Origin: Nemertoderma westbladi
Taxonomy: Eukaryota > Animalia > Xenacoelomorpha
DNA: 64,000 nt
Reading direction: 5' to 3'
NCBI GenBank assembly: GCA_032718475.1
Contig: JAUCBJ010007758.1
Location: 1-64,000 of the forward strand
The notes beneath the pieces were generated by a model. It was given only the letters and a program-made list of their open reading frames with translations. It was not told where the DNA came from and did no database searches. Shown here in pieces: positions 1 to 64,000 of this stretch. Within the stretch, counting starts at the first letter, position 1, and every line of letters starts with the position of its first letter. The translations under genes were made by a program, and so were the position numbers.

Positions 1-1
1 G

Positions 2-181
2 CATGGTGGACAACCCATGACTTTCTTGAGACGCATCTTAAAGGACACTGGCCTTGAAGATGCGGATGATCTAGCAAATGTCATGGGTGATAGGGAGTTG
101 TGGCGGTGCGATTTTGTCGATAAGCCGGCACAGCATTCTTAAAAATGCAGCTGCAATGCAGCATGCCGATCCTAGTAGTAG
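2..181 (+). mobile_element. 3' end of a non-LTR retrotransposon (RTE-like LINE): RT C-terminus plus (TAG)n tail
   Basis: Frame 2..142 reads HGGQPMTFLRRILKDTGLEDADDLANVMGDRELWRCDFVDKPAQHS*, nearly identical to the C-terminus of ORF 51589..52182. The same 3' UTR ends in TAGTAGTAG (173-181). Confidence 0.85.
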
Positions 182-589
182 GTCAGCCCATATACCCCTG
201 CAGCCAAGTATATGGGTCCTTAATCCAGGACCAAGGGCGTCCTTATCCCAGAACGAAGGGTGTCCTAGTTACAAGACAAGATTTGCCCTAGTTAAAGGGG
301 TCTATGCAGCTACAGGTGGCACCTCCTTTATGCTGCATGGAGGTGGCAAGTTTTCTTGATCAATGACCTAGAATACCTGACCTGACTGCACTCGTAACTC
401 TAACTCCAACTGACTCGTAAAACACGGTCCTTAACTGTGAAAAGTAAAGTAGGTAAATGTCCTATATTGCAAAACGAAATGTTTTTAGATTAACACCAGT
501 GGTTATATAAATTCATCCCTGCCCTAGTCGACACCTCCATTCGTCTTATCTCTCAGCACACCTTGGCGGCTCATTCTTTTACATGGTTT

Positions 590-985
590 ACATTGGGTGC
601 GCCAGATCTACTCCCCAATGGTGACTGCGCCACATCTACTCCCCATTAGTGGCTGCATCACATCTACTCCTAAGACCCAATGGTGGGTGCGCCAGATCTA
701 CTCCCCAATGGAGGCTGCTCAACATTTACTCTCCAATGGTGACTGCACCACATCTATCCCCAATGGTGGCTGCATCACCTCTACTACCCTATGGTCAACA
801 TCTACTTCCCATGGTGACTGCGCCACATCTACACCCCAATGGTCAACATTGACTCCCCTATGGTGGCTGCACCACATCTAGGCCTACACCCCAATGGTGG
901 ATGCACCACATCACCCAAACGGTGGCTGAATCCCATCTTCTCCCCAATGGTGCTGCACCACATCTACTCCCCAACTGTGGCTGTA
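590..985. repeat. Degenerate ~30-bp minisatellite (consensus ~GGTGGCTGCACCACATCTACTCCCCAAT)
   Basis: About a dozen visible tandem copies; they account for the short repetitive ORFs at 597-1024. Confidence 0.85.
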
Positions 986-2010
986 CCACTTTTCTATATA
1001 CACCATATTAACCCAACTTTATAAACCTAACGTAGACAAATGTATACAGTGGTTTATCAATAACACTACCAGCCTACCTGTACTGTAAAGTTTATCCTGG
1101 AAATATTATTATCTCATTGGACAATCCATCTTCAGAATACCCAATCAAAATTCTCAATATTCCGTTTCCAAAGCATTTAAATAAGCATATTTCCTATACC
1201 AGGTAGTCATCATCTCAATACCTGAAAACACGGTATCTAAAATCGTTCCTTGAAGCCTTCTACTACAATTATCCAATCAGAATCGGTAATTTATAAGTAA
1301 AGGAAGTGTGATAGTGCCTCAATTGGAGGAAACCAATTATAATTAGTTAAAATTATGCAATCCGTAGTGAAATAAATTCAGTGTATACAAAAATATACAG
1401 TCGGCCAGAAAGGGTTAAAGATTAGCCCTACACTACAGGGTGGCCTTAATATCCAATAGATGCGCTCTTGTCCTACCCAATGAACTTTCCCGCTGACTAT
1501 TGGCTTAACCTGATTAATTCTCATCTCGCCACTCTCTGTTGGCGTTGTCCCTTCGTGCTAGCCTTACTAGCTTGTTTGTCCCTCTGAGGTGGTTTGTCCT
1601 CTCACCTCTCTCTGTGGCTTACGGCGTGTGTCGCCCCAGTTGGTTGTGAGGTGAGATTATTATTGGTAATCGCACATAGCCAACTGTATTGGTAAAATGC
1701 CGCTAGTGCCATTTTCGGTGGGTAGTGCACGGAATTGAATCTGCTTACTGTAAACATTAAATTTTTTATCAATTTGTGCATCCTGTACTTGTATTTTTCG
1801 TCACAAATTGGCACATGTTCATAAATGCCAACAATGAATAGGATATGATATCGGAAATGATATGATATGATGAAGTAAATACATACTAATACTGTGATTG
1901 TTTGGATCATGGTGCCAAGCATGACCTTAAAGTATTGGCTGAACTGCTGTACTGGCTGACTGCCTGACCTTATATGGTAACTACATACTAAACTAATTGC
2001 TGTATTCAAC

Positions 2011-2970
2011 ATGCCCAATTGCGTTGATTGTGGTACTATTCAAGCGAAAGCCAAACTCACCGCCGCTGGTCTCTGCACGAAATGCCGGGACTCGCGAATA
2101 CCATCTCCATGTCCGCGTCAGCCTGTCAAAACTAGTGGGACGGCAACGGAGACCGCAAAGGCCAAGAAGGCTGTTAACCGTCAGTCTATCCCTATCCGTA
2201 CCAGCAACACCTTCAGCCTTATAAGTACAAACTCTTCCGCAGATGAGGATTGTTGTGTAGTCTGCAGCAAGAAGGCTTCTCACAACAGTCTACAATGCTA
2301 CAGGTGCTCCAAATGGGAGCACTCGAATCATTCAAAGAAATCCTCAATGGTCTATAATGCTCTCTTTTCATTGGACTCCTTGGTTTTCTTTTGTGTCAAC
2401 TGTCGTGACTCGCCTCTAATTGTGGAAATGAACGGAGGTAGCAACAGCAACCCTGGCGATCAGAGAATCGACACTATATTTTTATGCTCACAACTAAACG
2501 ACCTTCATCGGTTTATTGTTGGTGACGCAGCCAGCAATACATCAGTTAAAAACGATACTGCTGATGTTTGCGGGGAGTGGTCTAAGCAAAAAGGCAAAAG
2601 GATACAGGGATGGAACACTACATCCAACGACAAAAGTAAATCGAATGTTTGTTCGGCTACAGTGACAGGAAATCTCGAAGAGAAGATACAAAACTGTGTT
2701 ACCAGTTTGTAGCTTCATTGCTCGAATCTATTGGGTGTAAACCACGGGAACCTTGCTCTGTTGTCCGTCACAGATAATCACCGAACTCAATTCGCCCGGG
2801 ATTGATTGAAATCAAATTTATATCTGCCTTGGATCGGGATGCATCACTAGCAAACTGCCGTAAAATCGCTAAGATTGAAGAATATAAAAATATTTTCCTT
2901 CGCCCAAATACCTCCACAGAAGTGCGAGACCATTGGGATGTGTTGCGTGCCCACTGCTTTTATGTAGCAA
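2011..2970 (+). pseudogene. PHD-finger ORF1 remnant of a CR1/L2-type LINE
   Basis: CVVC..LQCYRCSKWEH..FFCVNC is a PHD-like motif. After the stop at 2712 another frame continues with RPGLIEIKF..KNIFLRPNT, typical of a LINE ORF1 C-terminus. Confidence 0.65.
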
Positions 2971-3143
2971 ATTAGTACAAATCAATGTGTCGATATTTAG
3001 ATAATTTACTTTAATTACAAATTCGTACTCAATAAATATATTACTTAATTTTAAGCCATAGCATAAGACGTTGTGTATATTTTATGTGAGTTTTTACTTG
3101 TAATTTTAAATCGAAGATTTTATTGTTCAATCGCTGCTATGAC

Positions 3144-4740
3144 TGTGGGGCGAGCCACGAAGTGAGTGAGCCTTAGCGTAGTGGTACCATTAATCAACCT
3201 GTCGTTCTGTCGTTCTGTCGTTCTGTCGTTCTGTCGTTCTGTCGTGTTCAATTTTAAACGTTAATAACTCGGCCAATCTTTGATGAAATCTATCCAAACT
3301 TGGTACACATGTTGTTTGGCAAAAGTTTAGAAATTTTCCAAGTAGAATTTCCGTGTGGCCTTCGAGAAGCTAAGATAATAGCAGTTAATTAGTTAATTAA
3401 GTTGATTGCGGTGAAAACGCCATTTTCAACCTGCCTTTTAAAGGAAATTAATTGTTTTACAGTATAAGATTTAAATAATTATACTTAAAAATTATACAGA
3501 TATAATCCCCATACGCCATTCTATTATAGTTTTTAATTAGTTTAAGTGATTTGCTTTAATAAATGTGTCTTTAATTGATCTAAACGTAATTAAACCGCAC
3601 AATTATTGAGTACAAATTTAATCCTTCCCATTATTGGTCAAGTCTCTGCTGGTGTGGAGCTAGCTGCTGGGAGTTGTGGCTGTAGACTAACCTGAGAGGA
3701 ATTGTAATAGAGGCAACCATAGTATTGCTATTCCAGCCCAATCACTGAATTGTGTTTATTATAGGCTGGACGGGCCGCATAACCGTTCGACTATTACTAC
3801 TATTGCTATCTCAGTTAAATGACAGATATAATAACATAAATACCATCCATGGTATGGCTGTTGTGTAGGCTTATCTGAAATAGTTTATTCCACAATGTAT
3901 ATGTCTGGTTATTTTTTAATTGAATTTTTGCAAAGTAGTAAAATTAATGTTCTTAAAAATAATATTATTATTTTATATGTAACCTAGGAAATTAGCTACA
4001 TTTTTTCGCTGCAGCTTTAAGAGTGTACATTGATTTAATATTATTTCAATACCCATATTACTACATCGGCATAAGATGCGTTGGCGTTGTATCACACATC
4101 TCCACATATCACACATCTCCACATAGATGTATCAACAGTTACTCGCACAGTTTCGAAACTTCGCATAGTTATAACTGTATAAAGATCGTCAGTCTGCGTT
4201 TAGGAAAAATATTTTATGACAAAACAGGACAAGCGACGAGCGCAACGAGGCATATAATGAAGACGAGTACTGCGTTGACTAAATTATTATATAAACCACC
4301 TGGCTTCACATATTGATCGCATCCCTAGTTATTATTATTATAAAGATCGTCCTAGCCTGCGTTTAAGAAATATATTTAAATACAAAACAGGACGAACGCA
4401 AAGAGACTTATAATGAAAACGAGTACTGCGTTTATTATATTCCTATAAACCACCTGGCTTTGCATATTTAACGTGCGATTGGAAATAAGTTCGTGCTACC
4501 CTTCCGTGGGTGGTAGATGTCGCGGTTATGTATTGGTGGTTGGGAAGGGTGGGGGGGGGGGGGGGGGATTAAAAGGGGTGAACACGTACTGTCCACCTTT
4601 CTTTGATTGATTGGTGGTGTGGGTAAATTTCTCAAAACCTGATTTTGTGATACAGTCGCTGCATTTTAATTTGTATATAATAACTAGGCCTCGTGCTGCG
4701 CGAAGTCCCCACGAACGTGTGATGTTTCCGCGATATCCTA
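3144..4740 (+). mobile_element. Helentron-associated / DINE-1-like non-autonomous element (copy 1)
   Basis: Starts TGTGGGGCGAGCCACGAAGT and ends GTGCTGCGCGAAGTCCCCAC, the same termini as the 9041 copy. It has a (CTGTCGTT)n microsatellite at 3199-3244 followed by an ATAACTC..AAACTTGG core, matching HINE/DINE architecture. Confidence 0.6.
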
Positions 4741-4762
4741 ATAATATAATATAATATAATAT

Positions 4763-6648
4763 AATGGTAGCTAGTGTTTTAGGTAAGTTTAGATAGTAAT
4801 TTCAACACTGGTTCCGACATCGTGTCGAGCTGGGAGAACGACTTAGGGGTGACCTTCCAAAACACCCTTACTTTCGGAAAACACATAGCTACCATCGCAA
4901 AGAAAGCCAACGGAGTTACAGGTCTAATTGCTCGCACTTTTAAACATCTGGACGGGAATACATTAATTAACCTCTGCAAAGCCCTTGTGAGACCGATCTT
5001 GGAGTACGTCTCTACAGTCTGGTCACCTTACCGCATTAGCGAAATTCGGCTTCTAGAATTGGTCCAACACCGTTTTACCGGATATTTGCAATCTACCATA
5101 CCTGGCTTGATTGAAACGGCTCGGTCTCCCGACTCTTGAATATTGCCGTTATCACGCCGACCTCATCCAGGTGTACCATTACCTTTCTGGTATCGACAAC
5201 GCGGACTGCAGCATGTTTGAACTTTCCACGAATGGTCTACGTGGCCACTCATTCTAGCTCCAGAAACCCCATGCTCGGCTGCTGTAGAGGAACTCAACAT
5301 GTCACTTTCGAGTTATAGATCCCTGGAACTCGCTATCCGATTATGTTGTCACCGCCCCCAACCTTAACTCTTTTAAAACCCGTTTAAACTCCCACTATAA
5401 AGATTTCCCACTCAAGTTTACCCCATCATGGTGGTCTGTGTAATAGTATTTAACTTACAACAGTAACTCCCAACTTCTTACTTTTTATAATTTTTAGACT
5501 ACTTTTTAACTTAAATTAAAAAATTTTTTATCATCATCCCATTACACACTTTTGTCCTCATACACACACTTTACGTTTTAACTACTACTTTATAGAATGA
5601 TATTTTATATTATATTGTAATAACTAATATGTCATCTGTACTTTTAATTGGATTGAACCTATTTACTTGACGTTTTCAAACATTTTAATAGTTTTTACAC
5701 ACAGCTACAGTAGAGCTTATACTGTTTTAATTAAAGTTTTTACTCAGGTTAATTTTTATTTTTTAATTATAATTAAATAACGAAACTAAGTTTTTTAAGA
5801 TGTATAAATATGTGTGCCCAATTTGTTACAACGTCTATTTTATTTTTTATTACTTGTATCCATCATCATTTCATCATTATTCATCATTTGAAACTCGGTT
5901 TTTAGATGCACTTACTTATATTTTAATTACTGTATTGTAAATAATTTTTAGCCAGTTAGTTTAAGTTTGACTTTATGCCACATACTATAAAATTATTTTT
6001 TAATTACTGTATTGTAAATAATTTTTAACGTTTATGGGATTTTATATTTAGTCTGAACAGGTACAATATCATTAAGCTTATGCTTCCTTTTACCTTATAT
6101 TAAACAAACAAACATTAAACATCGTACTTCCCTCTATAAATATTTTGAAGTCGCTAGTTCTTATTACTATTTCTATAGAAAATGTTCCAGAATATGTTAG
6201 CTATTCATTTTAAAAAAAGGAATTATGTTCTAGAAGAAATATTTGTTGTTCTAGAACATTTTTTAGAAAAAAATCTGGATTCTACTTAAAACGCATGGAA
6301 TTGTACCGAAACGTGTTTAAAATCCATAAAAAAATTGTGAAAAAATACGTTTCAGAACGATTCTATGCGTTTTAAATAGAATCCAGATTTGTTCTTTCCT
6401 AAAAATATAAATATTAGCTATAATATAATAATAATATATATATATATATAATATAATATATTAATATATTAATATATATATATATTAATATATATATCTA
6501 TATAATAATAGCTAACAAGTTCTTTAACATTTTCGATACAAATAGTAATAAGAACTAGCTACTATTAAATATTTATAGGAACCAGTCAGGATGTCGGAAC
6601 CAGGGTTGAAATTACTAGCTAAACCTACCTAAAACACTAGCTATCATT
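4763..6648. mobile_element. Foldback/MITE-like long inverted repeat, left arm split by a CR1 insertion
   Basis: 4763-4820 is the reverse complement of ~6589-6648; 6120-6205 pairs with ~6508-6590; an inner pair lies at ~6270-6315 / ~6346-6390. Confidence 0.7.
4824..6118 (+). mobile_element. 5'-truncated CR1-type LINE (RT C-terminus, AT-rich 3' UTR, (AAAC)n tail)
   Basis: ENDLGVTF..KKANG..ALVRPILEY..VWSP and downstream RGHS..WNSL motifs. 7-bp TSD ACATCGT at 4817-4823 and 6119-6125; tail TAAACAAACAAAC. Confidence 0.85.
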
Positions 6649-7437
6649 AGTTTATATCAATCTACTTATGTTCTAGAACATTGACCAATATATAAAAACC
6701 CCTAAAAAGCTGTGAACTGTATTATTGTACACTGCAAGTCAGCAAGTGTAAGCAAGGTGGAAATTTCAGCCTACTGTTTTAAAACAACTGGGGGCAGTAA
6801 CCAGGCTGTGATGCTATGAATGTAAATTTCATTACACAATTATGACTTAAATTGTAATTACATTATATGATAATAAATAGCTAAATTTGTAGTGAAAATA
6901 ATGTAAAAGGTGTGAGAATAATGTAGAGCTGATTGTTTAACGCCTTTTCTATTGAAGGAGTTAAAATAATGATTTATTTTAAAATGAAGCTTATATTTTG
7001 TCAATATTCTAGAAATTTTGGCGCCAATAATAATCTAACCGTAGGACGAAATGAAAAATTGAGTTGAAATTCGGAATCAGCTACCCCAAATTGACGTAGG
7101 AAAATTTCGGAAGATTCTGAGAATAAATTTGTGCTCTAAAAATCAGAAGAAAAAAAAAATCCAAAACATTTTTATTTCCGACTTTTCCAAATGAGGTACA
7201 CCAGTAGCGATTGAAACTATAAGGTTTTTATTTGAAGGAATTCAAAAAAATGAATAGAACTCGAGTAACTCGACATCCGGTAATAGTTTATTGTATGAAA
7301 TGTATCATTTATTATCGATTTACATAAAATGAAATAAAACCAATAAAGTTTAACGAATTAATTTGTTACTTTAAATCGCACAACAACATTGTAATTATCG
7401 TTTCAGTTTCAGTTTATAGAATGAGTTACTCAGGAGT

Positions 7438-7677
7438 CTAGAAGAAGTAGAAAACTCCAACTATCGGTAGAATGAATGCAGTCATCGTGACTCGGTTGGT
7501 ATCAGCGGCGTTGCAGAGATCGACGTCGCAGCAAACAACAGTGGCGTCGGCCAATCCCATTTTTTCATAAGCAAGTTTCATATCATTTTGAAGTTTCCCT
7601 TCTTCACATGCGCCTTTCAATGTCTCCTCTATGCACCTTTTGGCAACGTCCTTTCCCCCTTTGAAAGTGACGGTCAT
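7438..7677 (-). CDS. Exon 2 of the Ly6/uPAR protein (CCxxDLCN plus hydrophobic GPI-signal tail)
   Basis: Acceptor TTGCTATTTAG|ATG (phase 0); ...KRC..GAC..VCCDVDLCNAA..TAFILPIVGVFYFF*. Spliced product is 143 aa with 8 Cys; the intron is 142 nt. Confidence 0.85.
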   Translation of the reverse strand: MTVTFKGGKDVAKRCIEETLKGACEEGKLQNDMKLAYEKMGLADATVVCCDVDLCNAADTNRVTMTAFILPIVGVFYFF

Positions 7678-7819
7678 CTAAATAGCAAACAATTTTAATA
7701 AATAAACCGTAGCCGCCAATAAAGTAATTTAGTCACAGGCCTAGCTAATACATCAGTACTAGTAGGGCTAACTTATTACACATAATTATTTTACAATAAT
7801 TATAGGTATTATAACTAAC

Positions 7820-8011
7820 GCATTTCACACACGGCTTGAAAGGTCGATCGTTGGTTTCATTGGTTTCCACAAACTTTCTAAATGATGGGAGTCCAGGGTG
7901 CCCCTCCGGTAAATCTCTAGCATCCGCTACAGGTCCCTCTATTCCAGTCATACACTTCAACGCCTCGTTGCTTCCCACCGCTACAGCCAGTATCAACCAG
8001 TAGTTGTACAT
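7820..8011 (-). CDS. Exon 1 of a Ly6/uPAR three-finger (quiver/sleepless-like) protein: signal peptide plus LKC start
   Basis: MYNYWLILAVAVGSNEA-LKC...PCVKC, followed by donor GTTAGT (phase 0) at 7819. Confidence 0.8.
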
Positions 8012-8236
8012 CGCGAAGTTCAGTTAGTATCTTATCTGGGATGCCGTACACCGAATAAATAGTTTAGTCGTTAAATAAAATAACGGCTATTGTTCTATCT
8101 TTATGAGCTGCTATGGTAACAACTAGTTCAATTTAAATAGGCCTAATAATAAAATGATATAAGCTGTAATAATAAACGTATAAGCTGGACTGGGTGACAG
8201 GAGTTCAACTACAGTCCCGCTCTCAAAAAGCATTCC

Positions 8237-8290
8237 TTTGATCAAACATTGATCAAACTTTGATCAAACATTGATCAAAGTTTGATCAAA
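8237..8290. repeat. Short tandem palindromic repeat (TTTGATCAAA)x5
   Basis: Directly visible, about 230 bp upstream of the Ly6 ATG. Confidence 0.8.
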
Positions 8291-9040
8291 ATGTGTCCAT
8301 AGAATATCATTGAAAGTAGCATTGACATTGAAATGACATTGATGGCATATTGAAATGACCTTGAAATCGATGGACCAAAATTCCAGACTTTCTGTCTCAT
8401 ATTGAAATGACATTGAAATGATTTCAAGGTAACAGTTTACATCGCTCTTCTGCGGCATGCCTTTGAACTCAGATTCCCGCCGAGAACTGGCTTTTGTTAA
8501 TGGCCAAGCCGCGATGTGATTGACAGGGCGGTGGATGGAGCTTGCTTGACTTTGTGGATGGACAGCGATAGGATTTACAAGGCGGTGTTATGGTAGTGTC
8601 CCAGACTGAGTTTTGTTCTTGTAGGGCAGGGCCTATTATTACACCGACAACTAGTTCAGAAAAACAGCCTTTGGAATATTTTTAATTTATTGTTATATTA
8701 GAAATTGTTTCAATGTTCCTTAAATCAGAATCAAGGCCAAAGACCTCCATTGACGTAGCAGCGCGATGGCTGCCGTTGCATTGCATTTGCTTATACAGTA
8801 ATTGTGTAAATTCGACAAGCTTCCTTCCTGCCCCTGCCTCTAATTATACTAATAAATGTAAATAAATAAATAAATAAATCCAAGCGCCAGCGCCAGCGCC
8901 AGCGCCAGCGCACCCCCTAAAATACCTTCTAAAAATTTATGTAATTTAATTTTAATACTCTGATAAGGAAATTTTATTGAAAACCTAATTTGTTTTAAAG
9001 TAAACTATGTTATGTACATCATTAGTTACGTATTTTTTAA

Positions 9041-9139
9041 TGTGGGGCGAGCCACGAAGTTGGCGGAGCCTTAGCGAATTGACACTGTTAGGGGGTGGGT
9101 CAATTTATGCAAATAGTTGTCGTCGTCGTCGTCGTCGTT

Positions 9140-9211
<72 letters not shown>

Positions 9212-9656
9212 GTCGTTGTCGTCGTCGTCGTCGTCGTCGTTGTCGTCGTCGTCGTCGTTACGATTTTGACATGCTAATAACTTTGTCGGATTTAAAGCTG
9301 CCAAGTTGAAAATTTGTAGGTATCAATATGAGCAAAAGTTGAGATTTTTGAGAGACTTTCAGACACCATCAGTGCAATGGTCTCCCGCTAGAGGGCCACA
9401 TGTCTAAACATTAAATGCCCTCCAATTTCTTTGCTTTTAATCCGTTTAAGCTGAAACTTGGCAGATATGTATTAGACTATTAGCTGTGACTTTCAAAGGA
9501 GGCGAATCCATCTGCAGTTCTCCAGTCTGCCGCTAGAGGGCCAACGTGACTATTTGCATAAATTGACCTACCCCCTAACAGTGTCAATTCGCTAAGGCTC
9601 TGCCAACTTTGTGCTGCGCGAAGTCCCCACTTCGTGTCAATTTAATCGTCTAGTAT
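9041..9656 (+). mobile_element. Helentron-associated / DINE-like element (copy 2) with a ~65-bp internal inverted repeat and (GTC)n microsatellite
   Basis: Same termini as the 3144 copy. 9055-9117 is the reverse complement of ~9550-9612; (GTC/GTT)n at 9117-9259; ends near CTAGT. Confidence 0.7.
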
Positions 9657-10452
9657 CAATTCTTGCGGGCTAATACACTTTATTTTCGGGCTAAGGATGC
9701 CCTGCCCACTGGCTAAGAAAGCTTGCGGGTAAACGATTCCCATTTTGCGGGCTAAGAATTCCCGCGGGCTAAGTCATCACCCAACCGAACATACAGTTGA
9801 CTGTAACTGCTTTACTCGCATCTCTGTAACCACAAACCAAATGCTGTGATTCACAGTATGCGATTTCACCGTGCTGTCACCGCAAGTGTATCTGAGAACA
9901 GGCCCATTACTGGTACAGCTACAATTAGTTTCAAAAAATTAATGTAAAACATCAAAAGGAGCAGGTTAAAAGGGTTGTGTTTTCTAACCAAAACAACAAA
10001 CCAAAGTAGATTTCATCGATTTTCGCTGGAGAACTTTTTTATTTGCGACCAACTGGCGCAACTATTTGCAAGATAAGGTAGAAATTTTAATTAATCTCGA
10101 GACAAATACAACGTCTGTTTAATTTTTTTTGGGCAAACAGAAAAGTCCTCCATGTTGAAATTTTAGTAAGAAGGTTTAGTGTAATAAATTAGTTTAATAC
10201 ACATTACTACCTGCATAGTTCCATATATTACCCCCCCCCCCCCCCCCCCAAGGATCTAGCCATTGGCCAGCCAGGTTACAATGCGAAGCTTTCTGTTTAG
10301 AAAAATGCTTTTGTTTCAGAAAATTTGAAATGTGGATCTTTAATATATATTATTTTTTTTTCTCATTTCAACTGGAAAGGGTTTTTCAGTATGCTTTCAA
10401 ATGGCCTCCCCCTCGCTCGGTACGCTAGTTGCCCCCCCCCCCCCCCCCCCCC

Positions 10453-13149
10453 TGTAAAAGCTTTTGCGTAATTAGCCGGTTATTTTCCCGTAAAGTACTC
10501 TGTAGTTGATTTACCAGGCATAAAAAGGCCGTGTCCTTACTGTACTGGTGTTTTAGAGGACATAAAAGCCATTTCTTCTGTATTTGTACTTTAGAGGACA
10601 TAATCCGCAATTTCGTGACGCAATAAGCTAGATACTCTTGAAAACAGTGTCGCTACCATGACGACGGCTAACAGCTGATATTGCCACGTCGACATTTCTT
10701 TGTTCTTTGTTCTCTCGTTGTTCGGTCGACCAATCAGAGCGTTTTTTGTCTCTGTGTTGGAGGTGGATACAGAAACTCAGTAATTCAGTGTTATGTTTTT
10801 GCCCAGAGCCTAAGAACACCGGCTTTTGGCACCTCCGTGTTTCAGTCTTTAGCTTAACATTAGTAGGCTTAATCATAGAACGTATATCTGTTATCAATCC
10901 ATGACTTACTAACCATATCTTACCATACAAACTATAATCATTCATGCCTTAACCCTATTAAACCCGGGGGGGGGGGGGGTCAATATGACCCCCCCCCGTG
11001 GTTTTTTTATTATAATTCTGAAACAAAAGCAGTTGGGAATCTGAAATTTTATGACTTTTCCTAAAAATCTATTGTCTTCCTAGTAGTGAAAACCGTTTTC
11101 AAAAATATTGGGTACTTTTTGAGTTATAGCACCATTTTTTAACCCTACTTTTGGCACTTTTTTTGAGACGTTTTTTGAAAATTACATTTCATTAAATATG
11201 AATTGTAACATCTCTATTTTTGATTTACACCGGTGTTTTGGTGTTAGAAATTTGATGGAATTCATATAAATTGATTTATAAATTTCAAACTTGTTTTTTT
11301 CGGTGGGTGCCAAATTTTGGTGCCAGCACCCAATTTCAAAATAAGTCAATTTTGTAAATTGATCGTTTGAAACTTGTTTTTTACGCAATTGGGGTTTTTT
11401 GGGTTTCTGGATTCGATGAAATATATACGAGTTGCACCAAGCGTATCAAACTTGTATTTTTCGGTGCTGTGTGCAGATTTTGGTGCTAGCACGAAATTTT
11501 GAAAATCCATTCTATAGATAAAATTGCTTGTGACAATATATTTCTTGCGTTTTAGAGGTTTATGGCTGTTCTGAATTTAATGGAAAATATAATTATCGAT
11601 CTAGACATCTCAAACTTGTATTTTTCGGATGTGGGTGCAAAATTTGGTGCTAGCACCAAATTTTGAAAACCATCAAATATATCAATTGATTGTGTCACCT
11701 TGTTTCTTGCGTTATACGGGTTTGTGATGGTTCTGAATTCAATGGAATAAGTAAAAATTTCATAAGAGTTCTCAAACTTGTATTTTTCGCCGGTGGGTGA
11801 AAATTGTTGTGCCAGCACCAAATTTTGGAAAATATGCAAATTGATAAGTAGATAGTATCACCTTGTTTCTTGCGTTATACGGGTTTATGAGGGTCCTGAA
11901 TCCGATGGAATCAATAAAAACAGCACTGGACATCGCAAACTTGTACTTTTTGGTGATGGGTACGAAATTTGGTGCTAGCACCAAAATTTGCCAAATTACG
12001 CCGAAAAATACAAGTAGCAATGATCTGGCATATTAGAAATGTAATCCATTAGAATCAGCGCCCTCGAAAACCTGAAAATGTGAATTTATAGCATCGTATA
12101 AGTGAATTACAAATTTTGTGTTCTAACTGAAAAGTGCTGGTTACTAGTTTTTTTTATTTTTTTCCTACGCAGAGAGGACTAAACAGCCATTTATAGTAAT
12201 CATATCATTTTTTAATGTTTTCCAATGTATTTTGCACCCCAGAAAACCTGTATTGAAAAATAATTAGCCGAAAATGTAACTTTCAAATTTGGTGAAAATT
12301 GTGCACTACTTGTAATTTTGGTGCTGCAATATAACCACCCCAGTACATTTTTTCGAAAATTTTTTTTTCGGTCGGATCCAGACAAGTGATACCTACGTAC
12401 AAACAAAAAATCAGACGTTTTCGTAAATATTTGTAGATTTTAGAGGGGGGGGGGGGGGTCAATATGACCCCTCCCCGGTATTTGTACAACATTTTATAGC
12501 CCGGTACTAATAGGGTTAACATTACTGCTTTGCTGTCGGTTATTCATTATATTGGTTGATGAAATATTATATCGGAATACCGATCAATAATCAGACATCC
12601 CAATCTTCTTGATATACTAAAGGTTAGAGAGACCGGTTACATATAAACGATTGCGACCTATGTTAAGTGGTTTGAAGTGAATCTAATGCTATTTCATAGG
12701 CCCGACATAAATTGTATGTTGCTCTCTTTATACGTGACTAAATTTAGTGAAGGTCGGCAGATTAGTGTGCAGTATTGTGCAGCATTGTGTATGATTGTAA
12801 CTGATAACAAAGCATCTCCTAAAGAATGCGCCATTTCGTTGTGTCTAGTTTAAGTCATAACTCTGTTTACATATTTAGAGCGCCACGTCCTAAAGGAACT
12901 GTTAATATTTCCCAAAAGTGAATAATATTTGTCAGAGATTATATATTACGATCAGTCGAATAATACAGTATGCTTACACCATCAATCATTAAGCTTCCGA
13001 ATTCAGTCTCCCGGGTATATCCAGCGGGTGAATGATTGCGCATAGACTGGCTTCGGCTAATGTAGTGTATCAAATACTCGTCATCTATCATCTAAAAGAC
13101 ATTCTAGTTTTGGTAGGTTAAACTGTCAAAGGTCTTAAAAGCGCAAACA
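10453..13149 (+). mobile_element. 5' LTR of BEL/Pao element W (~1.13 kb once the MITE is removed)
   Basis: Begins TGTAAAAGCTTTT and ends AAAGGTCTTAAAAGCGCAAACA, homologous to the X and Y LTR termini; U5 blocks are shared with X and Y. Confidence 0.85.
10953..12515. mobile_element. piggyBac-type MITE inserted in the W LTR
   Basis: TTAA TSD at 10949-10952 and 12516-12519; CCCTATTA..CCGGG terminal inverted repeats; internal ~165-bp tandem repeats at 11285-12000. Confidence 0.85.
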
Positions 13150-13159
13150 ATAACAGATA
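13150..13159 (+). promoter_or_regulatory. Non-tRNA primer-binding site of W (ATAACAGATA)
   Basis: Abuts the LTR end; exact reverse complement of TATCTGTTAT at 10885-10894 in the same LTR. Confidence 0.7.
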
Positions 13160-15349
13160 GTGCTTCTGGATTGCGGTGTAAGCAATCAAGTCTAAAGTAC
13201 CGGTACCGGTCGAACGGTAACCTGTACTGCTGTAGGCCTGTAGGCCCAACTGCCCGAACCGGTACTTACAGTACAGGTACAGCAGTATTATTCGATTTTT
13301 ATAATTATATACCGGTAGGCCTTAATAATTAATCAGGGATGGCCGCCCTGGTTTTTTATTGAGATTTTACTTGTTTCTGTCAAGTTTTATTTATTTGTAG
13401 GTCAGTATTGAGCAGAAGGCGTGTAAGCCTGCTCAGATTGCACAGATAATTTGTAGGCTGGACTGTTGTCTAACCGTTGTTAAGTCTGAACGGATTGCAG
13501 TGTGTGTAGACCATCTGTCCGATAAAGTGCTAGTTAGGAAAGTAGGGGCTTCAAGTGCTGTGAGGTAAACCCCCTGTGAAAGAATAAGTCGTACTACTGG
13601 GTTAGAACGCATACTAACTAATCATTTCGGAGTTTGCATATACTGTAGTTTATTTAGGCTTGATAGTAGTCTGCCAGCGATTGGTCTGTACTTTGTTTGT
13701 GTAGTCTGTATGGGTAGCATATAATTTTATTTAGATAATTTGTAGGCTGGATAGTTGTCTGACTGTTGTTGGGTTTGAGGAAATTTCAGTGTGTATAGAG
13801 CATCTGTCCGATAAAGTGCTAGTTGGGAACGTAGGGGCTTCAAGTGCTGTGAGGTAAACCCCCTGTGAAAGAATAAGTCGTACTACTAGGTTAGAACACA
13901 TACTAACTAATCATTTCGGAGTCTGCATATACCGTAGTTTGTTTAGGCTTGATAGTAGTCTGTCAGTATTTGGTCTGCATTTTGTTTGAATAGTCTGTAC
14001 GCGTAGCGTAATATTTATTATTCAGAGTTTATGCGATTATTCGCAACATTCATATCCCCAAGTTTATTCCTACAGTAATTGTGTTTGTTATACATACCGT
14101 TATAGTTAAACTAACCCCGGTACTACATCAGGGCTGCTCGGCGTAGGTAAAGACTGGAGATTTTGTGCTTTGGTCACTCCGGCAGATACCGTGGTTCTTT
14201 TAGCTGTTCAAGTATTTTTAACTACTGATTATTTGTTGTACAAGTACTTGTACCTAATTTAGGGTTTAGTGTACAGTGCTTTCCGAAGGTAATTAGCGTG
14301 TAGGCAGTATATTTGTGTTGTAAAGTGGTTAATAGGCACGTTGGTTCTGGTAGACCGCGGTAATTAATCTCTAGGTAGGAACACTCCGTGATACATAACG
14401 TAGTACCTATAGCGATACGGTTATAGGTCGTCAGGCGGTGGTATTTTCCTATCTGGACAACGCAGTATATTTACTACTACTTATTATTTTCAAATACCGT
14501 AGTAACCTGTCCGTTGTAATAACCAGATATTCTAACCCTTTGTTAGGCTGGTTAGTAGACTTCTTGTAAAATTACCCTAAAAATTCTTATTTGTGTATTT
14601 GTAATTAAATTTTTGTGTTTATTTAGAGATTGTAATCTCAACCCGAATTGTACGTAATTTGTAGTATTAAGTAACTTAGTTAAATTATAATTATTTGTTT
14701 TAGTGTCTAACAAGTAGCACGCCACTGAGAGCGCACAGCTTATGTGTGGTGACTCCCCCAGAAATAATAACATTTATTTCAAACATTGACAAAACCCATT
14801 AAACGGGTATATATATATTATAAATCAACTCAAATGATTTATAAATAGTAGGCCTGCCATACAACAATTAGGTCTCAATATCAGTTGGACTACTGCTTAA
14901 ATAACGGTAATAAAGTAAGTTAAAGTAACCAAGTAACCCTTAAAATTGAGAAATTTAATTATTTAAATAATTGATATACCGGTATTCACGATAGGCCTAT
15001 TATATATATAAATTTAGGCTGAAATCATACCGGTATTCTGTAATTAATTCTAGTCTGTAATTATACTTATATATATACATTATAAGTGTAAGCTGTATAC
15101 CGGTATTCACGATAGGCCTATTATATATATAAATTGAGGCTGAAATCATACCGGTATTCTGTAATTAATTCTAGTTACTAATAATACTTATATATACTAT
15201 AAGCATACCGGTATTCTAATATTATATATATATCACACTACACGGAGTAGCAGTATCGGTAATTAATTACTAGGCTAGCAGTTAATGCTGAATTACTAGA
15301 CTTGCTTAGGCTGTAATATAGCAGTAGGCATTCAACTGTGCAAACAAAC
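13160..15349 (+). other. ~2.2-kb 5' leader of element W
   Basis: Collinear homology to the X and Y leaders; ~300-bp internal tandem duplication (~13445-14010); many TACCGGTA palindromes. Confidence 0.8.
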
Positions 15350-15482
15350 ATGTCTGATACTAAGCAGAACTTGTCAGACAGTTTATTAGATGTAACTATC
15401 TGCGACTCAGATAAGGGTGTAGAACCGTCTACACCTAAGTTCAGTTCACCTCCCACTGTGAGGAAGGTCATCCCTCCAGTAG
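15350..15482 (+). pseudogene. gag: Start of W gag, truncated by the Z LTR
   Basis: MSDTKQNLSDSLLDVTICDSD..PPTVRKVIPPVV matches the Y gag N-terminus; homology stops at 15482, where TGTTG begins. Confidence 0.85.
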
Positions 15483-15668
15483 TGTTGCCGTTATCCCTAC
15501 ACCAGGGGGGGAAAAACGCCAATGCTGGAGACGTGACTTAACAGACCACCGAGCCCCGGCCAGTCACCGGATATTGATTGTGGGGAGGGAATATTTTCTG
15601 AGATGCAAGTTTGCCGTTGATAAAAAGCTGCATTAGTTGGATATACTCTTTAATGTAACTTCCTATAG

Positions 15669-15878
15669 TTGAAACCCGTTCAACATCATTGAAACTTGTT
15701 CAACATCATTGAAACTTGTTCAACATCATTGAAACTTGTTCAACATCATTGAAACTTGTTCAACATCATTGAAACTTGTTCAACATCATTGAAACTTGTT
15801 CAACATCATTGAAACTTGTTCAACATCATTGAAACTTGTTCAACATCATTGAAACTTGTTCAACATCATTGAAACTTG
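15669..15878. repeat. Perfect 20-bp tandem repeat (CAACATCATTGAAACTTGTT)x~10
   Basis: Directly visible; no spacers. Confidence 0.95.
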
Positions 15879-16064
15879 ATTAAGAATAATTTTGGGCTTC
15901 CCCAAATCAATATACACCAAATATTCACAATAATTATACACGATAATATAAATCCCTACGGTATATTATTTAGTAACCCACTGTTCGCTCAGAATTTTAG
16001 CCTACCTAATGTTCCCCAGATTTTCCCTCGGTCCTAGTCTTAGTGCCGTAGTGTCGGTGTCGGT

Positions 16065-16975
16065 CGACCCTGTCGCGTGTCCGTTCCACCCCTCACGAAC
16101 CCCGAAGGGGACGATCATCGAGAACCAGCACGGCTTGGCTAAGGGTCGGTCCAGTCGGTAGACTCTGTCGCGTATCCGTACCACCCCTCTCGAACCCCGA
16201 AGGGTTCGGTCATCGAGAACCAGTACGGCTTGGCTAGGAGTCTGTCGTGTCGGTGGACCCGTTCGCGTGTCGGTTCCACCCCTCACGAACCCCGAAGGGT
16301 TCGATCATCGAGAACCAGAACGGCTTGGCTAGGGGTCCGTCGGTTCATCACAGAAACCCAACCACCTAGGCTTTCCGAGTCCGTTTCAGGCTCGTAGTCG
16401 CTTTGGCAGCCGAGAAACTGCTCCGAACAGTCGGTAGGCCAGTAGAGTCTAGTCGAGTCTAGTCCTTTGTCTTTCGACCCCATCGCGTGTCCGTTCCACC
16501 CCTCACGAACCCTGAAGGGAACGATCATCGAGAACCAGTACGGCTTGGCTAAGGGGTATGTCGTCGGTTCCCGTCGCAAATCCCAGTACAAGCAGTCAGC
16601 GTTCCGAGTTCTTTTCAGTCTCGTAGTAGCTGCCGTTGACCAGAGACCGCTAAGGGCAGTTCTCGTCAAACCCATCCTGTGGCCAGCCCTTTCGCATGTC
16701 CGTCCCACCCCTCACGAACCCTGAAGGGATCGGTCATCGAGAACCAGTACGGCTTAGGTCAGGGGGCAGTCGTTAGTTGGCCACCCGTTCGCGTGTCCGC
16801 TCCACCCCTCACGAACCCCGAAGGGAACGATCATCGAGAACCAGAACGGCTTGGCTACTAAGGGGCCATCGGTGCCCGTCGCAAATCCCTGACACAAGCA
16901 GTCAGCGGTCCGAGTTCTTTTCAGTCTCGTAATGGCTGCTGTTGGCCAGGGACCGCTAAGGGCAGTCCTTGTCCT
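16065..16975 (-). repeat. Array of six ~72-nt structured repeats separated by variable 20-145 nt spacers
   Basis: Repeats start at ~16071, 16166, 16262, 16483, 16691 and 16788, with core CCACCCCTCACGAACCCCGAAGGG..CATCGAGAACCAG.ACGGCTTGG. Confidence 0.9.
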
Positions 16976-17442
16976 TTAGGCCTGGCGCATTACCAAATCC
17001 ACCCCTACAGGCAGCAGGAAGTTGGCCAGGGCCTAATAGTACTCAGGCTAACCTGAATACTGCTTGCATTTTCCATCCCCCCCTGGCCCTTATAACTATG
17101 AAATTATTCCCGTACCCTGTAAGTTGCCCCAAAGTTTGCCCATAAATCGCCCCCAGTTTATCGAATGTGCCCAAAACCCATGGTCCCGCACCCAGTAGTA
17201 ATATCGGAATAATCAATTTTAAATAAATACAAAAATATTCAACTCGCGTTATGGAAAGTTGAAATACCGCGAACAGTCCCCCCCAATGACCTTTGTGAAG
17301 TCTGTCGGTCGATTGAGTTTGCGTAGGTCATTCTCAATATAAAAAAAACCCAAATTTAATATTGCATAGTTTTTAATTAATTTGGCCTAGAGTTTGTATA
17401 AAAATAAATGTTCGATAAATGTTCCTGGAATATCCCGATCCA

Positions 17443-20032
17443 CTATTTCTTTCTCTGATACGCCTTTCGTCTCTTCGCCCGTCGACTCTCATTGATCGCT
17501 ATGGCTGGTAGAGGAGCGTCAACGTCCATCGTGAGTAACGCTTCGGCTTGTCTCCTGGCGGCTCTTCCTTTCGAAGGCATCGGGATCATGTCGGTTCGTC
17601 TTTCCAACTCAGATTTGCGTGCCTCTAGGAACCATTCTCCGTCACCGAACTCCTCTTTATACGATTATAATCGTCTAATGACTTCAAATGGACCGAATAA
17701 TCCGGCGCTCAGTAGTAGATCCACGTAATGGAAAGGTAGCGTGGCCGACGTGTGGAGGCGTTCCGTGAAGGAGAAATATCCGCACGCCATCTCCTGCGCG
17801 ATATTCCGAGCGTTTCTCCGAACCTTGGTCTTTAAATGGCTGTTTGCGTATGTTTCAAACATGACCATATTGCCCATAGCGGTAACGTCTTTGGTTGGAC
17901 ATTTGATATAGCAGTGGGGGCTAGAGGAATGTCCACGGAAACCACACGTGGTGCAGAGGTTATAAAGGATCGGGCAGACAGAAACGTCGTGGCCCGATGT
18001 CGCGCAGTATGGGCAATAGAGTATCCCGAGGAGCTGGAGGCAAGAATCGGTAACCCGATTCCTTCTGCCGCGTGGGCACTGCTCCGAGCCGCAGTCGCCG
18101 CATACCTCCAACTGCATCTCTTGACCGGGGAATATCGGAATCGGGACGCCGACGTAGTATTCGAGTCGTCGGTCGCTCTTTGGAATATTCTCGGTGGTCG
18201 GTAGCCCGCGGAATGCTAGGCTTTTGCGTAGTAGGTTCTCGCTCCGATAACCTTCTTTGTGTCCCGCTGGTCTCAACTCGGACGACCGTTTCTGGCGGTG
18301 GATCCATTCAGTTTGCTCGGCGTACCAACGGGTTAGTCGCATAGGGTCCTGAGGAACGACGGGTGTAGTAGCCACCGCTGGTCGGCGAAGTGGTGCCGGG
18401 GTTTTCGACGGAGGGATACTGAGGAGATCGTCGGGGGTCTGCGCGTCGCTGGGGCCCTCCTCGATCAGTATCGCTGCGCGGGTCCGTTGGTGGCTGGTAC
18501 TCGGAATCTCCGACGACCAATCTTCGCCACCCGGGAAAGGATACGGGGATAACCGTTGGCATATGTCGCCGAAGTCGCTCAATGCAGCTGTAGTAGCCAC
18601 CTCCCTCGCGGGGCTACCGGAGCCGCGTGGAGTGTAAACGCCTGCTCTCTTCATCGGTTCGGTCGAGGCAACCCGTTTGGCGGCCGGTCCATACGCGGCC
18701 TCCGGCTCGAGTTGTCGCTTCGGGGTGGAGAGTAGAACACCCTCGTTTAGCCATATCTCTTCCCCTTCCGAAGAGATCAGAGGCTCCTCCGCACCGAGAA
18801 GTTCGGTAATCGTAAGGATGTCGTAAGGTCCGCTCTCGTCCCAGGAATCGATAACGGCGGGTGTTTTCGATTCTCCCGGAGTAATGTTCTCGACCGCTTT
18901 AAACGCGTGGTTTATAACCTCGTTCCAGTCGTAGTCGACGAAGGAAAGGGGGACCGCCGTAATAAGGCTATCGAGAGTTTTACAGATAAACTTAGCGACG
19001 GTGTAGCATTCCATAACGACGTAAACGTAGTTCCGTCGATCGGGATTCTCCCATCTTTGGTGTATCGTCCACTTCTGATCAACGTCCTTCCATCGACCCT
19101 CTCGCTCGCTCTTTATTTCCAATCCCGGGTATCCACCGTATATTTTATTATAGTCCCGGAATTTCTGGGGTTTGAAGTCGATACCGCCATTTAGCACAGC
19201 GAGGTAGCCGATCCCGGATTTCGTCGGTCTCACCTCGCATGAACTCGGCGAATCGTAACCAGGCTAGTAACGTTTGAGTGTCGATGCAATGGCTAAGGGC
19301 GTTGAGGTCGTCTCGTCGGCTTCTTCCTGTAGGAGCGTTCGCGTAGTCGTTCCGGACGTCCGCCTTGATATCCGACCCGATTTTAATGACGTCGAAGTAG
19401 AAGAGGATCTTTTGGATTTCCGGAGGCAGCAACCAGATCACTCCGGCTGCCTGCACTTCCTGTCTGGGTGTCGGGAATATTCGGCACACCAGTACCAAAC
19501 CGTCCAGGGTTCCGAGGACGACGACTAAGGATCGACCGTATTCTTTCGCCCCGTACTTTTCCTGGTAGTCGTCGCGGTTTTGGATAATCGATACGCGTTC
19601 CTCTCGAAGCGTCGCCGTACACTCCGACAGGTTTCCCCAGTGGGCGAGGTACGTACTCTTGTCGTCGACGAAACTTTGACATCTTGCCAACGTAATCGCT
19701 TTCGAGGTGGGCGTCGCGTTTCCCTCGTTGTCGTAGATCAAACATCGGGATCTGTAGACGCTCTGCCGGAACGTTTCCCAAAACGACGAATCGTCCCCTC
19801 CGGTTGCCTTTGCGTTCCGAGTTCTTTTCAGTCTCGTACTAGCATCGGCTAACCGGAGGGCTCGTAGATTCTTAGAATCCGGCCCCTCTCGCCCGGTGAA
19901 TTTAATGACTCGCACGTTCTCATTTAGCAGGGTGCTCCAATTTATATCAAAGTCAGGGGATCCAGGTTGCGAATATTCCAGTAGATCTATCGTGTTACGT
20001 AATTCGCCGATAATTTGGAGATTTGGGTCCAT
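17443..20032 (-). pseudogene. Z third ORF (~860 aa): DEDDy 3'-5' exonuclease-like domain, Cys/His zinc module and basic tail
   Basis: ORFs 19148..20032 and 17665..19233 join by one frameshift, and the frame continues past TAA 17665 to ..SRRAKRRKAYQRKK* (17443). Motifs: LPPEIQKIL..VIKIGSDIKAD..IDTQ..GIGYLA (WRN/EXD-like); YCPYCATSGHDVSVCP..CTTCGFRGH. Confidence 0.65.
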
Positions 20033-20586
20033 ATTTACGATTATATCCGTTACAAATTAGATCAGTTAGTTATAAGTCCAGAAAGTCTGAAACTATAGCG
20101 ATAGCAGAATAATTCAGTTTTTTTTTATTTAATTCAGTTTATTAATAACATTGCTATATAGGCATCTATCATCTTATTGCTAATACATTCAGCATTTACA
20201 GTTACTATAACTATACATTAATATCCAACCAGTTTTTTTTATGACTTTTTTGTCCTTTTCTTTTTTCTAATTATTTTCTTTAGACTTTTTATACCTTTTT
20301 TTGTCTTTTTTCATTTCATTATTATTTCATCTTATTTCAATTATTTCCACATATTTCAACACATTTATTTCCACCATTTATTTCACATTTATTTATTTCC
20401 ACATCATCATTGGGTTTATAGCCCCCCGGCTATCATCATTGGTTATAAGCGCAGCACCAGGGTGCGCATCATTTCATTTTCATCAGTATACGCGTCATCA
20501 TTCAGGTTTATAGCAGAGTTGTCTGATCCTTTTCATCGTTTCCAACTATATTCAATCATTTTCTTTGGTTAATCTTTGTCGTGGAA

Positions 20587-21010
20587 GGGGTGTTACGCGG
20601 CAATCTGGGATCTACAGCTGGACTCGTTACACCGCCTATGCCCCAAACTGCGCACGTAACGGACAATGAAGACGCTAGGAGTGAAGTCACGTGGGTGCAC
20701 CAGGGACCCACCAGAATAACACTCCCAACAACATAAAGCTCAGTCGACGAAGTCATGTGGGATGGGGTTACGCAACATTCTGGGATCTACAGCTGGACTC
20801 GTTACACCGCCTACGCCCCAAAATCCACGCAACGGTCCCACCAGAATAACGCGACTGAGAAACATAAAACCCTCTATCGTCGAAGTCATGTGGATGCACC
20901 ATGGACCCACCAGAATAACGGGATAGAGGGGGTGTTGCGTGGCAATCCGGGATCTACAGCTGGACTCGTTACACCGCCTACGCCCCGAACTGCGCACGCA
21001 ACGGACAACA
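20587..21010. repeat. Interspersed GC-rich repeats between Z integrase and ORF3
   Basis: Three copies of GGGATCTACAGCTGGACTCGTTACACCGCCTA.GCCCC alternate with CCCACCAGAATAAC modules. Confidence 0.85.
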
Positions 21011-21281
21011 TAACATACTGCGATGAATACAATGAATTCCACTTCAAATCTTCACCATTTCCAATAATCCAATATCGTAGGTCCTGATGACCAAAATCAG
21101 GGTAAACAATGCATAAACGACCCTGCGTTGGTCGAAACATCTGCAGGGTGATGCTGGACTCCACATAACACACGAGGAAACACAAATACCATTGCGTGGT
21201 TACAGTTGGTTTAAGGGGGGTCCATAACTCATTGTCAGTAAATCACAGCTTAAAAGAGTTTGTCAACATGATGAGAAGGGT

Positions 21282-24200
21282 TTAAACGCATTTGTCATTG
21301 TCACCGATGTCTGCAGCAGGATCCATAGTAGGGAACTTATCACCTCTTGTAGAATCACCACTGTCATTGCCTTCAAGAAGGCACAGCTTCTGGATGGGGC
21401 GTTGGTAGTGGCCCGATTTCGTTCGTATCGTCACAGTCCTCGCAAGTCCGTCTTTGCTTGGGTGTATGGTCACGACCCGCGCCACAGGCCAGTGAATGCG
21501 GTCTTTGAGATCTTCTTTAACTAGTACCATGTCGCCAACTGCGACGTTCCGGTAGGTGTTGTTCCATTTCCTCCTGGTCCGGAGGGTTATGAGGTACTCC
21601 CGGGCCCAAATTCTCCACCAATGCACTGCCAACGCTTGGGCCTTTTTCCAGTTTGTATGTTTCGCGATCTCGCTGGGATCCGGGAACATGGTCTCTGGGA
21701 GAACGTGGGTTTTGGGTCTCCCCAGTAGGTGGTTAGGAGTGAGGGACTCAACTGAGGCGTTCGCCATCCGGGTATTACGGCAGATTAGTCCGTGCTCTCC
21801 CGTTAATGGTGTCAATGTTATCAACGTCATTATTATCATCAACAATCTTATTAGCCACCAAATCATGGGCACGCGACAATGTCCGTCTTTGAACGTGGCC
21901 TGATCAAAAATGTTGGTACAATATTGATCTTCCTCGGACAGATTCTCGTCCTTCTCGGCAAACTCTTGGGTCTCCACATTAAAGCATCCGGTCATCTCCC
22001 GCTGGGTTCTCTCGGTTTCGAGAAATAAATCCTCATCGAGGTCTGTAGCTGAGCAATATCCCACGGAGGTTACATTCTCTTTAATCTGACATTTAGGAAG
22101 GTAGGTATAGGTGTCCGTAGTTTCCTCCTTAATGCCGCAGAGTGTCCATCCCATTATTGTTTGTTCAGCATAAAATCCATCATCCTGGTTTATAGATCGA
22201 GTGATATCTCCGGTGGGGATGTGTAGTTCCGGTGTATCAAGTCCGATCAGTAGGGTGATACGGTTCACGTCCAACTGCGGACACCTCAGGTCTACATCGT
22301 CTCGGTCCAATTGTATGAGGGGGGCGTACTCGGCTGATTGTCGGAACCGCACCCGGAGGTCTGTGTGTACCAAGGCGTTCTTGATGGTTAACTTAGCCGT
22401 TTCGTAGCCCTTCATCACTCCTTCCATCTGGAGTTGTACCTCCCCGGACTCTACTTCTCTGTTATCGGTGATGGTTTGTATGGGCCGTTTACAAGGTTCA
22501 TATTCTAGGCCGAGTTGCTCGAGGAAATCCCGGTCGATGATGGTTCCGTCAGACCCGTTATCGAGGAACGCGAGTGTCGTCAAAGATTTGCCGACTCCTT
22601 GGATCCTTACTGGGATTACCTTTGCGAAAACCATGTAGCAGCGATTTATAAGATTAATCGTGGCCGAAATATTGGTTACTTGTGGTGTATCGGCGGAGAT
22701 TTTAAACGGGTTGGTTTCTCTCCGTTGGGTTGTCCGGGTTCCTTTGAAGATGTGGTTTGTTTCTCCTCTTCGCCTGGCTTCGATCCGAAAGGGGAGGGTA
22801 GTAAAATCGAAGTTCGCGGGGATGTGGAGGAGCGTGTGATGGCGTTGGTCGTTACAGACAGTACAGCATGATCTTTGGTCGCACTCCCGAACATAGTGAC
22901 CTGTTCCAAGACACCGGAAGCATCCTCGGTGTTTCATTATCGCCTCGAAGCATGGGACGAGTTCGGCGAACTGAAACTTTCTGCAGAATTTGAAATATTG
23001 AGTCATTTTCCAGCTCTTACGACTGTATAGGTCGGCACTAATGGGTTCTGATGCCGGCACAAGAAATGCTGGACTCTGCATTAGCAAATGATTCGGCGTT
23101 AATGCAACACCGTCTGGTAACATAGCTATCGGCCTCGAGTTTAGTGTATGCTCGATTTCAATGAAAGCTGTTGTTTCAATTGAGCCGATAATAGATTGAA
23201 TTCCTTTGGGAAGGCACGCATTTGATAGTACTTCAAATGCTTTAATTCCGCTTGATCAATCTCATCCTCTGTCAGAGGTTGTTTCAATTTCTGAATTCGC
23301 TCACTATTAGCGCTCATTTGTTCTCCTAAATGTTCCGAATGTTTTATACAAAGGTACGAAATATATCGGCTTAACCATGCAGTTCTTTTACAAATTGTCA
23401 GCCAAGAGGCAGACGAATTTAGTAATTTATCATAAATACTACATGGCTCTAATGCCAGCGACGGTTGTCCACTAACCAATGGAAGTTTCGAATCCAAACC
23501 CGCAGGTTTGGAAACCGAAGGCTCCATTATGTCGGTCATTTTCTGTCCGTCACTTACCAATTGTGACCGTCGTCTAGTCTGTAAGGGTGGTTTTACGTCA
23601 TAACTTACCCTTCCGGACCTAGTCGTCACGTAAGTCTGTAGGTCTGACAGGTCTCCGGGCCGCTCCAATGATTCTTCAGGCCGCTCCAATGACTCTTCAG
23701 GCCGCTCCAATGACTTGAGTTTGGCTTTCGACTTTGACTTGGAGACTTTCTCCACTTTGACTTCTGCATCTTCTGGCATCGGATTGGTCATTATCTTCAG
23801 TCGCTCTGGCCAATGTTCTGTGTCCTCGTTAGAAAATCAGGTCCATGCAACCAAAACTCCTGGGACTCTTCCTGACAGAATTCCCCCGGCATAGCACCTC
23901 TCGAAGTTATGTCGGCCGGGTTTAAAACTCCCGGACAATGTCTCTATTGTTCCTTCGTCGAGAAGTCGACGATGATGGTTCCGTCAGACCCGTTATCGAG
24001 GAACGCGAGTGTCGTCAAAGATTTGCCGACTCCTTGGATCCTTACTGGGATTACCTTTGCGAAAACCATGTAGCGGCGATTTATAAGATTAATCGTGGCC
24101 AAAATATTGGTTACTTGTGGTGTATCGGTGGAGATTTTAAACGGGTTGGTTTCTCTCCGTTGGGTTGTCCGGGTTCCTTTGAAGATGTGGTTTGTTTCTC

Positions 24201-26277
24201 CTCTTCGCCTGGCTTCGATCCGAAAGGGGAGGGTAGTAAAATCGAAGTTCGCGGGGATGTGGAGGAGCGTGTGATGGCATTGGTCGTTACAGACAGTACA
24301 GCATGATCTTTGGTCGCACTCCCGAACATAGTGACCTGTTCCAAGACACCGGAAGCATTCTCGGTGTTTCATTATCGCCTCGAAGCGTGGGACGAGTTCG
24401 GCGAACTGAAACTTTCTGCAGAATTTGAAATATTGAGTCATTTTCCAGCTCTTACGACTGTATAGGTCGGCACTAATGGGTTCTGATGCCGGCACAAGAA
24501 ATGCTGGACTCTGCATTAGCAAATGATTCGGCGTTAATGCAACACCGTCTGGTAACATAGCTATCGGCCTCGAGTTTAGTGTATGCTCGATTTCAATGAA
24601 AGCTGTGACCAGTTCGTCGTCGGTAAGTTGTTTGTTTACAGGCAATGTTTTGGCAATAGCCTGCTTTACAGAGCAAACTAAACGCTCCCAACTTCCTCCT
24701 CACCAAGGACTTTCTGGAGTATTAAATCTCCACTCTACTCTTTGCGGCAAAAGTGCTGCAGAAATTTCTTTATTCTGCGCTGCTCTATGAGCCGCGTTTA
24801 ACTCGCTATTCCCTCCGACAAAGTTTGTACCCTTGTCAGAGTAGAATGCCTTTACTAGTCCTGTCCTGGCCATAAATCTCTTTAAGGCCAGGAGCAGAGA
24901 TTTGGTCGACATGTCTGCCACACGCTCAATATGTATGGCTCTACTAGCCATGCATGTCAGTAGCAGGCCCCATCGCTTGTGGGTCAGCCGTCCACTCTTT
25001 GCCTCAATCGGACCAAAACAATCCACCCCTGTGTTCGTAAAAGGTGGGTCATATGCCTGCACTCTCGCTTCCGGGAGTTCAGCCATCTCCTGTTCCAATA
25101 CTCTGGCGTTCACCCTCTTGCAAACCAGACAGGCGTCATACATAGTGCCTACTGCCCTGCTTGGCTGCAATAGAATGAATTGCTGTCTCGCTGTCGACAA
25201 ACTCGACAAACAGTGTAACTTTCCCGCGTGATGCAACCGCTTATGTATATCCCATAGAATTGCTCTTTGCAACTCTATTGGGTGACTAGGGATTATCACT
25301 GGGAACCGAAACTGTGAGTTTATGTCGACAGTCTGGATTCTCGATCTATGACAAATTAAACCCTTATGGATTAATGGACTCCATTTTCTAAGGGGTTTAT
25401 AGAGAACTGGTCGTTGAGCCGATAATAGATTGAATTCCTTTGGGAAGGCACGCATTTGATAGTACTTCAAATGCTTTAATTCCGCTTGATCAATCTCATC
25501 CTCTGTCAGAGGTTGTTTCAATTTCTGAATTCGCTCACTATTAGCGCTCATTTGTTCTCCTAAATGTTCCGAATGTTTTATACAAAGGTACGAAATATAT
25601 CGGCTTAACCATGCAGTTCTTTTACAAATTGTCAGCCAAGAGGCAGACGAATTTAGTAATTTATCATAAATACTACATGGCTCTAATGCCAGCGACGGTT
25701 GTCCACTAACCAATGGAAGTTTCGAATCCAAACCCGCAGGTTTGGAAACCGAAGGCTCCATTATGTCGGTCATTTTCTGTCCGTCACTTACCAATTGTGA
25801 CCGTCGTCTAGTCTGTAAGGGTGGTTTTACGTCATAACTTACCCTTCCGGACCTAGTCGTCACGTAAGTCTGTAGGTCTGACAGGTCTCCGGGCCGCTCC
25901 AATGATTCTTCAGGCCGCTCCAATGACTCTTCAGGCCGCTCCAATGACTTGAGTTTGGCTTTCGACTTTGACTTGGAGACTTTCTCCACTTTGACTTCTG
26001 CATCTTCTGGCATCGGATTGGTCATTATCTTCAGTCGCTCTGGCCAATGTTCTGTGTCCTCGTTAGAAAATCAGGTCCATGCAACCAAAACTCCTGGGAC
26101 TCTTCCTGACAGAATTCCGCCGGCATAGCACCTCTCGAAGTTATGTCGGCCGGGTTTAAAACTCCCGGACAATGTCTCTATTGTTCCTTCGTCGAGAAGT
26201 CGACTATCTGAGCGCGTCTGTTGGCCACAAATGTCTTTAGTGCAATATTGTCGGCTGCAATGTATACTAACACTAAG
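21282..26277 (-). pseudogene. pol: Scrambled and duplicated BEL/Pao gag-pol fragments of Z (RNase H end, integrase, gag Zn knuckles, protease, integrase C-terminus)
   Basis: NPADITSRG, GVDCFGP, SDKGTNFVG, CFRCLGTGH..CTVCNDQRHHTLLH, AFLDNGS and LTPNHLL..RPIQKLCLLE; near-identical duplicated blocks. Confidence 0.9.
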
Positions 26278-26282
26278 GATGC

Positions 26283-27549
26283 TGTACGCGCTTTTGAAGA
26301 CCTTTAGCAGTTTAACCTGCCAAAATTTATATGTCTTTTGGTTTATAAATATACTTTAGAAGAAGACAAATATTTAATACCAATAAACACAACATTAGCA
26401 GAAGCCAGCCTAGTGCGCGTCCATTCACCCGCTGGATAATCCCGGGAGACTGGATTCTGTCGGCTTAAATTATTATTGCAGTGAAGCTTACTGTATTGTA
26501 TTATTCGATTGATCGTTAATAATTAATTTCTGACTAATATTATTTACTTTCGGGAAATATTAACAGTTCCTTTAGGACGTGGCGCTCTATCTAAGTAAAC
26601 AGAGATATGACTTATACTAATCACAACGGTAAGTCGGTAAGGCTTAAGATTCACGTATGAGGCGCATTCTTTAGGAAATGCTTAGTTATCAATCACAATC
26701 ATGCACAATACCGGTAACATACAATACCGCTCACTAATTTGCCGACCGTCAATGAATTTTATCATATATAAAGGGAATAGCAACGGACCAATGTAGTGCT
26801 TATTAAATAGCATTAAATTCACTACAAACCACAACAATATAAGTCGCAATCGCTATATATAACCCGTCTCTCTAACCTGTAGTGTATCAAGAAAATTGGG
26901 AAATTTGGGTTCTTTATATATGTTCTCCAAATGATATTCAACCAAACACAACAGTAAATAGCAGTATAATAATGTATGTTAAAAAGTAATAACAAGAAAG
27001 TATTGAATTATGAATGGAATTTTTAAGATTAGATTGGATAACAGTCATACGCTCTATAATTTAAGCCTACTAATGTTTCTTATAAAAGTATGAAACGAAT
27101 TGATTCTAGAGCCGTTGTTCCTGGCCTAGACAGCAATAACAACAAAGTATCAAGAAAAAAACAGTAAGACTGAACACACTCCTTATGATCGACCGAAAAG
27201 CTACACGTCGACAGGAAAAATCGCTCTGATTGGCTCAAGCCAAACAAAGAACCATGCGTCCAATGGCTGTTTCCATGTCAGCAACCAGCTGTTAGATGTC
27301 GTAATATGAATCATCACGGCTAAGCTATGAAAGGTATTTGCCGCATTGCAGGTTTTTTGTCTTACCATGTGCGCTAAAACACGTATATAGCAAAATGACT
27401 TTTATGTCCGTTAAAACACTTGTAACGGTACCTTGAGGGCGAGGGGAATATTTATACAGTTATAGAACCTTTTTAGAGTATTCCAGCGCCTGGGGGGAAA
27501 CTGGATTGCGAAGCAAAGGGGCCAGTTATATCCCACAGAAGCTTTTACA
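26283..27549 (-). repeat. 3' LTR of X
   Basis: TG..CA termini; about 99% identical by eye to 58511-59776; PPT-like GGGAGCGG at 27550-27557. Confidence 0.95.
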
Positions 27550-27627
27550 CCGCTCCCAGAAAATGGGATTTGAGTCTATAAAATATACAAAATCACAGTT
27601 TCTAATATACGTAAATACTCTAAACAG

Positions 27628-30600
27628 TTAGTCTTTCTTGCGCGGACGGCGTTTACGCAGTTTTTTTAAAGCTAGCAAGAGTCCTTTTCTCTTTGGAGCG
27701 AGCCACTTTACAAGGAGGGCTATAACTCCTGGGTGAAGGGTGCAATATGATTGCATCAGAGGGTGTAGGATTATGGTCGGTGTATCCGCCAGTCGAAGTA
27801 CCGGGTTGATTGACGTCAACGTCAGGTGAGAGGGGTCTAACGGCTTTGAGAGCTCGTTTCAAGACAGCCGCTCTTACGGGTCCTTTACGAGTGGTCTGAA
27901 CGAGGGCCGTGGGTGGACCATAGGCAGTTAGAAACTTCCGGGGTTTAATGGTCCTTTCCAACTCGCGTTCGCGGGCTCGGTATTCATAAGGCTTTCGATG
28001 TACTTCCTGCAACTCGGGATGTGAGTTAACAAACAAGTCTCCATAGTCCGGATCCTGACGGATATAATTGATTAAGTTATAGGAATGAAGGTCGCTAGGA
28101 TTAACACTCCTGAGAAATTTGCGTACGAATTTAGTTGAAATACATTCTCCGACGCGCTTCAGTAGCTCGTAACTCGATATGCGTGATTTCTGTTAAACAG
28201 AAGCGAATAGATAAGGATGGAACGCATAAACTCCTTCGTAAGCGCGTCCGGGATAATAGCGATGGCGCGAATCACAATGTAAATCAGCGTTTGCTTCCCA
28301 AGCTCTGATGTAACGCAGTGTGATCATTTCATCTACGCTTTCCAAATCGTGATTAAAAGGGCAGTCGAAACTAGCATGTCCCTTTAGTTGACAATGGTGA
28401 CATTGAGTCATAAATTGAGGGCAAACCGCAAAGATATGCAGGTTATTGAGTCTGCAATATGCGCAATAAATTTCCATAGTCGGTTGTTCTTAGAAATAGG
28501 AACAGCGGACGTTGGTGTCCATGGGCGTATCGTGGTCTCTCGAGGCGCATAACCGACAACGTTGCCTAGAAACATAGTTAGCATGGCGATAATCGTACGC
28601 AGTGAGACACTGTGGGCCTTGATACCATTCTATGATGTAATCGTTGTCGCTGGTCCGGGGCGCGATAGGCTGAATCTCTTCAGATTCTAGACATATTGGT
28701 TCGTCTTCCAAGTGCATAGTGGAAGTGGGCGTGTCTGTCTCTTCAGGTGGACCTATCGTCTGAATTTCCACGACAGAATAACCTGTGGGGATTCGAGGTC
28801 TTTGTATAACTGAGGAGTGCAAGTTCGATATACAAATCTCTTGGAAAATGGCGAATCCAGCGCTATCCAACTTCTCTGCAGCTGAGTTTCTTAGGCTGAG
28901 TTTGGTCAAAGTGCGGTCTTTAAATTGGCTATCCACGTTGCGAAACGGGGTTAAAAATCGCCGGAAACATTCGAAACGGATGAATTTATTATGTTCATCT
29001 AGCTTAGCGAGTTTGGTCCCAAGTATTAATGGATGGGCACGTATAGTACGACTGCACACATCGGCTAGCCAACCGGCAAGTGCGGTGTTTTCAAAGATCG
29101 TGTATATAGCTAAGGAGGGACGGAGTGGAACACTCATGAAGCTATACACGGCGCCAGGTGCGGTCAATGGTCCATCAAAGTATAATCGAGAATAATGGTC
29201 TCCGTATACCTGTTAATACATCTAGATTCCAATGGACTAATCGAGTTTTAATAAATCCATTGAGGTTATAAGGAGTTTCTATATCTTTCTCGATTCGCGA
29301 AATGTTATATGGTTTTCTAAATGAGTTTACCTTTACTAACTGATCCAGATGTTTCTGCAATTGTTCGAGTTCGACAATGTCTAGAGGATTTATTAGTGGT
29401 AGAAACTTTAAATCATGTGTCGGGTCTTCTGGTTTTACCATATAATATTGAGTCAGATTAACGTAATAAGGGTGGTCTTTAATCCCGTAAAACGAGTTCT
29501 GTAAAGGTCTAGCGCGTATGTTGACATCGTGTACCATACGACGGACAAGATCCGCTCGATTGTCCGGAGGTTCAACGAGTATACTGTCAACACGAGCGGC
29601 CTCGATCGGTGGACGCTGTAACATAGGGGCGTCAGCGATAAGGTTTTGCGATCCTGTACTGATATCAACCGGTTGAGGTTGTATCGTCGCGAAGAGCTTG
29701 TCTCCGAAATGTGGGATCATAGAGGGATGACGAACGGTTTTAGAGTAGAGGTCCGTCATGAGAATTTGAGCTTCAGGTTGGGCTAAAGCGGCTTCTTCTC
29801 TTTCTTCCAGTTTCGTGTGTTTCTCTTCGATTAGATTTTCTTCTGCTTGTCTCTGTAAGCGTTCATCTAAAAATTCTTGTAGAGAATACGTGCGTCCAAG
29901 CTCGATGTCTTCCTCAAGGTTTTGGATTTCTCTATCTAATTGTGGCAAGGCTAACTCCTTCACCGATTGGACTTGTTGTTGTAATTTACGTTTCTCTAAA
30001 CAATCTTGTGTTCCCTTTCCGATTTTCTGTCGAATGGCGTCTAAAGCGTTTCTTATAACACTCTCCTCGACTTCCATGGCGGGTTGTATCGGGTTTAATC
30101 CTGGACGATTGTAAGGATCAAAGGGCGATATTAGCTGCCCGCGTCCCAATCCGGCTAAGTAGGATGGGCGGATGTCTAACGAACCCACTACCGGAGCACC
30201 ACCGATTAGTTGTTCGGGTAACACTAAGTCTTTGAACAGGGAATATAGTTTGGGAGGATCAGTGATACTGTTAGGATGAAGAGTTTGAGGTCTCACTAGG
30301 GAATGAGGAGGCCTGACCGAGTATTCCGGAACTCTGATCATGGGTTTATTCAGTGATCGTTTAAGACGAGCGATCGTGGGCGGTACGTCAAACAGGTTTC
30401 GCTCGAAACTCCCGTAAGTGTAACGCGTAAAACTATGTTTAGCGCAACGTCTCCGTGGATGTTTATGTCTTTCAATTTGTTGGTTGGGTCTAGGGCATTT
30501 GTCGCAATAATACCAAAGACGCACATCCTGTAGAGGAAACGCGGGTGATCGTTCTCCAGTTTTGCAGTATTCTTCCATTTGTTCAAAACTATCCGGGATA

Positions 30601-31172
30601 ACAGGTAGTGGACGATCGGCGGTAAGATACATCATAGTGAAATAGAGCCGTTTGAGTTCTACTACAGGGTCGTGATGGATACCTTGAGGATATCGAGTCT
30701 CTAAGTTCTGCTGACTAGCGACGTTGAGATAGGTTTCTCTCAAAAACTCTAAGTATTCGTTGAAGTCGATGCGTTTATCCGGTTCTTCAACGTTTTCTCT
30801 TTCTAGTCTATTACGAATAGAATTTTCGTGATCTATTCTCGGTTTATCGTTACGACTCCGCTGGGTATGATATTTAAATAGAACCATTTCCCTTTCTGTA
30901 TCTACATCGTCCGTATCATGTAAGTCGATAGGATGGCCGGTCGTTAGGAAGTCCATATACGTACCATTACGATTCGTATAGCGAGTGGTGAATTTTCGAT
31001 AGTCCAATTCACGCGCAAGTTGCTCTTGGGACATCGGCGGTTCGATATAACGACCATCGTCCTCCGTAATGGTTGGATCGGCTTCACCGCGTATTAAGCT
31101 ATCCACAAATGCTTGTAAAGGTAGAGTATATCGCTCCCTAATACCAAGATCATCTTCTATCAACTCCGTCAT
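27628..31172 (-). pseudogene. X third ORF (~1180 aa, disrupted): unknown N-terminus, coiled coil, Zn module, basic C-terminus
   Basis: ORFs 29175..31172, 28490..29167, 28193..28477, 27653..28036 and 27628..27819 join via two in-frame stops and two frameshifts. YCAYCRLNNLHIFAVCP..CHHCQLKGH; ends LKKLRKRRPRKKD. Confidence 0.75.
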
Positions 31173-32669
31173 ATCTGCTATCTGAGTTTATTAATATCAA
31201 ATAAGTTTGTATTTAGGCGAGCGGGCGTCGCTGCCTACTTTTCTTTGCCCCCGGACAGTGGGATTCTCAGCGCCGATGTACCGTCGTCGCGGTGTTTACG
31301 CCAACATGTAGCAACAGCACGACAACGATAACCGGCACAAGTCACTCCACTGTCCGTCCCAAAGGCTTGGATCCACTTAGGTTCTTTCTATAGGAGAGTT
31401 GGGCTATTTTTACAATTGCGACTAGCTACTGTAAACATACTTTAGCAGTAACAACATTCACCTATAAACGCACAAATTCCACACAACTGTCAACAACTGC
31501 ACACACACAGGCCATTTGTCCGTTAGTCAGTGCCTTCCAGAATGTCACTTTATTACTGTGTATCCTTGGATACTAACAGTGTGCTATGTTCTCTATGCTA
31601 GGCAATGGGACAAGCTTTCTATTGTTCTTTTAACTTGCTTCTAATTCTAGCGTGGGTGTTGCTATGGTGACATTATGGAATGCTAGCGGTAGAATTAGGG
31701 TAATTCTCATGCGTACAGATCTGGGATGCTATTTAATAATAATTCTTTAATTGTCAATATCCTCTTTATGCATGATTTTATTAATTTTATCGGCTATTGA
31801 CTATATGTTGGATTTTCTCGCACTCTAATACACTCAATAGGATGAATCTCCGCTCCCATGATCTATTAATTAATGGAATTTTGGGAATGTTATAATTGTA
31901 CAAAAAAACAATTTATGAAATTCATTTAAAAATATGAATTTAAATTTATTCCCGTGAATTTTATTATTTGATGTTAAAATTGACACAATTTGATTCCAGA
32001 GCAGGTCTGGGGACATAGGATCCTTAATTCTATGAAATTTGTCTTTTAAGAGTATCGAGAAGTGCTACGATATCTTAATCGACTAGAATTGTTAACGGAT
32101 CTGAATTTTACAGATTTTAATAAATATTAAATTAATATTTAAGATGGGCACCGATTTATTCCAGAACTTGTCTGGGGACGTTAACCATTGATTCTAGAAT
32201 TTGTCTTTCAAGTATATCGGTGGGTGCCGCGATATCTTAATCGACTAGAATTACAGATGGTCAAAAGGTTTAACAGATTTATTTGCGTTTTACGCTACTG
32301 TTAGAGGGACATCACGCTACTATATGTATTATTTAATATAAGGTAGAAGAGCAATATCGCACGAAGCAATGTCAGTGTGAAGAGGCAAGTCGTTTCCAAG
32401 GTCTACCCAGAGCTTGGTTTAGCCGAGACACGAGGATCTGAACTTTGCATTCCTAATACTCTGCCTACCAATAATACTTGAATATAGTAGTGGCTTTATT
32501 GTACTTTAATAAGTACGGACATTTCATCTTACTGTAGTCACGTATTTATAATATGATACGTACAGTAAGGAAAGAGAAAAAATTATTTCTCGCCGTCGCA
32601 CTAAGTATATTATAAGTAATTACGTACGTAATAAACACTAATGTATTGCACTAATCTACTAAATAATAC

Positions 32670-35600
32670 TAATTTGGTGTCAAAGGATAAGGGCGCGTTG
32701 GTGAGTCTTCCTCCAACACGTATTAACCCATCTATCATTGTGCTCGAGAATCGATCCCTTAAGCGCATCTGCGGATTTCTCAACAACAGGAAGTACTTTT
32801 CGGAATCCTCATAGCATTGCAGGAGTCTCAGTATCTGTTTATTTGTTTCTTCATACTCCTGGTGACTGATTTTCTCTTTTAGAAAACGATCAGATATCTT
32901 ATATTTGGGTAAATTCTTAATAACATGAACTTGTGCAGATGTCAATGGAGCGTGATCACTAGTGGTCTTCGTCCTGGAGTAGTGATGATGAAAACATCGT
33001 CTTAAATATGTGACGGCTTTACAGAGCCGATTCCAGGAACTGTAATGATGCATTGCTCTCTGCAGCATGGGTGAGATTCCTTGCGAGACGTCTGGTATTC
33101 CAGATTTCCAATCTCTATCTCTAATTTCCACAACAGACTTATTTGTGTTGAGGGATTGTGGATCCGAAACATCATTCCCGGAAGTATGTAATACAGATCG
33201 ATCGATAGTCGGTTTAAATAACTTTGATTTACTCGCCCGGGTTTTAGGTTTGACGGTCTCCGCTCCCTTGGCTTGTCTAATCTCTGCCGTAGTAAGGTGA
33301 GGAGGCCATTCATCCTCTTCCTTGCTCAGGAAGTCGGGTCCACCCAACCAATCTGGAGTATCTATCAGTTCCTGTGGAGTTGCTCCCCAGGAGGCGATAT
33401 CGGCTGGATTAATCGTACCAGGGCAATGTCTCCATTGATCTATCTTTGTGCGACTAAGAATAATAGCTACTCGGTTAGTAACAAAAACGCTAAACTGACA
33501 GACTTCATTGGTGAGATACTCCAACACGAGTAAAGCGTCGGTCCAATAAACCGTTTTCTCCAGTGGATAGTCGATTTGTTCCGTTACGTTCCGGCCGATG
33601 GCTGTAGCGTATAAAGCCGCCTTTAACTCCGCTCGAGGAACCTTTAACTTGTTGTTAATCAATGCCTTAGAGGTAACCAAGGCGACTTTGATTCCATCCG
33701 GAGTTTCGACTCGCAGATATGCTACTATACCTATTCCCATGTCGCTGGCGTCTCCAAACACATGGAGTTGATAGGAATACGTAGGAAGAACATGGCCAAA
33801 ATATGCACAGGAAATTATAAAGTTCTCGATGGCAGGTAGAGAATCCTCCCATTTCATCCATTTCTTTAACAATTCCCCTTTAAGCGGATCGTCCCATGAG
33901 TGGTTTTCAAGCCACATCTGTTGTACTAAACTCCGAGCAATCAATATAACTGGGCTAATAAATCCCAATGGGTCGAAATAAGTGCTCAGGATGCTTAAAC
34001 AAATCCGTTTGGTCCGGACTGGATTATCTCGCTGTTTTAACTGAAAAAACAGGATGTCTCACTTCAAGCCTAGCGTCTTGGTTTCAGGAAGATCGTCCTT
34101 TATTAAATCTAGGTCTTTCGCTCCGCGATCTTCTACCGGTATGGCTTCCAGAAACTCACGGGAGTTGCTAGTGAATTTCGTCAGTCGAAATCCACCTCTT
34201 TTCAAACACTCTACCGTTCCTTTCGCGACAGCTATGGCTTCTTCTACTGATGGAAGGGACCTTAAATTGTCGTCCATGTATATATTGCGTTTTATGTTGT
34301 CTATCACTTCTTTGGAGAAGGAGTCTCGGTTGTCATTCGCAGTGGTTCGCACCACGGAGCAGGCGTTGGAAGGGCTTGATATGATCCCAAAAGCCTGGAT
34401 GGTCATCCAGTACTCTACCGGTTTCTGGTTGAGGTCTCCTTCAGGCCACCACAGAAATCTCAGGCTGTCTCTATCTCTATCCAGCGCCTTGACTTGTAAG
34501 AACATTCCTTCTATATCAGAGGCGAACGCGATGGAATATTGTCTTAATCTTAATAGTATTCCCAACAAAGATTGGAGTAAGTTGGGTCCTGGTAACAACT
34601 CGGAATTGAGGGATTGGCCCATATATAGCGCAGAGCCATCGAATACGACTCGGACTTCATGGGGTTTACCGGGTTTGGGAACGTAATGATGTGTTAAGTA
34701 ATACGTTCTCTCAGTTACTGGTGTTCCTTCCGGTACTCGCTCCGCGTATCCCTTTGTTATAAATTTCTTCAGCTGAGTTTGGTACATTTCTTTCGCTGAA
34801 GCATTAGCTGTAAGGCGTCGATATAATTGAGCGATTCTTTTCTCTGCCAAGGGTCTGTTATTTATAAATCTAGGTTCTCGTTTTCGAAATGGTAGGCCGA
34901 TTTCATATCTACCTTGGTCTTTTAAAAAACGTATAGTGGTTTCCTGGATTTGCTTGGCTCTTTCTTCTTCTATAGATAGAGCCTTATCATATGAATTGGG
35001 CTCTACCAGTTCCTGAGTAAAGAATCGTACAGCTAGTTCGTCCCGAGTTCTAGCGTTGTAGCGCTCTATCTCATCGTTTAGTTCGTCATTGTAAGCGATG
35101 GGTTCCGATGGGTGAATCAGTTGACAAAGGTTCACCTGACTTTTCCAAGTTTGGTTTTCTGTAAGTAGGTCGATTGTGTTCTCTTCATCGAAGAGTTGGT
35201 AGATGTCGTCATTATCTGAGGAGTATGGTGTTCCCTCAGTTAGTTCGTCCACCTCACTGCTCTCCACTTCCCAATCGTGTACTTGGTATGTGTGCTCTTG
35301 TGGCATTCTCTCTTCGAGAGTCCTGCGGGAAGGGCCAGTAAAGTACCAACCTACTCTAGTTCTTACTGCATAGGTTTGCAGTGGCTGTGGTTGAGCAGGC
35401 CGTTTCTCCAATGTTTCGAGCGCCTCATGCGCGTTCTGGCCGATGAGGATTTGCACTCCAGGATAATCTGTCTGGAATCGAGGTATCTCAAGATGTTGGA
35501 TGCTCTCATCCTCGTCCCAATTATAAAGGTCTGCTTGAGTAGTAGCGAAGTTCTTTATAGCCACCATTTTTACCGACCTTATACCTTGTGTTCCTAACTT

Positions 35601-38600
35601 ATCCTGGGGGGTGGACAACACACCTACATAGTAATCTGCCGTTAAGGTAGATTTCCAAACCTGCATAATTCCGGACATATTCAATTTAGTCCGGAATTTG
35701 GGTTGTCCAGCAAAGATATCTTCGGCTAATTCTTGATCAATGAATGTTCCTGTGCTGCCAGAGTCAAGGAGGGCGTTCACTATGTAACTTTTACTAAGAC
35801 CATGAACTCTTACCTGCACCACAGGAAATTCTCTGATTCCTACGTTGGAAGTTGGAGCTTTCCAAGATGGTTGTTTGGCAAAAGTAGTTGGGGGAAACTC
35901 ATTGTTGGTGACCTTTTCATAAGTAAGTGCTCAATACACTGCGGTATTGATTAGATAACAGGATTCGTTGGCGTCGGAGAATTCGTCAGTATAGAATCCT
36001 TCCATCTCAGACTCCTGATCAGTGTCATTTACATCACTGAATTGGACATGTAGTTCGGGCTCACTTACCTGACTCTGTTTGTCTCGTTCGAACTCACTGT
36101 GTAACAAGATGTGATGTTTCGCGCCACACTTTGCACACTTTATGTCGGAGTAACAGGTTCGCCGTTGGTGTCCTGGTCTGAGGCAATTATAGCATAACTG
36201 CTTGTCCCACACAACTGTACGTCTGTCTACAAGGGATTTCTTTAGAAATTCAGCACACGCACTCAAACGGTGGGTCCCGTCGCACAGCGCACAGTTAGGT
36301 TTTATGTTACTCACCTTACCTTGGGTAACTTGATGCACTCTCGTTTTTTCTTCGGGTTTTCTTCGGTGCATTCTGTTAGGAGACTGAGGGGGGGTCTTGG
36401 CAACCTGTTCTCTCCTATCGTTGTTTCGAGCCTTGTATTTACTTACATCTTTTGAGGTTTTGTCAACGTAGTAAGATCGCTCAGTATCTTTCCCGCTGTC
36501 CTCTTCTTGAGAAACTTGGCTTTCGCCGTCGTCAGTGTAACACACCGGTGTTATTCTTCTCCTAGGAGAGGGTTTCTCACTTACCTTATTTTCCGATGTT
36601 TTCTCTCTGGACTGCTTGATGAGTTGTAGTTTTACCTCACCATCTAAGAAGGACATGAGATCAGCCATGGTAGGACTTCGTCGTTGTTGTTCATTCATGT
36701 ACAACACTTTCTTGTCCCAGCGGGTACATACTCCACCCTTTGGTAAAGTAGAGACTACGGCTCCAATAACCATTGAACTCTGATATTCATGAGACTTACC
36801 TAACCAGTCGAATTGTCTACAGATCTCTTGAATCTCATCGGAAAACTCTATAATCCCGCTACTAAGGAAGTGTCGGGGGGCTACTAATTTTGCATACAAA
36901 TACTTAGCTATGTTATCCTTGTTACCATACCTGATGTTTAATGTATCCCATACTTGTCTTAATCCTTCTGGATGTCCAATAAACTTTAACGCCATTAACT
37001 TGGGAGGTCCTTCCAAGCACTTGATGAGGAACCTAAGTTTCTCTCCGTTAGATAGTACAGAGTTCTGTATGCTGTCTTTGTAATATTCATTGAAAGGTAA
37101 CCATTTCATCTCATCTCCATTGAATTTGACGATCTCTCCCACTTTGACCGCTTGGCGGGCTTCTGTTCTAGCCATGTGACGCGTAAAGCTTTCTTGGGCC
37201 ATCGTGTTATTTAATATCGAATTATCGGTATATAAATTTCTCGGATCAGTATCAGGTATATAGGGAATATCATTAATAAAAGGTCTATAATCACCCTTAA
37301 TAGGGTTTGCTATAGGAGTTTCTACTTCACTAGCAGTATAGATGCGTGTAGGCTCCACACCTTGCGCATGTAATACTTCAGACCTAACAGGTTGACACAA
37401 TGTTACAGGGGGTATTGGTATGCCCTTTTGTATATTGACTAATTTGTCGCGTTCTAGCGCGATACTTTGCTGCACTTCTTGCAACTCTGCTCTACCTTCC
37501 CTTACTGTTCCCTTAAGCTGGTGGACAGTCTACTGCATCTGTCCGAGCAGGAGATTCATCCCCCGCCGTCCCTCCTCTACCCACTCAACCGCCGAAGCGG
37601 GAGTCGCCAACATTGTAGCGGGCTGACGTGGGACGACGGGAGACAAATCTTTGATTTCTCTCTCAGCTTCCAGGACAGGAATATTCTCATGGACTGTTCT
37701 ACCGGGTACAGGCAGTGTAGTACTGTGTAAAGGGAACTTAGAGTTAAGCTCTGGAAGTACAGGGGTCTCTAGCACAGGTGTGACTTTGGGAACGACAGGC
37801 CTAATTATTTCAGGCTCATCAACTATTGTAGGGAGTCTTTTGACCTGAATAGTTTGGTATGTGGGTTCCGTACTCGCTAAGTCTGTGCTAGCTAGTTGTC
37901 TTCTAACAGCTGGGGGCAAATCAGGCAATTTGTGACGATGAGATGTTTTTCTACGCCTGCTTAGACGAGATCTATTTCCTCCGCCTTCAGGATCGGTGGT
38001 TTCACTTTCTTCCGATGATGTGTATCCCTGGCGTTTGGGAGTAGATTTTCTCATCATTTGCATGTGACTAGCAGTTAACTGTTTATTTATGTTGTCTTGC
38101 GTCTCTTGCAGATTTTCCAACTCCAGTTGGGTAGTCTGCTCAGATGCTCTCCGTTTTGCTTCTGCCACTGCCCTTTCCGCCTTTGCTTCTGCCGCCGCTG
38201 CCTTTCTTTTTGCTTCTGCTTCTGCCGCTGCTGCCCTTCTTTTTGCTTCTGCTTCTGCCGCAGCTGCCCTTCTTTTTGCTTCTGCTTCTGCCGCTGCTGC
38301 CCTTGCTGCTATTCTTTCTGCTTCTACTTCTGCCGCCGCTGCCTTTCTTTCTGCTTCTACTTCTGCCGCCGCTGCTTTTCTTTCTGCTTCTGCTTCTGCC
38401 GTAGCCGCCGCCCTTTGTTCCTCTATCCGTCTTTTCTTTACCTTTTCTTCTTGGACTCTAGTGAGGCGGAGTTTCTCATCAAACTCAGCTTGGTTAGCAG
38501 CTAACATTTCAGCATCGATTGAATCTAACACACGCTGGGTTCCTTCACTATTGGGGGAAAGTCCAGACAGCCGTCTCCTCAACTCTTCGTCTCCTAGGAA

Positions 38601-39590
38601 TCGCTGATAGTCGAACAGATAAATGTCGATGGCGTCTCTCGTTCGTGGTTTCTCTGAGGTCTCTTCGCCTTCCACTTGAGAAAGGGTGGCATCGGTTGGT
38701 TCTTCATGAGTTAGTCTCTCAGACAGCTGGGATTTCCACTGGTCTGTTTCTTGCACTTGGAGACCTACCCGCTGGAACCAAGTTTTTACAGCAACCTGCA
38801 GCGACGTGTCCTGTCTTCTTTTGGAAGTTTCCTCAAAAGCCGATAGGATTAGTCGAATGCGTAGGGTTCTTTCGCGTACTTGATATAGCAGTTCTTCCTG
38901 CTCTTGAGGTCCTTGGTGTTGTCGAAACAGTTGTTCTTCTAATCTCTCTAAGGAGCCGAAGAATCCCTGCACATATCCTGCTGCCGACCTCTTCCAAACA
39001 GCTGGATCCATTGTATCTTTAGCCACTCCCATCCTGTGTATATCTTCCCAAGTAGCCTCGGACAGATCTAACGGGAGTCCGGGTCCGGGAAAGTTCCATT
39101 GTGACTCGACAATAGACATCAATTCTTCCCTGGCGTATCCCGCATAATCATCTTGGGTCGCTCGCTTATTTCTCGCCCAATCTGCTTGATGTTCCTCCAC
39201 CGCAATCAATATAGTTGTTAGCACTGCGGCAGGAAGGGTGAGAAGGGGGTCCGAGTAGGCTTTAGTCGTCATCTGCAATCCGCGTTCGGGGGTCAGTTCG
39301 ACAGTATCCGAACTACTGGAGCTATCTGATCGCTGGGAACAAGTTTCTTGACTAGGCTGTTGCTGCTGTGGGGCAGCTGCTTCCTGGTTCCGTTTGACTT
39401 GGGCCCGAGTGCCGATGATGGACCTACGGTGTTGGATTAGCTTAGGGTCCGATATCACTACTGGAGGGATGACTTTTCTTTCAGTAGGAGGTGAGCTGAA
39501 CTCCTTTCTTAAACGCTCCACACTCCTATCTGTGTCACAGATGGTTGTATCGATTAGACTGTCTGACAGGTTTTGCTGAGTGTCAGACAT
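32670..39590 (-). pseudogene. gag-pol: X gag-pol (Gag, 3 Zn knuckles, PR, RT, RNase H; integrase deleted)
   Basis: KFNGDEMKW..LSNGEKL, CYNCLRPGH, LLDSGS, YMDD, FGDAS and NPADIAS. Stops at 37530 and 35931, frameshift ~34055, and a jump to the 3' UTR after PLSFDTK. Confidence 0.95.
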
Positions 39591-41662
39591 GTTTAGCTAT
39601 ACAGTTGAATGCCTACTGCTATAGTTACAGTTAAAGCAAGTCTAGTAATTCAGTATGACCGTTGGCCTAGTACCGGTAATTTATTGCAGTATATTAGAAT
39701 ACCGGTATGCACTTATAATATATATAAGTATTGTAAACTAGGTTTGTCACAGAGTACCGGTATATAAATTTAGCACAAATATATATAAATATATAATAGG
39801 CCTATCGTGAATACCGGTATACAGCTTACACTTATAGTATATATAAGTATAATTATGAACTAGAATTAATTACAGGATACCGGTATGATTTCAGCTCGAA
39901 TTTATAGAAATAAATATAATAAGCCTATGGTAAATACCGGTATGTCAATTATTTTAGAATAATTGATTTTCTGAATATTTTAGGGTTACTTGGTTACTTT
40001 AACTTACTTTGTTACCGTTATTTAAGCAGTAGACCAACTGATATTGAGACCTAGTTGTTGTATGGCAGGCCTACTATTTATAAATCGTTTGAGTTGATTT
40101 ATAATAGATATATACCCGTTTAAAATGGGTTTTGTCAATATTTGAAATAAATGTTATTATTTCTGGGGGGTCACTACACAGAAGCTGTGCGCTCTCAGTG
40201 AAGTGCTATTTATTTGACACTAAAACTGATAATTCTAATTTACCTAAGTTACTTAATACTACAAATTACTTACGATACGGGTGAGATTAAATCTCTAATT
40301 AAACACAACAAAAAATATTACGTACGAATTTTTAGGGTAATTTTACAGGAAGTCTACAGACCAGTCTAACAAAGGGTTAGAATTTCTGGTTATTACAACG
40401 GACAGGGTACTACGGTATTTGAAAATAATAAGTAGTAGTAAATATATTGCACTGTCCAGATAAGAAAATACCACCGCCTGACGACCTATAACCGTATCGC
40501 TATAGGTACTACGTTATGTATCACGGAGTGTTCCTACCTAGAAGTTAATTACCGCGGACTACCAGATCCAGCGTGCCTATTAACCACTTTACAACACAAA
40601 TATACTGCCTACACACTAATTACTTCGGAAAGCACTAGTAAATTAGGTACAAGTACTGGTACAACAAATAATCAGTAGTTAAATATACTTGAACAGTTAA
40701 AAGAACCACGGCATCTGCTGGAGTGACCGAAGCACAAAGTCACCAGTCTTTTCCTACGCCAAGCAGCCCGTGTAGTTCCGTTAATTTAACTATAACGGTA
40801 TGTGTAACAAACACAATTACTGTAGGAATAAACTTGGGGACATGAATGTTGCGAATAATCGCATAAACTCTGAATAATAAATATTACGCTACCCGTACAG
40901 AATACTCAAACAAAATACAGACCAAACGCTGGCAGACTACCACCAAGCCTAAATAAACTACTGTATGTGCAGATTCCAAAACGGTTAGTTAGTATGCGTT
41001 CTAACACGGTAGTACGACTTATTCTTTAAGAGGGGATTGACCTTACAGTTATGACTGCCCCAACTTACTAACTGGCACTTTATCAGACAAACTCTACACA
41101 AGCAGCAATCTCTTCAGACCTAATAATAGCTAGACAACAATCCAGCCTACAAAATATCTGAGTAATAACTATTACGGTATCTGAACAGACCACACAAACA
41201 AACACAAGCCAAAACGCTGGCAGAATACTGTCAAGCCTAAATAAACTACAGTATGTGCAGATTCCAAAATTGTTAGTTAGTATGCGTTCTAACACGGTAG
41301 TACGACTTATTCTTTAAGAGGGGATTGACCTTACAGCAATGGCTGCCCCAACTTACTAACTGGCACTCCATCGGACAAACTCCACACACGCCGTAATCTC
41401 TCCAAACCCAACAACAATCTGACAACAGTCAGGCCTACAATTATCTGAACAATCTGAGCAGACTTACACGTCTTCAGCTCAATATTAACTTACTAGGAAA
41501 TAAAACTGACAGAAATAGACCTAAGTAAAATCCCAATAAAAACCAGGCGTCCCCGATTTAATATCGAGACCTACCGGTATACAATAATCAAATCGAATAA
41601 TACTAATGTACTTATACTGGAAGTACCGGTTAGTACAGTTGGGCCTACAGACCTACAGAAGT

Positions 41663-42854
41663 TGTTCGCGCTTTCAGACCTTTGGCAGTTTAACCCGCCA
41701 AATTATGATGTCTTCTAGATATTAAATCGCTTTTCTGCCTACGACAAATATTTGATTCACTACACTAGTCGAAACCAATCCGTGCGCGACCATTCACCCG
41801 CTGGATATTCCCGGGAGATTGGGTTCGACGGTTTAATTTTATTGCTATGTAAGCCTAATGTATTATTCGACTGACAGTATTATATAATCTCTGACAATAT
41901 TATTTACCTTCGGGAATATTAACAGTTCCTTTAGGACGTGGCGCTTTATCTACATAAACAGAGTTATGACTTAAACTACTCACAACGATATGGCTTAATT
42001 ATAATTCACATATATGGCGCATTCTTTAGGAATGCTTCTTTAACAGACTCACTCATACACAATGCTGCACAATACTGCACACTAATCTGCCGATCTTCAC
42101 TGATTTTAGTCACATATAAAAGAAACACAGACTGACTCATGTAGGGTCTATCAAATAACATTAGATTCACTTCAAACCACTTTAACATAAGTCACAATCG
42201 TTTATCTGTAACCTTTCTCTCTTACCTTCGGTATATCAAGAATATTGGGTTTCGGGGTATTTATCGTTATTCCAAATATAATAATTCATCCACAAATATA
42301 ATGAATAACCGACAGTAAATAGCAGTATAAAACAACAACTGAGCACTGATTGTTATGAGTTTGCAATGTTTCAGCAGTCAGTAGTATGCCGTGCGTTAGG
42401 TATGCAGTCCGCAGTTAAAGGATATATGTCCTTATAATTAAACCTGCTAGTGTTAAACTAAAAAGCAGAAAAGCACAAAACACTATAAGCCGTTCTTTCG
42501 TGGCTTTGAAAAACTCGTGACTACGAGAATACCAACTACACTTATTCCCCAAAGCTCCCGTTCAACACAGAGGATGAGCAGTGAGATAGGAATTTTCAGT
42601 TCAGTAGCTCAGGATTGGTTAAAATCCAGGATAACTCAAATTTCTATTGGAAGATACAAAAACAGGCTATGACGCAACCCTCTTAGGCTAGTTGGACGAT
42701 TAACAGAGCCCAGATACCTGCATCCCACAAATCAGCCAATAAGCTGGTAGCTTACACTATTTTAACTATAGATCACTTTGAGAGTATTCTTAGCGACTGG
42801 GGGGGAACTGGCCAACAAGGCAAACGAATCAGTTATCCCACAAAAGCTTTTACA
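41663..42854 (-). repeat. 3' LTR of Y
   Basis: TG..CA termini; almost identical to 57241-58432; PPT-like GGGAGCGG at 42855-42862. Confidence 0.95.
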
Positions 42855-42932
42855 CCGCTCCCAGAAAATGGGATTTAAGTCTATAAAATATACAAAATCA
42901 CAGTTTCTAAAATATAAAAATACTCTAAACAG

Positions 42933-44552
42933 TTAGTCTTTCTTGCGCGGACGGCGTTTACGCAGTTTCTTAAGGCTAGCAAGAGTCCTTTTCTCTTTGG
43001 GGGAAGCCACTTTACTAGGAGGGCCATAACTCCTGGGTGAAGGATGCAATATGATTGCATTAAAAGGTTTGGGTTTACGGTCGGTGTCTCGTCCATTTCG
43101 ATATGCTTCTCCTCGAGCTGATTTTCCTCCGCTTGTCATGGGATACGTTCATCCAAAACTCTCGCAGAGAATAGGGTTTTCTAAGCTTGATATCTTCTTT
43201 GAGATTCGAGGTTTCCCAATCGAACTGAGATAAGGCCAATTCGTTTATCGATTGGACTTAATGTTATAACTTACGTTTATCTGAACAAACGCAGGTTTCT
43301 TTGTTGATCTTTATAGAATAGCGTTTAACTCGTGTCGTACAACGCTCTCCTTCACCTTGATGAAGGGTTGTATTGCGTTAAACGGGACGACCATACGGTT
43401 GGATAGTGATATTAGGTGTCTGCGTCATAATCCGGCTAGGTAAGATGGGCGACTAGCTAGAAATCACTGTCGGAGTGTTACCGATTAATTGTTAGGGTAG
43501 CACTAGATCTTGAACAGTGAATACCGTCCGCGAGGATCCGCGACACCACCAGGATCGCAGGTCTGAGGTCCAACTAGGTTCCACCTTGGTGTAGTGGTTG
43601 CATTGAATTCACATCTCCCGTAGGTCGTGGGTTCGATCCTCACATGGGCCAGGGCAGTTTTCGTATCGGCACGAATGCTTTAAAGGGACCAGCCAGGGCG
43701 CATCTCTGCCTTGCATCCTTAAGTGGTAGCTAAATGAGTACTGGAGTTTCCTCTGGGGAGTAAAGTTCTGGGGGGACCGTACTGGAAATAAGTCGTCAGA
43801 CTTTGTGCGTAATCCCTGGCCTAGTGGCCGAAGAAAATTTACTTTTTTACTTTTTACTTAACTAAGGAACGAGGAGGTTTGGCCGAGTATTACGGGACTC
43901 TGATCATAGGTTTACTCTAGGATCGTTAGAGCCGAGTGAGCATAGGTGATACGTCAAACAAGTTTCGCTCGAAACTCCAGTAAATATAATGAACACCACT
44001 GTGTTTAACACAACGTTTCCGTGGATGTTTATGTCTTTCCGTTTATTGGCTGGGTCTAGGGCATTTACCGTAATAATACCCAAAAACGTACGTCTGGTAG
44101 GGGAAACGCGGATGATATTTATTTGTTGTTACAATGCTTCTATCAAGAATTCCAAATATATGTTGGAGTTACCGCGTTTATTTGTTTCTTTAATGTCTTT
44201 TCTTTCGAGCCGATTTCGAATAGAATTTTCGCATTCGAATTTCAGTTTAGGGTTCCGACTCCGCTGGGCAGGATATATAGTCGACATAGTCCGTATTGTG
44301 TAAATCGATAGGATGATCAGTAGTTAAGAAGACCATATACGTACCATTACGCTGCGTATATCGAGCGGCGAATTTTCTATAGTCCAACTCGCGCGCGAGC
44401 TGCTCTTGGGACATTGGCGGTTCGATATAACGACCATCGTCCTCCGTAGCAGTTGGACTAACGTCGCCGCGTATTAAGCTATCAACAAACGCTTGTAAAA
44501 GTAGAGTATATCGCTCCCCGATACCAAGACCATCTTCTATCAACTCCGTCAT
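42933..44552 (-). pseudogene. Heavily deleted copy of the third ORF in Y
   Basis: N-terminus MTELIEDGLGIGERY..QEQLARELDYRKF and C-terminus LKKLRKRRPRKKD match X ORF3; ~1.3 kb remains versus 3.5 kb in X. Confidence 0.85.
43577..43859 (+). mobile_element. tRNA-derived SINE inserted in Y ORF3
   Basis: Pol III A box TGGTGTAGTGG (43587-43597), B box GGTTCGATCC (43630-43639), central ..AAATGAGTAC.. block, (TTTTAC)n tail and TSD AACTA; absent at the homologous X site (~30295). Confidence 0.85.
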
Positions 44553-46210
44553 ATCTGCTATATATGAGTTTATCCATATTATAATGAGTTTATATTTAGG
44601 CGAGCGGGCGTCGCTGCCTACTCCAATCAACCCCCGGACAGTACGAGATCCTCAGCGCCGATGTGTCGTCGCCGCTGTACTTTCGCCAACGACGTAGCCG
44701 CACAACGACAACGACAACCGGCACAAGTCACTCGACTGTCCGTCCCAAAGTCTTAGATGTACTTCAGGTTTTCCTTGGAGAGTTAGGTTACTTTTACGAT
44801 TGCGACTAGCTACTGTAAACACACCTTAGCAGTAACATTCACCTATAAACTCACAAATACCACACACACCACTTGTCACAAATTACACACATTCGGGCCA
44901 TTTGTCCGTTAGTCAATGCCTTCCAGAATGTCACTGTATTATTATGTATCCTTGGATACTAGTAGTGCGCTATTTATTCCCTATGCTATTCAATGAGACA
45001 AGCTTTCTATTGTTCTTTTAACTCAATTCTAATTCTAGCGTGGTTGTTGCTATGGTGACATTATGCAAAGCTAGCGGTAGAATTAGAGTAATTCCAATGC
45101 ATACAGATCTGGGATGTTATTTAATAGTATTCTTTAATAGTCAATGTTCTGTTTTATACATGACTTTATGAATTTTATCGGCTATTGACTAGGTTTGGGA
45201 GACTTTCGCACACTCATATGCATAATAAGATAAATCTCCGCTCCCTTGATCTATTAATTAATGGAATTTTGGGAATGTTATAAATTGCGAAAAAATGGCA
45301 ATTTATTAAATTCATTAAAAGGCATGAATTTAAATTTATTCCCTGAAATTTTATTATTTGATAATTAAATGGACATATTTTGATTCTAGAATATGTCTGG
45401 GGACACAAGATCCTTAATTCTGTGACAATTGTCTTTTTTAAGAATATCGGTAAATGCTACGATATCTTAATTGACTAGAATTGTGGAAGGATCTGAATTT
45501 TACAGATTTTGATTTATTAGATTCGCAAATATTAAATAATTAATATTTGAGATGGGCACCGATTTATTCCAGAACTTGTCTGGGGACGTTAACCACTGAT
45601 TCTAGAATTTGTCTTTCAAGTATATCGGTGGGTGCCGCGATATCTTAATCGACTAGAATTACAGATGGTCAAAGGGTTTAACAGATTTATTTTGCGTTAT
45701 ACGCTTACTGTTAAAGGGACATCACGCTACTATATGTATTATTTAATATACGGTATGAGAGCAATATCGCACGAAGCAATGTCAGTGTGAAGAGGCAAGT
45801 CGTTTCCAAGGTCTACCCAGAGCTTGGTTTAGCCGAGACACGAGGATCTGAACTTTGCATTCCTAATACTCTGCCTACCAATAATACTTAAATATAGTAG
45901 TGGCTTTATTGTACTTTAATAAGTACTGACATGTCATCTTACTATAGTCTCGCATTTATAATATAATACGGACAGTAAGGAAAGAGAAAAAATAATTATT
46001 TCTTGCCGTCGCACTAAATATATTATAAGTAATTAAGTACGTAATAAACACTAATATATTGCACTAATTTACTAAATATTCTAAAATAACATTTTACTAA
46101 ATAAAATTAAATAAAAACGATTATAATAAAATTACATAGTAATACATACATAAATATAAAATAATAAAAGAATATAAAATAATAGAGTCACACGCCCACT
46201 CCGAACGATA

Positions 46211-49200
46211 TTAAGTTGGGGAGTCCCTAGATGTCGGTTGGATTAGGGAAGTGGTCGTGGGAAGAGTTTCTTGCCTTCCATAGTTTCCGGAGAGCTCTCT
46301 GTCTCTTTCCAGTAAACATAAACGTCCCACTGGGCGATTAAGCTGTTGAGTCTCAAAGACTATCCCTGGTTTCTTAAAGTTCCGCCGCATGACGACGAGC
46401 TCTACTGATCGCACCAAACCATCGCTCGAGATATAAGTCTCGATGATACGTCCTGTTTGCCATCGCTTACGTGGGAGATCGGGGTCCACAATAAGCACCA
46501 TGTCTCCAGCGCTGACGTTTTCTTGCTGCGCAAACCACTTAGTTCGAAGTTGTAGAGTGGGCAGGTAATGTTTCTCAAAATGGTCAGCGAAACGACGGGA
46601 TAGCAACTGCATAAGTTGCCAGGTTCGACGGCAGTACTCGTCTCCGTCTGTGATCTCCGATCGTGGGAGCATGGCTACGGGCTTCTTCAGTAGAAAGTGC
46701 GCGGGTGTTAGCGCTTCCAGGGAATCAGGATTTGAAGAGACTGGCATAAGCGGTCTTTCGTTGAGATAAGCGGCGATTTACTCCATTAACGTCCGCAATA
46801 ATTCGTCGGTGAGATAAGCGCGACAAGGCACAATAAAGTGGAACGCAGTCTTCACGCTCCTAATCAATCTCTCCCAACTTCCTCCCCACCAAGGGGCGTC
46901 GGCGGCGTTGAAGGTCCAGCTAGACGCTGTTATCCTTAGCTGATCGTCCACCTGTCTTTTGTTCCAGTCCTTTACGTAAGCTTGAATTTCGTTGTTGGCG
47001 CCAATGAAGTTCGTTCCCTTATCCGATCTCATCGTGTTACTGGTTCCGAAGCGAGCGATCTGTCGTTGTAAACTCAACACGAAGCTGTTGGTGGAGAGAT
47101 CGTTTACCATATCGAGGTGGATAGCTCTACAAGTCATACAAACGAAGATGACACACCATCTCTTGACTATAGTCCGGGCACGATATACTTCAATAGGGCC
47201 AAATAAATCCACACCGGTATTAGTAAAGGGTGGTTCATAGAAGCTTACTCTTTCCCTAGGTAATTCTGCCTCTCGCTGTGTTAAAGGCCTACTGAATGCT
47301 TTCCTACAGGGTATACAATTCCTAAGAACTTGGTTCAGAGCCCTACGGGGTTTATAAAAATAGTAGCGAGTTCGAATTTCGCTCAGAACTCGTTCTCTCC
47401 CAGCATGGTACAGTTTGCTATGAACATCTACAATCATCTTGATTTGTATATCAAGATTTCTAATAAGTATGGGAAACTTAGTGTCAAAGGATAATGGGGC
47501 GTTTGTTAATCTACCTCCAACACGTATTAACCCATCTATCATGGTACTAGAGAAGCGATCCCTTAAGCGCATCTGTGGATTTCTTAACAACAGGAAATAC
47601 TTATCGGAATCCTCATAGCATTGTAGGAGTCTCAGCATCTGTTTGTTGGTTTCATCATGCTCCTGGTAGCTGATCTTCTCCTTTAGAAACCTGTCGGGTA
47701 TCTTGTATTTAGGAATATCTTTAATAACATGGACTCGTGCAGATGTTGATGGAGCGTCATCGCTATTGGTCTTTGTTCCGGAGTAACGATGATGAAAACA
47801 TCGTTTCAAATAGGTGACGGCTTTACATAGCCGATTCCAGGAACTGTAGTGACGTATAGCTCTCTGCAAGAGAGGTGAGAGTCCTTGCGCGATATCTGGT
47901 ATTCCAAATTTCCAATCCTTGTCACGGATTTCCAAGACTTCTTTCGTCGTGGCGGTGGGTTTCTGATCCAAAGCATCATCTCCGGAAGTAAATAATACAG
48001 ATAGATCAACCGCAGGTTTAAACAACTTCGATTTACTCGCTCGAGTTTTGGGTTTAACTTTCTCCGCTCCCTTGGCCTGTCTGATCTCTGCTGTTGTGAG
48101 ATGGGGTGGCCATTCTTCTTCTTCTCGATAGAGAAAGTCGGGTCCACCTAACCATTCGGGAGTATTTACCAATTCCTTTGGAGTCGCTCCTCGGGACGCG
48201 ATGTCCGCTGGATTAATCGTTCCGGGGCAATGTCTCCATTGGTCCATCGTCGTGCGACTAAGTATGATGGCTACCCTGTTGGTAACGAAGACGCTGAACT
48301 GACAGACTTCATTGGTTATATACTCTAACACGAGTAAAGCGTCGGTCCAATATACAGTTTTCTCTAATGTATAGTCAATCTGTTCGGTTACATTCCGGCC
48401 GATGGCTGTAGCGTATAGAGCCGCCTTTAACTCCGCTCGAGGAACTTTCAACTTGTTGTTGATTAATGCCTTAGAAGTAACCAAGGCGACTTTGATTCCA
48501 TCCGGAGTTTCCACTCTTAGGTAGGCTACTATACCGATTCCCATATCGCTGGCGTCTCCAAACACATGGAGTTGATAGGAATACGTAGGGAGAACATGAC
48601 CAAAATATGAACGGGAAATTATAAACTCCTCGATCGCCGGTAGAGAATCTTCCCATTTCATCCACTGCTTCAGTAATTCCCCTTTAAGTGGATCGTCCCA
48701 TGAGTGGTTTTCAAGCCACATTTGTTGTACTAAACTACGAGCAATCAATATAACTGGGCTAATAAATCCCAATGGATCGAAATAAGTGCTCAGTATACTT
48801 AAGCAAATCCGTTTGGTTCGAACTGGATTATCTCGCTGTTTTAGTTGGAAAAACAGGATATCTCTCTCTGTGTCCCATTTCAAGCCGAGTGTCTTGGTTT
48901 CTGGCAGATCATCTTTGATCAAATCGAGATCTTTCGCTCCGCGATCTTCCGCAGGAATCGACTCCAGAAACTCACGGGAGTTGCTGGTGAATTTGGTTAA
49001 TCGAAATCCACCTCTTTTTAAGCACTCTACCGTTCCCTTAGCGACCTCAATGGCTTCCTCAACTGATGGGAGGGACTTCAGATTGTCGTCCATGTATATG
49101 TCTTTCTTGATGTTGTCGATCACTTCCTTAGAGAATGCCTCTCGGTAGTACGCACTACAGAACAGGCATTGGAAGAGCTTGAGATTATCCCAAAGGCCTG

Positions 49201-52200
49201 GATGGTCATCCAGTACTCCACCGGTTTCTGGTTGAGGTCTCCTTCGGGCCACCATAGAAATCGTAGGCTATCTCGATCCCTATCCAACACTTTGACTTGC
49301 AAGAACATGCCTTCTATATCGGAGGCGAAAGCAATCGAATATTGTCTCAATCTTAAAAGAATTCCCAACAAAGATTGAAGCAAGTTGGGTCCGGGTAACA
49401 ATTCAGAGTTAAGGGATTGACCCATGTAAAGAGCGGAGCCATCAAACACTACTCTCACTTCGTGTGGTTTACCGGGTTTAGGAACGTAATGGTGAGTTAA
49501 ATAATACGTTCTTTCAGTCACAGGTGTTTCTTCCGGTACCCTCTCCGCGTATCCCTTATTAATGAATTTTTCCAGCTGTGTTTGATACATTGCTTTAGCT
49601 GATGAATTAGCCGTAAGGCGTCGATGGAGTTGCGCGATTCTTTTTTCCGCCAAAGGTCTGTTATTGATGAACTTCGGTTCTTTCTTGCGGAAAGGTAAAC
49701 CGACTTCATACCTACCTTGATCTTTGAGGAAACATGTAGTTGTCTCTTGGATCTGCTTGGCCCTTTCCTCTTCCACCGACAAGGCTTTATCGTAGGAATT
49801 GGGCTCTACCGCCTCTTGCGTAAAGAATCGTACAGCATGTTCATCCCGAATCTTGGCATTATGACGCTCAATGACGTCATTTAACTCGTCGTTATAAGCT
49901 TCTCGTTCAGATGGATAGAGAAGTTGACATAAGTTCACTTGGTTTTGCCAAGCCTCGTTTTCCTTAAGGAGATCGATGGTATTCTCCTCATCAAAAAGCT
50001 GGTGAACATCGTTGTTATCTGAGGAGTATGGAATTCCCTCAGTTGAATCGTCTCCCTCACTAGCATCATCTTCCCATTCACTCACCTTGTAGACTCTCTC
50101 TTGCGGTAGTCTTTCTCTGAGTGTTCTACGGGAAGGGCCAGTAAAGTACCAACCTACTCTAGTTCTTACCGCATAGGTCTGTAGGGGCTGCGGTTGAGCA
50201 GGCCGTTTCTCTAACGTCTCCAGCGCCTCATGCGCGTTTTGGCCGATGAGTATTTGCACTCCAGGATAATCAGTCTGGAATCGAGGTATGTTAAGATGTT
50301 GGATGCTCTCATCCTCGTCCCAATTATAAAGGTCTGCTTGGGTAGTAGCGAAGTTCTTTATAGCTACCATTTTCACTGACCTGATGCTATGTTCTCCTAG
50401 TTCGTCCTGTGGGGTGGACAACACGCCTACATAATAATCAGCTGTTATTGTAGATTTCCAAACTTGCATAATGCCTGACATATTGAGCTTAGTTTGGAAC
50501 TTGGGTTGTCCAGCAAATATATCTTCGGCTAACTCTTTATCGATAAATGTTCCTGTGCTGCCGGAGTCCAGGAGGGCGTTCACTACATAACTTCTCTTAG
50601 GTCCGTGAACCCTTACCTGTACCACAGGAAACTCTCGGATTCCTACATTGGAGGATGTCTCTTTCCAAGGTGGTTGTCGTTCAGAAGTAGTTAGAGCAAA
50701 GTCGTTGTCTGGATCCTTTTCATATGTGAGTGCTCGATACACTGCGGTATTTATCATGTAACAGGATTCGTTTTCGTCGGAGAACTCATCTGTATAGAAT
50801 CCTTCCATCTCAGATTGATCAGTATCGTTCACATCACTGAATTGGACATGTAGCTCAGAATCACTTACCTGATTCGGACTATTTCGATCGAATTCAGCGT
50901 GCAACAAGATATGATGTTTCGCACCACACTTTGCACATCTTATGTCCGAGAAACAGGTACGCCGTTGGTGTCCTTGTCTGAGGCAATTATAACATAACCG
51001 CTTATCCCACATAACTTCGCGTCTCTCCGTTAATGATTTCTTTAGAAATTCATCACACCTATTCAAATAGTGGGTCCCGTCACACAGCGCACATTTTGGT
51101 TTGATGTTACTTACCTTATTCTGAGTCACATTGTGTACACTTGCCTTTTCTTCGGGCTTTCTCACCTGAATTCTCTTGGGAGACGTGGGAGGAGTTTTTC
51201 TTACTTGTTCTCTCCTGTCATTTGTTCGAGACTTGAATTTACTTACCTGATCTTTAGGCATTTTATTCACGTAATAAGATCTATCCGTGTCCTTCCCGCT
51301 ATCTTCTCCTTGTGAAGTCTGGCTTTCGCCGTCATCGGTATAACATACTGGTGTTATTTTTCTCCTAGAGACGGGTTTCTCACTTACCTTGTTTTCCGGT
51401 GTTTTCTCCCTAGACAGTTTCAGGAGCTGTAATTTCACTTCTCCATCTAGGAATGACATGAGATCAGCCATGGTAGGGTCTCGCCGTTGTTGTTCCATCA
51501 TATATAACACTTTCTTATCCCAGCGTGTACCTACTCCACCTTTAGGTAACTACTACTAGGATCGGCATGCTGCATTGCAGCTGCATTTTTAAGAATGCTG
51601 TGCCGGCTTGTCAACAAAATTGCACCGCCACAACTCCCTATCACCCATGACATTTGCTAGATCATCCGCATCTTTAAGGCCAGTGTCCTTTAAGATGCGT
51701 CTCAAGAAAGTCATGGGCTGTCCACCATGCTTATTCACTCCATGAGGCTGCCAAAGTACAAGATTATGCACTGGCTGGTCCTCACGGCGAAAGCAATGTC
51801 CTGCAAAGCGGAGGCGATTTTGTTCTAGTGTCAAGCTTGGGGGAACCAATGAGACACCTCCAATGTTATATAGTGTCTGGTTGGAGATGTGTGCATTGTA
51901 CTTGACACAATGAACCCGGCGTAGCATTCTTGTGAATGTGCCATCCAGAGATTTGGTGTCCTCAGCAGTTAGAGCCCAGCATGGACTCCCGTAGAGGAGT
52001 ACTGGAACTACTGCTGCTCTAAATAATCGGACCTTAAGTTTCCGATTAATTCTCGGTGATTTCCAAATCCTGGAAAGCCTATTCAAGGCTGTCCATGCCT
52101 TTCCCTTACGTATTCGAAGGTCCTCACCTGACTTCCGGATCCATGATCCCAGGTAACAGAAGTCGTCCACATGCTCAAGCATACCATCCTTTGAGCTTAT

Positions 52201-55024
52201 GCTCTTCCGATCAGAGACTTGCTGAGGACTTTCAAAGTTAACAGTCAGAATTTTGGTCTTTCTGGAGTTAATAAAAAGTTTAAAAATTTACTTTAGGTAA
52301 AGTAGAAGCCACTGCTCTAATAACCATAGTGTTCTGATACTCATGAGACTTACCTAGCCAATCTAATTGTCTGCAGATCTCCTGGATCTCATCGGAAAAC
52401 TCGATAATTCCGCTACTAATAAACTTTCGGGGCGCTACTAACTTTGCATACAAGTACCCAGCGATATTATTCCTATTACCATACCTGATGTTTAGTGTAT
52501 CCCAAACTTGTCTTAATCCGTCTGGATGTCCAATAAACTTTAACGCCATTAACTTGGGAGATCCTTCCAAGCACTCGATGAGGTATCTAAGTTTTTCTCC
52601 ATTAGATAGTACAGAGTTCTGTATGTTATCTTTGTAATATTCATTAAAAGGTAACCATTTCATCTCATCTCCATTGAACTTGACGATCTCTCCCACCTTT
52701 ACCGCTTGCCGGGCTTCGGTTCTAGCCATTTGACGCGTAAAACTTTCTTGGGCCATCGTATTATTGAATATCGAGTTATCGGTATATAAATTTCTCGGAT
52801 TGTGATCCGTTCTATATGGAATATCATTATCAACAGGTCTATAATTACCCTTAATAGGGTTCACTACAGGGGTTTCTACTTCGCTAGCAGTATAGATGCG
52901 TGTAGGCTCCACACCTTGCGCATGAGATACTTCAGACCTAACGGGTTGACACATTGTTACAGAGGGTGGTGGTATACCCTTTTGGGTATTTACTAATTTA
53001 TCGCGCTCTAGCGCGATACTTTGCTGCATTTCTTGCAACTCTAGCTTACTTTCCCTTACTGTGCCCCTAAATTGCTGGACAGTCTCCTGCATCTGCCCGA
53101 GCAGGATATCCATTCCCCGTCGCCCCTCGTCCACCCATTCGACCGCCGAAGCGGGAGTCGCCAACGATGTAGCGGGCGGACGAGGGACAACGGGCGACAA
53201 ATTATGAATATTTCGCTCGGGGTCCAGGACCTGAACTGTCTCCTGGGCAGTTCTACGGGGCACAGGTAGCTTAGTGCTATGCAGAGGGAACTTAGCAGTT
53301 ACTTCAGGGAGCACAGGTGTGTCTATCACAGTAGGGGTGATTTCAAGAACAGGCCTAATTATTTCAGGCTCATCTACTATAGTAGGGAGTCTTTCTATTT
53401 TAATTATTTGGTCTATGGGTTCTGTGCTACCTAAATTGGTGCTATTTAGTTGCCTTCTAACAGCTGGAGGCAAATCAGGTAATTTCTGACGGTGGAATGT
53501 TCTTTTACGTCTGCTTAGACGAGATCTATTTCCCTTGCCTTCAGTATCGGTGGTATCGCCTTCCTCAGATGATGTATATCCCTGTCTTTTGGGAGTAGAT
53601 CGATTCATCATCTGCATATTACTAGCTGTTAACTGTTTATTTATGCAGTCTTGATTCTCCTGAATGTTTTCCAATTCTAATTGGATGGTTTCTTCAGCCG
53701 CCCTCCGTTCTGCTTCTGCTACTGCTATTTTTCTTTCCGCTTCGGCCGCAGCTGCCGCTTTTGCCTCTGCCGCTGCCGCCTTTGCCTCTGCCGCTGCCTC
53801 TGCCGCTTTTCTATCCGCTTCTGCCGCTGCCACTGCCGCTGCTGCTGTCTTTCTATCTTCTATACGTTTTTTCTTTACTTGTTCTTCCTTTTCTCTAGCG
53901 ATGCGGAGTTGTTCATCGAATTTAGCTTGATTCGCCGCTAACCTATCCACATCAATTGCATCCAACACAAGTTTGGCTCCTTCGCTATTAGGGCTAAGTC
54001 CCTCTAACCTTCTCCTCAACTCTGCATCTCCGACAAAGCGCTGATAGTCTGACAGATAGATGTCAATGGCATCCCTCTTATGCGGTTTCTCTGCCGTCGC
54101 TTCACTTTCCACTTGGGAAAAAGTAGCGTCTGTTGATTCTCCATGGGTTGAGCGCTCCTCCAACTGAGCTTTCCACTGAGCTGCTCCTTGAACCTGTCTG
54201 TTCACTCGTTGAAACCAAGTCTTTACGGCAACTTGCAACGACGTGTCTTGTCTTCTTTTAGAAGCCTCCTCAAAGGCTGATAAGATTAGCCTGATACGTA
54301 GAACTCTTTCTCTAACTTGATAAAGCAGCGATCCCTGCTCTTGAGGTCCTTGAGGTTGTTGAAAAAGTTGCCTTTCTATTCGCTCCATAGAGCTGAAGAA
54401 TCCCTGTGCGTATCCGGCTGCGGACCTCTTCCACACAGCTGGATCGATGGTTTCCTTGGCTACTCCCATCCGGTGTATGTCTTCCCAGGGAGCTTCTGAT
54501 AAATCAAACGGGAGTCCGGGTCCGGGGAAGTTCCATTGCGACTCGACAATAGACTTCAGTTCTTCACTAGTGTATCCCGCGTAGCTATCTCTAGTTGACC
54601 GTTGACTTCTCGCCCAATCGATCTGGTGTTCTTCCACCGCGATCAATAACCCAGCGAGCACGGCTGCAGGATAGATGAGAAGGGGATCCGTATAAACCGC
54701 ATCCGTCATCTCTGCTCCGCTCTCGGGTGTCAGCTCTACAGTATCCTCACTACTGGAGCTGCTGGGCCGCTGAGGAATAAGTTCTTGACTAGCGGGTTGT
54801 TGCTGTTCCGCTGCCTTTTGGTCCCGCTTGACCTGAGCTCGAGTGCCTATGATAGACCTACGATGTTGGACCAGCCTAGGTTCTGTTATTACTACTGGAG
54901 GGATGACCTTCCTCACAGTGGGAGGTGAACTGGATTTACGACCAGACGGTTGTACGTCTCTATCTGAGTCGCAGATAGTTACATCTAATAAACTGTCTGA
55001 CAGGTTCTGCTTAGTATCAGACAT
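46211..55024 (-). pseudogene. gag-pol: Y gag-pol (Gag-PR-RT-RNase H-IN), disrupted by a LINE insertion, a frameshift (~49140) and a break at ~46778
   Basis: ORFs 52280..55024, 49120..51510, 46778..49255 and 46211..46747. Motifs LLDSGS, YMDD, FGDAS, HAG..CIPC, GVDLFGP, SDKGTNF, GGSWERL and LTPAHFL give the BEL/Pao domain order. Confidence 0.97.
51550..52290 (-). mobile_element. 5'-truncated RTE-like LINE inserted in Y gag
   Basis: 10-bp TSD CTTTAGGTAA at 51540-51549 and 52291-52300; FCYLGS..LLYGS..W RT C-terminus; (TAG)3 tail. Excision restores ASTLPK|GGVGTRWDKK. Confidence 0.95.
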
Positions 55025-57225
55025 GACTAGGTATGTACAGTTGAATGCCTACTGCTATATTACAGTCTAAGCAAGTCTAGTAACTCAGTATGAACTGCTA
55101 GCCTAGTAATTAATTACCGTTACTGCTACTCAGTGTAGCGTGATATATATATAATATATTAGAATACCGGTATACTTATAGTATATATAACTATATAAGT
55201 ATTATTACAGACTAGGTTTATCACAGAATACCGGTATAATTTTAGCACAAATATATATAAATATATAATAGGCCTATCGGAATACCGGTATACAGCTTAC
55301 AGTTTGTAGGATATATAATTCTGAAATAGAATTAATTACAAGTACCGGTATAATTTCAGCCTAGATTTATAGAAATAAAGATAATAGGCCTATCGTAAAT
55401 ACCGGTATATCAATTATTTCAAATAATTGAATTTCTGTTACTTTAGGGTTACTTTGTTACTTTACTCACTTTATTACCGTTATTTGAGCAGTAATCCAAC
55501 TGATATTGAGACCTAATTGTTATATGGTAGGCCTACTATTTATAAATCGTTAGATTTGATTTATAATTTATATATACCCGTTTTAATGGGTTTTGTCAAT
55601 GTTTGAAATAAATGTTATTATTTCTGGGGGTAATCACTGCACAAAGCGGTGCGCTTTCAGTGAAGTGTTACTTATAGGACACTAAAACAAATAATGCTAA
55701 TTGACCTAAGTTACTTAATACTACAAATTACGTACGATTCGGGTTGAGATTACAATCTCTAAATAAACACAAAAATTTACAAAAAACACAAAATACGAAT
55801 TTTTAGGGTAATTTTACAAGAAGTCTACAAACCAGCCTAACAAAGGGTTAGAATCTGGTTATTACAACGAACAGGGTACTACGGTATTTGAAAATAATAA
55901 GTAGTAGTAAATACACTGCGTTGTCTAGATAGGAAAATACCACCGCCTGACGACCTAGAGCCGTATCGCTATAGGTTCTACGTTATGTATCACGGAGTGT
56001 TCCTACCTAGAAGTTAATAGAGCTAATCGAAGGTGCCTATCAACCACTTTACAACACAAATATAATGCCTACAATAATTACTTTCGGAAAGCACTGTACA
56101 CTAAACCCTAAATTAGGTACGAGTACTTGTACAACAGATAATCAGTAGTTAAATATACTTGAACAGCTAAAAGAACCACGGCATCTGCTGGAGTGACCGA
56201 TGCACAAAATCACCAGTCTTTACCTACGCCAAGCAGCCCGTGTAGTACCGAGGTTAATTTAACTATAGCGGTATGTATAACAAACACAATTACTGTAGGA
56301 ACAAACTTGGGGAATGAATGTTGCGAATAATCGCATAAACTCTGAATAATAAATATTACGCTACGCGTACAAACTACTCAAACAAAATGCAGACCAAATA
56401 CCGACAGACTACTATCAAGCCTAAACAAACTACGGTATATGCAGACTCCGAAATGATTAGGCAGTATGCGTTCTAACCCAGTAGTACGACTTATTCTTTA
56501 GCTGGGGGTTTACCTTACAGCGTTCGCTGCCCCTACTTCCTAACCGTACTCAATCGGACAGGTGCTCTACACACACTACAATCCGTTCAGACCTGATAAC
56601 AGCCAGACAATTATCCAGCCTACAAATTATCCAAATAAAATTATACGCTACCCGTACAGACTTACACAAACAAAGTACAGACTAAACGATGGCAGACTAC
56701 TCTCAAGCCTAAATAAACTACAGGACATGCAGACTCCGAAATGATTAGGGAGTATGCGCTCTAACCCAGTAGTGCGACTTATTCTTTAGTTGGGGGTTTA
56801 CCCTACAGCGTTCGCTGCCCCTACTTCCTAATCGTACTTAATCGGACAAGTGCTCTACACACACTGTAATCCGTTCAGACTTAACAGCAATCAGACAACA
56901 GCTCAGCCTACAAATTGTCTGCACAATCTGATCAGGCTTACACGCCTTCTGTTCAATACTGGCCTACAAACAAATAAAACTTGACAGAAATAAGTAAAAA
57001 TCTCAATAAAAAACCAGGGCTGCAGTCCCTGATTAATTATTAAGGCCTACTGGTATATAATAATCAAAATCGAATAATACTGCTGTACCTGTACTGCTGT
57101 AGGTACCGGTCCGGGTGGTTAGGTAGTCAGGCCTACTGGTACCGGTTCTGGCAGTTGGGCCTACTGACCTACAGATGTACCGGTTGACCGGTACTTTCAA
57201 CTTTATTGCTTACTGCAATAAAGAA

Positions 57226-57240
57226 ACATATATCCTTTAA
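57226..57240 (-). promoter_or_regulatory. Non-tRNA primer-binding site of Y (sense TTAAAGGATATATGT)
   Basis: 15/15 complementary to the LTR site at 57993-58007 (and 42415-42429); abuts the LTR end. Confidence 0.8.
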
Positions 57241-58432
57241 TGTTCGCGCTTTCAGACCTTTGGCAGTTTAACCCGCCAAATTATGATGTCTTCTAGATAT
57301 TAAATCGCTTTTCTGCCTACGACAAATATTTGATTCACTACACTAGTCGAAACCAATCCGTGCGCGACCATTCACCCGCTGGATATTCCCGGGAGATTGG
57401 GTTCGACGGTTTAATTTTATTGCTATGTAAGCCTAATGTATTATTCGACTGACAGTATTATATAATCTCTGACAATATTATTTACCTTCGGGAATATTAA
57501 CAGTTCCTTTAGGACGTGGCGCTTTATCTACATAAACAGAGTTATGACTTAAACTACTCACAACGATATGGCTTAATTATAATTCACATATATGGCGCAT
57601 TCTTTAGGAATGCTTCTTTAACAGACTCACTCATACACAATGCTGCACAATACTGCACACTAATCTGCCGATCTTCACTGATTTTAGTCACATATAAAAG
57701 AAACACAGACTGACTCATGTAGGGTCTATCAAATAACATTAGATTCACTTCAAACCACTTTAACATAAGTCACAATCGTTTATCTGTAACCTTTCTCTCT
57801 TACCTTCGGTATATCAAGAATATTGGGTTTCGGGGTATTTATCGTTATTCCAAATATAATAATTCATCCACAAATATAATGAATAACCGACAGTAAATAG
57901 CAGTATAAAACAACAACTGAACACTGATTGTTATGAGTTTGCAATGTTTCAGCAGTCAGTAGTATGCCGTGCGTTAGGTATGCAGTCCGCAGTTAAAGGA
58001 TATATGTCCTTATAATTAAACCTGCTAGTGTTAAACTAAAAAGCAGAAAAGCACAAAACACTATAAGCCGTTCTTTCGTGGCTTTGAAAAACTCGTGACT
58101 ACGAGAATACCAACTACACTTATTCCCCAAAGCTCCCGTTCAACACAGAGGATGAGCAGTGAGATAGGAATTTTCAGTTCAGTAGCTCAGGATTGGTTAA
58201 AATCCAGGATAACTCCAATTTCTATTGGAAGATACAAAAACAGGCTATGACGCAACCCTCTTAGGCTAGTTGGACGATTAACAGAGCCCAGATACCTGCA
58301 TCCCACAAATCAGCCAATAAGCTGGTAGCTTACACTATTTTAACTATAGATCACTTTGAGAGTATTCTTAGCGACTGGGGGGGAACTGGCCAACAAGGCA
58401 AACGAATCAGTTATCCCACAAAAGCTTTTACA
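57241..58432 (-). repeat. 5' LTR of Y
   Basis: Pairs with 41663-42854. Confidence 0.95.
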
Positions 58433-58499
58433 GAAGTACCGGTTCAGGTTTACCGGTTGACCGGTACTTTCAACTTTATTGCTTACTGCAATAAAGTCA

Positions 58500-58510
58500 A
58501 TGACTGTTAT
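58500..58510 (-). promoter_or_regulatory. Non-tRNA primer-binding site of X (sense ATAACAGTCAT)
   Basis: 11/11 complementary to the LTR site at 59265-59275 (and 27038-27048); abuts the LTR end. Confidence 0.78.
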
Positions 58511-59776
58511 TGTACGCGCTTTTGAAGACCTTTAGCAGTTTAACCTGCCAAAATTTATATGTCTTTTGGTTTATAAATATACTTTAGAAGAAGACAAATA
58601 TTTAATACCAATAAACACAACATTAGCAGAAGCCAGCCTAGTGCGCGTCCATTCACCCGCTGGATAATCCCGGGAGACTGGATTCTGTCGGCTTAAATTA
58701 TTATTGCAGTGAAGCTTACTGTATTGTATTATTCGATTGATCGTTAATAATTAATTTCTGACTAATATTATTTACTTTCGGGAAATATTAACAGTTCCTT
58801 TAGGACGTGGCGCTCTATCTAAGTAAACAGAGATATGACTTATACTAATCACAACGGTAAGTCGGTAAGGCTTAAGATTCACGTATGAGGCGCATTCTTT
58901 AAGAAATGCTTAGTTATCAATCACAATCATGCACAATACCGGTAACACACAATACCGCTCACTAATTTGCCGACCGTCAATGAATTTTATCATATATAAA
59001 GGGAATAGCAACGGACCAATGTAGTGCTTATTAAATAGCATTAAATTCACTACAAACCACAACAATATAAGTCGCAATCGCTATATATAACCCGTCTCTC
59101 TAACCTGTAGTGTATCAAAAAAAAGGGAAATTTGGGTTCTTTATATATGTTCTCCAAATGATATTCAACCAAACACAACAGTAAATAGCAGTATAATAAT
59201 GTATGTTAAACAGTAATAACAACAAAGTATTGAATTGTGAATGGAATTGTTAAGATTAGATTGGATAACAGTCATACGCTCTATAATTTAAGCCTACTAA
59301 TGTTTCTTATAAAAGTATGAAACGAATTGATTCTAGAGCCGTTGTTCCTGGCCTAGACAGCAATAACAACAAAGTATCAAGAAAAAAACAGTAAGACTGA
59401 ACACACTCCTTATGATTGACCGAAAAGCTACACGTCGACAGGAAAAATCGCTCTGATTGGCTCAAGCCAAACAAAGAACCATGCGTCCAATGGCTGTTTC
59501 CATGTCAGCAACCAGCTGTTAGATGTCGTAATATGAATCATCACGGCTAAGCTATGAAAGGTATTTGCCGCATTGCAGGTTTTTTGTCTTACCATGTCCG
59601 CTAATACACGTATATAGCAAAATGACTTTTATGTCCGTTAAAACACCTGTAACGGTACCTTGAGGGCGAGGGGAATATTTATACAGTTATAGAACCTTTT
59701 TAGAGTATTCCAGCATCTGGGGGGAAACTGGATTGCGAAGCAAAGGGGCCAGTTATATCTCACAGAAGCTTTTACA
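58511..59776 (-). repeat. 5' LTR of X
   Basis: Pairs with 26283-27549. Confidence 0.95.
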
Positions 59777-59781
59777 GATGC

Positions 59782-60804
59782 GTCCGTCCAATAGAATAAG
59801 GTCAATGTCGTGTCTAACTCCTTTATTATCTGCTTACTTACCTCGACTGAAACTACTGCCGCCTGTAACTCTGCACGAGGGACAGTCATGTATTTGACCG
59901 GCATTGTCTTTGATCTAGAAGTCACAAAGGCCGTCTCAAACTTGTCCTGACTTACCTCTCGGCGAAGGTAGGCTACCATACCAAAGCCGGTGTCACTTGT
60001 GTCACTGAATAAGTGGAGTTCGAGATCAGCTGGAAATACCAGCTGATTCGGAAAGTAGGATCGGGGCACATCTATATTTTTCAATAGATGTAACTCTGCT
60101 TCCCACTCTCTCCACTGCTTTGCATGTATAGGAGATATTGGTTCGTCCCACTCTAGGTCGGACAACCAAATTTTCCTCATGCACGCTTGTGCCTGTAATA
60201 TTACCGGACTGATAAAGTTCATCGGGTCAAATAGTCTACTCAATGTCGATAAGCAAATTCTCTTTGTCAAAATCTTGTCTGGGCTACTGGGCTCAAATCT
60301 AACTCTCACCTGGAACTTGTCCGTGTTCGGATTCCTAGCGAGTCCCAGTACTCGCGCCATGGGGATTGGTTCTACCCCCAATTCAATGTCTCCGCTCCCG
60401 CAATCTTTCACCGGGAACGATTCTAATAGGGCCTCCGAATTAGTAGTGAACTTGGTCAGAGGAAAACCCCCTGTTGCGAACCATTGGTTGATACCCATAG
60501 GTCTGGAAACCGGGCTCCGGGCTCTCGCTTCTGCTACACTACCCTCCCTATCACTCACCTCTGTCCGGGCTGCTGTGCAGTTCTTCCTTACAGTAGTGGT
60601 AGGGGATCCTAATACTATTACTGGTGTTCCTTGCTCTTCCTCACTAGTTACTGTCTTGTCCTCCTGTTCACTTACGTCAGCGTCGCTTGCTGCGTCGTCA
60701 TAGTCGGCATTGTCGTCAACAGTAATATTAACGCTATCGTCAGTCGGCGGTCCAGCCGCCGTCTCATAGCTGTCCTCTAGTGCCTCCTTGTCTGAGACAC
60801 TCAT
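59782..60804 (-). pseudogene. Host BEL element: putative gag N-terminus fused by deletion to RT-end/RNase H
   Basis: An acidic low-complexity N-terminus joins in frame to GGFPLTKF..FDPMNFISP..LFSDTS..VPRAEL..YWTDAS; continues at 26277. Confidence 0.85.
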
Positions 60805-63419
60805 AGTCTAAATAATGTTTTGCCTTCCGGCTAAAATCTCGCAAAATTTCGAGATTTAATTATAATTTAACCGAAAATACGGTCAAATTATTTGTCTAAT
60901 AATTAGTTGGTCCAAAATGTCAAATAAATTCGCAATGCAATATTGTGAATTTAATAGGATATAGTTATAGCAAATACTAGAACAATATTTAAACAAAATA
61001 TTATTATATAGCTATTATAGCATTTAAATACCGGTATAGCACAAAATAACCTTGAATCTAATACAAAAAACCATGGCCAGCTAAACCTAACTAACCTAAC
61101 TAATAAATTGAGTTCAGCTTCGCAGTTAAACAACCGGTAATTTTTTACTGCTTCCACAAACACAATGGTGCCAACAGGACAACTAACCTTGTTTGCTGTG
61201 AGATTCCACATCCGCGTCCAAAGATTCAGGCTCTTCGCTGATTGCGAACCGAACCCGCAGACCCACACGAACCCCAAACTCAGAAGTTCCGTCTTGCCAT
61301 CTATCTCCAGATGGTATAAAATAACTAAGCGGTTACCTAACATACCGGTACAAAACTCTAGATTTTACAAATAATTTTGACCGAAACTGAATTCTCGCAA
61401 ACCTAGCTAAAATTTTCAAAAAACTTACTAATTACAGTTTGCCCTAAGGGCCTAAGGAACTGCTGTATTCGCAATTAGCAAAAAACGCACTACCGTACAT
61501 CCACTGTACGCAATACAGTAAGTAAAACAGTACACCAACCTAACAGCCTAAAGAATACTGTATGTGGTACAGCAAAACAAATGTCCTTTCTACCGTACGC
61601 AGTAACAGCAATCAGCCTAATGCACTAATGTACTACTGTACTACTGCATGCGACCAATGAATACAGTAATCTAAACTAACAGCCTAAGAATACTCTATTT
61701 ACTGTACGCTACAGCCTACAGCAAACAAAATACACATTACTGATACGAAGTAACAGTAAATTAGCCTAATGTACTACAGTACTACTGCATGCAGCAGCAA
61801 AAGTACACATTACTGATAAACACGCGCGTTACCTATACTAACAGCAGAACTGTTGAACAGACAAATACCGGTATACTTCTCTGCCAACCTAATAAGTTCC
61901 CGCCTAACCAATAAGACACAAATACTGCTCTACTGTTAAATAAAGGTAATCAGGAGCGTGCTACTACTAAAACGTAGGGCTGCTAAATATAAAACCGCTA
62001 CTTACCGTTGGATGGCGCTAATCTGCCGTCTGCTAATATAATTTTACTAAATTTACACGGCTCCTGCAAAATCACTTGTTCCTTTCTCTACCGATCGCTC
62101 GACAGAGAGCTAACTGTTCGAATCTATGAGCCACGCGGGAATAACCAAAACAATAAACCCGAGTCGGCTCCCTAAGCTTACTTAAGACGAGTGTGAAAGA
62201 CATTACACTCAAGAGTATATTCTTACGCCTAATCTTACTGTTAAAGTACGCTAATGCCTATGTCTTTTCTAATCGCGAATACTGGGGGTTGCCTAAAGGA
62301 ATGTGTGAATGCGAGAATATTTAAATAATCAAAAATGGTACAGTACACTGTCTCGCGTGAGTAATATCGTTCTAGGTCTAAAACTTGCCTGCAGCTGGCT
62401 TTAGGCCAGAAAACTACTAGTGTGTTCCGCGTACCGAATAATGCGATCTAGCTTATTGCCCGCTAATGCAAATAACCGCTCAGCGTGAATAGTTTACGGT
62501 ACTCTAAATTATTACCTTAGCTACTCTCTGCTATGCTGCGTACTAATTCTTAATTTTACTAATTAATTACAGTCACAAATGTATAACAGCATACTAATTA
62601 CTAAGAGTTCCAGAATGCGTAATTCTAACTTATTACACAACAGGTTTCACTAGTAACAGTCTAAAAATACTGTATTACTTTGACCTAATTAGTAATTATT
62701 TACAGTAAACTAAGAAATAGAAATCAATCAAAGAGAAAAGAGCGCCTACCTAAGCATTCGTAATCATATGCACACTTCAGTAACACACCAATCAGCATTA
62801 GCAATCACAGTTTGCAATGTGCAATTCGCAATCGCACGATTCGCAATTTTGCAGTTTACAACTGTAATGTGTACAGGTCTTTCCCGGGTACATCCAGGCT
62901 TCCTAACTAACCCAATTCCTGCCCCCCTAATGCTACAAAATAGAGACAAAATCTGGATCATCAGCCCCTAATTACTGTACCAGCGAAATGGCCTTACGCT
63001 ACAGAGTAAACCGCCCGACCGCAACGGTAACCCCCCGCCAGCATTGCCCGCCTTTTGAATCCTCCGCACTCCCTTCGTCGCTAACCCCCCGATGCGCCCA
63101 CCGCCTACCGGCACCTTAGCCCTCCATTAGAATGAATAGCTACCGTAGCGGCGCATGCAAATCACAAAGTCTGACAGTTTCAGAAAATCCCGTAGGATTA
63201 TTGCGTCGAAAGGAATTACATAGAACCATTAACAAAAGGGGTAGAAATCATAGTTCCGATTGTAATTAGCAGTAATCGTTGGAATTGATTGAGAAACACA
63301 AGTGAGAATAATCTAATTAACGAATCATTCCAAGAAATCAATCGAAAAGGTAGAAATGCAGAAAATACGCACAAATTGTACTCCTAAACTTAACACAGAA
63401 TAATGAGATTGTGGTGGTG

Positions 63420-63610
63420 GTGAAAATGTACAGCTCTACCGGCAAACCGCCAATTTATAGGTGATTCGAGTGGGGTGATGCAATCGCTCTCTCATTGGCT
63501 CTCCAATCCGCGCTATCATTAGACCAACCTGGAAGCAGTTAGTCCAATAAGAAAGCCGGATTGTAGCCCTATTGCCCCCAAAACCCACAAAACGTCACCA
63601 TATAAGGTAA
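63420..63610 (-). promoter_or_regulatory. Pol II promoter-like cluster (TATA, CCAAT, CArG, CRE half-site), possibly U3 of the host element's 5' LTR
   Basis: Minus-strand TATAAA at 63459-63454, several CCAAT/ATTGG, CCATATAAGG at 63598-63607 and ACGTCA at 63592-63597. Confidence 0.4.
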
Positions 63611-63911
63611 TTTTGCCGGTGCTTAATTTAGCGGTACTAATAACATGATGCACAAACATTAATTTAGCGCAAGTATAGGAAATTAAGACCCGTGATAGCT
63701 AGCCCCATCAAGGCTAATAACAGCAAGCCTAAAATCCAGGGTCCAACTGAACTTGCTACCCTGGAACTATCTACTTATATCATATTACAAAATTACATAG
63801 GTAGGGCTACATACTATACAAAATGGATGAATTCAAAATATATGGGCGTTTCAATTTCCTTATCTAAATGTCACTGCGCTATTATGCCTTATCTAAATAA
63901 TTGTACTGCAT

Positions 63912-64000
63912 AACGGACTAATATGTGATACTATATAATGGACTAATATATTATACTGTATAATGGACCAATATATTATACTGTATAATGGCTAATAATG
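63912..64000. repeat. ~25-bp tandem repeat (TAATGGACTAATATATTATACTGTA) running off the window
   Basis: Three to four visible copies. Confidence 0.7.

Follow-up and report, generated by a model that had tools for sequence, protein, structure and literature searches.

Candidate self-priming in a family of BEL/Pao retrotransposons with primer-binding sites complementary to their own LTRs

Three related LTR retrotransposons, X, Y and W, in a 64 kb stretch of a Nemertoderma westbladi contig (analysed over its full 64,000 nucleotides and referred to below as the window) carry directly after the 5′ LTR a putative primer-binding site (PBS) that is complementary to a site within the LTR of the same element. 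By analogy with Tf1, we consider it likely (a probability of about 80%) that these elements use a piece of their own transcript as the primer for minus-strand DNA. The ICTV profile of the Belpaoviridae agrees with the premise of the original prediction that BEL/Pao elements are described as tRNA-primed: it gives an 18 nt PBS that corresponds to the tRNA-Arg or tRNA-Gly 3′ end and genomes of 4.2–10 kb, and calls BEL/Pao replication poorly understood (PMC8742986).

Architecture and classification of the elements

Self-comparison and reading of the boundaries identified X, Y and W as kindred LTR elements (Table 1). In X and Y, target duplications of 5 bp (GCATC, outside both LTRs, for X and ACTTC for Y) establish where the LTRs end. 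Y sits inside the leader of X, about 78 nt beyond the X LTR, and X in turn interrupts the RNase H region of a further BEL/Pao element, Z, the 5′ LTR of which was not found within the window. The divergence between 5′ and 3′ LTRs (16 differences in 1267 columns for X and two in 1192 for Y) agrees with this order of nesting. The leader of W extends to about 15484 and then ends; its coding region is absent from the window, and its assignment to BEL/Pao is based on 78–84% DNA identity to Y over the LTR and leader.

Table 1. Positions in the window of the features of X, Y and W; helices, primers and motifs are predicted or candidate features
Feature	Position	Strand	Remarks
X 5′ LTR	58511..59776	-	1266 bp, TG..CA
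X 3′ LTR	26283..27549	-	Weak purine tract 27550-27558 just before
Y 5′ LTR	57241..58432	-	1192 bp
Y 3′ LTR	41663..42854	-	Self-comparison and boundary reading
W 5′ LTR	10453 (about)..13149	+	Split by TTAA-flanked insertion 10949-12519
X gag-pol	32610..39596	-	DUF1759, Peptidase_A17; interrupted by in-frame stops
Y gag-pol	46211..55048	-	DUF1759, Peptidase_A17, Integrase_H2C2, DUF5641; several frames
X PBS	58500..58510	-	Adjoins terminal CA
Y PBS	57226..57240	-	Boundary reading
W PBS	13150..13159	+	Boundary reading
X candidate self-primer	59265..59275	-	11 nt, LTR position 502; 3′ LTR copy 27038-27048
Y candidate self-primer	57993..58007	-	15 nt complement, LTR position 426; 11 nt core 58003-57993
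W candidate self-primer	10884..10894	+	Pairs at 10/11 positions; 10 nt run 10885-10894
X LTR-end helix (58514..58648)	58648-58643 with 58519-58514	-	Predicted, 6 bp, abuts LTR end
Y LTR-end helix	57367-57362 with 57249-57244	-	Predicted
W LTR-end helix	13036-13041 with 13141-13146	+	Predicted
X post-PBS helix (58480..58716)	Leader 58495-58480 with LTR 58716-58700	-	Predicted
Y post-PBS helix	57222-57208 with 57432-57416	-	Predicted
W post-PBS helix	13169-13184 with 12971-12987	+	Predicted
X conserved block upstream of candidate primer	59276..59320	-	
Y conserved block	58004-58050	-	
W conserved block	10840-10883	+	
X splice-donor-like AG/GT(A/T)AG	59098..59108	-	Motif only
Y splice-donor-like motif	57797-57807	-	Motif only
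W splice-donor-like motif	12619-12629		Motif only

Pao-specific Pfam domains score above the cut-offs in both coding elements (DUF1759, Peptidase_A17 and DUF5641 in Y, and the first two in X), and the order gag–PR–RT–RH–IN between TG..CA LTRs with a target duplication is that expected of BEL/Pao. The RT of X and Y gave no Pfam match; the RT and protease motifs were read by eye. A protein search with the RT–RNase H region returned 93 matches at E ≤ 1e-20, all of them with PF05380 and none above 42% identity. Domains, gene order and protein matches place X and Y in BEL/Pao (Belpaoviridae). The domain search of X and Y gave no chromodomain match, and their Pol is not that of a Ty3/gypsy chromovirus, which defines the Tf1/sushi group; judged by their sequences, X, Y and W are not members of that group. 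X and Y resemble the Belpaoviridae of the ICTV profile in domain set and order, TG..CA LTRs, a purine tract and an extra frame after pol, and the family differs from them in lacking TGG and in an element length of about 16 kb (PMC8742986). It represents a BEL/Pao variant outside the tRNA-primed reference description. The genes of X and Y in the window carry stops, frame changes and a LINE-like piece, the last of which breaks the gag of Y at about 51550–52290. Public runs of one organism contain abundant sequence of the X/Y/W family.

Several other features were observed. The piece in the gag of Y (51550–52292) resembles a LINE 3′ end (DUF6451, below the cut-off), carries a tail of TAG repeats and is accompanied by a short duplication; window positions 1–181 are a 97% copy of the piece. 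The TTAA-flanked insertion in the LTR of W (10949–12519), which we take to be piggyBac-like, is non-coding and has terminal inverted repeats and internal 163 nt tandem repeats. After pol, X has extra frames (27653–31187, minus strand) of 670, 240 and 179 amino acids, with no Pfam or usable Atlas match, and Y has a related, shorter region. The leaders (55050–57225 and 39600–41660 on the minus strand and 13150–15484 on the plus strand) exceed 2 kb and contain 288 nt tandem repeats, with several ACCGGT palindromes near the PBS; Y was inserted in the palindromic zone of X. In Z, all on the minus strand, a frame after the integrase (19148–20056) gives a tentative match to a 3′–5′ exonuclease (PF01612, Atlas score 0.83), the pol (21282–26070) contains near-identical duplications (22535–23171/23970–24606 and 23180–23973/25414–26207) that represent either rearrangement or an assembly artefact, and the probable 3′ LTR starts near 17275 and includes, at 16050–16970, several units of about 75 nt with a predicted long hairpin and no Rfam match.

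The primer-binding site and its partner in the LTR

The terminal CA of the 5′ LTR is followed by ATAACAGTCAT in X, TTAAAGGATATATGT in Y and ATAACAGATA in W. TGG is absent from all three, as originally predicted, and with it the 18 nt tRNA-type PBS (tRNA-Arg/Gly 3′ end), which in the ICTV profile is a descriptive trait and not a phylogenetic criterion; Rfam (at the gathering score) and ARAGORN gave no match and no tRNA gene in the window. Counted from the first base after CA, the complement in the element's own LTR is 11 nt long in X, 15 nt in Y and 10 nt in W, compared with 5–7 nt in the LTRs of the other elements. The predicted lengths, the flush start at the terminal CA and the full match of each PBS to its own LTR alone are thereby borne out, and the motif described upstream of the partner is also present. 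Within the window the partner sites are confined to the elements' own LTRs (also at 27038 for X and 42415 for Y). All 36 PBS–partner pairs of X, Y and W are Watson–Crick and none is G·U. The common register is an 11 nt core that begins with A, is preceded by T and starts at 59275 (X), 58003 (Y) and 10884 (W); its 3′ end lies 754 nt (X) and 752 nt (Y) from the LTR end. The primer of Tf1 is likewise 11 nt long.

The original prediction also held that PBS and partner co-vary, and this stands for a set of close kin. Between X and Y both sites have changed at positions 1, 5, 6, 8 and 9 (five of the 11); matched differences separate X from W at positions 8 and 9 and Y from W at positions 1, 5 and 6. 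At position 11 of W the PBS alone differs, with no matching change in the partner. Among the variants listed for contigs assembled from two public runs, none at a level of at least 3% falls in the Y partner or the X PBS while the flanks vary, which supports self-priming weakly. In one public run (six contigs, agreement 0.78) a loose end matches the Y PBS for 12 letters and then diverges; the complement normal for the family is suggested to be 11–12 nt and not 15.

Dinucleotide shuffles of the LTR reached the observed run in none of 400 cases for X and Y and in one of 400 for W (5′ LTR part); in a larger set the counts were five, zero and 26 of 5000, respectively. An energy score over 14 nt was reached by eight (X), one (Y) and 65 (W) of 400 shuffles, so that the score of W is unremarkable. 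Because the three elements are closely related (92% identity between X and Y in RT–RNase H), these values do not represent three independent trials. Other offsets in the leader also give 10 nt complementary runs.

Predicted fold and flanking helices

In Tf1 the leader adopts a 'pretzel', in which the primer–PBS duplex is accompanied by pairing of both PBS-adjacent segments with the LTR downstream of the primer (PMC10085805). A similar three-duplex arrangement is predicted in X, Y and W. The helix at the LTR end closes 3 nt short of that end and shows compensatory changes at two of six pairs, and in all three elements the best partner of its LTR arm is the element's own LTR end. For the 15–16 nt after the PBS, the best partner in the last 620 nt of the LTR is in every case the homologous site 155–190 nt before the LTR end. 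The letters of this arm differ in W and are matched in the W LTR (−21.5 versus −9.7 kcal/mol for the X/Y arm); the LTRs of X and Y also pair better with the W arm than with their own. When the PBS is held open, the minimum-energy fold contains both flanking helices in all three elements. Shuffles reached them in 27, 28 and 49 and in 59, 26 and 88 of 500 cases, which makes each individually weak, and a local hairpin competes with the post-PBS arm (probability of about 0.6 in X and Y). With that limit on each helix, the predicted resemblance to the Tf1 pretzel supports the self-priming reading.

For an RNA begun at the core, the primer helix is predicted across 750 nt with a probability of 0.94–1.0 for most inner pairs. 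This predicted helix is lost in X once 30 nt of upstream sequence is added, and in both X and Y with 100 nt, so the self-priming model needs an RNA start near the core.

The LTRs were also searched for signals of transcription and splicing. The conserved block directly upstream of the candidate primer could equally be a core promoter or a splice acceptor. A motif scan of X, Y and W found no conserved TATA at −30 of the core, and no AATAAA is common to all three LTRs. In X and Y the conserved splice-donor-like motif lies about 160–200 nt 3′ of the candidate primer; as a motif it fits transcription from near the core. By eye, the alignment of X, Y and W shows no donor conserved on the 5′ side of the core. 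A primer formed across a splice junction was considered for X, Y and W and rejected: the best junction runs are 0–6 nt, which is the chance level, and the partner is contiguous.

Distant BEL/Pao relatives

A profile search for relatives confirmed 514 loci, 80 of which were considered, at 33–44% identity. Eleven were examined, with the candidate 5′ LTR end set by a flanking repeat; three (L021, L059 and L071) were dropped because the boundary was not clear, and eight were tested, among them L031, which was retained despite a missing CA. A self-complementary primer site of 10–15 nt is present in seven of the eight. In five (L003, L077, L028, L039 and L047) the complement, of 11–15 nt, spans a predicted splice junction within the element's own LTR. 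These complements start 2–3 nt after CA, take 4–6 nt from the upstream exon and were reached by none of 200 shuffles each; in the predicted introns, 77–164 nt separate a GTAAGT donor from a pyrimidine-rich YAG acceptor. The mutually related L029 and L031 have contiguous complements of 10 and 12 nt (reached by five and zero of 200 shuffles). The eighth, L046, lacks a self-match and has TGG following three T. Before the junction test was applied, the test for contiguous complements alone had been mostly negative among the relatives. When each primer site was scored against every LTR, the element's own LTR was top or tied in nine of nine rows; off the diagonal, four cells reached scores of 10–11, and two of these pair L003 with L077, which are related to each other.

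In a quick tree of 109 rows, without named references, typed elements occur to either side of the midpoint; X and Y share a long branch within a group of weak support (SH-aLRT 84), of which L047 is also a member. Given the quick search and this long branch, an independent origin, an intron loss or the direction of change is not readable from the tree. A 20 nt LTR motif had no match in viral or metagenome contigs, and a protein alignment search gave no relative in viral contigs.

These relatives suggest a link between splicing and priming. In the junction form the primer would exist only once the host spliceosome had removed the LTR intron, and the contiguous form (X, Y, W and two relatives) possibly arises by intron loss. 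That self-priming, in these two forms, is the normal mode across a large BEL/Pao branch is a tentative proposal that we consider slightly less likely than not.

Proposed mechanism and alternative explanations

By comparison with Tf1/Tf2 (PMC4600332, PMC5341516), the RNA would start at the core or shortly before it, with expected 5′ ends at 59275 (X), 58003–58007 (Y) and 10884 (W). The element's RNase H would cut past the last core base and leave a 3′ OH, giving primer 3′ ends at 59265 (X), 57993 (Y) and 10894 (W), while the two predicted flanking helices would hold the PBS open as in the pretzel. Strong-stop DNA would copy about 750 nt of U5 and R and then jump to the 3′ R, and plus-strand synthesis would copy the primer back into the next PBS. 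With the PBS re-copied from the primer in this way, both sites would stay in step without two separate mutations. We infer that concerted change with Watson–Crick pairs throughout is the pattern of templated copying, as a helix kept for its structure would drift to G·U; the nearby U5 hairpin has G·U in four of eight pairs, against zero in the primer–PBS helix. The length of the primer–PBS loop (750 nt), the kinship of the three elements and the interrupted genes of the copies count against the proposal.

An unlikely alternative accepts the pairing but gives it a structural or regulatory role (a masking switch, or a packaging or translation element) and has the primer supplied by a host tRNA half or some other small RNA. 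Copia lineages include known cases of half-tRNA priming that lack TGG (PMC6317226). The fungal GalEa copia elements likewise lack a tRNA PBS and have a conserved hairpin just past the 5′ LTR (the Conserved Hairpin Site), their mechanism being unknown, and a similar hairpin lies 3′ of the PBS here; an LTR complement, present in X, Y and W, was not found in GalEa in the text available (PMC5445492). A host-RNA primer, however, needs a different RNA for each of these AT-rich sites (18–27% GC), each of which matches its own LTR as well. A helix of purely structural function would allow G·U and need not begin exactly at base 1. We give slightly less credence still to a partner located upstream of the transcription start, so that the RNA contains the 3′ LTR copy alone, which pairs with the PBS and either circularizes the genome or yields a primer cut from the 3′ end. 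The partner does occur in both LTRs, and a TATA-like AT-rich stretch 5–16 nt ahead of the core would place the start just 3′ of it, but the motif scan does not identify this stretch as a consensus TATA, the flanking helices match the 5′ arrangement of Tf1, and a primer cut from the 3′ copy would presumably harm template required later. Chance complementarity, inherited once, is very improbable. The elements are related and AT-rich and have further 10 nt runs elsewhere in the leader, but two of those runs are the pretzel arm, and the shuffles and the seven of eight relatives speak against chance; the matched changes at five of 11 positions effectively refute it.

Self-priming, the core of the original prediction, thus stands as the best explanation, with the predicted flanking helices and seven of eight relatives in its favour. 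The independent BEL/Pao origin also claimed there is neither demonstrated nor as exceptional as it was made to seem. The trait is spread over distant BEL/Pao branches and so need not have arisen in the X/Y/W family, and the self-priming predicted for the plant Ty1/copia TAR lineage (Houba, Osr-1; PMC6317226), outside Tf1/sushi, makes an independent BEL/Pao case less singular than was implied. That lineage belongs to a different superfamily and kingdom from X, Y and W; a further occurrence is not unprecedented.

Comparison with known systems and implications

A PBS complementary to the element's own LTR is likewise found in Tf1/Tf2 of S. pombe, Tj1, Tosmo1-3 and Tcry1, and in the Tf1/sushi and Tcn1 groups of Ty3/gypsy chromoviruses (PMC10085805, PMC4600332 and PMC5341516). 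According to PMC6317226, self-priming has been described in Tf1/sushi, and it is predicted for Tcn1 as it is for TAR. Unlike the Tf1 group, X and Y have BEL/Pao proteins, LTRs of 1.2 kb, about 750 nt between primer and PBS and a length of 16 kb, and priming in X, Y and W is read from sequence. A literature search, mostly of open-access text and outside Repbase, GyDB and the primary Levin and Poulter papers, found no report of BEL/Pao self-priming; the accessible parts of PMC5445492, PMC3601003, PMC8220671, PMC3286476 and PMC3587641 do not mention it, and the terms PBS and tRNA are absent from the main text of the BEL/Pao surveys PMC3118150 and PMC554778.

The signature described here would carry a Tf1-type mechanism to a third LTR superfamily, and it raises the question of whether self-cleavage by RNase H evolved repeatedly or is old. 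It would also explain why tRNA-based annotation has missed the primer sites of such elements. If the wider proposal is true, a major group of animal retrotransposons would be largely independent of tRNA, and in many of its members replication would be gated by splicing.
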